Assembly (NCBI GenBank): GCA_963732695.1
Contig: CAVTAP010000016.1
Location: forward strand, 101,454 to 165,453
DNA: 64,000 nt
Source of the DNA: an uncultured Actinomycetota bacterium
Lineage (GTDB): Bacteria > Actinomycetota > Acidimicrobiia > Acidimicrobiales > SZUA-35
Direction: 5' to 3'
Shown: one piece after another, positions 1 through 64,000 of the stretch
Layout of the letters: every line of letters starts with the position of its first letter
How positions within the stretch are numbered: position 1 is the first letter of the stretch
The notes under the pieces: generated by a model
What the model was told of the DNA's origin: nothing
Database searches by the model: none
What the model saw: the letters and a program-made list of their open reading frames with translations, nothing else
Position numbers and translations under genes: made by a program

Positions 1-627
1 GGGGGTATCGGTCCACTTCAGGGCCACCACCGTGGCCGAACCGACGGCCGCGATCTTCTGGTCGTTGCCGTTGTCGCAGTTGTGGCGGCTGATGGACGAC
101 CCGACCTGGCCCGGGTTGTGGACCTGGTAGCACTCGCCACCGTGCCGGTCGCTGTACATCGCCCCCTGGTAGATCACGGCACCCACCGGATAGGAGGCGG
201 CCGTCGTGCTGGTGGTGGCGGCCGTGGTGGACGTCGTCGTGGCCCCCGTCGTGCTGGTGGTGGCGGCCGTCGTGGACGTCGTCGTGGCCCCCGTCGTGCT
301 GGTGGTGGCGGCCGTGGTGGACGTGGTGGTGGGCGCGGTGGTGGTCGTCGTGGGGGCCGGCGGCTGGGGCAGCCAGTTCGGCTCCTCGGGCAGGTCGGGG
401 CTCATCTCGGCCGCCAGCTCCCGGGGCTGCCCCACATCCGAGCCGGTCTCGACCAGGTAGGAGCCCGACTCGTCCTGGAGTTGCATGATCCCACCGAAGG
501 CGGCCACCACCACCAGCGACACGACCAGCCCGTACTCGGTGAGCGTGGCGCCCCGCTCGCCCCGGCGGGGGTGGGTCGGGAGCTCGGGTCGACGGGGTCG
601 ACGGAGGGGGAACGCGACTCGGGCCAT
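1..627 (-). CDS. Partial CDS whose 3' end runs off the window. Protein has a Flp-type prepilin-like leader, a Thr-rich repeat linker and a Cys-containing C-terminal domain.
   Basis: Absent from the ORF track because it has no stop inside the window. My translation from the ATG at 627 on the minus strand reads MARVAFPLRRPRRPELPTHPRRGERGATLTEYGLVVSLVVVAAFGGIMQLQ...APTTTTTAPTTTSTTAATTSTTGATTTSTTAATTSTTGATTTSTTAATTSTTAASYPVGAVIYQGAMYSDRHGGECYQVHNPGQVGSSISRHNCDNGNDQ... The G/ATLTEYGL motif followed by a hydrophobic helix resembles the Flp/Fap prepilin processing motif. Confidence 0.55.
   Translation of the reverse strand, partial: MARVAFPLRRPRRPELPTHPRRGERGATLTEYGLVVSLVVVAAFGGIMQLQDESGSYLVETGSDVGQPRELAAEMSPDLPEEPNWLPQPPAPTTTTTAPTTTSTTAATTSTTGATTTSTTAATTSTTGATTTSTTAATTSTTAASYPVGAVIYQGAMYSDRHGGECYQVHNPGQVGSSISRHNCDNGNDQKIAAVGSATVVALKWTDTP
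202..336. repeat. 3 x 45-bp tandem repeat inside the CDS above, encoding Thr-rich 15-aa units
   Basis: Units lie at 202-246, 247-291 and 292-336 (cgtcgtgctggtggtggcggccgtSgtggacgtcgtcgtggcccc). Units 1 and 2 differ at one base. Unit 3 diverges at its end. Confidence 0.9.
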
Positions 628-681
628 GGTCGGCGCATCGGCCGGCCCGGCGCCGCCCTTGAGCAGAACGGTCCGAAGAGA

Positions 682-2028
682 CTAGTGGCCGCTGGCTCCG
701 ATGGCCCGGGCCGCGGCCCGGATCTCCCCCACCACGTAGATGCTGCCGGTGACGAGGATCAGATCGTCGCCCGCGGTCACGGCCAGCGCCCGCTGCAGGG
801 CCTCCACCGGGTTCTTCACCACCTCGACCGACAGGCCCAGCCGGGTGGCGGCCCGGGCGATCTCGTCGGCCGGGATGGCCCGGGACCAGTCGGGCTCGCA
901 GCAGATCACGGCGTCGAACTCGTCGGCCCCGAGGGCCTCCAGCATCTCCACCGGATCTTTGCCTGACAGCATGCCCACCACCAGCACCCACGAGCCGAGA
1001 CGGGCGAACGCCTCTCGCAGAGTGGCCGATGCGGCCCGGGCCCCGGGTGGGTTGTGGGCCCCGTCGAGAATGATCGTCGGGCCGTGGGCCACCACCTCGA
1101 ACCGGGCCGGAAGCTCCACGGTGGCCAGAGCGAACTCGACGAGGTCCTGCTCCGAGGGACGGCCGAAGAAGGCCTCCACCGCCGCCACCGCTGTGGCCAG
1201 GTTGTCGCCCTGATGGGCGCCGTGGAAGGGGACGAACAGCTGGTCGTAGCGGGCGCCGGGGGTCACGAGGTCGATCACCCGGCCCCCCACCGCCAGCTCG
1301 TTGCTCTCGACAACGAACTCCTCCCCTGCGCTCCACAGGGCGACCGGGCCCTCGGCGGCGAAGATCGGCTCCAGCTCGCCCATGGGTGACCCGAGGATGG
1401 CGTGGCTGGTCGGCTTGATGATCCCGGCCTTCTCCGAGGCCACCTGGGCCTCCCACCCCTCCTCGCCGCTGGTGTGGTCTTTGCCGATGTTGGTGACCAC
1501 GGCCACGTCGCCGGTGACCACGTTGGTGGCGTCGTAGCGGCCGAGCAGCCCCACCTCCACCACGGCCACGTCCACCCCCAACTCGGCGAACCAGGCGAAG
1601 GCGGCGGCCGTGAGCAGGTCGAAGCGGCTGGGACGGCGGGACAACAGAGGCTCCACTCCGGCCATCAGGGCCATGAGGCGCCCGAAGTCGTCGTTGGAGA
1701 TCGGTTGCCCGGCCCAGCTCAGCCGCTCGTTCACCGTCTCGATGTTGGGGCTGGTATAGGTGCCGACCGACAGATCGGTGGCCTGCAGCAGGGCGCTCGT
1801 GTAGCGGGCGGTGGAGCCCTTGCCGTTGGTTCCGGTGATGTGGATCACCCGGTACGCCTCGTGGGGGTCGCCGAGGGCGGCCATCAGCTCCCGCATCGGC
1901 TCCAGCGACAGCCCGTCGGTCTGGCCGGCCGTGGGCAGGCCCGGGGAGCCGGGCGCGAACCGGTCGCGGCGGCTGCCTTCCAGGTTGGTGTGCTGGTCGA
2001 GGAAGGCCAGCGCGCTGCGATAGTCCAA
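682..2028 (-). CDS. folC: Folylpolyglutamate synthase / dihydrofolate synthase
   Basis: 448-aa ORF with the Mur-ligase-type P-loop HITGTNGKGST, a FolC-like N-terminus (ALAFLDQHTNLE) and a FolC-like C-terminal domain. Confidence 0.9.
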   Translation of the reverse strand: MDYRSALAFLDQHTNLEGSRRDRFAPGSPGLPTAGQTDGLSLEPMRELMAALGDPHEAYRVIHITGTNGKGSTARYTSALLQATDLSVGTYTSPNIETVNERLSWAGQPISNDDFGRLMALMAGVEPLLSRRPSRFDLLTAAAFAWFAELGVDVAVVEVGLLGRYDATNVVTGDVAVVTNIGKDHTSGEEGWEAQVASEKAGIIKPTSHAILGSPMGELEPIFAAEGPVALWSAGEEFVVESNELAVGGRVIDLVTPGARYDQLFVPFHGAHQGDNLATAVAAVEAFFGRPSEQDLVEFALATVELPARFEVVAHGPTIILDGAHNPPGARAASATLREAFARLGSWVLVVGMLSGKDPVEMLEALGADEFDAVICCEPDWSRAIPADEIARAATRLGLSVEVVKNPVEALQRALAVTAGDDLILVTGSIYVVGEIRAAARAIGASGH

Positions 2029-2053
2029 CGGGGGATCCCGGGTCGAACGACGG

Positions 2054-3325
2054 CTAGGACGCGGCCCGCCGCTGCCGCTGACGGGTTTCGTTCCGGGGCA
2101 CCAGGGTGGGGTTGACCCGATCGAGCACCGTGCTGGCGTCGAGCACGCAGCGGCCCACGTCCTCCCGGCCGGGGAGGTCGTACATCACGTCGAGCAGCAC
2201 CTCTTCCAGGATGGCCCGGAGGCCGCGGGCACCGGTACCCCGCAGGAGGGCCTGATCGGCGATGGCGCCGAGGGCGTCCTCGGTGAACTCGAGCTCCACG
2301 TCCTCCATCTCGAAGAACTTCTGGTACTGCTTGACCAGAGCGTCCTTCGGCTCCACCAGGATGCGGACCAGCGCGTCCTGGCTGAGGTTGGTGACCGTGC
2401 CGATCACCGGGAGGCGCCCCACGAACTCGGGGATCAGGCCGAACTTGAGGAGATCCTCGGGGCGGACCCGGGCGTAGATGTCGTCGGCCGACTTGGCCGC
2501 CGAGCCGATGTCGGCCTTGAAACCGACAGAGCGGGCACCGATGCGGCGCTCGATGATGGTCTCGATGCCGGCGAAGGCGCCACCGCAGATGAACAAGATG
2601 TTCGAGGTGTCGATCTGGATGAAATCCTGATGGGGATGCTTGCGCCCGCCCTGGGGTGGCACCGAGGCCACCGTGCCTTCGAGGATCTTGAGGAGGGCCT
2701 GCTGCACACCCTCGCCCGACACGTCCCGGGTGATCGACGGGTTCTCGCTCTTGCGGGCGATCTTGTCGATCTCGTCGATGTAGATGATCCCGGTCTCGGC
2801 CCGCTTCACGTCGAAGTCGGCCGCCTGGATCAGCTTGAGCAGGATGTTCTCCACGTCCTCGCCCACGTAGCCGGCCTCGGTCAGGGCCGTGGCGTCGGCG
2901 ATGGCGAACGGCACGTTGAGCATCCGGGCCAGGGTCTTGGCCAGCAGGGTCTTGCCACAGCCGGTGGGCCCCATCAGCAGGATGTTGCTCTTGGCCAGCT
3001 CCACGTCGGGGTTGGAACCCGCCTGGGCGCCGTACTGGATGCGCTTGTAGTGGTTGTAGACGGCGACCGAGAGAATCTTCTTGGCCGTGTCCTGTCCGAC
3101 GATCCAGTCGTTCAGGAACTCGTAGATCTCACGCGGCTTGAGCAGCTCCTCGAAGCTGAGGTCGCCGCCGTCGGCCAGCTCCTCTTCGATGATCTCATTG
3201 CAGAGATCGATGCACTCGTCGCAGATGTACACGCCGGGACCGGCGATCAGCTTCTTGACCTGCTTCTGCGACTTGCCGCAGAACGAGCACTTGAGGAGCT
3301 CGCCACCCTCTCCGAACTTCGCCAC
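2054..3325 (-). CDS. clpX: ATP-dependent Clp protease ATP-binding subunit ClpX
   Basis: 423 aa. N-terminal zinc-binding CSFCGK...YICDECI, Walker A GPTGCGKT, and the typical ClpX C-terminus. Confidence 0.97.
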
Positions 3326-3342
3326 CCTCGCTGTCCCCCCTG

Positions 3343-3990
3343 CTAGGAGCCGACGGCCCGGATCGGGCCAGTGGTGTCGACCGACTGCCGCTCGCGTAGC
3401 ACCTCGTCGATGATGCCGTACTCCCGGGCCTCGTTGGCCGTCATGACGAAGTCACGATCGGTGTCGGCGGCGATCCGCTCGATCGGCTGGCCCGAGTGGC
3501 GGGCCAGCGTCTCCTCCAACACCTTCTTGATGCGCTCGATCTCGTTGGCCGCGATCTCCAGATCTGACACCTGCCCCTGGGCCCCGGTGTAGGGCTGGTG
3601 GAGCAGGATGCGGGCGTTGGAGAGGGCCAGGCGCTTGCCCTTGGTACCGGCGGCGAGCAGGATGGCGGCCGCCGAGGCCGCCTGCCCGAAGCAGATGGTG
3701 GTGACGTCGGGCTTGATGTACTGCATCGTGTCGTAGATGGCGAACATGGCGTTGATGTCGCCGCCCGGTGAGTTGATGTAGAGGCTGATGTCCCGGTCGG
3801 GGTTCTCCGACTCCAGGTGCAGCATCTGGGCGCAGATCACGTTGGCGATGTCGTCGTAGATCGGCGTGCCCAGGAAGATGATGTTGTCCCGCAGGAGCCG
3901 TGAGTAGATGTCCGCGGTCCGTTCCCCACGGCTCGTCTGCTCGATGACCATGGGGATGATGGAGTTGTACGTGGGCGCGGCGTGCGTCAC
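3343..3990 (-). CDS. clpP: ATP-dependent Clp protease proteolytic subunit ClpP
   Basis: 215 aa. [22 protein letters not shown] is ClpP-typical, and [14 protein letters not shown] carries the catalytic Ser context. The GTG start directly abuts the tig stop codon. Confidence 0.95.
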
Positions 3991-5355
3991 TTAGTGGTCC
4001 TCTCCGGAATCGTGCTCGTGATCGTGATCGTGATCGGTTGGCAGTTCTAGCGCATCTGGGGAGACGGTTTGGCCATCCTCGTCGACGACCGTGGCCCGCT
4101 CGGTGACCCAGTCGAGCGCCTTGTTTTTGAGAAGATCGGCCCGCAGGGCCGGCATCCGCCCGGCCTGGTCGAAGTCGGCCCGGACCTCTTCGGGCGACTT
4201 GTCGAGGTGGCCGGCGATGTGCTCCAGCTCGTGCTCGAGATCGTGGTCGGTGACCTCGAGGCCCTCGGTCTGGGCGATGGCCCGGAGGGCCAGATCGAAC
4301 TTGGCCGAGCCCCGGGCGTCGGCCCGGAGGCCCTCCAGCACGTCGGCCTGTGACTGGCCGGTGATCTGGAGGAAGGTGTTGAAGTCGATCCCCTGGGCGT
4401 TCAGGCGCAGCGCCATGTCCTGGGCCCGGGCCTCCACCTCGTTGTCGATCATGGCCTCGGGGACCAGCTCGTCGTCGACCAACTCGGCCAGGGCCTCGGC
4501 CAACTTGCTGCGCCGGGCGGCCCGGGCCTGGTTGACCCGCACCGTGGTCATGCTGGTCCGGAAGTTGTCTCGCAGCTCGGCCAGCGTCTCGAACTCGCTG
4601 TTGTCGGCGGCCCAGGCGTCGGTGGCCTCGGGCAGCACCATCTCCTGCACCTTGTGCAGCCTGATGGTGAAGTTGAGGGGTTCGTCCTCGTCCTCGTCGG
4701 GGTGGTCGGCGGAGAAGGTGAGCTCGTCACCGGCGGAGGCCCCGGTGAGGTGCTCGTCGATCTCGGCGACAACAGCTCCGCTGCCCACCTCATAAACGTA
4801 GTCGGTGGCGGTGAGGCCGGGCACAACTTCGCCTTGGTGGGTGGCCTCGATGTCGATCACGGCCCGGTCTCCGGCGGCGGCCGGACGGTCCACGTCGGCC
4901 AGCTCGCCGAACTTGGACCGCATCCGGTCGACGGCGCCGTCGACCAGGTCTTCTCCCACCGCCAGCGACGGGACCTCGATCTCCAGGCTGGAATAGCCCT
5001 CGACGGAGATCGTGGGGCGAACCTCGACCACGGCATCGAACGAGATGGCCCCGCTCTCCTGGCCGTCGGTGATGTCGATCTCGGGGGGAGCGATGACGTC
5101 GACCTCGTGCTCCTTCACCGCCTCGGTGTAGTAGACGGGCAGAGCCTCCCGGAACGCCTCCTGGCGGGCGTAGGACTGGCCGATACGGGCCTCCAGGACC
5201 TTGCGAGGGGCCTTGCCGGGTCGGAACCCCGGGAGGCGGACCTCCCTGGCCAAGCGCTGGAAGGCGGCATCGAGATCTTTCTCGAACTCCGCCTCCTCCA
5301 CCTGAACGACGACCTTGACCTTGTTCCCCTCGAGGGTCTCCACAGACGACTTCAC
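3991..5355 (-). CDS. tig: Trigger factor (start trimmed from the track ORF)
   Basis: A trigger-factor-like sequence begins at VKSSVETLEGNKVKVVVQVEEAEFEKDL...GFRPGKAPRKVLE. The upstream 100 codons of the 555-aa track ORF read antisense through tRNA-Pro (GRFELPTP signature) and are rejected. The start could be the GTG at 5355 or at 5358. Confidence 0.9.
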   Translation of the reverse strand: MKSSVETLEGNKVKVVVQVEEAEFEKDLDAAFQRLAREVRLPGFRPGKAPRKVLEARIGQSYARQEAFREALPVYYTEAVKEHEVDVIAPPEIDITDGQESGAISFDAVVEVRPTISVEGYSSLEIEVPSLAVGEDLVDGAVDRMRSKFGELADVDRPAAAGDRAVIDIEATHQGEVVPGLTATDYVYEVGSGAVVAEIDEHLTGASAGDELTFSADHPDEDEDEPLNFTIRLHKVQEMVLPEATDAWAADNSEFETLAELRDNFRTSMTTVRVNQARAARRSKLAEALAELVDDELVPEAMIDNEVEARAQDMALRLNAQGIDFNTFLQITGQSQADVLEGLRADARGSAKFDLALRAIAQTEGLEVTDHDLEHELEHIAGHLDKSPEEVRADFDQAGRMPALRADLLKNKALDWVTERATVVDEDGQTVSPDALELPTDHDHDHEHDSGEDH

Positions 5356-5561
5356 CACCCCGAGTGTAACGAGCAGCCACAGGCGCCGCGCCGCCGATTG
5401 CCGCCACCCGAGCCGGTCGTTCCTGGCCCTCCGAGGCGTCCGGCGGATCTCGTTGCCGCTGGTCAGCGGCCCCCGCCGGCTGGTGCGGGGCCGCCGGCCC
5501 GACCCCGGGGACCAAAGGCCATGCCGGGTGGCGGCGTCGCAGGCTACGATGGTCGCCGCTC

Positions 5562-5636
5562 CGGGATGTAGCGCAGTTTGGCTAGCGCACCTGCTTTGGG
5601 AGCAGGGGGTCGGGAGTTCAAATCTCCCCATCCCGA
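5562..5636 (+). tRNA. tRNA-Pro (anticodon TGG)
   Basis: Hand-folded cloverleaf: acceptor CGGGATG/CATCCCG, D stem GCGC/GCGC, anticodon stem CCTGC/GCAGG with loop TTTGGGA, T arm GGGAG-TTCAAAT-CTCCC, discriminator A. CCA is not encoded. Confidence 0.9.
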
Positions 5637-5655
5637 CCGGGGAGAGGAAACCCGG

Positions 5656-5697
5656 CAACCCCAGGTCACACCGCCATTACAGCGTGACCTGGGGTTG
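5656..5697 (+). terminator. Perfect 14-bp stem hairpin just downstream of tRNA-Pro
   Basis: caaccccaggtcac (5656-5669) pairs perfectly with gtgacctggggttg (5684-5697) around a 14-nt loop. There is no clear U-tract. Confidence 0.5.
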
Positions 5698-5866
5698 CAG
5701 CTGGGAAGCCCTCCGCGGGGCCGCTGCTAACCCACGCCTGCCGGGCGTTCGTTGAGCCGTAGCCTCCAGTACTGTAAACGACGACCTCAACAGTCGCTGG
5801 CTGCAGGCCAGGGCCCGCGAGATTGCCGAGCAGTACACCCGCGGCCAGTAGCCGATCGCGACAACC

Positions 5867-6133
5867 TCAAGCTTGCAAAACGAGACGAAGCATGGCCGCC
5901 ATCGCCACTGCAATCGTGCAAAGTGAGAGAGCAATCAGAAACCCTGTCCCCGATATCGAAGCAATGAGGAGCAGGAGGTTGGGGAGGGTGACAAGTACGG
6001 CGGCAACACCCAACGATCTCCCCTCAACTTGACGGCGCGGTCGTTGCTCGATCGACTGCCACTGGGCTCGGATCCAGGTCGCTAGCAGATCACTAAGTTC
6101 TGAGCTGCGATCGCTTGTCCGGTTGACTAGCAC
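5867..6133 (-). CDS. Hypothetical small membrane protein (two hydrophobic segments)
   Basis: 88-aa ORF with a GTG start that overlaps the stop of the upstream small ORF by 7 nt. It has hydrophobic stretches VAAVLVTLPNLLLLIASI and FLIALSLCTIAVAMAAML. It lies in the low-GC patch and I recognise no family. Confidence 0.35.
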   Translation of the reverse strand: MLVNRTSDRSSELSDLLATWIRAQWQSIEQRPRRQVEGRSLGVAAVLVTLPNLLLLIASISGTGFLIALSLCTIAVAMAAMLRLVLQA

Positions 6134-6369
6134 GATCCGCCGCCAGCCACCTGCCGCAGTCCCGGCGCTGGTTCGTAGCCTACGAGACCAAAGGGGAGCG
6201 ACGGCGCCTCCTGACGCACACGCGCTCGGAGTCGTTCCAGGGTCTCATCGAGTTCAGCTATCTGGCGTTCAAGCCTTCTTGCGACATCATTCGACATCCC
6301 ATCCGCCGAACGGTCGTCACCCCACCGCGCTACCAACGAATGACATTCCGATCGGATATTGCTCCACAC
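6127..6369 (-). CDS. Small coiled-coil protein, copy 1 of a two-member family in this window
   Basis: From the GTG at 6369 the product reads (V)WSNIRSECHSLVARWGDDRSADGMSNDVARRLERQIAELDETLERLRARV... It is paralogous to 36037..36300 (MWNDQFGIRS...RLEHQIADLDETLARLKGQI) with recognisable DNA-level similarity. The track ORF extends to 6468, but that extension looks like a sigma-factor remnant. Confidence 0.4.
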   Translation of the reverse strand: MWSNIRSECHSLVARWGDDRSADGMSNDVARRLERQIAELDETLERLRARVRQEAPSLPFGLVGYEPAPGLRQVAGGGSC

Positions 6370-6740
6370 GCTCCAGACCTGCCCTTCACTCTTCCCCTTT
6401 GGGTATCTTCCCCGCTCACGTCGCCGAGCGATGAGTAGGTTTGCATGGCGGCGAATTGCAACCTTCAATATCCAACGATCTCACGAATCGAATCGTAGTC
6501 ACTAGAACCGGTTGTGAGGAAGTGAAGGACCCGAGAAGGTGATGAACCGCTTCCGAGCGATGTCATCGCATGCTCTCGCCGACGCACGACGCGTCGTTCC
6601 GCGATATTTGGCTGCGGGCCAATCCCCACGGGCTACTGGTGACGTTTGCCACATAAGTCCCCACGGCGGGATGCACCCTGGCCACAGGGGAAACCAAGGC
6701 CCTACCCAGCCCGCATTTGTGGGTAGTCTGGTAGCCATTT
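6370..6740 (-). pseudogene. Possible decayed ECF sigma-factor fragment (region 2-like), interrupted by stops and a frameshift
   Basis: Minus-strand translations ...ACDDIARKRFITF... and, after stops, DRWILKVAIRRHANLLIARRRERGR weakly parallel ...RDSVQDAFVKAA... and VTWVRRVAINRSRDVHRSARRRQQRE of the intact ECF sigma at 35427..35936. Confidence 0.25.
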
Positions 6741-7144
6741 GCCTGTGGGAAGAGACTCCCGGTCAGATTCCTGCCCCAACAGAATCTGAACATTCTCGCA
6801 TGTCTCTTCCCACAGGCGCCGGCGTATTGAACCGACATGATCCGGCGGGAGTTGCCAGAGTGCGCTGATTCAACCTTTGTCAGAACTTCAGCTCGCTGGC
6901 GGACGATCGCGATCGAACGGCTCGATGAACCCATCGGCACGCACGTATGGCCATTCGCCTAGCAATGAGTTGATCATCGCCGCGATGCAGGGCAACCCCA
7001 CAGCCACGTAGGTGGTACACCAGCGTAGGTTTCTCGACTGCCTGGATATACCCACAAGGCCAGCTCGCCGCGATCTAGATCGGACCAGAGTGATCCTCTA
7101 TGACATCTGCTAGAAAGAGGACATGCACAGACCTGCGGGTCCAT

Positions 7145-8173
7145 TCAGCAACGGCCTGAGATCGAGGTAGTGGCATGCCAAACCTCGCCAACTCTTTCTA
7201 CAATAACCGCCAAGTGCTGATCCCAATCCGCGTAGCGCTCAAACCAGTATGCGTCGGTAGATTTTGCGTAGTACTGGTTGTATATCCTTGGCGAATTTGG
7301 AAGATCTAGAGGTTCACCTTCAGGCGAAGCAAGGAAATCACGGAGCGCTTCGGCCGGACTCTGGGCAGCCGGGCCATCGACGACTGAGGCGACTGCCCCT
7401 CGCCTTTCGTGGCACTCCATCGTGAAACCTGGTTGGGGCGGTCGCTCCCGCTCGGAAGCCGCCCCCTCATTAACAAGGGCGGGAACCTCGTAACCATTAG
7501 GGTTCCCGAGCTGGTATATGCGTCGGATGGTCTCCCCATTGTCGTCTATCTCCCGAATCTCTACACGCTCACACGGCCGTTCCCACGCATTCCGATCGGT
7601 GAGAAAGTTCATCACGAACGTGACACGACCCATCGGGCTACTGTCGTCACGCACGACAAGCTCGCCGCTGCCCTCGACCATGCTCGAACCCCCGAAGCGA
7701 TTGGCCAACTCCGAAATCTCGAGTTGCGAAGGGTCATACGAGCCAAACAGCGGCTGGGGGTCAGGCGGCCAACGCACCTCGAACACTCCCCTATTCGTAC
7801 GCCAGTGCAACGCGATCTGACCATCGATCACCGTACCCTCGGCAGGACCGCTTACGCCTCCTCCGATCGCATCTGGGATTTGAAGCGAGACCGGCAGGGT
7901 GCCGCCGCACAGCGATGAATAGGCGTTGTCCGCACCGACGCCGGAGCCCTCAGTAACCCCTTCATCACCCGCTTTGACGGACACCCTCGGCCCTTCAGTC
8001 GTTGGTGCCGTGACGCCACCGGGTCCTAGCTCGGGCACCGTGGAGGGCTCAACGCGAGGAGCCCTAGACTCTGCGACGCCACAACCAACGACAGCCATCA
8101 GGAGCAGGCCAACGAGAGCAGCCGACAGGATCCGAGTACTGTTCAAAGCGGCGTAGAGACATCGATAGGGCAT
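7145..8173 (-). CDS. Hypothetical lipoprotein / secreted protein
   Basis: 342-aa ORF. The N-terminus ILSAALVGLLLMAVVGCG looks like a lipoprotein signal. GC is lower than in the neighbouring genes. I recognise no family. Confidence 0.55.
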   Translation of the reverse strand: MPYRCLYAALNSTRILSAALVGLLLMAVVGCGVAESRAPRVEPSTVPELGPGGVTAPTTEGPRVSVKAGDEGVTEGSGVGADNAYSSLCGGTLPVSLQIPDAIGGGVSGPAEGTVIDGQIALHWRTNRGVFEVRWPPDPQPLFGSYDPSQLEISELANRFGGSSMVEGSGELVVRDDSSPMGRVTFVMNFLTDRNAWERPCERVEIREIDDNGETIRRIYQLGNPNGYEVPALVNEGAASERERPPQPGFTMECHERRGAVASVVDGPAAQSPAEALRDFLASPEGEPLDLPNSPRIYNQYYAKSTDAYWFERYADWDQHLAVIVERVGEVWHATTSISGRC

Positions 8174-8276
8174 GCCGCAACCACGACGTCGTCGGGCCTG
8201 CGGGTTTGGTCACGAGTCGGCTCGACCCGGTAGAGAGCGGTCGGTGCCGACTAGCCACGACATGTCAGGGCCCGCC

Positions 8277-10877
8277 TCAGGTAAGCCGGCCCAGGGAGTC
8301 GAGTTCGACGAGGAACACGTCGCCGAGGCCGAAGCCGGGCCGGTCGTAGACGTCGGGCCCAGGGTCGAAGTCCGACCCGGCCTGGTCCACACCGGCCAGC
8401 CGGAGGGTGCCGTCGGGCATGACCACGACTCCGGCGGCACCATCGGCCCCGGGACCACCGATCGCACGGGCCCACAGCAGGTCGCCCGTCACCCCGCTGT
8501 AGCTCGCCACCGGAACGTCGAAGGCGCCGCGGGCGCTGAGCGACGTGACCCCGGCTCCGGGATCGAAGTCCACCGTGCCGCCGAAGGTTCCGGTCGCCAC
8601 CACATGGCCGGACGCATCGAGGTCGAGGAGTTGCGGTCCACCGTCGAACACGTCAACCCACACGAAGTCGCCCGAAGCGGTGAGCTTGAGCAGGTACCTC
8701 GAGCTCACCCCTGGGCTGGTCCGCTGGACGGTGCCGGGGCCGGGATCGAGATCCACCGTTCCCGAGAAGAAGCCGGTGATCAACGCATCGCCGTTGGCGT
8801 CGACCGCCACGTCATCGGCGGACTCGTGGGGGAAGGCCCCAAGCTGTCGGGCCCACGTCAGCACGCCGGCGGCATCGAGCTTGACCATGAACGCATCGTT
8901 GAGGAAGGAGGCCGACGTGAGTTGAGTGACTCCCGGCCCGGTATCGAAGTCCATGGTGCCCCGGAATTGACCCGTCGCGAGGATCTCACCGGACGGTCCG
9001 ACATCCATGGCGGAGGGTCCGTTGCCCACGTTCTGGACAACCCAGACGAGGGCCCCGTCGCTGGCGTACTTCGCCACGTAGCCGTTGAGACCGCCGCCGA
9101 GGACGGTCGATCCGGCGCCGGGATCGAAATCGACGAGTCCGGTGAAGAAGCCGCCGGCCACCAGGTTGCCCGCCCCGTCGAAGGCGGCCGACAAGCCGGT
9201 GGTGGGGCCGGCATCACCGAGCTCGAACGACCAGCGGTGCGCCCCGTCGGGAGTGAACGAGGCAACGAAGGCGCTGCCACCGAAACGCCCACCAGATCGG
9301 GGGCCGCCCCCGAAGTCGACGGTTCCACTCGCTCCGCCCACTATGGCGATGTTGCCGGCGGCGTCGACGGCCACGTCGCCGATGCCGTTGATGTTCGTGG
9401 TACCGAAGGACTTCCCCCACAGGAGCTGTCCGTCCGGGCTGTACTTGGCCAGGAACACCTCGGAGAGCAGCGGGGCAGACACGTTGCGGACGCCCGGGCC
9501 GGGGTCGAGGTCGACCGTGCCGGCGAAGTGGCCGGCGACGATCGTGTTGCCGTCGCTGTCGATGGCCAGTGCGTCCGCCGTGTCGTCCTTCGGCCCGCCG
9601 ACGCGGATGGCGAACCCGTTCACCGGCGGGGCGCTGGGGTGGTAGACCAAAACCGACACCTCGGCCGGCGGGCTGTAATCCACGCCGTCGTTGACCCGGT
9701 ACGAGAACGAGTCGTCGCCCAGGAAGCCTGGATCGGCCGTGTACTGCACCGTCGCCCGGCAGGTCCCACCGAAGAAGGGCACGCTGGTGCAGGCGCTAGG
9801 GACGATCGGGGCGAGCGAGCCGTGCTGGGGCGGACTGACGATCGAGAACGTCAAGGGCTGGGATTCGGGGTCGGTGCCCACGAGGTCGACCACCGTCGAT
9901 GTGCCTTCGGCGGTTGACGCCTCGGCCGGCACCACAGCCGGCGCCTCGTTGAACACGGAGTACGGGAAGGACGACCTGACCGGCGAGGTCCGCCTGGTGT
10001 CCACGCCGACCTTGGCCGTGAGCGTGTGCTCGGAGCTGACGACGGTGGAGGCCACGGCCCCTGTCCAACGGGCCAGCACCACCGGCTCCGTCGGTGAGCC
10101 GATCGGGCCGACCGGGCCTGACTGGAACGTGCCGGTGACGGCGAACAGCGAGCCGGAGAGCGAGGACTGGGCGGCGGTGGGGGTCAGGGTCGACCGCGTG
10201 CCGTTCCAGCCACAGGCCACCACCGCATGCCCGCTGGATCCAGGTAGCAGCGGCTTGGGGTCGTTCGGGGGGCAGGGAGCGCCCGGAGCCGAATCCCCCG
10301 AGGGGTCGATGACCAACCCCTGCACCTCGAACGAGTGGAGGGTCAGGGTCAGCCCGGGAGCCTCCGCCGTGGCGCTCACCAGATCCTCGAACGAGCTCTT
10401 CTTCGACACCTTCACCGACCAGGTGCCCGACGAGTTCTGGGTGCCGGTGGCTGTGTTGGTGATGAGTTGGATCTCGTTGTTGACCTGCCCCGGCGCGATG
10501 TCGTCGGCCGTACCCGGGGCGCTGCGGTAGCGGCAGCGGGAAGCGGTGCGCTCGACGGTCCAGCCCGACGGGACCGTCTGGCATTCGCCGATCGTCTGGG
10601 ACACCGACGCCCGGGTGATCTCGATCGCTCCGATCGTGCCGGCTGAAGCGGTGTTGCGGATCGAGAACCTGAAGGGCGTCCCGAAGATGCTGTCGTTGAG
10701 CGGCTGAACGCCGGGTGTCACCGATGCCTTGGCCGACACCGACGGATCCGCTCCCACCGGAGGCACCGCCGAAACCGCAACCGTCAATGCAGCGGTGATC
10801 GCTCCCGCGATCATCAACAGCAGCCGTCGAGTACGGCCGATCCCAACCCTTACGCGCCTGTGCACCTGCTCTCCCAT
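8277..10877 (-). CDS. Large secreted protein with many SBBP-type beta-propeller repeats and a cadherin/Ig-like domain
   Basis: 866 aa with signal-like LLLMIAGAITAALTVAVSAVPPVGA. Repeated units resemble D.A.A.AVD..GN..VAG.F.GTVDFDPGPG. An Ig/cadherin-like segment reads VDLVGTDPESQPLTFSIVSPPQHGSL...DSFSYRVNDG. Confidence 0.8.
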   Translation of the reverse strand: MGEQVHRRVRVGIGRTRRLLLMIAGAITAALTVAVSAVPPVGADPSVSAKASVTPGVQPLNDSIFGTPFRFSIRNTASAGTIGAIEITRASVSQTIGECQTVPSGWTVERTASRCRYRSAPGTADDIAPGQVNNEIQLITNTATGTQNSSGTWSVKVSKKSSFEDLVSATAEAPGLTLTLHSFEVQGLVIDPSGDSAPGAPCPPNDPKPLLPGSSGHAVVACGWNGTRSTLTPTAAQSSLSGSLFAVTGTFQSGPVGPIGSPTEPVVLARWTGAVASTVVSSEHTLTAKVGVDTRRTSPVRSSFPYSVFNEAPAVVPAEASTAEGTSTVVDLVGTDPESQPLTFSIVSPPQHGSLAPIVPSACTSVPFFGGTCRATVQYTADPGFLGDDSFSYRVNDGVDYSPPAEVSVLVYHPSAPPVNGFAIRVGGPKDDTADALAIDSDGNTIVAGHFAGTVDLDPGPGVRNVSAPLLSEVFLAKYSPDGQLLWGKSFGTTNINGIGDVAVDAAGNIAIVGGASGTVDFGGGPRSGGRFGGSAFVASFTPDGAHRWSFELGDAGPTTGLSAAFDGAGNLVAGGFFTGLVDFDPGAGSTVLGGGLNGYVAKYASDGALVWVVQNVGNGPSAMDVGPSGEILATGQFRGTMDFDTGPGVTQLTSASFLNDAFMVKLDAAGVLTWARQLGAFPHESADDVAVDANGDALITGFFSGTVDLDPGPGTVQRTSPGVSSRYLLKLTASGDFVWVDVFDGGPQLLDLDASGHVVATGTFGGTVDFDPGAGVTSLSARGAFDVPVASYSGVTGDLLWARAIGGPGADGAAGVVVMPDGTLRLAGVDQAGSDFDPGPDVYDRPGFGLGDVFLVELDSLGRLT

Positions 10878-11010
10878 TCCGCCCCGTCCAACGGAACGCT
10901 CACTTCAGCAGAACGACAGGTTCCGACGCAACACGCACGAAGCGATCCGAGATGGGTGGAACCACCCAGGCGGGGGGCTCGTCGCCTCTGAAGGCTGCGG
11001 CCGATCGACC

Positions 11011-12192
11011 TCAGACCACCCGGGCCGACCGGAGGTCGGCAATCTCGTCGTCGGTGTAGCCGAGCGAGGCGAGGATCTCATCGGTGTGCTCGCCCAGCTG
11101 CGGTGCCCGTCGCTCGATCACACCGGGGGAGCCCGACATGACGACGGGGAAGCCGGCGACGGGCACGGGCTTCGGTGCACCCGGGTAGTCGATCGGGTTG
11201 AACACGCCGATCTGGCTCACATGCGGCTCGTCCAGTGCCTGCTGCGGTGAGTAAACGGGCCCGCCCGGCACCTTCAGGGTCTCCATGGCCGCCAGCACCT
11301 CGGCCGTGGTGCGGCTGGCGCACCACTCCCCCATGATCGCCGACAGCGCAGCGCCGTTGTCGCCCCGGGCCAGGTCGTCCTTGAACCGCTCGTCGTGGAC
11401 GAGCTCGGGCCTCCCGACGAGCTGGGACCAACGCTCGAACTGGTACGGGCCGATGACCGCCACGAGCACCCAGCCGTCCTTCGTCTTGAAGGTGTCGGAC
11501 GGGCCGGCGGTCTGGCCCCGGTTGTGCGTCGACACCCGGTCCACCCCGAGCAGGTCCTGCTCGATCAGGGTCGGGCCCATCCACGTGAGCGCTGTGCGAA
11601 GCAGCGCGCCTTCGATGAACTGGCCCTCCCCCGTCTGGTCCCGGTGCATCAGCGCCGCCATGGTGGCGAACGCCGACAGGGTGGCCGTCGAGAAGTCGAC
11701 GTACGGCGCGGTGGCCCGGCTCGGCTCCCCTGGGGGACCGGACAGGTAGATGTTGCCCGAGGCGGCCTGGGCCAGCCCGTCGAAGCCGACCTTGTTGCTC
11801 CAGTCGCCGCCTGAGGCGAACGCGGTGACGGTGGTGAGGATGATGTCGGGCTTGATCGCCTTCAGCGACCCGTAGTCGAGGCCCATCGTCACCAGCGTCT
11901 CGGGCGGGAGGTTGGCGATCACGACGTCGGCCGTGCGCACGAGCCGGGCGACGACCTCCCGGCCCTCCGGCTTGACCGGGTTGAGCGTGAGGCAGCGCTT
12001 GTTCCGGTTGCACTGCAGGAACATCGCCCCGACGCCGTCGGACGTGACCGGGGCGACCCAGCGATCTTCCCCACCGTCGACCCGCTCGACGCGGATCACA
12101 TCGGCGCCCATGTCGCCGAGGAGCGCCCCACACCACGGACCAGCGATGTACCGACCGAAGTCGACGACCCGAACGCCAGACAACACACCCAT
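11011..12192 (-). CDS. Family III CoA-transferase (CaiB/BaiF family)
   Basis: 393 aa. The N-terminus LSGVRVVDFGRYIAGPWCGALLGDMGADVIRVE is typical of the family. Confidence 0.9.
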   Translation of the reverse strand: MGVLSGVRVVDFGRYIAGPWCGALLGDMGADVIRVERVDGGEDRWVAPVTSDGVGAMFLQCNRNKRCLTLNPVKPEGREVVARLVRTADVVIANLPPETLVTMGLDYGSLKAIKPDIILTTVTAFASGGDWSNKVGFDGLAQAASGNIYLSGPPGEPSRATAPYVDFSTATLSAFATMAALMHRDQTGEGQFIEGALLRTALTWMGPTLIEQDLLGVDRVSTHNRGQTAGPSDTFKTKDGWVLVAVIGPYQFERWSQLVGRPELVHDERFKDDLARGDNGAALSAIMGEWCASRTTAEVLAAMETLKVPGGPVYSPQQALDEPHVSQIGVFNPIDYPGAPKPVPVAGFPVVMSGSPGVIERRAPQLGEHTDEILASLGYTDDEIADLRSARVV

Positions 12193-12299
12193 CGGAGTAC
12201 TCCCTGCTCACTTGCTCGCTGCGGCCCCCGCCGAGACCCCCACCGTAGTTCTCTACCGAATAGTCCGCCGCTCAGCGGTGGCGGCGGACCGCACCCGCC

Positions 12300-12322
12300 G
12301 CAATTTCCCGCGGGAAAATTGC
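12300..12322. repeat. Palindrome gcaatttcccgcgggaaaattgc, 5' flank of the HNH gene
   Basis: Near-perfect palindrome centred on CCCGCGGG. A related palindrome lies at 13627-13650. A CCGCCGC/GCGGCGG hairpin sits just upstream, around 12266-12288. Confidence 0.8.
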
Positions 12323-12362
12323 GGCCTGACCGGCCCGATCTCAGTGTCACACCCCCTGCCTA

Positions 12363-13616
12363 GTGTCATCGACGAGGCCGAGATGCGGCCGGCGATCCGG
12401 GGGGATGGCGATGGTGACCGCGGTGACGATGGCGGCGGAGACGGCGGGGGATCCGCCTGAGTTGACAGGCGAGGGGCTGGAGGCGGCGTTGGTGGGGGCC
12501 GCCGCGATGGAGGCGGCGTCGAAGGCCCGGTTCCTGGCGCTGCTCGACGAGTTCATGGCCCGCCAGGGCTGGGAGGCGTCGGGCTGCGTCAGCGCCGTGC
12601 AGTGGCTGTCGTGGCGGTGCGGGCTGGGGCCGACGGCGGCCAGCGAGCACATCCGGGTGGCCACCGCCCTTCGGGAGCTGCCGGCGATCTCGGCCGCCCT
12701 GGCCTCGGGGGCGATCACCTGGTCCAAGGTGCGGGCCGTCACCCGCATCGCCAAGCCGGCCGACGAGATCATCTGGCTCGACGTGGCCCGCAACGGCACC
12801 GCCGCCCACGTCGAGCAGATCGTGCGCACCCAGCGGCGCATCAAGGGCAGCCAGGCCGACCACCAGGAGGCCACCCGCTCGCTCAGCTGGCGCCAAGCTG
12901 ACGACGACGACGGCTCGCTGGTCTTCGTGTTACGGATCCCGGCCGCCGAGGGCGCCGCCGTCGCCGCCGCCGTGGCGGAGCGCACCGCCCCTGGCGAGGG
13001 CGTGCCGATCGCCGCCCGTCGGGCCGATGCCCTGGTGAAGCTGCTCCTGGGGCCGGAGATCGCCACGCCGACCGTCACCATCGTCACCACCGCCGACGCC
13101 CTGGCCGGAACCGGCGACGACCAGGGGGAGCCGTGCGCCACCGACACCGGCTTCGCCATCGATCCCGGCACCGCGGCAGCCGCCGCCTGCGACGGACCGG
13201 TGATCGCCACCGACGCCGACGGGCGGTACCGCCAGCAGCGGTACCCCACCGCCGCCACCCGCCGGCTGCTAGCCCTACGGGATCCGACCTGCCGGTTCCC
13301 GGGATGTCATCACACCGGTCGGCGGGAAGCCCACCACCTCCTCCACTGGATCCACGGCGGATCTCGCCAGCCCGACAATCTCGTCCTGCTCTGCCCCGGC
13401 CATCACCGCCTCATCCATCGGCGCAACCTCACACTCGTTCTCCTCGCCGACGGGACCGTCACGGCCCGGGCATCGGATGGGCAGCCACTGCACGCCCCAC
13501 TCGTCGCCGTGGCACAACCGCGGCCCGAACCGACGGCGGATCCGGTGCCGAACTGGGACGGTGAGCGCCTCGACCACCACTGGATCGCCACCTGCCTGGC
13601 CGAGTCGACGGCCTGA
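12363..13616 (+). CDS. HNH endonuclease with a DUF222-type N-terminal domain (13E12-repeat-like family)
   Basis: 417 aa. The DUF222-like part reads ...QGWEASGCVSAVQWLSWRCGLGPTAASEHIRVATAL. The HNH part reads CRFPGC...EAHHLLHWIHGG...NLVLLCPGHHRLIHR. An alternative ATG start lies at 12405. Confidence 0.85.
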   Translation: MSSTRPRCGRRSGGMAMVTAVTMAAETAGDPPELTGEGLEAALVGAAAMEAASKARFLALLDEFMARQGWEASGCVSAVQWLSWRCGLGPTAASEHIRVATALRELPAISAALASGAITWSKVRAVTRIAKPADEIIWLDVARNGTAAHVEQIVRTQRRIKGSQADHQEATRSLSWRQADDDDGSLVFVLRIPAAEGAAVAAAVAERTAPGEGVPIAARRADALVKLLLGPEIATPTVTIVTTADALAGTGDDQGEPCATDTGFAIDPGTAAAAACDGPVIATDADGRYRQQRYPTAATRRLLALRDPTCRFPGCHHTGRREAHHLLHWIHGGSRQPDNLVLLCPGHHRLIHRRNLTLVLLADGTVTARASDGQPLHAPLVAVAQPRPEPTADPVPNWDGERLDHHWIATCLAESTA

Positions 13617-13626
13617 GCCCGCCCCG

Positions 13627-13650
13627 CCCGATTTCCCGCGGGAAATCGGG
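13627..13650. repeat. Palindrome cccgatttcccgcgggaaatcggg, 3' flank of the HNH gene
   Basis: Perfect 24-bp palindrome that shares the core ATTTCCCGCGGGAAAT with the 12300-12322 element. Confidence 0.8.
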
Positions 13651-13860
13651 CGCCCTCCTCGCCGGCGCCTCAGCGAAGGACCCGGACGGACAGCGCATCC
13701 GGAGCAGGCGGAACACGGCCCCTGGACCAGGAGAAGGCTCCAGTAGCCGGTCAGGAGCACGTGAGCTCGATCACCAGGAACCCGAAGTCGATCCCGGCGG
13801 CCACGAACGCCGCCCCGGCCGCCGCGGTTGCCGGCTTCGCCCCGAGGGTAGGGTGCACCG

Positions 13861-16245
13861 ATGCCCGAGGCTCCGCCGGCTGCGGCCGCCCACCCCACCC
13901 ATCCCGCCGACAGCCACGACCTCATTCGGGTGCACGGCGCCCGGGAGAACAACCTCAAGAACGTGAGCCTCGCCATCCCCAAGCGCCGTCTCACCGTGTT
14001 CACCGGTGTGTCGGGATCGGGCAAGAGCTCGCTCGTGTTCGACACGATCGCAGCCGAATCGCAACGGCTCATCAACGAGACCTACAGCACCTTCGTGCAG
14101 GGTTTCATGCCCACGCTGGCCCGGCCCGAGGTCGACGTGCTCGACGGCCTCACCACCGCCATCATCGTGGACCAACAGCGCATGGGGGTCGACGCCCGCT
14201 CCACCGTCGGCACCGCCACCGACGCCAACGCCCTCCTGCGCATCCTGTTCAGCCGGCTCGGCCAACCCCACGTCGGCCCGCCCAACGCTTTCTCGTTCAA
14301 CGTGGCCTCGGTGCGGGCCAGCGGGTCGATCACGGTCGACAAGGGCGGGGCCAAAGCCGAGAAGGTGGCGTTCAACCGGGCCGGCGGCATGTGCCCCCGG
14401 TGCGAGGGCCTGGGCTCCGTCACCGACTTCGACCTCACCCAGCTCTACGACGACTCGAAGAGCCTCCGCCAGGCAGCGCTCACCATTCCCGGCTACAGCA
14501 TGGAGGGCTGGTACGGACGGATCTTCCTCGGCTGCGGCTTCTTCGACCCCGACAAGCCGATCCGGAAGTACACCAAGCGGGAACTCCACGACCTCCTGCA
14601 CAAAGAGCCGACCCGGATCAAGGTGGACGGCATCAACGTCACCTACGAGGGGCTGATCCCCCGCATCCAGAAGTCGTTCCTGTCCAAGGACGTGGACGCC
14701 ATGCAGCCCCACATCCGGGCCTTCGTGGAGCGGGCGATCACCTTCACCGCCTGCCCCGACTGCAGTGGCAGCCGCCTCAACGAGGCCGCCCGCAGCTCCC
14801 GCATCGCCGGCCTCAACATCGCCCAGGCCTGCTCCCTGCAGATCAGCGACCTCGCCGGCTGGGTGCAGGGCCTCGACGAGCCGACGGTGGGCCCGCTGGT
14901 GGAGACCCTGCAACGGACGTTGGCCGCCTTCGTGGAGATCGGCCTCGGCTACCTGAGCCTGGATCGCCCGTCGGGCACCCTGTCGGGCGGCGAGTCGCAG
15001 CGGACCAAGATGATCCGGCAGCTCGGCTCGTCGCTCACCGACGTCACCTACGTCTTCGACGAGCCCACCGTGGGCCTCCACCCCCACGACATCCAGCGGA
15101 TGAACGACCTCCTGCTCCAGCTGCGGGACAAGGGCAACACGGTGCTGGTGGTGGAGCACAAGCCCGAGGTGATGGCGATCGCCGATCACCTGGTCGACCT
15201 GGGCCCGGGAGCGGGCACGGCCGGGGGCGAGGTGGTGTTCGAAGGGACGATCGACGGGCTACGGGCCAGCGGCACCCGCACCGGCCGCCACCTCGACGAC
15301 CGGGCCCGACTCAAGCCGACGGAGCGGACCCCGTCGGGCCTCCTGGAGATCAGGGGCGCCGCCACCAACAACCTGCGTTCGGTGGACGTGGACATCCCCC
15401 TCGGGGTGCTGGTGGTGATCACCGGCGTGGCCGGGTCCGGGAAGAGCTCCCTCATCCACGGCTCGGTGGCCCCCCGGGACGGGGTGGTGACGGTGGACCA
15501 GGCCCCCATCCGGGGCTCCCGCCGCAGCAACCCGGCCACCTACACCAGCCTCCTGGAGCCCATCCGCAAGGCGTTCGCCAAGGCCAACGGTGTGAAGCCG
15601 GCGCTGTTCAGCGCCAACTCGGAGGGCGCCTGCCCGGTCTGCAACGGCGCCGGAGTGATCTACACCGACCTGGCCGTGATGGCCGGCGTGGCCACCACCT
15701 GCGAGGAGTGCGAGGGGAAGCGATTCCAGGCGTCGGTCCTCGAGTACCACTTCGGCGGACTCGACATCGCCCAGGTGCTGGCCCTGCCGGTGGCCGACGC
15801 CGTCGACTTCTTCGGCCACGGCGAGGCCCGCATCCCGGCCGCCCACACCATCCTGGGCCGGCTGGCCGACGTGGGCCTGGGCTATCTCAGCCTGGGCCAG
15901 CCCCTCACCACGCTGTCGGGAGGCGAGCGCCAGCGGCTCAAGCTGGCCACCCGCATGGCGGACAAGGGCGGCCTCTACGTGCTCGACGAGCCCACCAGCG
16001 GCCTCCATCTGGCCGATGTGGAGCAGCTCCTCGGTCTGCTCGACCGCCTGGTGGACGGGGGCAAGTCGGTGATCGTGATCGAGCACCACCAGGCCGTCAT
16101 GGCCCACGCCGACTGGATCGTCGACCTCGGCCCGGGCGCCGGCCACGACGGAGGCCGGGTGGTGTTCGAGGGCACACCGGCCGACCTGGTGGCCGACCGC
16201 TCCACCCTCACCGGCCAGCACCTGGCGGCATACGTGGCGGGCTGA
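13861..16245 (+). CDS. UvrA-like excinuclease ATPase paralog (short, class II-type UvrA)
   Basis: 794 aa. IRVHGARENNLKNVSLAIPKRRLTVFTGVSGSGKSSLVFDTI, two ABC modules (LSGGESQR, LSGGERQR) and zinc-finger Cys pairs. It is shorter than canonical UvrA, which is about 940-1000 aa. Confidence 0.9.
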   Translation: MPEAPPAAAAHPTHPADSHDLIRVHGARENNLKNVSLAIPKRRLTVFTGVSGSGKSSLVFDTIAAESQRLINETYSTFVQGFMPTLARPEVDVLDGLTTAIIVDQQRMGVDARSTVGTATDANALLRILFSRLGQPHVGPPNAFSFNVASVRASGSITVDKGGAKAEKVAFNRAGGMCPRCEGLGSVTDFDLTQLYDDSKSLRQAALTIPGYSMEGWYGRIFLGCGFFDPDKPIRKYTKRELHDLLHKEPTRIKVDGINVTYEGLIPRIQKSFLSKDVDAMQPHIRAFVERAITFTACPDCSGSRLNEAARSSRIAGLNIAQACSLQISDLAGWVQGLDEPTVGPLVETLQRTLAAFVEIGLGYLSLDRPSGTLSGGESQRTKMIRQLGSSLTDVTYVFDEPTVGLHPHDIQRMNDLLLQLRDKGNTVLVVEHKPEVMAIADHLVDLGPGAGTAGGEVVFEGTIDGLRASGTRTGRHLDDRARLKPTERTPSGLLEIRGAATNNLRSVDVDIPLGVLVVITGVAGSGKSSLIHGSVAPRDGVVTVDQAPIRGSRRSNPATYTSLLEPIRKAFAKANGVKPALFSANSEGACPVCNGAGVIYTDLAVMAGVATTCEECEGKRFQASVLEYHFGGLDIAQVLALPVADAVDFFGHGEARIPAAHTILGRLADVGLGYLSLGQPLTTLSGGERQRLKLATRMADKGGLYVLDEPTSGLHLADVEQLLGLLDRLVDGGKSVIVIEHHQAVMAHADWIVDLGPGAGHDGGRVVFEGTPADLVADRSTLTGQHLAAYVAG

Positions 16246-16250
16246 CCGGA

Positions 16251-16270
16251 CGGGGGCATCGCCGCCCCCG
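16251..16270. terminator. GC hairpin between convergent genes
   Basis: cgggggc-atcgcc-gcccccg lies between the uvrA-like stop (16245) and the stop of the minus-strand gene (16279). Confidence 0.45.
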
Positions 16271-16278
16271 ACCGGGGA

Positions 16279-17682
16279 TCAGCGGCAGACGTCGCCGTTG
16301 TCGAGGCTGGCGCCGGTCTCCAGGACCTTGTTACCGGAGCGGTGCCAGCCATCGGTGGGGCCGCCGGCGTAGGAGTTGTTGGTGGTGTACCAGACACCCC
16401 ATTTGCCCACGCAGCCGTGCACGTACGTGCTGAACACGTTGTTGGTGAACGAGATGTTGGTGACCGAGTTGCCGCCGCCGGGCGACGCCTGGCTGGGGTG
16501 GTAGTCGTTGGCGAAGACCACCCACTCGGCGCCAGCGAACAGGTTGCCCGTGATCTGGATGTTGGTGGCGTTCTTCTCCCCGTCCCAGATGGCGATGGCG
16601 GCGTTGGCCGTGTCCTTCATCAGGAAGGTGTTGTGGGAGATGACGCCGTTCGACGTGCCCTCGGTCTGGAAGCCGTCGATGTGGCCGTTGGCGGCGTTGT
16701 GGGTGAAGCCGTGGAAATAGCTGTTCTTGATGGTGAAGTTGTCGCCGGAGGTGGCCGAGTAGGCCAGCCGGGCGAAGGCGAAGACACCGTCGTCGGTGCC
16801 GTGGCAGTTCAGGGCGTCGATCACCACCGACACGCCCTGGTGCCACACACAGGTGTGGGTGTGGTCCATCCCGTCGACCTCGACGTGCTCGATCGTGGCC
16901 GAGCCGCCGTCGTTGACCACGATGGCCCCGCCGCCCGTGCCGCCTCCCCCGTCGAAGGTGACGATGGTGTCCCGAACCGTCACGTTGGCGGCCTGGATGA
17001 CCAGGTTGCCCGAGATGCGCTGGCAGCTGATCACCGTGTTGGGGGTGGTGATCGACGTCGAGCCGGTGACGCTGTTGCCGGCGTAGGTGAACCCGTTGGG
17101 GCAGTTGGCCGTGCGGGCCCCGGTATTGCCGGCGCCCGGCCAGCCGCACCCCTCGAGGTTGCCCCAGGGATTCGTGCAGTTACCCGACGGCGGCGGCGTG
17201 GTGGCCGGTGGCTTGGTGGTGGCGGGGGCCTTCGTGGTGGGCGGGGCCGTGGGCTTGGTGGTGGGCGCGGCCGTGGACCCGGTGGTACCCGCACCGGTGC
17301 CGGCGGCTGAACTGCCGGGCGCGCCCGGCGCGCCGGCCGCACCGTCGCTGGCGCCAGGCTGGGCGGCGGCACCGTCGGCCGTGGTGGTGGCGGTGGCAGC
17401 CGCCTGCTCGTCGGCCGGGAGCCCGGCGGCGGCGCCACCGGGGAGGGTGGGGCTCGTCTCGATCAGGTCGAGGGCGTCGACCGGGGCCGGGATGTCGGCG
17501 CTGCGGGCGACGATGTCGTCTTCGGCCCCGGTGATCTCGGGGGCCGATGCGTCGCCGATGGTCTCGAGCTCGGAGCCTTCATCGTGGTTCCAGGCCACAG
17601 AGGTGGCGATCAGGGCCACGATGGCCGCCAGGATCGCCAGGGGCACATACCGACCGCGAAGCAGGTTGGGACAAGAGATCAC
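16279..17682 (-). CDS. Membrane-anchored protein with an Ala/Pro/Thr-rich linker and a right-handed parallel beta-helix domain (start trimmed)
   Basis: The GTG at 17682 is preceded by GGAGGA about 9 nt upstream. A TM helix reads YVPLAILAAIVALIATSVAW. The linker reads TTKPTAPPTTKAPATTKPPATTPPP. Beta-helix-like repeats include NVTVRDTIV, GSATIEHVEVDG and FTIKNSYFHGF. The first 146 codons of the track ORF are Arg/Pro/Gly-rich and are rejected. Confidence 0.7.
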   Translation of the reverse strand: MISCPNLLRGRYVPLAILAAIVALIATSVAWNHDEGSELETIGDASAPEITGAEDDIVARSADIPAPVDALDLIETSPTLPGGAAAGLPADEQAAATATTTADGAAAQPGASDGAAGAPGAPGSSAAGTGAGTTGSTAAPTTKPTAPPTTKAPATTKPPATTPPPSGNCTNPWGNLEGCGWPGAGNTGARTANCPNGFTYAGNSVTGSTSITTPNTVISCQRISGNLVIQAANVTVRDTIVTFDGGGGTGGGAIVVNDGGSATIEHVEVDGMDHTHTCVWHQGVSVVIDALNCHGTDDGVFAFARLAYSATSGDNFTIKNSYFHGFTHNAANGHIDGFQTEGTSNGVISHNTFLMKDTANAAIAIWDGEKNATNIQITGNLFAGAEWVVFANDYHPSQASPGGGNSVTNISFTNNVFSTYVHGCVGKWGVWYTTNNSYAGGPTDGWHRSGNKVLETGASLDNGDVCR

Positions 17683-17816
17683 TGACTGCTGTTCCTCCGA
17701 CTCGCCAGCTGCCTGCCCCGGCGGGTGACCGCTCGACGATGGTACCGGTTGGAACCTTCCGATCGGCGGCAATGGGCGATTCTTGCGCTTTCGAGTCAGG
17801 AATCGTGCGTCCGATG

Positions 17817-18428
17817 TCAGGAGCTGCGGGTGAGGGTGACGGCGTAGGAGGCCAGATCGATCCCGTTGTCGGCCCGGGTGACCAGGGCCAACAGGGGGTG
17901 GCGGGCGTCGGCCGGCGCCCCCTCGGCCAGTAGGGCGTAGCGCATGGGCCAGGTGGTGCAACTGTTCGTGCACTCCGTGTACCCATGCTCGAGATAGGTC
18001 ACGGGGCCGGCCGGGCTGCCCAGATCCTCCACCGCCGTGGCGTCGGGCACGTCGGCGGCGCTGGCGAACCAGCCATGGGCGCCGTTGAGGAACACGGGGC
18101 TCCGGCACTCCGGACTCCAACGCTCCAGCTCGATCCGCCCCTGGTGCGAGCCGTCGTCGATCGTTATCGAGCCGGTCCGGGTGGAGCAGCCCGCTCCCCC
18201 ACCGCCGGTGTCGAACGGATCACCCGGCTCGTCGACCGTGACCGTGATCGACGCGCCGTCGGGCACCGCCATCGACAGACCGTCGCCTATGGGGGTCAGC
18301 GTGGTGTCCTCTCCCACCAGATCCAGGGCGTCGCCGTCTCCGCCCCCGATGCCGAGGCAGCCGCACAGCGTGAAGCCGGCGGCGAGGGCGGCCAGGACCG
18401 GCCGAACGGATGCGGGCGACACCTGCAC
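17817..18428 (-). CDS. Hypothetical lipoprotein
   Basis: 203 aa. The N-terminus VLAALAAGFTLCGCLG is lipobox-like. I recognise no family. Confidence 0.5.
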   Translation of the reverse strand: MQVSPASVRPVLAALAAGFTLCGCLGIGGGDGDALDLVGEDTTLTPIGDGLSMAVPDGASITVTVDEPGDPFDTGGGGAGCSTRTGSITIDDGSHQGRIELERWSPECRSPVFLNGAHGWFASAADVPDATAVEDLGSPAGPVTYLEHGYTECTNSCTTWPMRYALLAEGAPADARHPLLALVTRADNGIDLASYAVTLTRSS

Positions 18429-18453
18429 GGGTGCAGACCGTTCTACGGTGTGC

Positions 18454-18645
18454 TCAGGCCCGGTTACGGCGGTTGCTGATCGTCAGGTACAGACCGCCGA
18501 CCAGGCCGAAGATCACCGCGAACCACAGGATGAACGCCAGCAGCCCTCCGATGACCGGGATGTACACCACCACGAAGCGGAGCAGGAAGGCCACAACGGC
18601 CAGCACCAGCAACGCGCTTCCCGGTTCCATCAGCAGACGACCCAT
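18454..18645 (-). CDS. Small integral membrane protein
   Basis: From MGRLLMEPGSALLVLAVVAFLLRFVVVYIPVIGGLLAFILWFAVIFGLVGGLYLTISNRRNRA, with two or three hydrophobic helices. The start was chosen at the internal ATG. Confidence 0.4.
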   Translation of the reverse strand: MGRLLMEPGSALLVLAVVAFLLRFVVVYIPVIGGLLAFILWFAVIFGLVGGLYLTISNRRNRA

Positions 18646-18669
18646 GGCACCGAGTATAGGAACGCCCCT

Positions 18670-19686
18670 ATGAGCAGCGAGGTCGCCCCCGTGCCCATCC
18701 ACTTCCCCCGCATCAGCCCGGCGTCATGGGAGCATCCCACCGACCGGGCCGCTCTGGCCGCCCTGCGCACCATCCCCGGGTTCGACACGGTGATCCGCAA
18801 GGTCGTCGGCATGTTCGGCGAGCGCAACATTCGTATCAACTACCAGGCCCAGGCGCTGCGGGTGGGGCCCAGCCAGTACCCCGACCTCCACCGCCAGCTG
18901 GAAGCCGTGTGCACCGTGCTCGACACCGACGTGCCGCCGCTGTACGTGTCGCAGACGCACCTGGCCAACGCCGGGGCCGTGGGCGTGGACCGGCCGTTCA
19001 TCGTGCTCAACAGCTCGCTGGTGGAGCTGTCGAGCCCCGACCAGCTCCGCTTCGTGCTCGGCCACGAGGTGGCCCACATCATGAGCGAGCACGTGCTCTA
19101 CCGCACGATGCTGTTCCTCCTGCTCGACGTGGTCCGCCCGGCCAGCGGGCTGGTGGGCCCGGCGGCCTGGCCGGTCACGCTGGCCCTGCTGGAGTGGCAC
19201 CGCAAGGCCGAGATCTCCTGCGATCGGGCCGGCCTGCTGGCGGTGCAGGACCCGGCGGCCGCCTACGGCTCGCTCGGGGTGATGGCGGGCGGCATCCGGG
19301 GCCGGGAAGGCGAGATCGACGTCGAGGCGCTGAAGGCCCAGGCCGCCGAGTACCTCGACCGCAACGGCCTCGACGGGTTCTACAAGTTCATGTCCACCGT
19401 GGGCCGCACCCACCCGTTCCCCGTGATCCGGGTAGCCGAGCTCACCACATTCCTGGACGATGGCCCCTACCGGGCCATCCTCGGCGGCACCTACGTGCGC
19501 CGGGGCGAGGAACCACCGCTCTCGGCCGATCTGTCGGCGGCCCGCAAAGGGTTCTCCGACTCGGCCCAGAAGGTCTTCACCAACGCCGACGAGTACGTCA
19601 ACAAGACGTTGGTGGGGTGGGCCACCAACCTGCGCCGTCGGGGGGAGGGCCGGGCCGAGGAGGGTGGCCCCGGGGACGGGAGCTAG
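18670..19686 (+). CDS. M48-family zinc metallopeptidase
   Basis: Starts MSSEVAPVPIHFP. The HEXXH motif sits in FVLGHEVAHIMSEH. The upstream 211 codons of the track ORF are rejected. Confidence 0.85.
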   Translation: MSSEVAPVPIHFPRISPASWEHPTDRAALAALRTIPGFDTVIRKVVGMFGERNIRINYQAQALRVGPSQYPDLHRQLEAVCTVLDTDVPPLYVSQTHLANAGAVGVDRPFIVLNSSLVELSSPDQLRFVLGHEVAHIMSEHVLYRTMLFLLLDVVRPASGLVGPAAWPVTLALLEWHRKAEISCDRAGLLAVQDPAAAYGSLGVMAGGIRGREGEIDVEALKAQAAEYLDRNGLDGFYKFMSTVGRTHPFPVIRVAELTTFLDDGPYRAILGGTYVRRGEEPPLSADLSAARKGFSDSAQKVFTNADEYVNKTLVGWATNLRRRGEGRAEEGGPGDGS

Positions 19687-20372
19687 CTCTCGCGGTCCTG
19701 CCAGGTGCAGATGCAGGCCTCGTTGCCCTCGGCGTCGGCCAGGATCCACCACGCCCTGGCGTACTGGTCGGACACCAGGGTGCCACCGGCGGCCAGGGCG
19801 GCGGCCAGCCGCTCATCAGCCACGTCGTGGGGCACGATCACGTCGAGGTGGAACCGGTTGCGCTCGGTGCGGGGCTCGTCCATCTGCTGGAACCACAGCG
19901 ACGGCCCGATCCGCAGAGGGTCCTTGATGGCATGGACCGGCTCGGTCTGATCGGCGACGACGTCGTCGACGTAGCCCAGCACGGCCCGCCAGAACGGGAG
20001 CACAGCCCCGATGTCGAGGGCGTCGAGGGCCAGCTCGCTCACCTGGGCCGCCACCGGGTCGGGGGCGGCGCCCCGCTCTGCGGCCAGGGCCGAGACCGTG
20101 CGGGCCAGGGCCACGTCGAGGTCGGTGACGGCCCGGCCGGCAGCGTGGGTGGTGAGCCGCACGTGGACCACGCCGGGATAGCGGACGTCGATGTCGGGGT
20201 GGTGGTCGGCGGCGTCGGCCGCGGCGGCGATCGCCGCCACCAGATCGGCGGCGGCGGCGAACCCGGGGGCCCGGAACCGCCCCTCGATGCAGCCGGCGGT
20301 GTAGCGCCAGTCGCCCAGCGCGGGCTCCGCCGCCACCTCGGCGGCGGTGAGGACGGTATGGGAGGACATCAC
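19683..20372 (-). CDS. Fusion of a pterin-4a-carbinolamine dehydratase-like domain and a VOC/glyoxalase-like domain
   Basis: 229 aa. The N-terminal half carries DHHPDIDVRYPGVVHVRLTTH, the PCD signature. The C-terminal half (ALDALDIGAVLPFWRAVLGY...RFHLDV) is VOC-like. Confidence 0.7.
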   Translation of the reverse strand: MMSSHTVLTAAEVAAEPALGDWRYTAGCIEGRFRAPGFAAAADLVAAIAAAADAADHHPDIDVRYPGVVHVRLTTHAAGRAVTDLDVALARTVSALAAERGAAPDPVAAQVSELALDALDIGAVLPFWRAVLGYVDDVVADQTEPVHAIKDPLRIGPSLWFQQMDEPRTERNRFHLDVIVPHDVADERLAAALAAGGTLVSDQYARAWWILADAEGNEACICTWQDRES

Positions 20373-20393
20373 CCCAACCTTAGACCGTCGGGG

Positions 20394-21344
20394 TCAGTGG
20401 TCGTCGTAGTGGGCGCCGTGGGCGGCGTGGCGGTGACCGTCGTGGATGTAGTCGACATGGTCGCCGTGGGGGATGGCCTCGTGGCCGCAATCGGGGCCGT
20501 GCTCGTGGGGGTGCTCGCGCATGTCGTGGTGGCGACGCCCGTGCCATCGGCTCCGCAGCCACGACGCCACCGACGCCACCAGGAACAGGGCGATGGCGAG
20601 GAGGACGATGGTGCCGCCCGACGGTGTGTCGGCGTAGTACGAAAGCCCGGTGCCGGCCACACTCGCCGTCACGCCCACCGCCACCGCCACCGCCATGCTC
20701 GACCGGAAGCTGGTGGCCGTCACCTGGGCCACGGCGTTGGGCACGATCATGAGGGCGCTGATCAGCAGCAGGCCGACGATGCGCATGGAGATGACCACGG
20801 TGGCGGCCGTCAGCACGGCCAGGAGCACGTTGAGGCCGAGCACGTTCATCCCGCTGGCCCGGGCGAACTCCTCGTCGTTGCTCACGGCGAACAGGCGGGG
20901 GGCGAGCCCCACCGCCACCGCCAGGACGACGGCGGAGAGGAGGCCGAAGACCATCAGGTCACCGGTGGTGGTGGTGGTGATGGCCCCGAACAGGTAGGCC
21001 GACAGGTTGGCCGGCGTGCCCCGGGGCGAGAGTCCGATGAGCACCACGCCGCCGGCGATGCCGCCGTAGAACATGACGGCCAGCGCCACGTCGGCACTGG
21101 CCTTGCCCCGGGCCCGGATCACCTCGATGGCCACCGCACCGGCGACGGAGCAGGCCAGGGCGACCAGCACCGGGGCGCCGCCGGTGAGCACGCCGAGGGC
21201 GACGCCGGTGAGGGCGACGTGCCCCAGGCCGTCGCCGATGAGGGCCAGGCGTCGTTGGACCAGGTAGACCCCGACCACGGGGGCGGTGAGCCCGACCAGG
21301 AGCGCAGCCAGCAGGGCCCGCTGCATGAAGGCGTAGTGGAGCAT
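20394..21344 (-). CDS. Metal (Zn/Mn) ABC transporter permease, ZnuB/TroCD family, with a His-rich C-terminal tail
   Basis: 316 aa. The ABC-3 family core reads MLHYAFMQRALLAALLVGLTAPVVGVYLVQRRLALIGDGLGH. The last 50 residues contain 15 His (WHGRRHHDMREHPHEHGPDCGHEAIPHGDHVDYIHDGHRHAAHGAHYDDH). Confidence 0.9.
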   Translation of the reverse strand: MLHYAFMQRALLAALLVGLTAPVVGVYLVQRRLALIGDGLGHVALTGVALGVLTGGAPVLVALACSVAGAVAIEVIRARGKASADVALAVMFYGGIAGGVVLIGLSPRGTPANLSAYLFGAITTTTTGDLMVFGLLSAVVLAVAVGLAPRLFAVSNDEEFARASGMNVLGLNVLLAVLTAATVVISMRIVGLLLISALMIVPNAVAQVTATSFRSSMAVAVAVGVTASVAGTGLSYYADTPSGGTIVLLAIALFLVASVASWLRSRWHGRRHHDMREHPHEHGPDCGHEAIPHGDHVDYIHDGHRHAAHGAHYDDH

Positions 21345-21371
21345 GTCCGGCCGTCCTCCCCCGCCGCCCGG

Positions 21372-22139
21372 TCAGCCCGTCGCCGGGGCGCCGTGCAGCC
21401 CGGGGCGGGCCAGCCGCCCGAGGGCGGTGCTGCCAGCCGGGTCGTCACCGACCACCGAGCCGCCGGCCACCGCCACCATCCGGGTCAGGATCGACGCCAG
21501 CGGGACGACGTCGTGGGTGACGATCAGCAGGGTCCGCCCGTCGGCCATGAGGCGGGCCAGGGTCCGGGTCAGGGCCTCGGCGCTGGCGGCGTCGACTCCG
21601 GCCGTCGGTTCGTCCATGACCAGCACCTCGGGATCGGCGGCCAGGGCCCGGGCGATGAGCACCCGCCGCTGCTGCCCCCCCGACAGGGTCGACACCGGGG
21701 CCCGACGCTGGTCGCCCAGGCCGACCACGTCGATCGCCCGTGTCACCTCCGCCCGGTCGACGGCGCTCGACGGCTTCCACCAGCTCCCGCGGGCGAGCCG
21801 GCCCGAGGCCACCACCTCCTGCACGGTGGAGGGCACGGCCCCGACGACGGTGTGCCGCTGGGGGACGTAGCCGATGCGCCAGCGCTCGTTGAAACGTCCG
21901 GCCGGCACGCCGAACAGGCGGATCTCGCCCCCCAGGATCGGCGCCAGCCCGAGGACACCCCGCACGATGGTCGTCTTGCCCGAGCCGTTCGGGCCCACCA
22001 GCGCCACCACCTCGCCCCGGTCGATTCGGAGCGAGACGTCGCTGACGACGGCCCGGCCGCCGTAGCCGATCGAGGTGTGGCGCAGCTCGATCACAGGCCC
22101 GCTGTCGAACGCGCCGGACGATGGCTCGGCCTGCGTCAC
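21372..22139 (-). CDS. Metal ABC transporter ATP-binding protein (ZnuC-like)
   Basis: 255 aa. Walker A GPNGSGKTT, signature LSGGQQQR, Walker B LVMDEP. It overlaps the upstream substrate-binding gene by 4 nt. Confidence 0.9.
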   Translation of the reverse strand: MTQAEPSSGAFDSGPVIELRHTSIGYGGRAVVSDVSLRIDRGEVVALVGPNGSGKTTIVRGVLGLAPILGGEIRLFGVPAGRFNERWRIGYVPQRHTVVGAVPSTVQEVVASGRLARGSWWKPSSAVDRAEVTRAIDVVGLGDQRRAPVSTLSGGQQRRVLIARALAADPEVLVMDEPTAGVDAASAEALTRTLARLMADGRTLLIVTHDVVPLASILTRMVAVAGGSVVGDDPAGSTALGRLARPGLHGAPATG

Positions 22140-23077
22140 GAGCAGGGCTGCCCGGCCCTGAGGACGGCGAGATTGGCGCGCATCACGCCAAGGTAGTCCT
22201 GTGCGGCCGAGGCGTCGCCTATTCCCTCGATGGGATCGAGCACGGCGGTTTTGGCCCCGGTCTCGGCTGCCACCGTCTCGGCCACCTCCGGGCTCACCAG
22301 TGTCTCGTAGTAGATGGTGGCGACGTCGTGCTCGATGACGAAGTCGGCCACCTCGGCCATGGTGGCGGCGTCGGGCTCGGCCTCGGGGCTGAGCCCGGTG
22401 ATCCCCAGCTGGTTCATGCCGTAGCGCCGGGCCAGATAGCCGAACGCCTCATGGCTGGTGACGATGTCGGTGTCGGCGCACGAGGCGAGGCCGGCGGCCA
22501 GCTCGGCGTCGAGCGCCTCCAGCTCACGGCGCAACGCCGCGGCGTTGGCCGTGAAGGTGGCGGCCCGCTCGGGGTCGGCCGCCGCCAACCGCTCGGCCAC
22601 CGCGTCGCCGACGTCGGCCAGACGGGTGGGATCGAGCCAGAAGTGCGGATCGGCGACAGGATCGTCGGCCTGACCTCCCCCGCCCTCCTCGTCGACCCCG
22701 GTGAGGTCCAGGCGGGCGGCCGGGGCGACGTCGAACGCCCGGTCGCCGGCCTCGCCCGCCGCCGCCTCGTCCACCGCCGGCTGGAACCCACCGAGGTAGA
22801 CGACGAGGTCGGCGTCGGCCACCGCCGCCACGGCCTGGGGGTTCAGCTCCAGATCGTGAGGTTCGGCCCCCGGCTTGGTGAGGTTGGTGACCGTCACCGC
22901 CGCACCCCCCACCCGCTCGGCGGCGTACTGCAGCGGGTAGAAGCTCGCCACCACCTGGAGCGACCCACCGCCACCCGGCGTGTCAGCACCGGGCTTGTCG
23001 GCGCCCGACGTCGACCCGCCGCAGGCGGTGAGACCGGAGCCGACCAGCAGCATCAGTGCGAGCGTCCGTATCGACAT
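22136..23077 (-). CDS. Metal ABC transporter substrate-binding lipoprotein (ZnuA/TroA family)
   Basis: 313 aa. Lipobox LTAC, DPHFWLDP motif, TroA-like fold signatures. The exact metal cannot be decided from sequence. Confidence 0.9.
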   Translation of the reverse strand: MSIRTLALMLLVGSGLTACGGSTSGADKPGADTPGGGGSLQVVASFYPLQYAAERVGGAAVTVTNLTKPGAEPHDLELNPQAVAAVADADLVVYLGGFQPAVDEAAAGEAGDRAFDVAPAARLDLTGVDEEGGGGQADDPVADPHFWLDPTRLADVGDAVAERLAAADPERAATFTANAAALRRELEALDAELAAGLASCADTDIVTSHEAFGYLARRYGMNQLGITGLSPEAEPDAATMAEVADFVIEHDVATIYYETLVSPEVAETVAAETGAKTAVLDPIEGIGDASAAQDYLGVMRANLAVLRAGQPCS

Positions 23078-23086
23078 GGCCCGACT

Positions 23087-23109
23087 CTAATGAGATTGAT
23101 TCCCAATCG
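23087..23109 (-). promoter_or_regulatory. AT-rich, partly palindromic candidate Fur/Zur box directly upstream of the binding-protein gene
   Basis: ctaatgagattgattcccaatcg lies 10-30 nt upstream of the start at 23077 and is an AT-rich patch in GC-rich DNA. It only loosely resembles the TGAAAATGATTTTCA-type Zur boxes known from actinobacteria. Confidence 0.35.
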
Positions 23110-23154
23110 CAACGGAGCTGCGGGTCAAGGAGCTGGGGGGTCGAGGAGCTGGGG

Positions 23155-23610
23155 TCAGCCGGTGGTGCAGTCGGCGCAGATGCCGTAGACGTCGATGTCG
23201 TGGGTGGCCTGGCCGAACCCGGCGTCGAGGGCGATGCGGGCGAAGGCGGCGTCGAGCGACCGCTCCAGCTGGCGGTCGAGGGTGACGTCGCGGATCACGC
23301 CGCACCCCCGGCAGATCAGGTGGTGATGGTGGCCGGTGAGCCCCTCGGCCAGCTCGTAGTGGGCGTGGTCGTTGCCGTGCACGAGGCGGCGCACCACCCC
23401 GGCCTGCTCCATCATCGACAGGTTGCGGTAGGCCGAGCTCTGGGTGAGATCGGGCGCCTGTTCCAGCAGCGCCGGCAGGGTGAGGGGTGTGCCGGCGCCC
23501 ACCAGCGCCTCGACGAGGGCCTGGCGGCCCCGCGTGTAGAGCTGGTCGATCCGACCCAACCGGGTCTTGACCTCCTGGTGCAGCTCGTCGTCGGCGACGC
23601 CCATCTCCAA
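23155..23610 (-). CDS. Fur-family metalloregulator (probably Zur)
   Basis: 151 aa. HTH region, HHHHLICRGCG...CADC metal-site cysteines. It lies directly upstream of and co-directional with the znuACB-like genes. Confidence 0.85.
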   Translation of the reverse strand: MEMGVADDELHQEVKTRLGRIDQLYTRGRQALVEALVGAGTPLTLPALLEQAPDLTQSSAYRNLSMMEQAGVVRRLVHGNDHAHYELAEGLTGHHHHLICRGCGVIRDVTLDRQLERSLDAAFARIALDAGFGQATHDIDVYGICADCTTG

Positions 23611-23638
23611 ACCCTACCCACCCGGTTAGCGTGAGACG

Positions 23639-25222
23639 GTGCCCCGGTCGAAGCAAGGCTCCACGCTGGGCATGGCGGCGGTGGTCGTGTCGATCGGGAT
23701 CGTGCTGTCCCGGGTGCTCGGCTTCGCCCGTGAGCTGGCCATCGCCGGATTGCTCGGCGTGGGTGACCAGTCGTCGCTGTACGAGACCGCTTTCACCATC
23801 CCCGACTGGCTCACGTTCCTCGTGGCCGGCGGCTACCTGTCGATCACGCTGGTGCCGCTCCTGAGCCGACACCTGGCCGACGACGACGAGACCGAGGCGA
23901 TGCGGACCTTCACCGCCGTGTTCCGGTTCGTGGGCGCCTTCTTCGCCATCTTCGCCCTGGTGACCGTGCTGGCGGCGGGGATCATCGTCCACACCGTGTT
24001 CGGCCGGGTGAGCGACCAGGCCCAGCTCACCTCGCTCACCCGGGTGGCGCTGGCCTCCCAGGTCTTCTTCGGGCTCGGCGCCCTGCTGATGGCGGCCCAG
24101 TACGCCCGGCGCAGCTTCATCATCCCGAGCCTGGCGCCCCTCGTCTACAACGGGTCGATCGTGGGCGGCGGCCTGTTGGGGTGGCTGACCGGGAATCCGA
24201 GTCCGGCCTGGTTCCTGTGGGGCGGCCTGGTGGGAGCGGCCACCGGCAACTTCGCCCTCCAGTGGGTGGGGGCCCGCCGGGCCGGCTTCCGTCTGGTGCG
24301 GGGGGTGCCATGGCGGCACCGGGCGGTGAAGGAGTACCTGGTGCTGGCGTTCCCCCTCATGATCGGGGTGTCGGCGGTGGGCCTGGACGAGCAGTGGCCC
24401 CGCCTGTTCGGCCAGTACGCCGAGACCGGGGCGGCATTCGCCCTGGGGGCGTCACGGTCGCTCAACATGTTGCCGGTCGGCATGATCGCCCAGGCCGCCG
24501 GGGTGGCCGCCTATCCCTTCCTGGCCGGCCTGGCGGCCGAGGGCCGGACCGACGAGCTGAGCCAGACCGTGGTCCGCTCCGTTCGGGCCGCGGTGGCCGC
24601 CGCCGCGCTGGCCGCCGGTGTGCTGGCGGCGCTGACCGTGCCGGCGGTAGCCGTCACCTACGGCCACGGAAAGGTGACGGCGGCCGACGTGTCCTGGATC
24701 GGCCTGCTGCTGTTCTGGTACTCGATCTCCATCCCGTTCTGGTCGGCCCATCAGGTCTACACCCGGGGCTTCTACGCCATGCGCCGCATGTGGACGCCGG
24801 TGCTGATCGGATCGGCCGTCACCGCGGTGACGGTCCCGATGCTGTGGGTGATGGCCCACCGGTGGGGGGCGGCCGGGATCGCCGGCGGCAGCACGATCAG
24901 CGTCACCCTCTACACGCTGTCCATCGGGGCGGCCTGGCACCTGCTGGTGCCCCGTTCGGGAGCGGGAGCGATGCTCGGGTTCGGCGTGCGGGCCCTGGTG
25001 GCGTCGGCCACCAGCGCCGGGGTCGGCTACGCCCTGGCCTCCTGGCTGCGCCACGTCGGCACGCCGTCGCTCGTGCGGCTGGCGGTGGTGTCGCCTGTCG
25101 GCGCCGTCGTGTTCCTGGCCGTGGCCCGGCTGCTGGGGGTGGACGAGATCAACGACGTGCTGGCCCGCCTCTACCACAAGGCCCGGGCCCGACTGCCACT
25201 GCCGGCCGCACGGCCGGGGTGA
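23639..25222 (+). CDS. murJ: Lipid II flippase MurJ (MviN)
   Basis: 527 aa, polytopic. The N-terminus ...VVSIGIVLSRVLGFARELAIAGLLGVG..SLYETAFTIPDWL is MurJ-typical. An alternative ATG start lies at 23672. Confidence 0.85.
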   Translation: MPRSKQGSTLGMAAVVVSIGIVLSRVLGFARELAIAGLLGVGDQSSLYETAFTIPDWLTFLVAGGYLSITLVPLLSRHLADDDETEAMRTFTAVFRFVGAFFAIFALVTVLAAGIIVHTVFGRVSDQAQLTSLTRVALASQVFFGLGALLMAAQYARRSFIIPSLAPLVYNGSIVGGGLLGWLTGNPSPAWFLWGGLVGAATGNFALQWVGARRAGFRLVRGVPWRHRAVKEYLVLAFPLMIGVSAVGLDEQWPRLFGQYAETGAAFALGASRSLNMLPVGMIAQAAGVAAYPFLAGLAAEGRTDELSQTVVRSVRAAVAAAALAAGVLAALTVPAVAVTYGHGKVTAADVSWIGLLLFWYSISIPFWSAHQVYTRGFYAMRRMWTPVLIGSAVTAVTVPMLWVMAHRWGAAGIAGGSTISVTLYTLSIGAAWHLLVPRSGAGAMLGFGVRALVASATSAGVGYALASWLRHVGTPSLVRLAVVSPVGAVVFLAVARLLGVDEINDVLARLYHKARARLPLPAARPG

Positions 25223-25259
25223 TACTGCCGGCCGCACGGCCGGGGTGATACTGCCGGCC
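25199..25259. repeat. About 2.3 tandem copies of a 26-bp unit spanning the murJ stop codon
   Basis: ctgccggccgcacggccggggtgata occurs at 25199-25224 and identically at 25225-25250, followed by the partial copy ctgccggcc. Each unit contains a CCGGCCG/CGGCCGG hairpin and a TGA. Confidence 0.9.
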
Positions 25260-25292
25260 CAGAGCCCCTCAACCGGGGGCCGCCGGGCGCCG

Positions 25293-26708
25293 ATGGAGAA
25301 GGCATCTCCCGATGGGACGGTGCACATGAGCGAGAGAACGGGGCAGCGAGCCGTGGCTGACGCGGTGGCCTCCGATGCGCTGGAGGATCGGGTGGCCCGG
25401 CTGGAGGCCCAGCTGCACCAGGAGCGGGAACGCAACCGGGCCCTCACCTCCATGATCGAGGACCGGACCCGCTCGATCTCCCAGGCCCAGGCCAAGATGC
25501 GGGACAACCAGGCCTACCTGGAGAGCATCCTGCGCAGCCTGTTCTCGGCCCTCCTCATCACGGACTTCGACGGAACCGTGACCGCGGTGGGCGGTGCCAC
25601 CCGTTCCCTCACCGGGCTCGACCGCGATGACCTCGTCGGCCGGCCGGTGTGGGAGGTCCTGCAGTTCCCCGGCGACGACGGCGCCCCCCGGGACATCGAG
25701 GCGCTGTGCCGGTCCCAGCAGGAGGCGGAGCTGGTCAAGGCCGGGGGCGGCACGGTGCCGGTGCTGGTCAACGTGTCGGAGCTCCGCAACGAGCGGCGCC
25801 AACCGGTGGGGGTTGTGTTCCTCGCCACCGACCTGAGCGAGCGCCGCCACCTGGAACTGGAGCTCCGCCAGGCCCAGCGGCTGGAGGCCATCGGCCAGCT
25901 GGCGGCCGGCGTGGCCCACGAGATCAACACACCGATCCAGTTCGTGGGCGACAGCGCCCGCTTCCTGGGTGACGTGCTCGACGACCTCGTCGGGCTCCTC
26001 GGCTGCTACGGCGAGCTGAAGGCGCAGGCGGCGGCGGCCGGCCTGGCTGAGGCGGTGGCCGCCGTCGACACCCGGATCGACGACATCGAGCTCGACTTCC
26101 TGCTGGAGGAGGCGCCCCGGGCGGTGGAGCGCACGCTCGACGGGGTCAGCCGGATCGCCACCATCGTCAAGGCCCTCAAGCAGTTCTCCCACCCCGGCGG
26201 GGAGCACAAGACCCCCACCGATCTGAACGAGCTGATCGAGACGACCCTGGTGGTGGCCCGCAACGAGTACAAGTACGTGGCCGACGTGTGCACCGACCTG
26301 GGGCCGATCCCCCAGGTCACCTGCCACCGGGGCGACGTCGCCTCGGTGCTTCTGAACCTCGTGGTGAACGCGGCCCACGCCCTGGCCGACCGCTTCGGCG
26401 GTACCGACCAGCGGGGCCAGATCGTGATCCGGTCCCGCCCCGACGCCGACGGCGAGGGTGTGACGATCGAGATCGCCGACACGGGAGGCGGTATCCCGGC
26501 CGCCATCCGGGACCGGGTGTTCGAGCCGTTCTTCACCACCAAGGAGGTGGGCAAGGGTACGGGCCAGGGCCTGGCCATCGCCCACAACGTGGTGGTGACC
26601 AAACACCGGGGGCGGCTCAGCTTCGAGGTCGACGACTCGATACCGGCCGACGATCCCCGGGCCGGTACCACGTTCCGGGTGTGGCTCCCGGTGGACGGGC
26701 GGCCGTGA
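25293..26708 (+). CDS. Cytoplasmic sensor histidine kinase (coiled coil - PAS - HisKA - HATPase)
   Basis: No TM segment seen. PAS-like [37 protein letters not shown]-box [16 protein letters not shown]-boxes DTGGGIP and GKGTGQGL. The start is the ATG at 25293 or at 25326. Confidence 0.85.
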
Positions 26709-27916
26709 ACCCGCCCGGGGTGCTGTTCGTCGACGACGACGAGGGCGTGCTGGCCGGACTGCGAACCTCGCTGCGCAAGCTCCGGCGGGAATACACCTTC
26801 TCCTTCGCCCGGGGTGGGGCCGAGGCGTTGGCGGTGCTGGAGGCCGAGCCCGTCCAGGTGGTCGTGACCGACATGCGGATGCCGGGGATGAACGGGGTGG
26901 AGCTGCTGCGCCAGGTGAAGGCCGGCCATCCCGAGATCGTCCGCATCGTGCTGTCGGGCGAGGCCGACCAGTCGCTGGTGATGCAAGCCATTCCTGTCAC
27001 CCACCGGTGGCTGACCAAGCCCTGCCCCCACGAGTACCTGGTCGATGCCCTGGCCCAGGGTGTGCGCCACCGGAACCTCCTGGCCGATCCCGACATCCTG
27101 TGCGTGATCGGCGGCATCGATGCCCTGCCGGCCACACCGCCCCTGTACCGGGATCTGGTTCGCCTGCTCGACGATCCCCGCACCAGCGTGGTGAAGGTGG
27201 CCGAGGTGATCGGCGCCGACGCCGCCGTGAGCGCCAAGCTGCTCCAGTGGGCCAACTCGGCCTTTGCCGGGGGGAGCCGCGTGGTCGACATCCGTAGTGC
27301 CGTGGTCCGCCTCGGGCTCAACATGGTGTCCTACCTCGTGTTGCGGGCCGAGATGGTCTGCCTGCTCGACGAAGAGCACGCCGTGCCCGGCATGGGGCTC
27401 AACGAGCTGCGCCGCCACGAGCGCAGCATCGGACTGCTGGCCGCCAGTCTCGCCGCCCCCGGGGAGTCGCTGGCGGCGGGCACGGCGGCGGGGCTGGCCT
27501 CCACCGGCCTGCTGCTGGAGGCCGGGCACCTGCCCGACCGGCTCGAGGCCTCGTACCGGTTGGCCGAGGAGGAGGGGTTGACCATCACGGCGGCCGAGCG
27601 CCGCCTGTTCGGGGTGACCCACTGCGAGCTCGGCGGGCATCTGCTCTCGGTGTGGGGGCTGCCGTCGCAGCTGGTGCTGGCGGTGGAGGGCTCCTACGAC
27701 CTGCCGGCTCCCGCCACCGGGCCGTTGACGGCGCCCGAGGCGGTGCGGGCGGCCCGGCTGGCTGTCCAGCGGCTGCCGTTCTATTCGTCGGTGGGGCCGC
27801 CCCACAAGGATCCGGTTGGCCCGCCACTGGAGCGCGCCGTGGAGCAGTGGTTGGGTGCCGCCGCCCTGACCGAGCGCCAGGCCGATCAGGACACGCTCCA
27901 GGAGGTCACGAGATGA
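26705..27916 (+). CDS. Response regulator: receiver domain + HDOD domain
   Basis: The GTG start overlaps the kinase stop (GTGA). REC reads VLFVDDDE...[13 protein letters not shown]...TKP. HDOD reads [47 protein letters not shown]. Confidence 0.85.
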
Positions 27917-29097
27917 CTGATGACGGGACGTCTCGGTTGCCCCGGTTGCTGTGTGTCGACGACGAGCCGGAGCTGCTGGCCAGCCTGAAGCTCAACCTGC
28001 GCAAGCGGTTCCAGGTGACGGTGGCCGAGTCGGGGCCGGCGGCCCTCGCCCTGTTCGCCGGGGCCCGGGACGGGAACCCGCCGTTCGATGTGGTGGTGTC
28101 GGACATGCGGATGCCGCGGATGTCGGGGGCCGAGCTGCTGGCCGAGCTGCGCCGACGGTTCCCCGACATGCCCCGACTGCTCCTGTCGGGCCAGGCCGAT
28201 CTCGACTCCACGATTTCGGCCATCAACGAGGCCCGGATCGCCCGGTTCCTGACCAAGCCCTGCGCCACCGACCACCTGATCGAGGCCATCGACGACGCCC
28301 TGGAGGTGGCCCGGCTGGCCCGGGCCGAGCGGGAACTGCTCGACCAGACGCTCAACGGCACCGTGGGGTTGCTGACCGAGGTGCTGGGTCTGATCAGCGT
28401 GGCCGCCTACGGGCGGACCCAGCGGGTGGAGACGCTGGTGACCCACCTGTCGGCGGCAGTGGGGCGGCCGGTGCCGTGGGACCTGGCGCTGGCGGCCAAG
28501 CTGTCCCAGCTCGGGTACGTCGTGGTGCACGACGAGCTGGAAGGGGGTGCCGGGGCCCATGCGGCCGAGGTGGCGGCCGGGCTCCTGGCCAACATTCCCC
28601 GGATGGGCCCGGTGGCCTGGATCGTCGGCCATCAGCACGACCCGGGCCCGGTGGGCGAGGGTGAGGATGTACCGCACTGGCCCAAGCGGGCGGTGAGCGC
28701 CGAGATCCTGCGGCTGGCGGTGGCGTTCGACGGGTTCACGTCGGCCGGGGCCTCGCCCCGCGACGCCCACGGGCTGATCGCCGAGTCGTCCACTCCCCCG
28801 CCCCGGATGCTGCTCGATGCTCTGTCGGCCCTGCACCTCGACGCCCTGGCTCTGGTGGAGGCGTCGGTGACCGTGCGCCAGCTGGCACCGGGAATGCATC
28901 TGGTGCAGGACGTGGTGGCCGCCAGCGGGCTCAAGCTGGCGGCGGCCGGGACCGTGCTCAACGGGGCCATGATCGGGCGGATCCGGTCGTTCACGGAGCG
29001 GGTGGGTGTACCCGAGCCGATCGAGGTCCGGGTGCCCGAGACCCGGATGCACCAGCTCGATGCTTCCGCCGCCGTGGCTGTCAGCCCGACGCGATAG
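27913..29097 (+). CDS. Response regulator: receiver domain + degenerate HD-GYP-like output domain
   Basis: The ATG overlaps the upstream stop (ATGA). REC reads LLCVDDEPE...[12 protein letters not shown]...TKP. The output region aligns to HD-GYP architecture, but the expected H...HD residues read ...YGRTQRV... and ...LSQLGY... Confidence 0.7.
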
Positions 29098-29111
29098 CGC
29101 GACGGGGCGGC

Positions 29112-29594
29112 TCAGATCCTGGTGTCGGTGGTGCGGAGCGTGGTGAGGGCGTAGACGGCGGTGACGTCGTCCTGGAGCATGCGCATGGCCACGAGGGAGG
29201 TGCGGCCCCGCTGGTTGACCACCTCCGCCTCCATCACGAAGCGGGGGCCGACGAGGGGCTCGAAATAGTCGATCCGCATGTTGATGGTGACGATGAAGTG
29301 GCGGGGCAGGCTGGGATCGGTGCGGTCTTCGCCGGCCCGGATGGCATGGAGCGACACGAAGTCGACGTAGGTGCCGGTGTAGCCGCCGAAGAGCATGCCC
29401 TGGGGGTTGCACAGGTGAGGAGGGAGGTGAGCGTCGATGCGGAGGAGGCCGGGGCGGTCCTCCAGCAGGGTCCAGTCGTAGGCCTCCAGATGGTCGGCCA
29501 CAGCGAAGCCCCGGTTGACCAGATGCCCTGGCGCCACCGGCTCCCATGGGGGCAGGCCCGGCACCGTCCCGCTGCCTTCCGTCGCCAACTCCAC
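29112..29594 (-). CDS. Hotdog-fold thioesterase (PaaI-like)
   Basis: 160 aa. The segment ...HLCNPQGMLFGGYTGTYVDFVS... is typical of PaaI/YbgC-type 4HBT thioesterases. Confidence 0.75.
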   Translation of the reverse strand: MELATEGSGTVPGLPPWEPVAPGHLVNRGFAVADHLEAYDWTLLEDRPGLLRIDAHLPPHLCNPQGMLFGGYTGTYVDFVSLHAIRAGEDRTDPSLPRHFIVTINMRIDYFEPLVGPRFVMEAEVVNQRGRTSLVAMRMLQDDVTAVYALTTLRTTDTRI

Positions 29595-29643
29595 CTCAGC
29601 CTCTCCTCCGTGGCGCTAACCTGATCGCCGAGACAAGCTAGCT

Positions 29644-29715
29644 GCGGGCGTAGTTCAAAGGCTAGAACCTCAGCCTTCCAAGCTGATGATGAGGGTTCGA
29701 TTCCCTTCGCCCGCT
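29644..29715 (+). tRNA. tRNA-Gly (anticodon TCC)
   Basis: Hand-folded cloverleaf: acceptor GCGGGCG/CGCCCGC, D stem GTTC/GAAC, anticodon stem TCAGC/GCTGA with loop CTTCCAA, T arm GAGGG-TTCGATT-CCCTT, discriminator T. Confidence 0.9.
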
Positions 29716-30044
29716 CGCACGTTTCTCCTGGTAGCAGCGTTGCATGGCAGATTTCTGCCTGGCTGAAGGCCGTTTCGTGCCTAGAACCAGCCTAGATCGG
29801 GCCTTGATTCTGGGGCACTACGGGCAACAACGGGCAGCACGGGTGGCCGAACACCATCAGCTTGAGTTTCTGATGGCGCTGACAAACGAGATGGCCGCTG
29901 AGGTGGCCGATTCTCATAGCCGGTCCGCCGTCGAGCCGTCGGTACCCAGAGGTCGCGGCCTACGCTGCGGGCTCGCCGGCGGCCGACCAGGGAACCGTTC
30001 GCCTTACAGCTCCATGGCGGCCCGATCATCGGTATACTGTCGGT

Positions 30045-30278
30045 ATGAAGCAGACCACGATCAAGCTGACGACCGAGACGCGAGATCGACTCCGCGATCT
30101 CGGCGGCGACACGTACGAGGACACGATCATCGAAGCCCTCGACCTTCTCGAAGAACGGGAGTTCTGGGCGCAGGCCGATCGGGCTGCGGCGTGGCGTGCC
30201 TCGCTCCCGGCCAACGAACGGGCCGAGATCGAGCACCGCGAAGCGGCGCTCGACGCGATGCTACACGGCTTACAGTGA
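30045..30278 (+). CDS. Antitoxin-like small protein (RHH-like N-terminus), copy 1
   Basis: 77 aa, MKQTTIKLTTETRDRLRDLGGDTYEDTIIEALDLLEE... It overlaps the downstream toxin-like ORF (GTGA). A paralog lies at 40480..40713. Confidence 0.65.
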   Translation: MKQTTIKLTTETRDRLRDLGGDTYEDTIIEALDLLEEREFWAQADRAAAWRASLPANERAEIEHREAALDAMLHGLQ

Positions 30279-30568
30279 CGCACTCCGGAGACGTTTTCCT
30301 CGCCGACGCCGGTCAGGAACAACGCATCCAGATCGTGGTGCTCACCAACAGTGAGTTCAACCGTCGCGCCGGTCGAGTGGTCGTCGCTCCACGCTTGGAC
30401 GGTCCTCCAGATGCAATCGCCAGCCCCTGGCGTGTACTCGACGGCGACAGTGTCTATGCCATCGATTTCATGCTGAGCCTGGATACGACTCGGCTGCTCG
30501 AGCTCGACGGTCACGTGTCAGAAGCCGCACTACGACGGATACGCCTCGTCATGCGTCGAATCACGTGA
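30275..30568 (+). CDS. MazF/PemK-like toxin, copy 1
   Basis: 97 aa from GTG: VTHSGDVFLADAGQEQRIQIVVLTNSEFNRRAGRVVVAPRL...YAIDFMLSLDTTRLLELDGHVSEAAL. The pattern resembles the MazF/CcdB-fold toxins (GD-V/I-[FW]-x-xD ... VV[LV][ST] ... V-V-P-L ... LD..RL). Confidence 0.6.
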   Translation: MTHSGDVFLADAGQEQRIQIVVLTNSEFNRRAGRVVVAPRLDGPPDAIASPWRVLDGDSVYAIDFMLSLDTTRLLELDGHVSEAALRRIRLVMRRIT

Positions 30569-30985
30569 CAGGCCGCGGCCACGACCCGGTATCCCTCTGA
30601 CCTACGGCAAGCCGGCACCGGTGGATCGCGAGCGGCCGGTCCAAGCGAGCAGCCTGTGCTCTGACCGCCGGCGGGACCGGTGTCACCGCGCCGCGTCGAG
30701 GATCCGGTAGGTGTAGCCCGGTTCGGAAAGGAAGCGTTGGCGGTGCCGGCGAAGCGGGCGACATCGGTGCCTGCGGCGACGATGGCGTAGAAGTAGGCGG
30801 CCCTCCCATCGGCCTTGGCCCGGAGGATCCTGCACGTTCCGCGATCCGTGCCTGCAACGGGCCTTGAACATCGGGGCGAAAGGGGCGCCAGAGGGCACTC
30901 CCAGCCAACGATACCTCCCGTCGATGCGGCCGCTGACCTGCGGAAACGCCGGTCCCAAGACAGCGGGACGATCCGTCCGCGTACT

Positions 30986-31029
30986 CCTTCCAAGCTGATG
31001 ATGAGGGTTCGATTCCCTTCGCCCGCTCG
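30986..31029 (+). repeat. Exact 44-bp direct copy of the 3' part of tRNA-Gly (att-like repeat 2)
   Basis: ccttccaagctgatgatgagggttcgattcccttcgcccgctcg is identical to 29674-29717, which runs from the anticodon loop to 2 nt past the tRNA end. Confidence 0.9.
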
Positions 31030-31222
31030 TCTGACCAGGTGAAACGTGTCCACTCGGTTCTGATCTTCAGGCGGATCAGGGCGTCGTGCCCCAACCGTGC
31101 CCCAAGGGCCCTGGGAGGCGACCCCTACCTGCGTCGATCGACATCGGCATTCCCCTCGGCGGGGCCAACTTCCAGTCGGGCCGGCAGCACATCGGTTGTA
31201 GCTGCGGGCAGCACCGGAGTAT

Positions 31223-32599
31223 GAGTCCCCTGGCGTGGTGGGAATCGGGTCCACCACGAGGTGAGCCACCGGCGTGATGCTCGGTGTGTACCGACCAAAG
31301 TGCACACCTAGGAGAACACGCCGATGGCTCTTGATGAGTCTGCCGTATCCGCTCTGCTCGACGCGCTCCGCGCCGGGGAGGGCACTGATCTTGTCCGCGA
31401 GTTGGCCCAGTGGGCCCTGCAGCAACTGATCGACCTGGAGGCTGCTGAGAAGATCGGCGCTGAGCGGTGGGAGCGGAGCCCGGAGCGGGTCACGCACCGC
31501 AACGGGACCCGCCCGAAGGTCCTGTCGACCAAGGCCGGGGACCTGGCGTTGGCGATCCCGAAGCTGCGCAAGGGCTCGTTCTTCCCGGAGCTCCTCGAGC
31601 CCCGCCGTCGGATCGACCAGGCCCTCTACGCCGTGGTGATGGAGGCCTACGTCAACGGGGTGTCGACCCGGTCGGTCGATGACCTGGTCGCCGCCATGGG
31701 GGTCGATACTGGGATCTCCAAGTCCGAGGTGAGCAGGATCTGCGCCCGTCTCGACGAACGCGTGACAGCGTTCCGCAACCGGACCCTGGGCCATGTCGTG
31801 TTCCCGTACGTGTACTTGGACGCGACCTACGTCAACGTCCGAGACGACGCCCTGGGCCAGGTCGTGTCCCGGGCCGTGGTGATCGCCACCGGCATCACCG
31901 CCAACGGCGACCGGGAGGTGTTGGGTGTCGACATTGGCGACTCCGAAGACGAGACGTTCTGGACCCGGTTCCTGCGGTCGCTACGCGACCGGGGCCTGGG
32001 CGGGGTCCGCCTCGTCATCTCCGACGCCCACGCCGGGCTCAAAGCATCGATCCGCAAGTGCTTCACTGGGTCGTCGTGGCAACGCTGCCGGGTCCACTTC
32101 GCCCGGAACCTGCTCGCCACCATCCCCAAGGCCCACAGCGAGTTCGTCGCTGCTGCGTTCCGGTCGATCTTCGCCCTCGGCACCCCAACCGAGGTCTCAA
32201 CCCGGTGGGACGAGGTCGAAGCCACCCTCGCCGAACGGTTCCCCAAGGCCGCAGCCCTGATGCGCGACGCCAAGACCGACGTGCTCGCCTTCACCGCGTT
32301 CCCGAGGGCCCACTGGCGCAAGATCTGGTCCAACAACCCGCTCGAACGCCTCAACAAGGAGGTCAAGCGGCGCTCCAACGTCGTCGGCATCTTCCCCAAC
32401 GACGCCGCCGCCATCCGCCTCATCGGAGCCGTCCTCGCCGACCAACACGACGAATGGGCCATCGCCCGCCGCTACCTCTCCGACACCTCCATGGCCGAAC
32501 TCAACGAACCGTGCGACACTAACCCCGACCAGCCAGCAATCGCCGGCTGAACACATCGAGCATCACACCTCGAATCCCACCACTCCACGGGCCTCTGTC
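31223..32599 (+). mobile_element. IS256-family insertion sequence
   Basis: Imperfect terminal inverted repeats: left gagtcccctggcgtggtgggaatcg, right reverse-complement gaggcccgtggagtggtgggattcg. It is flanked by the direct repeats gcaccggagtat (31211-31222) and gcaccggactat (32600-32611). Confidence 0.8.
31324..32550 (+). CDS. IS256-family (Mutator-type) transposase
   Basis: 408 aa, apparently intact. Family-typical segments include ...LIDLEAAEKIGAERWERSPERVTHRNGTRPKVLSTKAGDLALAIPKLRKGSFFPELLEPRRR..., ...VISDAHAGLK... and ...NPLERLNKEVKRR. Confidence 0.95.
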   Translation: MALDESAVSALLDALRAGEGTDLVRELAQWALQQLIDLEAAEKIGAERWERSPERVTHRNGTRPKVLSTKAGDLALAIPKLRKGSFFPELLEPRRRIDQALYAVVMEAYVNGVSTRSVDDLVAAMGVDTGISKSEVSRICARLDERVTAFRNRTLGHVVFPYVYLDATYVNVRDDALGQVVSRAVVIATGITANGDREVLGVDIGDSEDETFWTRFLRSLRDRGLGGVRLVISDAHAGLKASIRKCFTGSSWQRCRVHFARNLLATIPKAHSEFVAAAFRSIFALGTPTEVSTRWDEVEATLAERFPKAAALMRDAKTDVLAFTAFPRAHWRKIWSNNPLERLNKEVKRRSNVVGIFPNDAAAIRLIGAVLADQHDEWAIARRYLSDTSMAELNEPCDTNPDQPAIAG

Positions 32600-32642
32600 G
32601 CACCGGACTATCCTTACAGGTAGATCAAAGTAAGGAGTGACA

Positions 32643-32891
32643 ATGGAGATCGCTGCGAAACTCAGCTCGAAAGGACAACTCACCGTCCCGAAGGCAGTGC
32701 GCGACGCCCTTGGCCTCGCCGAGGGGGACGACGTCGTGTTCCGGGTGGAAGGCAGACGCGCCGTGCTTGCACGTACTACGGATTTCCTTTCATTGGCAGG
32801 AACGATCACGGTCCCTGCGAATCGTCGCAACGTCGCCTGGGATGACGTACTGCGACGGACTCGCACCACCAGGTCCAAGGACCGCCATTGA
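32643..32891 (+). CDS. vapB: AbrB/SpoVT-type antitoxin VapB
   Basis: MEIAAKLSSKGQLTVPKAVRDALGLAEGDDVVF is a SpoVT/AbrB swapped-hairpin motif. AAGGAG lies 5 nt upstream of the ATG. It overlaps vapC by 4 nt. Confidence 0.8.
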   Translation: MEIAAKLSSKGQLTVPKAVRDALGLAEGDDVVFRVEGRRAVLARTTDFLSLAGTITVPANRRNVAWDDVLRRTRTTRSKDRH

Positions 32892-33280
32892 GAGCCTTCG
32901 TCGACACGAACATTCTCGTCCGTCACCTCACAGGCGATCCACCCGACATGGCTCGCCGAGCGACCGAGTTTCTCGGCCGCGCCAACGAACTTCTTCTCGC
33001 CGATCTCGCGTTGGCCGAAACGATCTATGTGCTCGAGTCGTTCTACAAGGCGCCGAGAGCACAAGTCGCTGACGCTATGCGCTCACTGATAGCGATGGAG
33101 ACCATCGTGACCGTTGACCCAGCGCTGCTGCTTCGAGCAATCGAGGTGTTCGAGACCGACAGGATCGACTTCGCCGAGGCCTACCTCGTGGCCAACGCGG
33201 AAAGCAGCGGTGTCAACGCCATCGTCTCGTTCGACAAATCCATCGACCGGGTGACGACCATTCAGCGAATCGAGCCGTGA
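32888..33280 (+). CDS. vapC: PIN-domain toxin VapC
   Basis: 130 aa. MRAFVDTNILVRHL carries the first PIN acidic residue context, and ...DRIDFAEAYLVA..., ...SFDK... follow. Confidence 0.9.
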   Translation: MRAFVDTNILVRHLTGDPPDMARRATEFLGRANELLLADLALAETIYVLESFYKAPRAQVADAMRSLIAMETIVTVDPALLLRAIEVFETDRIDFAEAYLVANAESSGVNAIVSFDKSIDRVTTIQRIEP

Positions 33281-33452
33281 ACGTTTCCCGACGACGACCA
33301 CCCACCTCTCGCTGGACACGGCCGAGCCTGGCCGGGCGACCTGCTCGGATGCCGACGATCCCGGATGCCATAGGCGGTCGGAAATGTCATCAGCAGCGAG
33401 CCGGCGCGGGCTCCCTGGGTGTGGCCTCCGCCGGACCCGACTTGCGGTGTTC

Positions 33453-33466
33453 TCTATCTAGATAGA
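33453..33466. promoter_or_regulatory. Perfect 14-bp palindrome TCTATCTAGATAGA 10 nt upstream of padR (candidate operator)
   Basis: Seen directly in the sequence. It is an AT-rich palindrome in the padR 5' region. Confidence 0.5.
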
Positions 33467-33476
33467 TAATGAATCC

Positions 33477-33809
33477 ATGAGGCGAGCTCGCAAACCCACA
33501 CCGCAGACGATCGCGGTCTTGCTCGCGCTGGACCCATCTCAGTGGAGCCACGGCTATCGTCTGTGCCGGCAACTGGGCCTCAAGGCCGGCACGGTCTACC
33601 CGATCCTGATGCGCCTCGCGGAGCGGGGCCACGTCGAAACCTCGTGGGAGAATGACCCACCCTCCGGCCGCCCTGCACGCCACCTGTACCGGTTGTCGGG
33701 AGCGGGAGCCCGTTTGGCGGACGAGTTGCGAGCGGCGTCCGAGGCCGAGATCCCGCAGGTCCGTGGGGCGTCCGGCGCCATCCGGCCAACGTTCGGGGAG
33801 GCGTTCTGA
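33477..33809 (+). CDS. PadR-family transcriptional regulator
   Basis: 110 aa. ...LLALDPSQWSHGYRLCRQLGLKAGTVYPILMRLAERGHVETSWE...RHLYRLSGAG is a typical PadR winged helix. Confidence 0.9.
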   Translation: MRRARKPTPQTIAVLLALDPSQWSHGYRLCRQLGLKAGTVYPILMRLAERGHVETSWENDPPSGRPARHLYRLSGAGARLADELRAASEAEIPQVRGASGAIRPTFGEAF

Positions 33810-34624
33810 TGATCACCAGACGATCCGCCGTTTGGCTCGTCGGGACACTCCTCGTCGGCTCCGTATTCTCGCTCTTCATACCCCTCGTCGGCGGGGTCGC
33901 TTTCCTGCTCGCCGTGCCGCTTGCCGTCGTGGGACCGAGCCTGACCCGACAGCGACTGGCTGAACGCACCCAAGGTGATACGGCCGAGCGGCTCGTCGCG
34001 GCCGCCGTCACGCTCACCGGCACGCCGTCGCAACGAGACCACGCACAGGTGGACTGGGGTGCAGCGTTGACCGCCGAACTCACAACCATCACGGCCCCCA
34101 TGGAGCGGCGACGGTTCGCCCTCGGCGCGGCCGTCGCGCTGCTCGGCAGGCCACAATCACTCAAGTCGTTGCTCCTCGCAGCCGCCGTCGCTGTCCCGTT
34201 CGGGGCGGGCCTGCTGTGGGTCTCACGCGTCTTACTGGTGGACGGTGGACTTCTGTTGGCAACCTTTTTCGCTCCGATAGCGATGCTGTTCGCATTCGGC
34301 TTTCTGTGCGCCCGTTCCACCCGATCGCTGAGGTTTGGACTGGAGTCTGGTTTATTTGCCGCCCTCGGCACGCTCGCTGCGGTGGCGGTAGTCATCGGCG
34401 TGGAGGCAGCCCGCTGGCACGACATGGCTCCAGGCATCAGCGTTCTTGACGGTGACTACGTCGGCTTCGACTCGACCAGCGCAGCAGTCTGGGACGCGGT
34501 GCATCCGATCATCCTTCTCGTCCACCTCGCGTTCTGGGCGCCGTGGCCGGTCTTGGGCGCCGTCGCCGGAACACGCTCACAGGGACCGGTCAGTCCCCGA
34601 CCCCCAATCCCACGTAGCGGCTGA
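33809..34624 (+). CDS. Polytopic membrane protein co-transcribed with padR
   Basis: 271 aa with several hydrophobic helices. Its start overlaps the padR stop by 1 nt (TGATG). I recognise no family. Confidence 0.6.
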   Translation: MITRRSAVWLVGTLLVGSVFSLFIPLVGGVAFLLAVPLAVVGPSLTRQRLAERTQGDTAERLVAAAVTLTGTPSQRDHAQVDWGAALTAELTTITAPMERRRFALGAAVALLGRPQSLKSLLLAAAVAVPFGAGLLWVSRVLLVDGGLLLATFFAPIAMLFAFGFLCARSTRSLRFGLESGLFAALGTLAAVAVVIGVEAARWHDMAPGISVLDGDYVGFDSTSAAVWDAVHPIILLVHLAFWAPWPVLGAVAGTRSQGPVSPRPPIPRSG

Positions 34625-34875
34625 AGCCATTGAGGAGAGCGAGCCGAACATGGCCGGGTAACGACAAAGCCAGGTTGGACGACGCGACAGGGCTACCCCG
34701 AACCACCCCGACCGCCCACACCAGCTCCGCCCGAGCTTCGTTTGTCCACTCGCTCCGCCGCGCTCGGATCCCGAGCGCAAGAGTCGTGAGGAGATGCGGA
34801 TCGACGTGATCCGCCGGTTGCGGCGGCGGCGAACCCCTGGCGAACCTCTCGTCACAGATGAAACGGAGCCCGCCA

Positions 34876-35241
34876 ATGGCAACCACACTCACTCTCGCCC
34901 TGTCCGACGGCCGACAGACCCAGACCCAGGAGCTCTCAATCCCCGTCCTGCCCAGCTCGGTCGATATCTCGGGCACCGCCATGCCGACCGTCGACGACGT
35001 CGCCCGATTCGTCAAAGAGCAGCCTGACGCCGCCACCCAGCTGGTGATGGACTACAAGGCGGGTCGGATGGATGCGGTGCTGGCCCGGGCCAACGACCAC
35101 GGTCTCGTTGCGGCGCGATCCACCAGCGACCCACAGGCCGGAGCGGCGGCGGTAGTGATCCTGATCATCATTGCCATCATCATCATCCTGCTGTTCCCCA
35201 AGCCGGTGAAGGCCCCAACCAAGCCCCCAACGCAGAATTGA
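34876..35241 (+). CDS. Hypothetical tail-anchored membrane protein
   Basis: The ATG at 34876 is preceded by GGAG. The soluble domain is followed by the C-terminal helix AAAVVILIIIAIIIILLF and a Pro/Lys tail. I recognise no family. Confidence 0.4.
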   Translation: MATTLTLALSDGRQTQTQELSIPVLPSSVDISGTAMPTVDDVARFVKEQPDAATQLVMDYKAGRMDAVLARANDHGLVAARSTSDPQAGAAAVVILIIIAIIIILLFPKPVKAPTKPPTQN

Positions 35242-35434
35242 TCAGGCCGGGCGCCGGTGGGCACGCCCCCGGCGCCCGATCAGCAAGCAGCCAGCGGGAA
35301 TCACATGCGCTGACGAGCATTCCGAGGATGATCAGGCCAACAATATGGGGTAGAAGCTCATGGAATGAGCCCCCAATGCCTTGCAGCTTCGCTCGGTTCT
35401 TTGCTGGTCCCACCGATGTGAAGACATCATCCAT
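35183..35434 (-). CDS. Candidate anti-sigma factor (small single-pass membrane protein)
   Basis: 83 aa. Its ATG overlaps the stop of the ECF sigma gene by 8 nt (ATGGATGA). It has one hydrophobic helix, LLPHIVGLIILGMLVSA. The call rests on position only. Confidence 0.35.
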   Translation of the reverse strand: MDDVFTSVGPAKNRAKLQGIGGSFHELLPHIVGLIILGMLVSACDSRWLLADRAPGACPPAPGLINSALGAWLGPSPAWGTAG

Positions 35435-35936
35435 AGAGGTTTCTTGCAGGTTCGAGTAATGAGCGAAGCGAGGCCCGAGCGTGGTGAAGATGGTATTTCA
35501 CCGCTCCGGACGTGATGCCCATGTGGTGGGCGATCTCGGTGATGGGAAGGTCGTCGATGTAGAAGAGAACAGCGGCTTTTCGTTGCTGTGCCGGTAGTTG
35601 ATCGAGTAGCTCTAGCGCCCCGGTCGTCTCGGTGCTCGCGCTGGTCGGGTCGAGATGGCTGACACGGTCCGATGCGCTGTCTCGTATCTCGCGCTGCTGA
35701 CGGCGCCGAGCCGATCGGTGGACGTCGCGGCTCCGGTTGATGGCCACTCGTCTCACCCATGTGACTGGGTTATCGAGCCGTTGCACCATTCTCCATCGTG
35801 TCGCGGCCTTGACGAAGGCATCCTGGACACTGTCACGGGCCAGCTCGCGGTCGCCGGTCATCGCAGTCAACGACCGCACGAGCTGGTCATAGTGGGCGTG
35901 AAAGAAGAGTTCGAAATCGGCGTCGGGGAACGTCAC
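35427..35936 (-). CDS. ECF-type RNA polymerase sigma-70 family factor
   Basis: 169 aa. Region 2 reads ...ARDSVQDAFVKAATRW...VTWVRRVAINRSRDVHRS. Region 4 reads LPAQQRKAAVLFYIDDLPITEIAHHMGITSGAVKYHLHHARASL. Confidence 0.9.
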   Translation of the reverse strand: MTFPDADFELFFHAHYDQLVRSLTAMTGDRELARDSVQDAFVKAATRWRMVQRLDNPVTWVRRVAINRSRDVHRSARRRQQREIRDSASDRVSHLDPTSASTETTGALELLDQLPAQQRKAAVLFYIDDLPITEIAHHMGITSGAVKYHLHHARASLRSLLEPARNLYG

Positions 35937-36036
35937 AAGTGAATCTCTCGCTGCCCCCGGCCGCAGTCACGACCTCGGATGAGGATGGTCCATCCCGCCG
36001 CCTGAGGCAAGTGACTAGCGTCACAGTCGGAGCGCT

Positions 36037-36300
36037 TCAAGCGGACTGGCGCTGCAGTGCCGGTACTGGGCCGAGCGCAAGTCGAGCCACCTTATGGGGG
36101 GGCCAGACGGCTGGTTGCCGCACAGGTAAAGTGGGTGGCGAGTGGTGGATTTGTCCCTTCAGGCGGGCCAGGGTCTCATCGAGATCAGCGATCTGATGTT
36201 CGAGTCTGGTCAGACCCTCGTAGTTCATACGTTGCGCCCACCGCATCTGAACCCATGACGAAAGCGGAGATCGAATCCCAAACTGATCGTTCCACATCAT
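36037..36300 (-). CDS. Small coiled-coil protein, copy 2 of the family at 6127..6369
   Basis: 87 aa, MMWNDQFGIRSPLSSWVQMRWAQRMNYEGLTRLEHQIADLDETLARLKGQI... The SD-like AAAGGGGG lies 4-5 nt upstream of the ATG. It sits directly upstream of and co-directional with the ECF sigma gene. Confidence 0.45.
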   Translation of the reverse strand: MMWNDQFGIRSPLSSWVQMRWAQRMNYEGLTRLEHQIADLDETLARLKGQIHHSPPTLPVRQPAVWPPHKVARLALGPVPALQRQSA

Positions 36301-36310
36301 CTGCCCCCTT

Positions 36311-36342
36311 TGACGTAAGACCGGGAGAATATACCTACGTCA
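36311..36342 (-). promoter_or_regulatory. Inverted repeat TGACGTA-N18-TACGTCA enclosing a TATATT -10-like hexamer, upstream of the small ORF and sigma gene
   Basis: Plus strand tgacgta (36311-17) and tacgtca (36336-42). The minus-strand TATATT lies at 36328-33, about 28-33 nt upstream of the ATG at 36300. Confidence 0.35.
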
Positions 36343-36551
36343 CGTCACCGACGGCCGGCTCGGTTTGCCAGCAGATTTATTCCGGAGATCAGGTTCACTA
36401 TTAGTCGACGTTTGGGGGCCCCGGGTGGCCCGGCCTGTCAAGGGGTGACTGAGTGGTAATGGTTGGGCCGTGGGCGACGATCCGACGCACGGTGAGGCCG
36501 AGATCACCAGTCGCCCACCATGCTGCCTCCACCGCATCAAGCACCGGAACC

Positions 36552-38094
36552 TGTCAAGGGTGGTGAGACAGTTTCTTGCTATTCGGTTGTGATGAGTGCT
36601 TCGGGTGTTGGTTCGTTGATCCAGGCGATGGTGGGGAGCTTGGGTGGGGTGGGTGGCCGGTGCCGGAATCGGGTGGGGTTGGCGGTGTAGGCGGCGTTGA
36701 GGGTGGTTTGGCGTTGGGCTCTGACCTCGGTGGCGGTGCCGTAGTGGACCGAGGCTGGGGTGTGGAGCCCGATCCCGGTGTGGCGGTGGACGTGGTTGTA
36801 GTGGTCGAAGAACGCGGCGCAGAACGTGCGGGCGTCTTGGATGCTGCCGAACCGGGTGGGGAACGCCGGGCAGTATTTGAGGGTCTTGAAGTTCGCCTCG
36901 GAGTACGGGTTGTCGTTGGAGACATGGGGGCGGCTGTGGCTGCGGGCGACGCCGAGATCGACGAGGAGCTGGGCCACCGGTTTGGAGGTCATCGACGTGC
37001 CCCGGTCAGCGTGCAAGGTCAGCTGGTCCCGGGTCGATGCCCTGGCTGGCGAGGGCCTGGTTGATGAATGCTTTGGCCAGCTCACCGGTCTCGGCCGGCG
37101 GCGACCGTCCAGGCGATGACGTAGCGGGAGAAGATGTCGATGATGACGAACAACTCGTAGTAGACGCCCCGCTGGGGGCCTTGGAGCTTGGTGATGTCCC
37201 ATGACCACACCTGGTTCGGGCGGCGGGCGACGAGCTCGGGCCGCTTGCGGGTCGGGTGGGTTCGTTGCCGGCGCCGTTCCCGGTTCTCACCCGTGACGGC
37301 CAACAACCGGTACATGGTCGAGATCGAACACAGGTAGATCCCGTCATCCAGCAGCTGGGCCCACACCTGGGCTGGGGCCAGGTCGCAGTACTCCTTGGAG
37401 CGCAACACCTCGAGGACCCGTTGGCGTTCCGGCTCGGTCAGCTTGTTCGCCGGTGTCCGGCGGCGGCACGGGCGGGCCGAGGACCGGTGACCGGCGACGG
37501 CGGTACACGCGTGGCCCGAGACGCCCCCAGCAGCCGACAGGCGCTGGATGGTCGAGGTCACCGCCTCCAACGCCCCGAGGTGCTCGGTGATCACGGCTTC
37601 GACTTCGTCTCGGGCGCCGCGCTCTCGGAGAGCTGCTCCAAGAGCGCATGCACTTTTCCCGTGATCTCCAACGCCGTCTTGGTCCTCGCCAACTCGGCCT
37701 CCAACTGCGCGTTCCGGCGCCGAAGCTTGTCCAACTCGACCGACTCCGGCCGACCGGCGGGGCTTACCCTTCGGAGCCAGCCCCTCGCGGGCCCCGGCCT
37801 CCCGGGCCTTGCGCCACTCGGCCAGATGCGACGAGTACAGGCCCTCCCGGCGCAGCAACGCCCCCCGCTCCGTCGAACCGACCGGCAGCCCGTCATACTC
37901 GGCGAGGATCCGCTCTTTGTACTCCACGGTGAAGGTCCGCCGGCGGGGCCGTTCGGCTGGGTCACGCTCGTCCACCCCATCATCATGGGCGCGCCCGAGC
38001 AGCGATGCAGATGTCATAGTCATCAGGTCTACGTGATCCTGTCTCGCCCCAGAGGGATGATCAGCTACTCCGACTGTCTCACCTCACCCTGACA
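36552..38094 (-). mobile_element. IS3-family insertion sequence (degenerate)
   Basis: Terminal inverted repeats tgtcaagggtggtgagacagt (36552-72) and actgtctcacctcaccctgaca (38073-94). A further related end-like sequence, cctgtcaaggggtgactgag, lies at 36433. Confidence 0.8.
36579..38023 (-). pseudogene. IS3-family transposase OrfAB carrying extra frameshifts
   Basis: The OrfA N-terminus (RRTFTVEYKERILAEYD...) and the OrfA leucine zipper (VELDKLRRRNAQLEAELARTKTALEI) lie in different frames. The OrfB catalytic core is split over three frames (...WSWDITKL...YYELFVIIDIFSRYVIAW / ETGELAKAFINQAL / LTLHADRGTSMTSKP...SHSRPHVSNDNPYSEA). That is at least three disruptions beyond the normal programmed -1 shift. 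Confidence 0.8.
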
Positions 38095-38444
38095 GACAGG
38101 GCACTGCGTCCCGCTCGGGGATGGCATGACACCCCGGTCACAGTAGAGCCATCACTGCCAGACCGGTCACCAAGTGACTGTTTCATACCGACCGGCTGTT
38201 TGCTGCGGGCCCCCGATAGTGAGGCCTGTCCGCACCGCGGGGCCCTCGGGTAGATCCCCTTGGGAGGAGGCCATGCTCGCCGGACACGTGGGGCAGGTCC
38301 GAGAGCACCTTTGCCTCCCCCCAAGGGGCAACGGCTACATGGTGGTGGATCGCTGTGCGGGCAGACCCCACCTAGGAGACTGCTGAGCAATCGGGGATGA
38401 CGGTGCTCGTCGTTTCGGGTCGGCGGATCGAAAAGAATGGGGGG

Positions 38445-39995
38445 ATGCAAGGTTCGTCTCGCCCGGATCGTGAGCTGCTCGACGCTGCGGCGCTGTGTGG
38501 CCATCTGCTGGGGCAGGGCTCGGTGCACGCGTTGCTGGCCGGAGCACCGCCGGACGCCTGTTCCCCGATGAGATGTTCGCTGACCTGTTCCCCTCCGGTC
38601 GGGGCCGCCCGTCGGTGCCCAGCTGATGTGATCGCAACGGTGATGGTCCTGCAGGCGTTGGAGGGCAAGTCCGACCGGGAGGCAGTCCGAGCGCTGGAAC
38701 GCGACATCGCCTGGAAGGCCGCGGCCGGGTCTGGCGTTGACCGACGAGGCGTTCCACCCGACGGTGCTGACCTTGTGGCGCAACAAGCTGCGGGCGTCGG
38801 AGGACCCGCAGCGGATCTTCAACGCGGTGCGGGCGGTGGTGGACGAGACCGGGGTGATCACCGGCAGCAACCGGCGGGTGCTGGACTCGACGGTGCTGGA
38901 CGACGCGGTGCAGCGCCAGGACACGATCACGATGCTGGTCACCCAGATCCGCCGGGTCCGCAAGCTCATCCCCGAGCTGGCCTCGGTGTGGGTCCGGGAG
39001 CACAACCTGGAAGGCGGGCCGGCCGCCGTGTCGACTGGGACGACCCCGGCGACATCGACCGGCTCGTCACCGAACTGGTCGACGACGCCAACGAGCTGGT
39101 CTGGGCGGCCGAGGACCTCCAGGCCGACGGGCTCGTGCTGTCAGCAGGTGCAGGCCGACGCGGTGGCGTTGTTGGCGCTCGTGGCCGGCCAGGACGTCGA
39201 GCCGGGTGACGGGCCGGGGCAGTGGCGCATCGCCCGGGGCACCGCCCCCGACCGGGTCGTGTCGACCGTCGATCCCGGAGTCGCGTCACGTCCACAAGAC
39301 CCAGCACTCCTATCGGGACGGCTACAAGGCCCACGTCGCGGTCGAGCCCGACACCGGGCCTGATCACCGACGTCGAGCTGACCGCCGGCAACGTCGGCGA
39401 CGCCGAAGCCGCCCCCGAGCTGATCGAGGACGAACCCGAAGGCACTGAGTCGTGCTCGGCGACTCCGCCTACGGCGCCGGCGAGTTCCGCGCCCATCTCG
39501 CAGGAGCGGAACATGCAGGCGGTGATCAAGCCTCCGCCGCTGCGAGCCGCGGTCGAAGGCGGGTTCACGCTCGACGACTTCGACATCGACGCGACCGCCG
39601 GCACCGTCTACCTGCCCCGCCGGCGTGAGCGTCACCATCACCCCGGTCAGGGGCCGCACGGTTCGCTACCAACTGCACGGGCTCTGCCCGTGCGCTCGCG
39701 GTGCACCACCGCCAGAGGCGGCAGGGTCATCGTGCTGCACCCCCACCACGCCCTGCTCGTCCGCGGCCCGGGCCTTCGCCGGCACCGAGGAGTTCGCCGA
39801 CCCCTACCGCCAGCACCGGCCCGATGGTCGAGCGCAGCATCGCCTGGCTCGTCCGCGGGGCCAACCGCCGGCTCCGCTACCGAGGCATCGAACGCAACCG
39901 GCTCTGGCTCGCCCACCGCGCCGCTGCCGTCGAACCTCAACCGGCTCATCAAGCTCGGCCTCACCCACACGCCCACCAGCTGGACCATCGCCTGA
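38445..39995 (+). pseudogene. IS1182/IS5-like DDE transposase remnant with multiple frameshifts
   Basis: Homologous segments are scattered over three frames: MQGSSRPDRELLDAAALCGHLL..., ...ADVIATVMVLQALEGKSDREAVRALERDIAWKAAAG, DEAFHPTVLTLWRNKLRASEDPQRIFNAVRAVVDETGVI..., ...HKTQHSYRDGYKAHVAVEPDTG, ...RSIAWLVRGANRRLRYRGIERNRLWLAHRAAAV. Confidence 0.75.
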
Positions 39996-40264
39996 CCGCC
40001 ACCTCCCGGCGGCGGCCACCCGGCCGGCAACCGCCGATGATCAATCACCACACGAGACCCAGACCACCAGCCGCCCACCGCGCCCTCTTAGCGCACAACA
40101 AGCGCCTTGCTCAGCAGCCTCCTAGCCGAAGGCTCCCCTAAGGAGCCCACTAGTTATCTACACGCCGCCGCCCCCTAGGAAGGATTGGCCAGCCGAGGGT
40201 TCTCCGACGGTAGCCCGACACGTGAACTACTCACCTCGGCTGGTTCTTTCACCCGGCCCAGTCG

Positions 40265-40306
40265 CCTCCCAAGCTGACGATGAGGGTTCGATTCCCTTCG
40301 CCGCTC
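40265..40306 (+). repeat. Degenerate third copy of the tRNA-Gly 3' segment (att-like repeat 3)
   Basis: cctcccaagctgacgatgagggttcgattcccttcgccgctcc. Against the 44-bp repeat it has two transitions, a 1-nt deletion and one terminal mismatch. Confidence 0.8.
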
Positions 40307-40479
40307 CAAACCCGACCAGCTGAAACTGACCCGAACACCCGGCTCGGGCGGTTACGGCACGTGACCCACTGGGGTTCGGATCGCCGGGCAGCTCGCGGTT
40401 GCCGTCTCCACCGAGGAACGCTGCTTTCGAACTCTGTCCTGAACCGCATCGACAAGCAGCCCCCGGCTCGACCGTCGGC

Positions 40480-40713
40480 ATGAAGCAGACCACGATCAAG
40501 CTGACGACCGAGACGCGAGATCGACTCCGCGATCTCGGCGGCGACACCTACGAGGACACGATCATCGAAGCCCTCGACCTTCTCGAAGAAGGGGAATTCT
40601 GGGCGCGAGCCGATAGGGCCGCATCGTGGCGTGCGTCGCTTCCCGCCGACGAACGGGCCGAGATCGAGCGCCGCGAGGCGGGACTCGATGCGATGCTGCA
40701 CGGCTTACGGTGA
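40480..40713 (+). CDS. Antitoxin-like small protein, copy 2
   Basis: 77 aa, MKQTTIKLTTETRDRLRDLGGDTYEDTIIEALDLLEEGEFWARADRAASWRASLPADERAEIERREAGLDAMLHGLR. It differs from copy 1 at only a handful of residues. Confidence 0.65.
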   Translation: MKQTTIKLTTETRDRLRDLGGDTYEDTIIEALDLLEEGEFWARADRAASWRASLPADERAEIERREAGLDAMLHGLR

Positions 40714-41011
40714 TGCACTCCGACGTTTTCCTCGCCGAGGCCGGTCAGCAACACAACGCATCCAGGTAGTGGTGCTCACCGACAGCGAGTTCAACCGCCG
40801 CGCCGGTCGAGTGGTCGTCGCCCCACGCTTGGACGGTCCTCCAGATGCGATCGCCAGCCCCTGGCGCGTACTCGATGGCGACAGTGTCGACGCCGTCGAT
40901 TTCATGCTGAGCCTGGATTCGGCCCGGCTGCGCGAGCTCAACGGTCACGTGTCAGAAACCGCACAACGACGGATACGCCTCGTCCCTGGATCATCGACGC
41001 CTGTCGGATGA
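40710..41011 (+). pseudogene. MazF/PemK-like toxin, copy 2, frameshifted near the 5' end
   Basis: From GTG at 40710 the frame stops after 19 codons (…CAG CAA CAC AAC GCA TCC AGG TAG). The rest of the homology (RIQVVVLTDSEFNRRAGRVVVAPRLDGPPDAIASPWRVLDGDSV...) lies in another frame. Relative to copy 1 there is a 3-nt deletion and a 2-nt insertion. Confidence 0.55.
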
Positions 41012-41066
41012 CCGTTCCGGCGGCCGGTATCGTCGCTGGTTCGCACGCCGTGACTGGAGGCAGCTG

Positions 41067-41471
41067 ATGAGCGGACCGGTCCTGTACCTCACCTTCGCCG
41101 GGAACGCCGGGGAGGCGCTCGGCTTCTACGCCGGGGTGTTCGGCGGGGACCTCCAGCTCAACACGTACGCCGACTTCTCCCGCTCCGACGGCCCCGCCGA
41201 CGCCATCGCCCACGGCGTGCTCAGCAACGGGCCGGTGGCCCTGTTCGCCTCCGATGCCGCCCCCGGCGAGCCCTCGGTGCGGATGGAGGGCGTCCTCCTC
41301 TCCCTTCTCGGCACGGCCGAGCCGGCCGTCCTCCACCGGTGGTTCGACCAGCTGGCCGACGGCGGCACCGTGCTCGACCCCCTCGCTCCCAAGCCCTGGG
41401 GCGCCTCGGACGGCCAGGTGGTCGACCGGTACGGCCTGCGTTGGCTCGTCGGCTACGAGCCCGGCGGGTAG
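41067..41471 (+). CDS. VOC-superfamily protein (PhnB/YjdN-like)
   Basis: 134 aa. LYLTFAGNAGEALGFYAGVFGG...WGASDGQVVDRYGLRWLV. Confidence 0.75.
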   Translation: MSGPVLYLTFAGNAGEALGFYAGVFGGDLQLNTYADFSRSDGPADAIAHGVLSNGPVALFASDAAPGEPSVRMEGVLLSLLGTAEPAVLHRWFDQLADGGTVLDPLAPKPWGASDGQVVDRYGLRWLVGYEPGG

Positions 41472-41543
41472 CCCGCAACCCCGCCGCTCCCCCACCCCGT
41501 CGACGCGAGGTTCGGCCCCGCCCGGCCGGGGAAGGCTCGGCAG

Positions 41544-42524
41544 ATGACGTCGCCCACTGCCACTTCCACCCCGTTGGCCCGAGCGGCCGACCTGGCGCTG
41601 GAGGCGTCGATCGTCGGGAGCTACACCGCCGTTGGCTTCCGGGCCCGCAACGCCCTCGGCCACTGGCCGCCACCGGTTGGCACCGATCTGCGGGGCCGCA
41701 CATTCCTGGTGACCGGCGCCAGCCGCGGCATCGGCCACGAAACCGCCTCCATGCTCCTCGCCGCCGGGGCCGCCATCCGCTCGGTCTCCCAGTCGGCTGA
41801 CCGGGCCGACGAGGCCACCCGACGCCTACAGGCCCGCCATACCGACGGTGACGTCGCCTTCGTTGTGGCCGATCTCACGGTCGCTGACGATCTCGCCCGG
41901 GTGGCCGCCGAGCTCCGGCGGGAGCTCACCCACCTCGACGGCATCGCCCATTGCGCCGGCGCCTTCTACTCCGACCTCACCCGCACGGGCGACGGGATCG
42001 AGGCCAACGTCGCCCTCGGTGTGGTGGCGCCGCACCGCCTCAACCGCCTCCTGGCCGACCAGCTGGGTGCCGCCCCCGACCCCCGGGTGGCGATCGTCGC
42101 CTCCAGCGGCGCCTACCTGCACCGCCTCAGCATCGGTGCGCTCGACCCCGACGATGCCAGCCGCTACCGCCCGCTCGCCGCCTACGCCCTCACCAAACGG
42201 GCCCAGATCGTGCTCACCCACGCCTGGGCCCAGCGCCGGCGCACCATCGCCTTCGATGCCATGGCCCCCGGCTGGTCCGACACCGAGCTGCTCCGCCAGG
42301 GCCTCCCGCGCTTCCGGCGGATGCTCCGCCCGGCCCTGCGCTCGGCCGCCCAGGGCGCCGACACTCTCGCCTGGCTCCTGGCCCGCCCCGACCCCCACCG
42401 GACCACCGACCGCTTCTGGCACGACCGCCGCCCCCGCTTGGAGCACCGGTTCCCCTGGACCCTGGGCGGTGACGGGCCCGACGAGCTGTGGGCCTGGTGC
42501 GAGCAACGGAGCCCGACCGGGTGA
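41544..42524 (+). CDS. Short-chain dehydrogenase/reductase (SDR)
   Basis: 326 aa. Cofactor motif FLVTGASRGIG, and YALTKRA carrying the catalytic Y..K. Confidence 0.85.
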   Translation: MTSPTATSTPLARAADLALEASIVGSYTAVGFRARNALGHWPPPVGTDLRGRTFLVTGASRGIGHETASMLLAAGAAIRSVSQSADRADEATRRLQARHTDGDVAFVVADLTVADDLARVAAELRRELTHLDGIAHCAGAFYSDLTRTGDGIEANVALGVVAPHRLNRLLADQLGAAPDPRVAIVASSGAYLHRLSIGALDPDDASRYRPLAAYALTKRAQIVLTHAWAQRRRTIAFDAMAPGWSDTELLRQGLPRFRRMLRPALRSAAQGADTLAWLLARPDPHRTTDRFWHDRRPRLEHRFPWTLGGDGPDELWAWCEQRSPTG

Positions 42525-42739
42525 GACCTCAACCGTGGGCTCCTCACCCCCGGTTTCTCGTTCCACATCGGCGAAACAGCCCTCGCCCGGCCAAAACCAG
42601 CCTCTGTTACCCAGTCTGTGCAACCAGGAACATGCGACGGCATACTTGGGTGTAATGACCTGGCAACGGGGTGCCCCCGGGGCATAAGCCCTGAAGGTAC
42701 TCTGAGCAGTTCAAGTGCGGAACGGGCGGAGGTGGCGAA

Positions 42740-44815
42740 GTGCCTCGACCGGGTGACGGCCGTGGGAACACGGCCGAATGGACGCGGCTGCACGAGCTAC
42801 AAAGGGAACTGCGAATCGAGATCGGTAGGGCTACCGATCCAGAGGAGCGCGCCCGGCTGCAGCATCAATTGGTCGACGCGCGCCTGGCGTTGGCCCAGCT
42901 CGACCCTGGTAACGCTGATGGGGAGGCACCGGCGGCCGATCCGGCCCCAGCCGACGAGGCCGCGGGCCCCGCCCCGGACGATCCGGCACCGGGTGACCCG
43001 ACGACGAACGGTGCGGCGACCGGCAAGCCCCTGGCCCCCACCGGCGCCCCGGCCAGCGACGACGACAGCGAGATCGACGATCTGATCGACGCCCTCACCG
43101 GAGCCGGCACCGTGCCCCTCAAGCCGACCCCGGCCCGGCCGCCCGTGTCGTGGCGCACAGTGGCCACGGCCGTGGGCGTGGTGGGCATCCTGCTCAGCGT
43201 CGGCCTCTCGTGGCTCGCCTTCAACCGCACCTCACCCGGCACCGACGTCGAAGCCGGCGCCACCTCCACCACCACCGGCACCCAGGGCATCAACGACGAC
43301 CTGGAGGCCGACATCCGCGCCGTCCTGACCGCCGTGGGCCTCGACTCGATCGAGGTGGAGGCGGCCGACGGCACGGTCCACCTCCGCGGCTCGGTGCCCA
43401 CCGCGGCCGACCTCGACACCGCCACCCGGGCCGCCGAGGCCCTGCTGCCGGCCGGTGTCACCCTCGACACCTCCGCCCTCACCGTTGGTGAGGCGACGGC
43501 CCAGGCCGCCTCCGCCAGCCCCGAGCAGCAGGCCCGGGCCACGGCGTTCCAGGCTGAGCTGTACCGGATCCTGGCCAGCACACCGCTCATCTTCGACGTC
43601 GGCGCCAGCGAGCTGACCCCACTCCACCAGCGGATCCTCAACTCCGCCGCCCTGGTGGTCAACGCCTACCCCGAGCTGCCGGTCACCGTCGTCGGCTACA
43701 CCGACGGCCAGGGCGACCCCGAAGCCAACCGTCAGCTCAGCCTCCAGCGGTCCGAGGCGGTCAAGGCCTACCTGCAGGCCCAGGGGGTTGACGGCAACCG
43801 TCTGATGGTGGAGGCCCGGGGCGAGGGCACGTCCACCGGTTCAGCCGACCTGGCCAGCCTGGAGCGCCGGGTGGAGCTCGAGGTGGCCATGCCCGGCACC
43901 ACGCCCCCGGCCGACGCCGGCAAGCTCCGCATCGGCGTGGTGGCCCCCAGCGCCGCCAACGACATGGCCTTCACCCAGAGCATGGTCGACGCCGTGAACC
44001 TGCTGGCCAGCGAACGGGGCAACGTGGAGGTCGACGTCTCCGACAAACTGTTCGTGCCGGCCGACGCCGCCACCGCCGTTCGCGGCTACGCCGACGACGG
44101 CTACGACCTCGTGATCGCCCACGGCGTGGAGTTCGGCCCCGAGCTGACCAAGATCGTCAAGGACCACCCGGGCACCACCTTCGCCTGGGGCACCGCGGTC
44201 GACACCTTCGGGCTGCCCAACCTCTACGCCTACGACGCCGCCGCCGAGCAGGGCGGCTACGTGATGGGGGCCATGAGCCAGATGCTCAGCGCCCACCAGG
44301 TGATCGGCGTGGTGGGCCCGCTCGAGGTGGGCGACGCCAAGCGCTACGTCAACGGCTTCTCGGCCGGCGCCAAGTCGCTCGACCCCACGACCACGGTGCT
44401 GGTGGACTACACCGGCTCGTTCGGCGACATCGCCCTGGCCGCCGAGGCGGCCACCAAGGACGTCGGCCTGGGGGCCGACGTGCTGACCGGCACGGGCGAG
44501 ATGGTGGTGGGTGCCATCTCGGTGGCCCAGGCCAACGGGGCCCTCTGGTTCGGCACCCAGGCCAGCCAGGCCTCGCTGGCCCCTCAGAACGTGGTGGCGT
44601 CGCAGATCTACCGGTGGGAGGTGGTGTTGCGGCCGATCGTGGCCGACCTCGACGCCAACGTCCAACAGGGCCGGAGCCTGGTGGCCGACATCGCCAACGG
44701 CGGGCTCGTGATCGAGTACAACCCGACCTACGCCCTGGCCCCCGACATCAAGGCCAGGGCCGACGATCTGGTCAACCAGATCGTGGCCGGCACGCTCGTA
44801 CCCCCCCGGGGGTGA
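42740..44815 (+). CDS. Multi-domain envelope protein: coiled/Pro-rich N-terminus, TM helix, BON-like domain, OmpA-like domain and BMP-family (PnrA/Med-like) substrate-binding domain
   Basis: 691 aa. TM VATAVGVVGILLSVGLSWLAF. BON-like IRAVLTAVGLDSIEVEAADGTVHLRGSVPT. OmpA-like VTVVGYTDGQGDPEANRQLSLQRSEAVKAYLQAQGVDGNRL. BMP-like LRIGVVAPSAANDMAFTQSMVDAV...YDLVIAHGVEFG. Confidence 0.75.
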   Translation: MPRPGDGRGNTAEWTRLHELQRELRIEIGRATDPEERARLQHQLVDARLALAQLDPGNADGEAPAADPAPADEAAGPAPDDPAPGDPTTNGAATGKPLAPTGAPASDDDSEIDDLIDALTGAGTVPLKPTPARPPVSWRTVATAVGVVGILLSVGLSWLAFNRTSPGTDVEAGATSTTTGTQGINDDLEADIRAVLTAVGLDSIEVEAADGTVHLRGSVPTAADLDTATRAAEALLPAGVTLDTSALTVGEATAQAASASPEQQARATAFQAELYRILASTPLIFDVGASELTPLHQRILNSAALVVNAYPELPVTVVGYTDGQGDPEANRQLSLQRSEAVKAYLQAQGVDGNRLMVEARGEGTSTGSADLASLERRVELEVAMPGTTPPADAGKLRIGVVAPSAANDMAFTQSMVDAVNLLASERGNVEVDVSDKLFVPADAATAVRGYADDGYDLVIAHGVEFGPELTKIVKDHPGTTFAWGTAVDTFGLPNLYAYDAAAEQGGYVMGAMSQMLSAHQVIGVVGPLEVGDAKRYVNGFSAGAKSLDPTTTVLVDYTGSFGDIALAAEAATKDVGLGADVLTGTGEMVVGAISVAQANGALWFGTQASQASLAPQNVVASQIYRWEVVLRPIVADLDANVQQGRSLVADIANGGLVIEYNPTYALAPDIKARADDLVNQIVAGTLVPPRG

Positions 44816-44901
44816 CCTGAACCGGCGGCCGGCGCTCCGTCGGGATGGTTGGGCCGCTGGCGAACTCCAGGCAGGCGGCAGGATTGCCCTAAGGTGCCAC
44901 C

Positions 44902-46140
44902 ATGCCGGCAGCATCCGAGGGGGACGCCGAGCCCCGCATCCTGGAGGGCGTCCGCGTCCTCGATTTCACCCAGTACCTGGCGGGGCCCACCGTCACCCGG
45001 CTCATGGCCGAGCTGGGCGCCGACATCGTGAAGGTGGAGCAGGCACCGGGGGGCGACCCCACCCGCTACCTCCCCTTCTCGGCCGACGGCCGATCGGCCT
45101 ACTTCGTGCAGCAGAACCGGGGCAAGCGCAGCGTCTGCGTCGACTTCTCCCGCCCCGAGTCCTCCGACGTGATCCGGGACCTGGTGGTGGCGGCCGACGT
45201 GGTGGTCGAAAACTACGGTCCTGGTGTGCTGGAGAAGCGTGGCCTCGACTGGGACTCCCTGCGGCAGATCAACCCCCGGCTGATCATGGCCTCGATCTCG
45301 GCCTTCGGCCGCCGCAACAGCCCGCTGAGCCACAAGGTCGGGTTCGACACGATCGCCCAGGCCTTCAGCGGCTTCATGCACATGACGGGCGAACGGGACC
45401 GACCGCCCCAGTTCGTGGGCGTCGGGTTCGCCGACGTGTCGGCCGGGGTCCACGCCCTCACCGGGCTGTCCCTCGCCCTCTACCACCGGGAGCGCACGGG
45501 CAAGGGCCAGTGGGTCGACATCTCGATGATCGACTGCCTCTATCACGCCCATGAGATCAACGTGCAGTTCGCGGCGAAGAACCCCCGGGTCGATCCCAAG
45601 CGCAGCGGCAGCCACGGTGGCATCGGGTTCCCCGCCGGCTGCTTCAAGGGCCCCGAGGGCTACATCGTGATCCTCGCCCTCGACCGCCAGTGGCCCAACT
45701 TCTGCCAGGCCATCGGCCGGCCCGACCTCCTCGACGACCCCCGCTACGCCACCGGCCGGGACCGGGCCAAGGCCAAGGAGGAGCTGATCGAGCTGACCGA
45801 AGCGTGGATGGCCGGCCTCGGCACCGACCAGGCCGTGCTCGACGCGCTCGACGCCGGGCGGGTGCCGTGCGCCCCCGTGCTGTCGCCCCGCCAGACGCTC
45901 GACCACCCGTACTACCTCGAACGGGAGATGGTGCGGGTGGTGCCCGACCCGATCCTGGGCGACGTGACCATCCCCGGCTTCCCCCTCAAGTTCTCCAACC
46001 GGCTCGACCTGCCCGACCTGACGACGGCGTCGCTGGGCCAGCACAACACCGACGTACTGGGCACGTGGGCCGGCTACGACCAGGCCCGGATCGACGAGCT
46101 GGCCCGCTCCGGCCTGCTCCACGAGCGCGATCGGGACTGA
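44902..46140 (+). CDS. Family III CoA-transferase (CaiB/BaiF family), second paralog
   Basis: 412 aa. ILEGVRVLDFTQYLAGPTVTRLMAELGADIVKVE. Confidence 0.9.
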   Translation: MPAASEGDAEPRILEGVRVLDFTQYLAGPTVTRLMAELGADIVKVEQAPGGDPTRYLPFSADGRSAYFVQQNRGKRSVCVDFSRPESSDVIRDLVVAADVVVENYGPGVLEKRGLDWDSLRQINPRLIMASISAFGRRNSPLSHKVGFDTIAQAFSGFMHMTGERDRPPQFVGVGFADVSAGVHALTGLSLALYHRERTGKGQWVDISMIDCLYHAHEINVQFAAKNPRVDPKRSGSHGGIGFPAGCFKGPEGYIVILALDRQWPNFCQAIGRPDLLDDPRYATGRDRAKAKEELIELTEAWMAGLGTDQAVLDALDAGRVPCAPVLSPRQTLDHPYYLEREMVRVVPDPILGDVTIPGFPLKFSNRLDLPDLTTASLGQHNTDVLGTWAGYDQARIDELARSGLLHERDRD

Positions 46141-46144
46141 CGCC

Positions 46145-46641
46145 GTGACTGCGCCCGTCAACCGGTCCGCCGAGGGGGCCCCGGTGGACCACGGCTTCGG
46201 CATCCAGCGGGTGCCGCTGGAGACGCAGTACTTCGAGGCCTACAACCGCGACAACGTCAGCCTGGTGGACCTCAACGAGACGCCGATCGAGTGCATCACG
46301 CCCGCCGGCATCCGTACCACCGCCGGTGAGATGCCGTTCGACATCATCGTCTACGCCACTGGGTTCGACGCCTTCACCGGCGCCTTCGACAACATCGACA
46401 TCACCGGCGCCGGGCCGCCACCAACTTCCCCCGGGCCATCGAGCCGGCCGTCGACTGGGCCACCGACCTGCTGGAGCACGTCTGGGCCACCGGCCACAAC
46501 CGGTTCGACACCGACCCGGCGGCCGAGCAGGCCTGGCTGGAGGAGGTGGCCCGGGGCTACAGCCTGGTGCTGCCGGGCAGGGCGCAGAGCTGGATCCAGC
46601 AGGTGAAGGACGAGGGCTTCAGCGGGGTCGATCTCGGCTGA
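46145..46641 (+). pseudogene. Remnant of a Baeyer-Villiger-type flavin monooxygenase (lacks the N-terminal half and contains an internal frameshift or deletion)
   Basis: Frame 1 reads ...RVPLETQYFEAYNRDNVSLVDLNETPIECITPAGIRTTAGEMPFDIIVYATGFDAFTGAFDNIDITG. Another frame reads TNFPRAIEPAVDWATDLLEHVWATGHNRFDTDPAAEQAWLEEVARG...SW. There is no FAD/NADPH-binding N-terminal region and no plausible start. Confidence 0.6.
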
Positions 46642-46713
46642 TCGCAAGGGCCCGATCCGAGCATTTCGCCTGATCATGTTGGGGATGGGTGCTTCGGGGT
46701 AGCGTCTGGCCCG

Positions 46714-47853
46714 ATGGGTGCTGAGAGTGGTGGGGTCGCGGTGTCGATCCGGGATCTGACCAAGCAATATCCTGGTGCGCCCACGCCCGCCGTGCGGAAC
46801 CTGTCACTCGACGTGGCCGCCGGCGAGGTGGTGGCTCTCGTGGGTCCGTCGGGTTGCGGCAAGACGACCACGCTCAAGATGATCAACCGGCTGATCGAGC
46901 CCACGTCGGGCACGATCCGGGTGTTGGGCCGGGATCAGGCCGAGCTGCCGGTGCACGAGCTGCGGCGCAGCATCGGCTACGTGATCCAGCAGATCGGCCT
47001 GTTCCCCCACCGCACGGTGGCGGCCAACATCGGCGTCGTGCCCGGCCTGCTGGGCTGGCCCAAGGCCCGGATCGCCGAACGGGTGGCCGAGCTGCTGGCC
47101 CTCGTCGGCCTGCCGTCCGACACCGGGAGGCGGTACCCCTCGGCGCTGTCGGGCGGCCAGCAGCAGCGGGTGGGTGTGGCCCGGGCCCTGGCCGCCGACC
47201 CCCCGATCCTGCTCATGGACGAGCCCTACAGCGCCGTCGACCCGCTCGTCCGGGCCCGGCTCCAGGACGACCTGCTGGCCCTCCAGGCCAAGGTGGGCAA
47301 GACCATCATCGTCGTCACTCACGACATCGACGAGGCCATCAAGCTGGGCGACCGGGTGGCGATCCTGGCCGAGGGCGGGGTGTTGGCCCAGTACGACACG
47401 CCCGACGAGCTGCTGCGAGCCCCGGCCGACGAGTTCGTGGCCGCCTTCCTGGGCCGGGAACGGAGCCTGCGCCGCCTCGGGCTGCGCCGGGTCGACGAGG
47501 TGCGGCCCGAGCCGGCGGTGGCCGTGACCGCCGCCGCCACCTCGGCCGAGGCGCTGGCCGCCGCCGACGGCATGGGCGCCCGCTGGGTGGTCGTGATCGA
47601 CGACGACGCCGAGCCCGCGGGGCTGGTGGCGGTGGCCGACCTCCGTCACCACCCCCGGGGTGGGGCCGGCGGGGGTTCCATCGGTGCGGGGCTGGAGCCC
47701 GACCGGCGACCGCCCGTGGTCGACAGCACCTGGCCCCTGCGGGAGGTGCTCGACGCTGTGCTCCGCTCGGGCTGCGGGGGCGCCCTGGTGGGCGATCCGT
47801 CACCGGCCCGCTGCGTGATCACCCTCGACGCGCTGGCCGAGGCGCTGCGGTGA
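46714..47853 (+). CDS. Osmoprotectant (glycine betaine/choline-type) ABC transporter ATP-binding protein with a C-terminal CBS-like region
   Basis: 379 aa. Walker A GPSGCGKTT, LSGGQQQRVGVARAL, LLMDEPYSAVDP. OpuCA/ProV-like. Confidence 0.9.
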   Translation: MGAESGGVAVSIRDLTKQYPGAPTPAVRNLSLDVAAGEVVALVGPSGCGKTTTLKMINRLIEPTSGTIRVLGRDQAELPVHELRRSIGYVIQQIGLFPHRTVAANIGVVPGLLGWPKARIAERVAELLALVGLPSDTGRRYPSALSGGQQQRVGVARALAADPPILLMDEPYSAVDPLVRARLQDDLLALQAKVGKTIIVVTHDIDEAIKLGDRVAILAEGGVLAQYDTPDELLRAPADEFVAAFLGRERSLRRLGLRRVDEVRPEPAVAVTAAATSAEALAAADGMGARWVVVIDDDAEPAGLVAVADLRHHPRGGAGGGSIGAGLEPDRRPPVVDSTWPLREVLDAVLRSGCGGALVGDPSPARCVITLDALAEALR

Positions 47854-48557
47854 CCGCCCCCGCCGTCGCCACCCTGACGGTGCTGGCCCAGGCCAGCCGC
47901 CGCGACACGCTCGTGTCGTGGGGGTGGGTATCGGAGCATCTGGACGACATCTGGTCCCGCACGGTGGAGCACGTGGAGCTCACGCTCGTGGCGCTGGCCA
48001 TCGGGTTCACCCTGTCGTCGGCCCTGGCCGCTCTGGCCGTGCGCCACCGCCGCACGTTCGCCCCCATCACCTGGATCGGCTCGATCCTCTACACCATCCC
48101 CAGCGTCGCCCTGTTCGGGATGCTGATCCCGGTGACCGGCCTGGGCTTCTGGACGGCCGAGATCGCGCTCGTCAGCTACACGATCCTCATCTTCGTCCGC
48201 AACATCGTGGCCGGGATCGACGGGGTTCCGGCGCCGGTGGTGGAGGCGGCCGACGCCATGGGCTACACCCGGTGGCAGCGGCTCCGGTCGGTGGAGCTGC
48301 CGCTGGCGTTGCCCACCATCGTGGCCGGGTTGCGCATCGCCGCCGTCACCGTGATCGGGCTGGTGACGGTGGCCGCCGTGGTGGGCAACGGCGGCTACGG
48401 CGCGTTCATCCTCGACGGGCTCGACCGTGACTTCCCCACCCCGATCGTGTTGGGTGCCGTGCTCTCGGTGCTGCTGGCGGCCACGGTGGACGCCGGGCTG
48501 GCGTACGCCGAGCGGGCCGTCACCCCGTGGGCCCGGCGCCAGGGAGGCGAGCGGTGA
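47850..48557 (+). CDS. Osmoprotectant ABC transporter permease
   Basis: GTG start overlapping the upstream stop (GTGA). BPD-type permease with EAADAMGYTRWQRLRSVELPLALPTIVAGLR. Confidence 0.85.
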   Translation: MTAPAVATLTVLAQASRRDTLVSWGWVSEHLDDIWSRTVEHVELTLVALAIGFTLSSALAALAVRHRRTFAPITWIGSILYTIPSVALFGMLIPVTGLGFWTAEIALVSYTILIFVRNIVAGIDGVPAPVVEAADAMGYTRWQRLRSVELPLALPTIVAGLRIAAVTVIGLVTVAAVVGNGGYGAFILDGLDRDFPTPIVLGAVLSVLLAATVDAGLAYAERAVTPWARRQGGER

Positions 48558-49285
48558 GCGTGCTGGGCCTCGTGAACGTGGTGAGCCAGGTGGGCCGGGT
48601 GGGCCTGGTCGGCGATGTGTGGCGCTACCTCACGGCCTCGTCGAGCTGGGGTGGCGACCGTGGGCTGGGGGCCCTGGTCCGGGCCCACCTGTGGATCTCG
48701 CTGGTGTCCACCGTGGCCGCCGTTGCGCTGGCCGTGCCGCCGGCGGTGTGGCTGGCCCACCGGCGGCGGCTGCCGCTGCTGTCGGTGGCCCTGGTCAACG
48801 TGGGCCGGGCCGTGCCCTCGTTCGCCATCGTCGCCTTCGTGTTCCCGTTGTCCATCCGCTACGGGTTCGGCCTCGGGTTCTGGCCCACCTGTGTGGCCCT
48901 GGTGGCCCTCGGCGTCCCGCCCATCTTCACCAACACCTACGCCGGCGTGGCCGGGGTGGCCCCCGACGTGGTGGAGGCGGCCCGGGGCGTGGGGATGACC
49001 GAGCGCCAGGTCCTGTCCGGGGTGGAGCTCCCCCTGGCCCTTCCCCTCGTCCTCACCGGCCTGCGCCTGTCGGCGGTGCAGATCACCGCCACCGCCACCC
49101 TCGGCGCCTTCGTCGGCTACGAGTGCCTGGGCACCCCGATCCTGCAGGGGCTGGCCCGGGGGGTCGCCGGCCGGCCCCAGCTGGTTGGAGGCGCCCTGCT
49201 CGTGATCACCGCCGCCCTGGCCATCGACGGCGTCATCGGCCGGATCATCCCTCGCGTCGTCCGCTGGCCTTCCGGGCTACGGTAA
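48554..49285 (+). CDS. Osmoprotectant ABC transporter permease (second subunit)
   Basis: GTG start overlapping the upstream stop (GTGA). EAARGVGMTERQVLSGVELPLALPLVLTGLR. Confidence 0.85.
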   Translation: MSVLGLVNVVSQVGRVGLVGDVWRYLTASSSWGGDRGLGALVRAHLWISLVSTVAAVALAVPPAVWLAHRRRLPLLSVALVNVGRAVPSFAIVAFVFPLSIRYGFGLGFWPTCVALVALGVPPIFTNTYAGVAGVAPDVVEAARGVGMTERQVLSGVELPLALPLVLTGLRLSAVQITATATLGAFVGYECLGTPILQGLARGVAGRPQLVGGALLVITAALAIDGVIGRIIPRVVRWPSGLR

Positions 49286-49314
49286 TCGGTTCGTTCAAAC
49301 AAGGAGAGACATCC

Positions 49315-50250
49315 ATGCGCAGACCCCGCCTGGTAGCGGCCCTCATGATGGGGGCGATGGCCCTGTTCGCCGCCGCCTGCAGCGACTCGTCGAGCACGTC
49401 GGCCGGGGGCGACGTGCCCGATGGCCCCACCATCACCATCGGGGCCCAGGATTTCGGCGAGAGCGCCATCCTGTCCGAGGTCTACGGCCAGGCCCTGGAG
49501 GCCGCCGGCTATCCCGTCGAGCAACAGGCCCTGGGCGGGTTCCGCGACGTGGTCTACACCTCGTTCGACTCGGGCGACATCAACTTCACCGCCGAGTACG
49601 CCGCCTCCGCCCTCGAGTTCCTCAACGGCGGGAAGGGCGAGGCGTCGGCCGACGCCAAGGCCACGGCCGACGCCCTGCGCACGGCGCTGGAGGCCAAGAA
49701 GCTGGTGGCCCTCGACGCCGCCCCGGCCCAGGACTCCAACTCGTTCGTCGTCACCCCCGACACGGCCGAGACCAAGAGCCTCAAGGCCATCAGCGACCTC
49801 ACCGACGACCTGCGCCTCGGCGGCCCCGCCGACTGCACGGAGAACGCCTCGTGCCTTCCCGGGTTGGAGAAGGTCTACGGGCTCGACCTGTCGGCCGGGT
49901 TCACCCCGCTCGACGGCGGCGGCCCGCTCACCGTGGCCGCTCTGGAGGGAGGCGAGATCGACGTGGCCATCCTGTTCAGCACCGACGGCACGATCGCGGC
50001 CAAGGGGTGGGTGATCCTGGAGGACGACAAGGGCCTGATCAACGCCGACAACATCATCCCCGTCACGTCGACCGAGGCGGCCGAAGCCTACGGCGACGAC
50101 TTCAGCGCCCTCGTCAACAAGGTGAGCGCGGCCATGACCACCGAGGAGCTGGCCGAGCTCAACCGGCAGGTGACGATCGACCTGAAAGACCCGGCCGAGG
50201 TGGCCGGCGAGTGGCTGGCGGGCAAGAAGCTGGTGGACACGAAGAGCTGA
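49315..50250 (+). CDS. Osmoprotectant-binding lipoprotein (OpuCC/OpuBC-like)
   Basis: The ATG is preceded by AAGGAG. Lipobox LFAAAC. ...ITIGAQDFGESAILSEVYGQALEAAGY... is typical of the glycine-betaine-binding family. Confidence 0.85.
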   Translation: MRRPRLVAALMMGAMALFAAACSDSSSTSAGGDVPDGPTITIGAQDFGESAILSEVYGQALEAAGYPVEQQALGGFRDVVYTSFDSGDINFTAEYAASALEFLNGGKGEASADAKATADALRTALEAKKLVALDAAPAQDSNSFVVTPDTAETKSLKAISDLTDDLRLGGPADCTENASCLPGLEKVYGLDLSAGFTPLDGGGPLTVAALEGGEIDVAILFSTDGTIAAKGWVILEDDKGLINADNIIPVTSTEAAEAYGDDFSALVNKVSAAMTTEELAELNRQVTIDLKDPAEVAGEWLAGKKLVDTKS

Positions 50251-50283
50251 CCTCGCCGGGCCGCCGCCGGGGCGGCGGCCCGG

Positions 50284-51168
50284 TCAGCTGAACGTGATGA
50301 GCTGGAGCGCCAGGCCGCCCAGCTGGTCGGGGGCGACGGTGGAGACGCGGCTCCCGGGCAACACGCCCGGGGCCGGGTCGGCCAGCTCGAAGCCCCGGGA
50401 CCGGACGTGGGCCACCACGGCGTCGAGGTCGGCCACCTCGAAGGCGGTGACGCTGGCCAGCCCGGCCGGACGCTGGTGGACCGGGCTGTCGGCGCCGTCG
50501 GGCCCGATCAGCTCCAGGGTGGCGTCGCCGATGCGGAGCTGGCGGATGTCCATGCCCCGGCCCGTCACCCGGCCGGTGAGGGATACACCGAGCACCGAGT
50601 CCCAGAACCCACAGGCGGCGTCCAGGCCTTCTGGGGCGATCACGGCCAGATGGTCGAGCCGGGCCAACGGCAGCTCGTGATCGAACAGGCCGGCCGCCTG
50701 ATGACGGACCCGGCGGGCCTCCGCTCCCCCCTCGTAGGCGATGAGGGCGAGCGCGCACCCGGCGGCGGTGGGTCCCGACGGCTCCACCACGGTGCCGATC
50801 AGGCTGCCGTCGTCGCGGGCCACGGTTCGGGTGGACGCTGCGATGCCGTGGTCCGCCAGCGCCGCCGCCGCACCCTCGGCCGACTCCACCTGCAGCATCA
50901 GCCGGTGCAGACCACCCCGGTCGATGGCGGCGAGCAGGTCGTGGCGACCCTCGCTCTCGGCCCGGGCCCGGTCGTGGACGGCGAGCAGCTCCACGTAGAA
51001 CTCGGTGTCGGGCCCGCCCACGAAGAACACCGAGTTCTCGGTGGACGAGCCGGCGTGGCGCATGGGCGGCGTGAGCCGCAGACCCAGCGCCTGCCATCGG
51101 GCGGCGGTGCCGGCCAGGTCGGCGGTGGCCACGATCACATGGTCGATGCCGACCACCCCCGTGCTCAC
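50284..51168 (-). CDS. Two-domain VOC/glyoxalase-family protein (start trimmed)
   Basis: The GTG at 51168 overlaps the amidase stop (GTGA). VSTGVVGIDHVIVATADLAGTAARWQALGL... and the second module LARLDHLAVIAPEGLDAACGFWDSVLG. Confidence 0.8.
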   Translation of the reverse strand: MSTGVVGIDHVIVATADLAGTAARWQALGLRLTPPMRHAGSSTENSVFFVGGPDTEFYVELLAVHDRARAESEGRHDLLAAIDRGGLHRLMLQVESAEGAAAALADHGIAASTRTVARDDGSLIGTVVEPSGPTAAGCALALIAYEGGAEARRVRHQAAGLFDHELPLARLDHLAVIAPEGLDAACGFWDSVLGVSLTGRVTGRGMDIRQLRIGDATLELIGPDGADSPVHQRPAGLASVTAFEVADLDAVVAHVRSRGFELADPAPGVLPGSRVSTVAPDQLGGLALQLITFS

Positions 51169-52604
51169 GCCGGACCGCAGCCCGGAGGCACCTGGTAGCC
51201 GCCGCCGGCCGCGTCGGCCAGGAGGCGGGCGAAGTGGATGGCCGTGCGGTCCTCGCAGAACGGGGCCACCACCTGCACGCTCACCGGCAGGCCGCCAGCG
51301 GTGAGGCCGAGGGGCGGCGTGGTGACCGGCAGGTAGGCCATGCCCACCATGGCCGTCCACTTGATCAGGTCGGTGTAGGGGCGGGCTTCGCCGTTCACCG
51401 TGAGGCTGCGGTCGAGCCAGTTGCCGCCCGTCTGGTGGGGGAAGGCCGGGGTGACGCTCACCGGGCACAACAGGATGTCGTAGGAGCGGAACCAGCTGGC
51501 CCACGCCTCCCGCAGCTCGGTGCGGCGCAGGTGGCGCGCCAGCCAGGTGTGGTGGCGCTGCACGTTGTTGGCCGCCCCCCGGGACTTGTCGGCCAGGGCG
51601 GCGGCGTCTTCGGCGCTCATGCTCACGCTGGCGGCCACGCTGATCAGCTGGGCCCCCAGCTTGGACGCCTCGGTGAAGTCGATGTCGGGCCGCGCCGCCC
51701 GGTCGACGGTGGCCCCGGCCGCCTCCAGGGCCCGCACGGCGCGGTCGAGCACGGCCAGCACCTCGCCGTCGACGGGACAGGCCGGATCGTCGAGCCACAC
51801 TCCCACCCGGTAGTCGGCCAGGGCGGCGTGCCGGGCCGGCGGGATCTCCACCCGCCAGGCCGGGGCCCGGTCGGGGGTCGGCCCGGCCAGGATGTCCACC
51901 AGCAGCTCCAGGTCGTCGGCGGAGCGGGCCATGGGCCCGAACACGTTGACGTCGGCCTCGAACCGGCCGCCGCCCACCGAGTCGAGGTAGCCGAGGGTGG
52001 GGATCAGGCCGAAGCTCGGCTTGTGGCCCCACACGCCGCTGAAGGCCGAGGGCATCCGCACCGAGCCGCCGATGTCGGTGCCGATCTCGAAGCTGGTGAG
52101 GCCGGCGGCCACGGCGGCGGCGGCGCCCCCCGACGAGCCGCCGGGGGTGCGGGCCAGGTCCCACGGGTTGTTGGTGACGCCGAAGAGCTCGTTGTAGCTC
52201 TGGCCGTCGCCCGACCAGCGGGGCAGGTTGGTCTTGCCGAACACGATGCTGCCGGCCGCCTTGAGCCGGGCCACCACCGGGGCGTCGACCGCCGGCACGT
52301 GGTCGGTCAGCTCCACCGCCCCGCCGGTGGAACGGATGCCGGCGGTCTCGATGGCGTCCTTGATCGTGTGGGGGACGCCGTGGAGGGGGCCGAGCTCGGC
52401 TCCGGCGGCGGTGGCCGCGTCGGCGTCGCGGGCAGCGGCCCGGGCCCGCATCTCGTCCAACGTCACCACGGCGTTGATCGACGGGTTCAGCCGCCCGACG
52501 CGGTCGAGATAGTGGTCGAGGAGCTCGGTGCTCGACAGCTGCCGGCTCCGGATGGCATCGGCCTGGCGGCGGGTGGTCCACAGCGCGGGGTCGTTGTCGG
52601 TCAT
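51165..52604 (-). CDS. Amidase-signature family amidase
   Basis: From MTDNDPALW. The amidase signature reads ...GGSSGGAAAAVAAGLTSFEIGTDIGGSVRMPSAFSGVWGHKPSFG. Confidence 0.9.
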   Translation of the reverse strand: MTDNDPALWTTRRQADAIRSRQLSSTELLDHYLDRVGRLNPSINAVVTLDEMRARAAARDADAATAAGAELGPLHGVPHTIKDAIETAGIRSTGGAVELTDHVPAVDAPVVARLKAAGSIVFGKTNLPRWSGDGQSYNELFGVTNNPWDLARTPGGSSGGAAAAVAAGLTSFEIGTDIGGSVRMPSAFSGVWGHKPSFGLIPTLGYLDSVGGGRFEADVNVFGPMARSADDLELLVDILAGPTPDRAPAWRVEIPPARHAALADYRVGVWLDDPACPVDGEVLAVLDRAVRALEAAGATVDRAARPDIDFTEASKLGAQLISVAASVSMSAEDAAALADKSRGAANNVQRHHTWLARHLRRTELREAWASWFRSYDILLCPVSVTPAFPHQTGGNWLDRSLTVNGEARPYTDLIKWTAMVGMAYLPVTTPPLGLTAGGLPVSVQVVAPFCEDRTAIHFARLLADAAGGGYQVPPGCGPA

Positions 52605-52668
52605 GCCGCACAGTACCGCTCCCCCGGACACCGGGTCGAAGGGGCTGCCTCCGGTAGGGTGCTGGGCC

Positions 52669-53301
52669 ATGGCCGACCTCACCGTCTACCGCATCGACCG
52701 CCCCGCCGCCGAGCGGCTGCTGTTCCTGTTCCACGGCTACAGCGCCGAGCAGCACCACCTGGCCGCCTACGTGCCCCTCGTCGACCCGGACGAGCGGTTC
52801 ACGGCCGTGGCTCCCCGGGCCATCCACGACCTACCCGAGGGCGACGGCGCCAGCTGGTGGGAGCGGGGCCCCGACGGGCCGGAGCCGGCCTCGTTCCTGG
52901 CCGCCGTCGACGCCGTGGAGGCGCTGATCGAGGCGGAGACGACGGCGGCCGGGATCCCCCGGGAGCGGTGCGTGATCGGCGGATTCTCCCAGGGCGGGGC
53001 CCTCACCCTGGCGCTCACCGCCCGTGAGGGGGCTCCCCGCTACGCCGGGGTCTGGGCCATGTGCTGCGCCCTGCCCGACGTGCCCGGCCTCACGCTCGAT
53101 CCCGGCGCCGGGGCCGGCACCCCGGCCCTGATCCAGCACGGCACGGCCGATCCCATCATCTCGGTCACCCGGGCTACGGCATCGGCCACCCTGCTGGGCG
53201 ACGCCGGCTGGAACGTCACGAGTGTCGGCTACGACATGGGCCACTCCCAGACCATCGAGATGATGGTCGACACAAGGGCCTTCCTCGCTGCCATCCCCTG
53301 A
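52669..53301 (+). CDS. Alpha/beta-hydrolase carboxylesterase/phospholipase family protein
   Basis: MADLTVYRIDRP...LFLFHGYSAE...; nucleophile elbow GGFSQGG. Confidence 0.8.
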   Translation: MADLTVYRIDRPAAERLLFLFHGYSAEQHHLAAYVPLVDPDERFTAVAPRAIHDLPEGDGASWWERGPDGPEPASFLAAVDAVEALIEAETTAAGIPRERCVIGGFSQGGALTLALTAREGAPRYAGVWAMCCALPDVPGLTLDPGAGAGTPALIQHGTADPIISVTRATASATLLGDAGWNVTSVGYDMGHSQTIEMMVDTRAFLAAIP

Positions 53302-53361
53302 GCGGCCCTTGCTCCCCCCTTTCCCGACGAGCGGCGTCGGCCGGTACCCCTCCCGCCCGGG

Positions 53362-53766
53362 TCAGGCCCGGAGGGGGTCGCCGTCGTGGTAGAGCCAGCG
53401 GATGCCATCGCGCACGAAGTGACTGCGCTCGATGAGCTGGCCGGGTTTGCCCGCCTTCTCGTAACGGGCGGCGAAGGTGACGGTGCCGGTGCGGTCGAGC
53501 GCCCGGCCGCCGGTGGCGTCCCGGATCTCCAGGCCGAGCCAGCGCAGCGCGGGCTCCATCACCTGCGGCGGGCAGGTGTCGGGGTGCCACGACCGGCGGA
53601 GGTAGGCCTCGTTGCCGGTGGCGTGGGCGCTGTAGCGGGCCCGCATCACGGCCTCCGCCGTCGGTGCCTCGGCCGTGCCGGCCAGGAGCGGCCCGCAGCA
53701 CCGGCCCCACGGGGCCGGCCCGCCGCACACGCAGGGTTGGTCGTCGGTCGCCTCGCCACCAGCCAT
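53362..53766 (-). CDS. YchJ-family protein with a SEC-C-like motif
   Basis: 134 aa. PCVCGG...WGRCCGP, then ...TAEAVMRARYSAHATGNEAYL.... Confidence 0.75.
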   Translation of the reverse strand: MAGGEATDDQPCVCGGPAPWGRCCGPLLAGTAEAPTAEAVMRARYSAHATGNEAYLRRSWHPDTCPPQVMEPALRWLGLEIRDATGGRALDRTGTVTFAARYEKAGKPGQLIERSHFVRDGIRWLYHDGDPLRA

Positions 53767-53840
53767 CGTTCCGTCCTCTCCTGCACCTCGATCGCCCCCC
53801 AGGTTGCCATGATGGGGGTGTGATCTCGCGCCTCACGACG

Positions 53841-54857
53841 ATGCGGGCCTTCGTGCTCGACGGGCCCGGCCTCGGCGCCGTGCGGGAGGTGCCGGCCCCC
53901 GAGCCCGCGCCGGGCGAGGCGCTGGTGGCGGTGGAGCGGGTGGGGGTGTGCGGCACCGACGCCGAGCTGTTCTCGGGCCACATGGCCTACCTCCACCAGG
54001 GGCACGCCTCGTTCCCCCTGCGGCCAGGCCACGAATGGTGCGGGCGGGTGACAGGCGTGGGCCCCGGCGTGGACGACGCCTGGGTGGGCCGGCGGGTGAT
54101 GGGCGACACGATGCTGGGATGCGGCACGTGCCACCGGTGCCGGCGGGGCCGCCAGCACGTGTGTGAGCAGCGGACCGAGGTGGGCGTTCGGGGCAGCCGC
54201 CACGGGGCCCTGGCCGAGCTGATCGCCGTGCCGGCGGGATCGCTCCACTCCCTGCCCGACACCGTCGATCCGATGTTGGGTGCTCTGGTGGAGCCGGCCG
54301 GCAACGCCCTGCGGGCGGCCCGGGCGGCCGACGCCGGCCCCGACGACCGGGTGCTGGTGGCCGGCCCGGGCACGATCGGGCTGCTCACGGCCCTGTTCCT
54401 GCGGGCCGGCGGGGCCGAGGTGCATCTGCTGGGCGTCACCGCGGCATCGCTGGCCTTCGCCCGGTCGCTCGGCTTCGAACACACCTGGGAACCGGCCACG
54501 CTCCCGGCGCTGGCCTTCGACGCCGTGGTCGACGCCACCAACGCCGCCGACCTCCCGGCCCGGGCCCTCGACCTGGTGGAGCCGGGCGGGCGGCTGGTGC
54601 TCATCGGCCTCGCCGGCCAGCCCAGCGGGATCGACACCCGGACCCTGGCGTTCAAGGACGTGACGGCGGTGGGCATCCTGTCGGCCTCGCCGGCCCTGGC
54701 CGACACGGTGCAGGCCCTGGCCGACGGCGTGATCGACCCCCGGCCGTTGGTGGCGGCCACCGTCGGCCTCGACAAGACGGCAGCGGTACTCCGGGGCGAA
54801 CGCCCAGCCGGCGCCGGCCCCGGCCCCAAGATCCACATCGACCCCCGCCTCGGCTGA
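53841..54857 (+). CDS. Zinc-dependent medium-chain alcohol dehydrogenase/reductase
   Basis: MRAFVLDGPG...VGVCGTDAELFSG...GHEWCGRV...CGTCHRCRRGRQHVC, with Rossmann motif VLVAGPGTIG. Confidence 0.85.
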   Translation: MRAFVLDGPGLGAVREVPAPEPAPGEALVAVERVGVCGTDAELFSGHMAYLHQGHASFPLRPGHEWCGRVTGVGPGVDDAWVGRRVMGDTMLGCGTCHRCRRGRQHVCEQRTEVGVRGSRHGALAELIAVPAGSLHSLPDTVDPMLGALVEPAGNALRAARAADAGPDDRVLVAGPGTIGLLTALFLRAGGAEVHLLGVTAASLAFARSLGFEHTWEPATLPALAFDAVVDATNAADLPARALDLVEPGGRLVLIGLAGQPSGIDTRTLAFKDVTAVGILSASPALADTVQALADGVIDPRPLVAATVGLDKTAAVLRGERPAGAGPGPKIHIDPRLG

Positions 54858-54877
54858 GCGCCACACGCGCGCCGCAG

Positions 54878-54932
54878 CCCGAACTATGTCGAGAAGGACC
54901 GGCAGGGGCGGTATTTCTCGACAAGGTTCGGG
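54878..54932. terminator. Long imperfect hairpin between convergent genes
   Basis: cccgaactatgtcgagaa (54878-95) pairs with ttctcgacaaggttcggg (54915-32) at 16 of 18 positions. It is relatively AT-rich. Confidence 0.45.
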
Positions 54933-54958
54933 ATCTGCAGGGGCGATGGGGGTGGGGG

Positions 54959-56221
54959 CTAGCCGACCTTGGAGTTCCAGTTGCGGGCGCCGCTCAATAC
55001 CTCGTTGAACGGCTTGTTGGTGTCGAAGCTGGGCTCCCGGGGCAGGCCGAGCACCCGCTCCCCGATGCCGTTGCGCTGCATCTCGTTCGTCCCCGCTGCG
55101 ATCGACGTGACCCGGCCGTTCAGATAGTTCAGCGCCGGGCGGCCGCCGTCCTCGTCGCCGGCGGCCCAGGCCAGCGCGGCCGGACCTCCCACCTCCATCC
55201 CCAGCCGGGCCCGGATCGGGGCCAGGACACCGGAGGCGAGCTTGCCGTAGGCCGCCACCGCCGGGTCGGGGGTGGCCTGCGCCCGCAACCGGTCGGCGAT
55301 GCGATGGCCCAGGTGGTACTGGGCGTAGTCGTTGATGTGGGCCTTGGCGATGGCCTGACGGGCCGCCGGATCGTCGACCCGGCCCACCTTGCGGGCCAGG
55401 GCCACCAGGTCGGGGGCCAGGGCCCGGGGCTCCACCATCGAGGCCCCCATCTCCCCCGCGCCCCGCTCGTACACCAGCATGGTCTGGGTGACGGCCCAGC
55501 CCTTGTTGACCTCGCCGATCACGTCGTCCTCGGTGACCTCCACCTCGTCGAGGAACTCTTCGCAGAACTCAGCGTTGCCGTTGATCTGGCGGATCTGGCG
55601 GACTTCCACCCCCTTGGCGTCGGTCGGGACGGCGAACCATGTGAGCCCCCGGTGCTTGGGGACCGACCAGTCGGTCCGGGCCAGGCACATGGCCCAGTCG
55701 GACAGGTAGGCGCCGCTCGACCAGATCTTCGACCCGCTGATGATCCACCGCTCGCCGTCCTGCACGGCCCGGGTGCGGATGCCGGCCAGGTCGGAGCCGG
55801 CCTCCGGCTCGGAATAGAACTGGCACCACACCTCGTCGCCCGACAGGATCGCCGGGATGTGCTGGCGGCAGAACTCCGGCGTGCAGTGGGCCACCAGCGA
55901 CCGGCCGATGGCGCCGAAGGTCACGCTGCCGGCCACGCCGAAGTCGGGCGTGTAGTAGCCGAGCGCCTCCTCCCGCCATACCCGCTCATGGAGCGCGGTG
56001 AGGCCCCGGCCCCCGTATTCGGCGGGGTAGGACAGACCGGCCCAGCCGGCGTCGAACAGCTTGCGCTGCAGCACCCGGGCCTTGGCGATGTCTTCGGGGG
56101 TGCTGGCCTCCCGCTCGAAGCGGCCGGTGGCCAGCGCCTTGGGCCGGGGCTCCAGGTTGGCCTTGATCCAGGCCCGGGCCTCCCGGCGGAACGTCTCGAT
56201 GTCGGTGTCGTTGCTGCTCAT
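54959..56221 (-). CDS. Acyl-CoA dehydrogenase family protein (start trimmed)
   Basis: From MSSNDTDIETFRREARAWI... ...CQFYSEPEAGSDLAGIRTRA..., with the C-terminus ...SIAAGTNEMQRNGIGERVLGLP. Confidence 0.9.
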   Translation of the reverse strand: MSSNDTDIETFRREARAWIKANLEPRPKALATGRFEREASTPEDIAKARVLQRKLFDAGWAGLSYPAEYGGRGLTALHERVWREEALGYYTPDFGVAGSVTFGAIGRSLVAHCTPEFCRQHIPAILSGDEVWCQFYSEPEAGSDLAGIRTRAVQDGERWIISGSKIWSSGAYLSDWAMCLARTDWSVPKHRGLTWFAVPTDAKGVEVRQIRQINGNAEFCEEFLDEVEVTEDDVIGEVNKGWAVTQTMLVYERGAGEMGASMVEPRALAPDLVALARKVGRVDDPAARQAIAKAHINDYAQYHLGHRIADRLRAQATPDPAVAAYGKLASGVLAPIRARLGMEVGGPAALAWAAGDEDGGRPALNYLNGRVTSIAAGTNEMQRNGIGERVLGLPREPSFDTNKPFNEVLSGARNWNSKVG

Positions 56222-56250
56222 GTCTCGTTCCTCGTCCCTCGTCCTCGTGC

Positions 56251-57378
56251 TCACAGCCCGGCCAGCTGGCACAGGCGCTCGCGGTGCCAGGCGGCGTCGC
56301 CGAACAGGCCGGCGTCGGTGGTGAGCCGCCGCAGGTACAGGTGCTGGTCGTGCTCCCACGTGTAGCCAATGCCGCCGAACACCTGGAAGCAGTTCTGGGC
56401 CAGCTCGATGGAGCTCTCCCCCACCAGCGCCTTGGCGATGCTGGCCGCCTCCACGCCGTAGTCGTCGTCCTCGCCCAGGGACCGGGCGGCCGCCCCCACC
56501 ACCGCCTTGGCCATCTCCACCGCCAGGCTCATGTCGGCCAGCACGTGCTTCACGGCCTGGAACGAGCCGATGGGCCGGCCGAAGGCGATCCGGTCCTTGG
56601 CGTATTCCACGGTCATGTTCAGCTCGTGGTCCATCGCCCCCACCGATTCGGCCGCCGTGAGCACGGCGGCCACGGCCAGCTGCCGGTCGAGCTGGTGTTC
56701 GATCGCGCCCGGCTGGCCGACCACGGCCGATGGGGTTACGGCCACGTTGTCGAAGCGCACCTCGGCGAACCGGCGGCTGATGTCCAGCGACTCGAGTTCG
56801 GTGACGGTGACGCCGGGGGCCCCCGCCGCCACCAGCGCCTGGGTCGGCCCGACGGCGGTGCCGGCCGTGACCAGCAGCCACGACGACGGCTCCACGTCCT
56901 GCACCGCCGTCTTGGCCCCGTTGAGCACCAGACCTCCGTCGGCCGTGACCTCGGCCGTCACCCCGCCGTCGGGCTCGCCGTTGGCACCGACGCTGGCCAC
57001 GGCCCACGACGCCGACACCTCGCCCGCCACCAGCGGGCCGAGCACCTGCTGGCGCAGCTTCTCGCTACCGGCGACGGCCACGGCCCGGGCCACCACGTTG
57101 GTGCCGATGTAGGAGCCGGGCTGGAGGAGCCCGCCCCGCTTGTAGGCGATGAGGGTGGCGTCGAGCACCCCGTTGCCGGAGATGCTGCCCCCGCCCATCT
57201 CCTCGGGCACGAGCATGGAGAACCAGCCGAGCTCGGCCGCCTGGCGGCGGTAGGAGGCGAGGAAGGCACCGTTGCGGGCCTCGGCGTCGCGGACCACGGT
57301 GAGCGGGCACGTCTGGCCCATGAAGCGTTCGGATACATCGAGCAGCGCCCGCTGGTCCTCGGTGACGTCGGTGTCCAC
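56251..57378 (-). CDS. Acyl-CoA dehydrogenase family protein
   Basis: The GTG at 57378 is preceded by a purine-rich SD-like stretch. ...IAFGRPIGSFQAVKH... and ...FGGIGYTWEHDQHLYLRR. Confidence 0.85.
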   Translation of the reverse strand: MDTDVTEDQRALLDVSERFMGQTCPLTVVRDAEARNGAFLASYRRQAAELGWFSMLVPEEMGGGSISGNGVLDATLIAYKRGGLLQPGSYIGTNVVARAVAVAGSEKLRQQVLGPLVAGEVSASWAVASVGANGEPDGGVTAEVTADGGLVLNGAKTAVQDVEPSSWLLVTAGTAVGPTQALVAAGAPGVTVTELESLDISRRFAEVRFDNVAVTPSAVVGQPGAIEHQLDRQLAVAAVLTAAESVGAMDHELNMTVEYAKDRIAFGRPIGSFQAVKHVLADMSLAVEMAKAVVGAAARSLGEDDDYGVEAASIAKALVGESSIELAQNCFQVFGGIGYTWEHDQHLYLRRLTTDAGLFGDAAWHRERLCQLAGL

Positions 57379-57513
57379 CTCTTCCCCTTCGGCGTCGGGT
57401 GACGCGCCGGACTTCGGCGCTCCGGCAATTCTGACCCCGCCCCCCGACCGGCCGTCCAATCCCCGGCGACGACGGTCGGTGCGGGCGCGGCCGGGTGGGC
57501 CGGGGCGGGCCGG

Positions 57514-59955
57514 TCAGCCGGAGCGGGTAGCGCGGGCCGGTGGGGCCAGGCCGTTCAGCTGGTCGACGGCTCCGGTGACGTCGCCCAACTCGGCGAAATC
57601 GACGGCGACGAAGCTCGGCAACCGGCCTCGCTCCGCCCGGCACTGCTGGGCCCGCTCGACGATGACGTCACGGCGGTTGAGGGCGGTCGCCTCGGCCCGG
57701 TCGGGCACCAGGCCCAGCACCCAGTGGTTGAGCAGGAACAGCTCGCCCCCCGAGCCGCCCCGCCCGGCGCCGCAGCTCAGGTCCGACGTCTGATGGATCC
57801 GGAACGGCGTCTCCTGGATGTGGTCGAAGGCGGGCCGGTACCAGGCCGGGCCCGGGCGGCCGGTCTCGGCGAACACGACCAGGCGGTGGCCGCTGTCGAC
57901 CATCTCCCCCAGCGTGGGCCAGCCCCCGTCGACGTCGCCGTCGAACAGGTAGCGGTCGAGCCCGGCCTCGTGGAAGGCGGCTTCGGTGTCGGCCGCCGAG
58001 ATGCCGTCCTGGACGATGAGGGTGACCACCTCGCCCGGGTTGTCGTCGAGGAAGGCCCGCACGTCGCCCAACCCGTCGGCCAGGGGCCGGGCCCCGAGCC
58101 CGCAGGCCAGGTGGCACAGCCAGGTGCCGGGCTGGCTGGCCGTCAGCGGCTCGAGGGCCCGGGTGAGCAGGGTGGCAGCGGGCGAGGGGGGTGCCACATC
58201 GGCCGCCAGCTGGCGCCGGCTCACCACGGGCTTCCAGTAGTGGGTGTCGATCAACAGGGCCCGGACACCGCCGTCGAGCTGGCCCCGGAGGTCGCGGCCC
58301 TGTTCGGGCCACACCCGCACCAGCCCCGGGCTCGACATGGCGTTGTGGGTGGCCGCCATCACCACCTGGCTGTAGGGCCGGTCACAGAGCTCGACGTGGC
58401 CGTTGCACGCCGCAACGGCGGGCTCGGCCGAGAGCAGCACCGTGGGCGGCCCGGCCAGGGTGGCGCTGCCCAGGGCGAGACCCAGCAGCCCGACGGCGGG
58501 CACCGGGCGGAGCCGGCCGTGACGACCGGCGGTGGCACCCACCGCCAGCACGGCACCGAGCCCGGCCAGCAGCACCACCCCCTGAGCGATGCGGAGATCG
58601 AAGCGGTCCAGCACCTTGCGCTCCACGTCGGCGGCCAGCTGGGCCGCTCCGCTGTCGGCCCGGGGGACGAGCACGGGCACCGGCACCGACGGGGTCGGGG
58701 TTCCCGGCACCGCCGAGGCGACTGCCGGCCCGCTCCCGGCGGCGGCCAATGAGGCCGCCGGCGTCAGTGCCCCCCGGGCGACGACGGCCCACACCACGCC
58801 GGCCGCCAGGCCTGCCACCACCAGGCTCAGGCCCACGGCCGTCACCGCGGCCGCCGGCTGTCGCCGGTGGCGGCGGGCGACCGCGGCGGCACCGGCCGCC
58901 ACCAGGCCGGCTCCGATCGCCGCCGTGCCCCACCCCAGCCGCCCGACGGCGGCCCGGAGCGTGTTCAACCGGGCCAGTGGGACGGGCCCCAAGTTGCCGG
59001 CCCGGTCGGAGACGGCCCGCACCATGGTGAGATCCCGACTCATGGTGCCGGGATCGCGGAGCTGGGCGGCCAGCGTGCGGGCCTCGCCCACCAGCACCGA
59101 GACGGCCGCCGTGATCAGGGCCTCCCGTTCCCGGCGCTCCCCCACCGCGTCCTCGATCCGGCTCCGGGTGCCGTCGTCCATCAGGGGGCCCAACCGGTCG
59201 AGCACGAGGCCGACGATGCGCTCGGGATCGAATTCGGTGCCGCCGTACACGGGCACCGACATCGGCACCCGTCCGGCCGCCAGCTCGTCGGCGAACGTCA
59301 TCACCAGCGTCTCGTAGGCTTCGAGCGAGTCCGCCACCTGGTCGGCGGTCCGGGCCAGCGTGGCCCGCAGCTCCGCCTCCCGGGGCTGGCCCAACCAGGC
59401 CACCAGGTCGGCCACGGTCACCTCGCCGTCCATGCGGGGCACGTCGCCCCGGAGGTAGGCCACGGTCTGGTCCACGGTCGTCTCGGCGCCGGCCCGGAGG
59501 CGGTCGGGCGGCAGGACGATATGCAGTGCCTGCACGGTGGCGGCCCGCACCTCCTGGCGTTCGGCCTCCGACGACGGGCCGAGCCGGCCGATGAGATCGC
59601 TCTGGCGGGCGGCCAGGCCGGGATCGGTCAGCACGTCGCTGTAGGTCCGCTCGTAGGCGTCGGCCGAGTCGAGGGCGTCGAGGTAGGTGGCCCGGTTGAG
59701 CAGCGTCGTCTGCACCAGCACCACGGCCGCCAGCAGCAGCGCCCCCACCGTCACGGCCACCGGCCCGGCCGCCCGCCCGACGGCGGCGATGACGTTCGAG
59801 GTCACGGCCCACTGTCTCACGGCCCCCGCCGGCACGGCCCCCGGCGGCACGGCCCGCGGTGAGGCGGCCCGGTGTGCGACAGCCCCGCCCCGCTGCTCCG
59901 GGGCGCCGGTGGCCCGGGAGCGAGGCGCCGGAACCTCAGGTTCGAACGCCTCCAT
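57514..59955 (-). CDS. Large membrane protein with a C-terminal PI-PLC-X-like (PLC-like phosphodiesterase) domain
   Basis: 813 aa with several hydrophobic helices in the N-terminal two-thirds. The C-terminal ...CDRPYSQVVMAATHNAMSS...GVRALLIDTHYW... resembles bacterial PLC-like phosphodiesterase domains. Confidence 0.65.
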   Translation of the reverse strand: MEAFEPEVPAPRSRATGAPEQRGGAVAHRAASPRAVPPGAVPAGAVRQWAVTSNVIAAVGRAAGPVAVTVGALLLAAVVLVQTTLLNRATYLDALDSADAYERTYSDVLTDPGLAARQSDLIGRLGPSSEAERQEVRAATVQALHIVLPPDRLRAGAETTVDQTVAYLRGDVPRMDGEVTVADLVAWLGQPREAELRATLARTADQVADSLEAYETLVMTFADELAAGRVPMSVPVYGGTEFDPERIVGLVLDRLGPLMDDGTRSRIEDAVGERREREALITAAVSVLVGEARTLAAQLRDPGTMSRDLTMVRAVSDRAGNLGPVPLARLNTLRAAVGRLGWGTAAIGAGLVAAGAAAVARRHRRQPAAAVTAVGLSLVVAGLAAGVVWAVVARGALTPAASLAAAGSGPAVASAVPGTPTPSVPVPVLVPRADSGAAQLAADVERKVLDRFDLRIAQGVVLLAGLGAVLAVGATAGRHGRLRPVPAVGLLGLALGSATLAGPPTVLLSAEPAVAACNGHVELCDRPYSQVVMAATHNAMSSPGLVRVWPEQGRDLRGQLDGGVRALLIDTHYWKPVVSRRQLAADVAPPSPAATLLTRALEPLTASQPGTWLCHLACGLGARPLADGLGDVRAFLDDNPGEVVTLIVQDGISAADTEAAFHEAGLDRYLFDGDVDGGWPTLGEMVDSGHRLVVFAETGRPGPAWYRPAFDHIQETPFRIHQTSDLSCGAGRGGSGGELFLLNHWVLGLVPDRAEATALNRRDVIVERAQQCRAERGRLPSFVAVDFAELGDVTGAVDQLNGLAPPARATRSG

Positions 59956-59962
59956 CGGCGAA

Positions 59963-59980
59963 TGCTACCGGCCGGTAGCA
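59963..59980. promoter_or_regulatory. Perfect 18-bp palindrome TGCTACCGGCCGGTAGCA in a divergent intergenic region
   Basis: Seen directly. It lies 8 nt upstream of the minus-strand start at 59955 and about 95 nt upstream of the plus-strand start at 60076. Confidence 0.45.
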
Positions 59981-60075
59981 GCAGAGCGTGAACCGGGGAT
60001 CCCGTTGCGGTGCCGACGGGGATGGTGCTCGTAGTATCTGCGGTGTCCGAATCGCAGCCGGGGAGGCTCGTTCCC

Positions 60076-61230
60076 ATGACCGACATCGCCGAGAAGGCCG
60101 CAGGGATCGTGGAGGCGTTGCGGGAGACCGACGCCGAGACCGAGTCGCTGCGCCGGGTGAGCGACGAAGCGGTGGCCCTCATGCAAGGCGCCGGCCTCAG
60201 CCTCATCGAGGCACCGGCCGCCTACGGCGGCTACCAGCTCTCACCCCGGGACCTCATCGAGGCCGAGCGGCTGGTGGCCCACGCCAGCCCGGCCGCCTCC
60301 TGGGTGCTGATGGTGTGCCAGGCCCACACCTTCATCGCCGGCCGGCTGCCCGAACAGGGCCAGGCCGAGGTGTTCGGCCCCGACCCCGGCGTGTTCATCC
60401 CCGGCGTCCCGTCCCGCCAGGGCACCTGCCAGAAGGCCGACGGGGGCTACCTGCTCAACGGGCGATGGCCGTTCGCCAGCGGGGCCGACCACGGCGACTG
60501 GTTGATGGTGGGCAGCCGGGGCGCCCGCAACGCCACCGGCGAGCCGTCGCCGGGCATGATCGTGGTGCTCCCCCGGGCCGACGTCGAGATCGACGACACC
60601 TGGTTCACCATGGGCATGCGGGGCACCGGCTCCAAGGACATCGTGCTGAGCGACGTGTTCGTGCCCGAGCACCGGGCGGTGCCCATGGCCGAGGCCTTCG
60701 TGGGCACGGTCCCCGGCGTCGAGGTGCCGCTCTACCGGCTGCCGGTGGCGGCGACCCTGGCCACCATGCTGCTGGGCTCGCTGGTGGGGATGAGCCAGCG
60801 GGGCCTGGAGCTGTTCGTCGAGGCCACCCGCACCCGGCGCGACGCGTACAGCGGCGAGCCCAAGATGTACAGCATCGGCCTCCAGCGGCGGGTGGCCGAG
60901 GCCAACGCCGAGATCGGGCTGGCCTGGACGCTGGCCCAGCAGAACTGCGATCTGCTGGAGGCGGCGATGGAACACGATCCGCCCATGGCCCCCGAGGCCC
61001 GGGCCCAGGTGCGATGGAACGCGGCCTACGCCGCCGAGCTGTGCCGCCGGGCGACGGACCGGCTCTACGCCGGGGCCGGAGCCAACGCCGCCCACAACAG
61101 CCACGCCATGCAGTCGGTGTTCCGCAACGTCAACACCGCCACCCACCACGCCATGCTCGACTTCGACTCCACGCTCGAGATCCAGGGCAAGATGCTGCTC
61201 GGCGTGGAGCAGCCCGACGCCACGATCTAG
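60076..61230 (+). CDS. Acyl-CoA-dehydrogenase-fold flavin-dependent oxygenase/dehydrogenase (ACAD type 2-like)
   Basis: From MTDIAEKAAGIVEALRE... It has the ACAD N, middle and C domains but no obvious CoA-ester catalytic base context. It resembles the two-component flavin monooxygenase oxygenase subunits. Confidence 0.7.
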   Translation: MTDIAEKAAGIVEALRETDAETESLRRVSDEAVALMQGAGLSLIEAPAAYGGYQLSPRDLIEAERLVAHASPAASWVLMVCQAHTFIAGRLPEQGQAEVFGPDPGVFIPGVPSRQGTCQKADGGYLLNGRWPFASGADHGDWLMVGSRGARNATGEPSPGMIVVLPRADVEIDDTWFTMGMRGTGSKDIVLSDVFVPEHRAVPMAEAFVGTVPGVEVPLYRLPVAATLATMLLGSLVGMSQRGLELFVEATRTRRDAYSGEPKMYSIGLQRRVAEANAEIGLAWTLAQQNCDLLEAAMEHDPPMAPEARAQVRWNAAYAAELCRRATDRLYAGAGANAAHNSHAMQSVFRNVNTATHHAMLDFDSTLEIQGKMLLGVEQPDATI

Positions 61231-61244
61231 CGTCCCCTCCCGGT

Positions 61245-61736
61245 CTACGCCTCGGCTTCGGCTTCCCGTTTGCGGTGGAGGCGGTGGGCGTCGGCCGGGA
61301 CCGGATAGACGCCTTCCTTCAGCTGCTCGTCCACCCGGGCCACGTCGGCCAGGGTGGAGGCGGCCAGCCGGTCGCAGAAGGCGCTGCGGCCGGCGCTCCA
61401 CACCTCGTGCAGGGCGCACACGTCGTCCCAGCGGCACGGGCCGCCCCGCAGTGCGCACTCCCCCAGATCGAGCGGACCCTCCAGCGCCTCCAGCACCTCG
61501 AGCACCGAGATGTCCTCCGGCGAGCGGGTGAGGGTGTAGCCGCCCCGCCGGCCGGCGGTGGACCGCACCAGGCCGCCGCGCTGCAACGACTGCAGCACCT
61601 GATGGAGGAAACCCTGGGGGATCCCCATCTCCCGTGAGATCTCGGCCGCCGTGACCAGCACCTCGGGATCATTGCCAGCCAGGCACACGGCGGCCCGCAT
61701 TCCGTAGTCAGAGCGCCGTGTCGTCACAATCTTCAT
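61245..61736 (-). CDS. Rrf2-family transcriptional regulator (three-Cys, cluster-binding type)
   Basis: From MKIVTTRRSDYGMRAAVCLA...ISREMGIPQGFLHQVLQSLQRGGLVRSTAGRRGGYTL. Cys triad in GECALRGGPCRWDDVCALH. Confidence 0.9.
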   Translation of the reverse strand: MKIVTTRRSDYGMRAAVCLAGNDPEVLVTAAEISREMGIPQGFLHQVLQSLQRGGLVRSTAGRRGGYTLTRSPEDISVLEVLEALEGPLDLGECALRGGPCRWDDVCALHEVWSAGRSAFCDRLAASTLADVARVDEQLKEGVYPVPADAHRLHRKREAEAEA

Positions 61737-61817
61737 CGAGCGTGCGTGCCTCCGCTTCGTCTGCTCCCACCGTACTTGGGACTTGGGACCTTCGACCCCA
61801 CCCACAACTTGAAGTAC

Positions 61818-61836
61818 CTATAGTGACAAACTATAG
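61818..61836. promoter_or_regulatory. AT-rich CTATAG-N7-CTATAG element between rrf2 and ctaC (candidate operator/promoter)
   Basis: ctatagtgacaaactatag. It is the most AT-rich stretch of this intergenic region and lies about 40 nt upstream of the probable ctaC start. Confidence 0.35.
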
Positions 61837-61875
61837 ATAGTGTCGCCGCTCAGGTCGACACGGGAGGTGTTGGGT

Positions 61876-62697
61876 GTGAGGAGGGAATGGCTCGTCGTAG
61901 GCGCCATATGGGCGGCGCTGACGGCCTTGGGCGAGTTCGTGGTGACCACGTGGACGATGCTTCCCGAGGGGTACTCCCGGGAGTCGCACGTGGTGAACGA
62001 GGCCTACGTGCTGCTGCTGGTGATGGCCGTGCCGGTGTTCGCCTTCATGGTGACGATGCTCGGCTACTCGATCGTGGCCTTCCGCCACCCGGGGGCGACC
62101 GAGGACGGCCCGAACCTGGGCAACAACAAGCGGGTGGTGTGGGTCTGGCTCGCCGTCACCGCCGCGCTCGACCTGGCCGTGCTGATCAACCCCGGCTTCG
62201 TGGGCCTGCGGGACATCCGGGGCACCCAGTCGGCCGACATGGCAATCCAGGTGGTGGGCCAGCGCTGGAGCTGGACCGTCACCTACGAGAACGGGGCCAC
62301 CAGCACCACCGAGATGGTGGTACCGGTCGACACCCGCATCCGCTTCGACGTCACCTCCACCGACGTGCTGCATTCGTTCTGGGTGCCCGGCTTCGGCCTC
62401 AAGGTCGACGCCGTACCCGGGCGCACCACGCAGATGTACGTCACCACCGAACGCACGGGTGACAACGCCGACGACAGCCGGCTCCGGGTGCAGTGCGCCG
62501 AGCTGTGCGGCCTCAGCCACGCCAACATGGCCATGACCGTGCGGGTGGTCGACCAGGCCGACTACGACGCCTGGGTGGAGAACCTGAAGAACAACCCGCC
62601 GGCCGCCGCCCAGCAGGCGGCGGAAGCGACGGCCACCACCACGGCCGGTCAACAGAGCGATCAGCAGGCGGGAGCCGCCGCCGGACAGGAAGGCTGA
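61876..62697 (+). CDS. ctaC: Cytochrome c oxidase subunit II
   Basis: CuA site ...VLHSFWVPGFGLKVDAVPG...CAELCGLSHANM. The GTG at 61876 lies 8 nt after GGGAGG. The track start at 61840 is also possible. Confidence 0.9.
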   Translation: MRREWLVVGAIWAALTALGEFVVTTWTMLPEGYSRESHVVNEAYVLLLVMAVPVFAFMVTMLGYSIVAFRHPGATEDGPNLGNNKRVVWVWLAVTAALDLAVLINPGFVGLRDIRGTQSADMAIQVVGQRWSWTVTYENGATSTTEMVVPVDTRIRFDVTSTDVLHSFWVPGFGLKVDAVPGRTTQMYVTTERTGDNADDSRLRVQCAELCGLSHANMAMTVRVVDQADYDAWVENLKNNPPAAAQQAAEATATTTAGQQSDQQAGAAAGQEG

Positions 62698-62703
62698 GCA
62701 CCA

Positions 62704-64000
62704 ATGCGTCCACTCTTCAGAGCGGTCAAGTGGGGAATCGGGGGCTATCTGCTCGGGGCGATCGCCGCCTGGCTCATGGCCGGGGCCAGCGGCCCGGTGA
62801 ACGGCCCCCTCGAGGTGACCGTCGGCTTCATCGCCGGCCTCATCGGCTGGATCTTCGGCATCGGCGCCTGGAACAACTGGGGCCGGGAATGGTTCGGCCT
62901 TCCACCCAAGGACGAGGGCAAGGACGACTGGCGCCGGTACTTCCGGTTCAACACCGACCACAAGGTGGTGGGCGTCCAGTACCTCGTGGCCTTCATCGCC
63001 GTGATGGGCATCGGCGGCGTCATGGCCATGCTGATGCGCCTGGAGCTGGCTCGGTCGGGCACCGACTTCATGAGCGAGGAGACCTACAACAAGGTCATGA
63101 GCATGCACGGCATCCTGATGGTGGCCGTGGCTGTGGCCGGCATCCTCGGGTCGTTCGGCAACTACCTGATTCCCCTGATGATCGGGGCCCAGGACATGGC
63201 CTTCCCCCGGATCAACGCCCTCAGCTTCTGGCTCATCCCCCCAGTGGCGGTGGCGCTGCTGTCCGCTCCCCTGCTCGGCTCGTTCGAGGCGGGATGGACG
63301 GCGTACCCGCCGCTCAGCGTGCTGGCCCCGGGCGACGGCCAGCTGCTGTTCAACATGGGGGTCATCACCTTCGGCCTGTCGTCGATCCTCGGTGGACTCA
63401 ACATCCTCACCACGGTGACCACGATGCGGGCCCCGGGCATGACGTGGGGCCGGTTGCCGATCTTCGTGTGGGCCGGGTTCTCCGCCTCGCTGATCAGCGT
63501 GCTGTTCACCCAGTACTTCGCCGCCACCCTGGTGATGATCCAGCTCGACCGGATCGCCGGCACCGCCTTCTTCGACGCCAAGGCCGGCGGCGGCACCCTG
63601 CTCTACGAGCACCTGTTCTGGTTCTACTCCCACCCGGCCGTCTACATCATGGTGCTCCCGGCGTTCGGGGTCTCGCTCGAGATCATCACCCACTTCTCCC
63701 GCAAGCCCCTGTTCGCCTACAAGGCGGTGGTGGGGGCGTTCCTCACCATCGTGGGCCTGAGCGGGATCGTGTGGGCCCACCACATGTTCACCAGCGGGAT
63801 GGCCAACTACTTCCACGCCCCGTTCATGGCCCTCACCGAGGCCATCTCGATTCCCACCGGCGTGGTCTTCCTGGCCGCCATCGGCACCATGTGGAAGGGT
63901 CGGATCTGGTTCACGGCCCCGATGATCATGGCCACCGGCTGGGTGTTCAACTTCATGATCGGGGGTCTCACCGGCATCTTCCACGCCGACGTGGCCACCG
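62704..64000 (+). CDS. ctaD: Cytochrome c oxidase subunit I (partial, runs off the window) with an N-terminal extension of about 50 aa
   Basis: Absent from the track because it has no stop in the window. My translation reads MRPLFRAVKWGIGGYLLGAIAAWLMAGASGPVNGPLEVTVGFIAGLIGWIFGIGAWNNWGREWFGLPPKDEGKDDWRRYFRFNTDHKVVGVQYL... then ...DMAFPRINALSFW..., ...WFYSHPAVYIMVLPAFG..., ...VWAHHMFTSG.... Confidence 0.95.
   Translation, partial: MRPLFRAVKWGIGGYLLGAIAAWLMAGASGPVNGPLEVTVGFIAGLIGWIFGIGAWNNWGREWFGLPPKDEGKDDWRRYFRFNTDHKVVGVQYLVAFIAVMGIGGVMAMLMRLELARSGTDFMSEETYNKVMSMHGILMVAVAVAGILGSFGNYLIPLMIGAQDMAFPRINALSFWLIPPVAVALLSAPLLGSFEAGWTAYPPLSVLAPGDGQLLFNMGVITFGLSSILGGLNILTTVTTMRAPGMTWGRLPIFVWAGFSASLISVLFTQYFAATLVMIQLDRIAGTAFFDAKAGGGTLLYEHLFWFYSHPAVYIMVLPAFGVSLEIITHFSRKPLFAYKAVVGAFLTIVGLSGIVWAHHMFTSGMANYFHAPFMALTEAISIPTGVVFLAAIGTMWKGRIWFTAPMIMATGWVFNFMIGGLTGIFHADVAT

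Follow-up and report, generated by a model that had tools for sequence, protein, structure and literature searches.

Mycobacteriophage L5 and actinomycete elements of the pSAM2/SLP1 type integrate into the 3' ends of tRNA genes via cores of ~43-60 bp, the identity block extending from anticodon loop to 3' end. The target of L5 is tRNA-Gly, and elements of this type encode Int and Xis together with phage genes or conjugation/replication genes. In the Islander approach, the ends of a tDNA island are marked by a regenerated tRNA gene and a displaced 3' fragment (PMC4383910; Williams 2002, cited there), and crossovers starting in the anticodon loop (class 'A') are the commonest class among tDNA islands (PMC4383910). 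Cis-mobilizable elements (CIMEs) and tandem accretion were first described from ICESt1-related elements of Streptococcus thermophilus and have also been seen in Streptomyces pathogenicity islands (PMC5704250), and stabilization of integrated elements by toxin-antitoxin (TA) systems is exemplified by the TA of Salmonella genomic island 1 (PMC5704250, ref. 78).

Here we analyzed a tRNA-Gly(TCC) locus in a stretch of 64,000 nucleotides from an uncultured Acidimicrobiales lineage, hereafter the window. Positions 29718-40264 very probably represent a decayed composite genomic island that arose by site-specific insertion at the site spanning the anticodon loop to the 3' end of tRNA-Gly(TCC).

The tRNA-Gly gene and the copies of its 3' end

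The 3' part of the tRNA gene is present three times, with all 44-nt copies in direct orientation:

29112-29594, minus strand: PaaI/4HBT thioesterase, left core flank (Pfam 4HBT)
29644-29716, plus strand: tRNA-Gly(TCC), regenerated target (attL; ARAGORN; Rfam tRNA, 69.4 bits)
29674-29717, plus strand: core copy 1, anticodon loop to tRNA 3' end plus 1-2 nt
30986-31029, plus strand: core copy 2, 44/44 match to copy 1, terminating in TCG
40265-40308, plus strand: core copy 3, native tRNA 3' end, displaced, TCCA kept

The 44-nt block begins at CCTTCCAA, the anticodon loop. A 24-nt core has three matches in 64 kb versus 0.00 expected from 100 shuffles, and the exact core was found in only one viral contig, where it lies inside a normal tRNA cluster. 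Both repeats that the original prediction had read from the letters are real: the one at 30986-31029 matches at 100%, and the degenerate one at 40265 extends to 40308 with 84% identity to copy 1, the differences being two substitutions and a 1-nt deletion. The tRNA-Gly of the window terminates in ...CGCCCGCTCG with no encoded CCA, and shares the ending TCG with repeat 2; the tRNAs of relatives end in TCCA, as does repeat 3. Because the native CCA is retained in repeat 3, this copy is the displaced native tRNA end, and the TCG end common to the tRNA and repeat 2 is the element-type end.

An uninterrupted site in the closest relative

All relatives compared are MAGs or metagenome contigs. The closest one found, L058 (91-93% nucleotide identity to the window), has an uninterrupted locus in which thioesterase, tRNA-Gly, toxin remnant and glyoxalase are contiguous. 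L058rc 1-3209 aligns to window positions 26536-29716, L058rc 3166-3276 to 40264-40374 and L058rc 4347-9710 to 40756-46140 (91.4%). The first two matches overlap in L058rc by exactly the 44-nt core, and therefore the DNA between them, window positions 29718-40264, is inserted. The claim of site-specific integration into the tRNA, leaving an att-bounded tandem, is thus supported by the empty site, the 44-nt junction overlap and the native CCA on repeat 3. The native trailer directly follows the tRNA in L057, L059 and L061, too; L001 would be another empty-site candidate but for an N-run at the very point where a repeat could be. The thioesterase adjoins tRNA-Gly in L001, L002, L057, L058, L059 and L061. 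The interval 31.0-40.2 kb is absent from every relative compared, with the sole exception of the padR module, which occurs in an unrelated context (L060). The GC profile, suggested earlier as a check, also separates the island from its surroundings, with 61-69% across 29.5-38.5 kb versus 71-75% in the flanks.

Beyond repeat 3, the sequence returns to resident DNA:

40309-40479: native tRNA trailer, homologous to DNA lying directly behind the tRNA (or tRNA fragment) of L058 and L056
40480-40985, plus strand: resident TA islet remnant
41067-41471, plus strand: glyoxalase/VOC protein, right core flank

The trailer has 81-83% identity over ~110 nt to those of L058 and L056. The TA pair at 30045-30568 recurs at 40480-40985 with 91-92% nucleotide identity, and the spacers between tRNA piece and TA are non-homologous between the two copies. 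Antitoxin 2 (40480-40713) is intact; toxin 2 has a frameshift after about codon 14 and is truncated at its 3' end, which is replaced at 40985. A TA or its remnant adjoins this tRNA in L001, L045, L056, L057, L058 and L059. A second TA copy after repeat 3 is therefore present as predicted, but it does not belong to the island event: resident in six relatives, it is an old neighbour of the tRNA across the clade and not island cargo.

Unit A, a 1.3-kb TA islet

The first unit (29718-30985) consists of the following parts:

29718-30026: left arm, no coding signal found, without homologue in the tRNA trailers of relatives
30045-30278, plus strand: antitoxin 1, 77 aa, weak DUF7557 match
30275-30568, plus strand: toxin 1, MazF/PemK-like, intact (PemK_toxin 21.3 bits, cut-off 23.1)
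30689-30831, minus strand: XPB/ERCC3-type helicase relic, frameshifted, C-terminal ~48 codons
30944-30985: right arm, 42 bp; homology to the TA islet of relatives ends at 30943

The two TA genes overlap by 4 nt, the antitoxin stop coinciding with the toxin start (GTGA), and an L041 homologue of toxin 1 scores 40.8 bits against PemK_toxin. Of the earlier description of this segment, the TA pair holds, whereas the '400 bp of non-coding-looking' DNA contains the helicase-gene relic. L001 and L056 keep part of this relic beside their TA, and L045 keeps the adjoining TA-downstream DNA, with which the first TA copy (TA1) is collinear. TA1 shares 94-97% identity with the TA of L045/L036 and 91.6% with the resident TA2; the TA islet of L045 is also bracketed by tRNA 3' fragments. 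Judged from these identities, unit A is no arbitrary small element but a foreign copy of the clade's TA islet, derived from another lineage, with the L045/L036 versions as the nearest.

Unit B, a mosaic of insertion sequences and regulators

The second unit (31030-40264) carries IS elements, vapBC, an ECF sigma module and padR next to a membrane gene, and the gene list given for it earlier was confirmed:

31030-31218: left arm, similar to the clade's native tRNA trailer in its initial ~20 nt and in patches beyond
31219-32599, plus strand: IS256-family element, intact, imperfect terminal inverted repeats, transposase at 31324-32550
32637-33280, plus strand: vapBC, with AbrB/MazE-type antitoxin (32637-32891) and PIN toxin (32888-33280)
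33378-34771, plus strand: padR and membrane gene module, 1.4 kb, with padR (33477-33809) and a 271-aa multi-pass membrane protein (33809-34624)
34858-35241, plus strand: 127-aa tail-anchored ORF, one C-terminal hydrophobic segment, no family match found
35183-35936, minus strand: ECF sigma module, with SigE-type sigma factor (35427-35936) and 83-aa protein (35183-35434)
36579-38023, minus strand: dead IS3-family transposase, split inside rve (model positions 2-252 and 273-369)
38359-40138, plus strand: decayed IS1182-like element, fragmented transposase, 32-nt imperfect terminal inverted repeats
40139-40264: right arm, from the IS1182 inverted repeat up to core copy 3

The IS256 transposase scores 474 bits with Pfam and 352 bits with NCBIfam, and the element has the 8-bp target duplication GCACCGGA on either side (31211-31218 and 32600-32607); the transposase fragments of IS1182 give weak matches. 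The overlapping genes and the scores for MazE_antitoxin (42 bits) and PIN (53 bits) place the TA pair of this unit in the VapBC class. The padR module, in which the membrane protein has about five hydropathy peaks in a crude Kyte-Doolittle scan, matches part of contig L060 at 98.2% identity, and this pair is a widespread uncharacterized actinobacterial module. The 83-aa protein downstream of the ECF sigma gene has one hydrophobic segment and, judging by its position, might be an anti-sigma factor. The expectation that the cargo at 33.4-36.3 kb would hold an undescribed function found no support, as PADLOC, PHROGs, Pfam and NCBIfam show only regulators.

The left arm of unit B and the interior of unit A fit import from the tRNA-Gly locus of a relative as well as they fit two integrations; such import may have involved one composite or homologous recombination.

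Mobility, phage and defence genes

In addition to the called ORFs, the search covered another 130 stop-to-stop fragments (45 aa or longer) in the six frames of 29700-41070. Neither set contained an integrase or recombinase (Phage_integrase, Recombinase, Resolvase), and none of the conjugation or mobilization genes that would assign the locus to the ICEs, AICEs or IMEs (relaxase, or FtsK-like TraB with Rep) was found in any frame. PHROGs revealed none of the structural, packaging or replication genes of a prophage or phage satellite, its matches being confined to one TA antitoxin, one sigma factor and two families of unknown function. The predicted lack of recombinase, conjugation and phage genes thus extends to all six frames. 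Nor was an integrase of this specificity seen elsewhere in the window or at this site in any relative. PADLOC gave no match to a known defence system; a Csa3-like match on the helix-turn-helix (HTH) region of the ECF sigma factor was disregarded as weak (E 4.8e-4). No relic of an ICE/IME backbone was found in the island. The dead IS3 and IS1182 elements fill the right third of unit B, and ICE/IME genes could have been lost there.

Proposed history and alternatives

The island would have been placed into tRNA-Gly(TCC) of an Acidimicrobiales genome by recombination of the tyrosine-integrase type; as no integrase is seen, it is solely the geometry of the junctions that points to this enzyme. Integration would have rebuilt the tRNA with an element-supplied 3' end (TCG, CCA-less) and displaced the native end (repeat 3, with CCA), together with its trailer and the resident TA, by 10.5 kb in the downstream direction; all of these are now decaying. 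Unit B most likely came first, given its decayed outer repeat and dead IS copies; IS256, which is intact and has a target duplication, and the now dead IS3 and IS1182 would have entered it afterwards. Unit A, with a perfect repeat and intact TA, most likely arrived later; a helper element of the same site specificity, since gone, may have introduced it or left it behind. The MazF-like and VapBC modules may have survived because they resist loss. Different ages of the two units, as proposed originally, are probable, and the evidence, 0 versus 3 changes in 44 nt, is no more than suggestive; by a Poisson estimate, zero changes would be ~5% likely if both repeats had decayed at the rate of repeat 3.

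A single acquisition is possible, although we consider it the lesser reading. Units A and B would then have been pre-assembled (CIME plus CIME or element) in a related donor, leaving it as one composite by excision at the outermost att sites, and a single integration would have followed. If so, the internal repeat 2 would be unselected and should have decayed like repeat 3, yet it is perfect; dead IS copies in B also contrast with the pristine A, and none of the loci compared showed a donor with the A-B arrangement. That the tRNA and repeat 2 (44/44) have one non-native TCG end in common nevertheless favours this course of events, as does the resemblance of both the A interior and the B left arm to a relative's tRNA-Gly locus, and transfer of a whole CIME-ICE tandem is documented (PMC5704250).

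The perfect 44-nt direct repeats and intact TA of unit A, the similar TA islet between tRNA fragments in L045 and, in L036, a TA cassette of 95% identity with other DNA upstream of it would be compatible with A, and perhaps B, being non-autonomous but still mobile, excised and moved by an integrase whose gene lies at another place in the genome. We regard this as unlikely: no such integrase is available for inspection, L036 has no tRNA fragment within 530 bp upstream, the brackets in L045 are decayed and of unequal type, and the arms of A occur in one genome only.

It is also quite improbable that homologous recombination brought in the locus, already occupied, from a related strain without a site-specific step in this genome, one arm of the exchange being the tRNA with the genes upstream of it and the other arm the trailer, TA or glyoxalase region. 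After allelic replacement, one would not expect a foreign TA islet to coexist with the resident junction of repeat 3, trailer, TA2 and glyoxalase, and this junction shares derived features with L058: both lack the TA-downstream DNA, which was lost, and both have the same insertion upstream of the glyoxalase gene. There is no identity step in the flanks at the tRNA. Such import would fit a locus that is a hotspot, different in every relative, as well as the closer similarity of TA1 to other lineages than to TA2 and the 98% identity of the padR module to a foreign contig.

Finally, although there are two tRNA pieces in like orientation, each with the same TA behind it, segmental duplication of tRNA-Gly and TA in this genome around an ordinary conserved chromosomal interior, the alternative that the original prediction had named as its refutation, is hardly credible, being contradicted by the empty site of L058 and by an interior that is absent from all relatives, among them L057, L059 and L001, and being at odds with a repeat that covers only the 44 nt of the tRNA 3' end, unrelated spacers, a TA1-TA2 difference (8.4%) that exceeds that between TA1 and copies in other organisms, low GC and three IS elements.

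Comparison with known systems

Site-specific insertion of a decayed composite island, the reading we prefer, shares with Islander tDNA islands the intact tRNA with direct 3' fragments that start in the anticodon loop, a relative's empty site in which attB is the overlap of two junctions (L058), deviating GC and a tandem array at one tDNA. Islander requires an integrase for each island, whereas neither unit has one here, so that an array of this sort would not pass its filters. With elements of the L5/pSAM2/SLP1 type, the locus has in common the actinobacterial host, the tRNA gene as target and the block from anticodon loop to 3' end; unlike them, it lacks Int, Xis and all phage, conjugation and replication genes. 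As in the case of the Salmonella genomic island 1 TA, type II systems (VapBC and a putative MazF/PemK-like pair) are involved, and they are the best-preserved genes of the island units; in contrast to that case, a stabilizing role is a presumption here, and the resident TA is itself decaying, with a frameshifted toxin.

The island differs from described CIMEs in its host, an uncultured Acidimicrobiales lineage, in having neither an ICE/IME backbone relic nor a helper element, in a mobilization that is presumptive, and in a unit A that comprises little beyond a TA pair. The likeness to CIMEs extends to att-bounded units in tandem at a tRNA 3' end that lack integration and transfer genes, to the retention of attL and attR (44/44 at both ends of unit A; 44/44 at the left and 84% at the right of unit B) and to composites that are explicable by integration into a resident att site. 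The locus is best read as an ordinary genomic island in decay, of a kind already known, whose integrase has presumably been lost: a CIME-like tandem fossil of two att-bounded units, both without a recombinase.

The tRNA-Gly gene and its displaced 3' end

ARAGORN and Rfam place a tRNA-Gly(TCC) gene at 29644-29716. The 44-nt block at 29674-29717, which extends from the anticodon loop to 2 bases beyond the acceptor stem, recurs twice downstream in direct orientation, exactly at 30986-31029 (repeat 2) and with 84% identity at 40265-40308 (repeat 3). A 24-nt core has three matches in the window, compared with none in 100 shuffles. Between 22 and 42 kb, Rfam found no RNA family besides the tRNA; the 93-nt 'tRNA-Arg(CCG)' called by ARAGORN at 22789-22881 has no Rfam tRNA match at gathering score, resembles high-GC coding DNA and is probably a false positive. 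The exact 41-nt core, searched in viral contigs, gave a single match, an ordinary Tyr-Gly tRNA cluster.

The three copies differ at their 3' ends. On five contigs fetched for comparison (L001, L002, L044, L058, L061) tRNA-Gly has an encoded CCA, ending ...CGCCCGCTCCA. The tRNA-Gly of the window and repeat 2 end ...CGCCCGCTCG, and repeat 3 ends ...CGCC-GCTCCA, followed by a trailer with 81-83% identity over about 110 nt to the trailers of L058 and L056. Because it combines a CCA end like that of the relatives with a native-type trailer, repeat 3 is the original tRNA 3' end, now displaced. The working tRNA-Gly uses a 3' end supplied by the incoming DNA, which is the principle of tDNA integration (PMC4383910). 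The loss of the encoded CCA should be harmless, as CCA is not generally templated in this genome: tRNA-Pro(TGG) at 5562-5638 also lacks it, ending ...CCCGACCG, so post-transcriptional CCA addition must operate in the host.

An empty site in a close relative

Informative loci came from three sources, namely a search of the GTDB species representatives for the thioesterase that flanks the tRNA on the left (29112-29594), a protein search with the glyoxalase flanking the island on the right (41067-41471), and the thioesterase cluster. The thioesterase adjoining the tRNA places the window in Acidimicrobiales in the GTDB scan. Exact-protein searches with the glyoxalase and antitoxin of the window, and with P0150, a thioesterase-cluster member 100% identical to the thioesterase of the window, returned nothing. 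Every relative is a metagenome-derived contig (L045-L052, L058, L061 and L062 come from the SRR13076xxx and SRR14271xxx runs), and occupancy is shown for alleles rather than isolates.

Of the relatives found, L058 is the closest, a Logan contig of 10 kb with a 97% identical thioesterase (protein) and flanks of 91-93% nucleotide identity. It carries, contiguously, response regulators, the thioesterase, tRNA-Gly, the trailer, about 1 kb of small ORFs and a 5'-truncated toxin copy, beyond which lie the glyoxalase, an SDR, a Bmp/OmpA protein and a CoA-transferase. It matches the window in three blocks:

window 26536-29716, first match, stopping at the tRNA 3' end
window 40264-40374, second match, comprising repeat 3 and its trailer
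from inside toxin 2 to window 46140, third match, unbroken

In L058 the first two matches overlap by exactly the 44-nt core. This is the classical attB = attL/attR relationship, which shows window 29718-40264 (10.5 kb) to be inserted DNA. The same trailer directly follows the tRNA in L057, L059 and L061, and no part of 31.0-40.2 kb occurs at the loci of L001, L057, L058, L059 or L061. The original prediction of an insertion, as opposed to a plain segmental duplication or a conserved core interior, is thus upheld by comparison with relatives, the site in L058 being empty and the interior absent. The content of the site differs in every relative examined, and tRNA-Gly(TCC) is a hotspot.

L001 had been a candidate for the clean empty site, with tRNA, toxin-antitoxin (TA) pair and glyoxalase present, but it has an N-run at the critical place and L058 was used instead. 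The run, about 107 N at L001 9057-9163 between the TA islet (the TA pair with neighbouring DNA) and the glyoxalase side, may be a scaffold gap or masked stretch and could hide a repeat or an island.

Upstream of the tRNA, homology to L057 10652-15024 delineates a conserved signalling cluster (window ~23000-29100) with an H-NOX (HNOB) protein, a PAS histidine kinase, an HDOD response regulator and an HD-domain response regulator, a probable NO/O2-sensing pathway in Acidimicrobiales.

Segment A and the resident TA pair

Segment A, between the tRNA and repeat 2, consists of the following parts:

left arm, 309 bp, unique
30045-30278, antitoxin 1, 77 aa
30275-30568, toxin 1, MazF/PemK-like, 97 aa
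TA-downstream part, 375 bp, up to 30943, collinear with the TA-downstream DNA of L045 and partly with that of L001 and L056
30689-30831, minus strand, within the 375 bp, relic of an XPB/ERCC3-type helicase gene, last ~48 codons, frameshifted
right arm, 42 bp, unique, then repeat 2

Besides the TA pair, this segment had been described as about 400 bp of non-coding-looking DNA. The stretch contains the helicase relic, which was identified by comparison with the full-length gene in L041, a TA-homologue contig, and which also accompanies the TA pair in L001 and L056.

The pair of segment A (TA1) recurs as TA2 at 40480-40985 with 91-92% nucleotide identity, and the spacers from the tRNA piece to the TA pair are unrelated between the two. 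Toxin 2 loses its reading frame after about codon 14, and at 40985 other sequence takes the place of its 3' end. In L001, L045-L050, L056, L057, L058 and L059 a TA copy or remnant is located between tRNA-Gly, or a displaced piece of it, and the glyoxalase, and the toxin-glyoxalase junction has derived features common to the window and L058, namely loss of the TA-downstream DNA and an insertion upstream of the glyoxalase. TA2 had been taken as part of the island; given its position in relatives and the junction shared with L058, it is resident DNA and not cargo.

TA1 is closer to copies elsewhere than to its neighbour, with 97/94% identity (antitoxin/toxin part) to L036 and 94.4% to L045, compared with only 91.6% to TA2. 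Segment A is therefore a second copy of the TA islet of this clade, acquired horizontally, rather than a recent internal duplication. Among TA homologues from metagenomes (L036-L043), none has tRNA-Gly or the core nearby, so the TA family is not generally att-linked. GCCTAGA-like repeats, suspected as arm-type integrase sites shared by the left arm of segment A and the region flanking the tRNA in L002, were rejected, since the local alignment score of 18 does not differ significantly from that of shuffles (16.2 +/- 2.1).

Two tRNA fragments flank the islet in L045, a decayed one of anticodon type upstream and a 26-nt one just before the glyoxalase leader:

L045 2572-2597, shorter tRNA-Gly fragment between TA islet and glyoxalase, T-stem to CCA, GGGTTCGATTCCCaTCGCCCGCTCCA

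The shorter fragment points to a much earlier integration that belonged to another crossover class, and the bracketing indicates that the TA islet is probably the remnant of a much older integration. The CCCAT variant of the shorter fragment equals the T-arm of tRNA-Gly in L061.

A different small-ORF pair replaces the antitoxin and the toxin 5' end in four relatives (L056 358-860; L058 5760-6640; L057 and L059 near the tRNA). It encodes proteins of 67 aa and 100-154 aa with no family match, is fused in L056 to the 3' half of the toxin, and could be a further TA-like cassette that swaps in at this position.

A bolder reading, which we consider unlikely, is that the ~1-kb TA islet, with its MazF-like pair, helicase relic and tRNA-Gly 3' fragments on either side, is a minimal non-autonomous integrative element that spreads among related Acidimicrobiales with borrowed integrases of tRNA-Gly-specific elements and persists by addiction after these helpers have gone. 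On this view two islet generations would be present in the window, TA2 as the decaying resident and TA1 as the intact newcomer.

Segment B and its cargo

The gene content originally listed for segment B (31030-40264) was borne out: IS256, vapBC, padR with a membrane gene, a tail-anchored ORF (127 aa), an ECF sigma module, a dead IS3 and an IS1182-like element. The padR partner is 271 aa long and shows about five hydropathy peaks, and the sigma factor is SigE-type with a small partner carrying a single hydrophobic segment. The IS3 transposase is broken within its catalytic domain; the IS1182-like element is badly decayed, with terminal inverted repeats still recognisable. GC content is 61-69% over 29.5-38.5 kb, compared with 71-75% outside. 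Two features bear on the history of the segment:

31219-32599, IS256-family element with intact transposase, 8-bp target duplication GCACCGGA at 31211-31218 and 32600-32607
right third of segment B, dead IS3 and IS1182 copies, then a 126-bp arm and repeat 3

As the flanking duplication shows, IS256 is a simple insertion that deleted no neighbouring DNA, and probably a recent one; the idea that it lacked a target duplication and caused a deletion removing the integrase is ruled out. No second copy was found in the window or any fetched locus. Without IS256, the left arm of the segment (31030-31218), which is similar to the native tRNA trailer over about 20 nt and again in additional patches, would run directly into vapBC. 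If segment B ever had an integrase, its right third would be the likeliest site of the loss.

At 33378-34771, the padR-membrane module shares 98.2% identity with L060 9569-10962, on a low-GC and otherwise different contig full of small hypothetical ORFs (ENA ERZ25039524 contig_2163). Such identity on an otherwise unrelated contig points to a recent exchange of the 1.4-kb module. The membrane protein (33809-34624) is a member of a well-conserved family, for which actinobacterial metagenomes yield 229 relatives at E < 1e-5; those listed mostly show about 60-70% identity, and all source names given read 'hypothetical protein'. It has no Pfam or NCBIfam model, and its gene follows a PadR gene in both contexts examined, the window and L060. 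A 271-aa ORF upstream of the L045 repeat is not a homologue of this protein, being a member of an ABC transporter pair.

For mobility genes, a six-frame scan of 29700-41070 yielded 130 stop-to-stop fragments of at least 45 aa beyond the called ORFs, which gave a single Pfam match, a chance Docking-domain hit (E = 0.009). PADLOC returned only a weak HTH-type match of the ECF sigma factor to Csa3. PHROGs matched TA families, sigma-factor families and two families of unknown function, and nothing else. Given these results, the claim that the island lacks any integrase, excisionase, conjugation, replication or phage gene stands at profile-HMM sensitivity for called ORFs and six-frame fragments. 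The cargo had also been proposed as the likeliest place in the window for an undescribed function, an expectation that finds no support, as PADLOC, PHROGs, Pfam and NCBIfam offered no functional lead for its unknown ORFs. The island shows no new system, and its cargo consists of regulators and small membrane proteins whose families are widespread and uncharacterised.

Mechanism and history of the island

The geometry of the locus is the standard product of tyrosine-integrase recombination at tDNA: a block beginning in the anticodon loop, direct repeats, a regenerated tRNA, a displaced native end and an empty site in a relative. Anticodon-centred crossover is the commonest class in Islander (PMC4383910). 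In the favoured order, segment B would have integrated first and segment A later, as repeat 3 carries three changes and segment B contains dead IS elements, while repeat 2 carries none and TA1 is intact. The age contrast is weak over 44 nt, with a chance of zero changes at the same rate that we estimate at ~5%.

It is plausible that both segments were instead acquired once as a single composite, since composites can move as a whole (PMC5704250). Homologous recombination is a less likely route of import for the occupied locus, as the resident junction from repeat 3 through trailer and TA2 to glyoxalase is still in place. The empty site in the relative, the unrelated spacers and the divergence pattern rule out a plain segmental duplication.

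The locus provides a clean, well-bounded case of how a tRNA-linked island ages in an uncultured actinobacterial order: the integrase is lost, IS elements enter and modules are swapped, and the TA pairs and att repeats stay. The CCA-marked native end and the horizontally re-acquired TA islet are two instructive details. An array of this kind would escape any pipeline requiring an integrase; empty-site comparison recovers it.

The island is real but ordinary, a decayed tandem at a tRNA-Gly hotspot that resembles cis-mobilizable elements (CIMEs). In CIME accretion, an integrated element decays to a CIME and another of the same specificity integrates at one att site (PMC5704250), a picture matched here by two integrase-less, att-bounded units in tandem.
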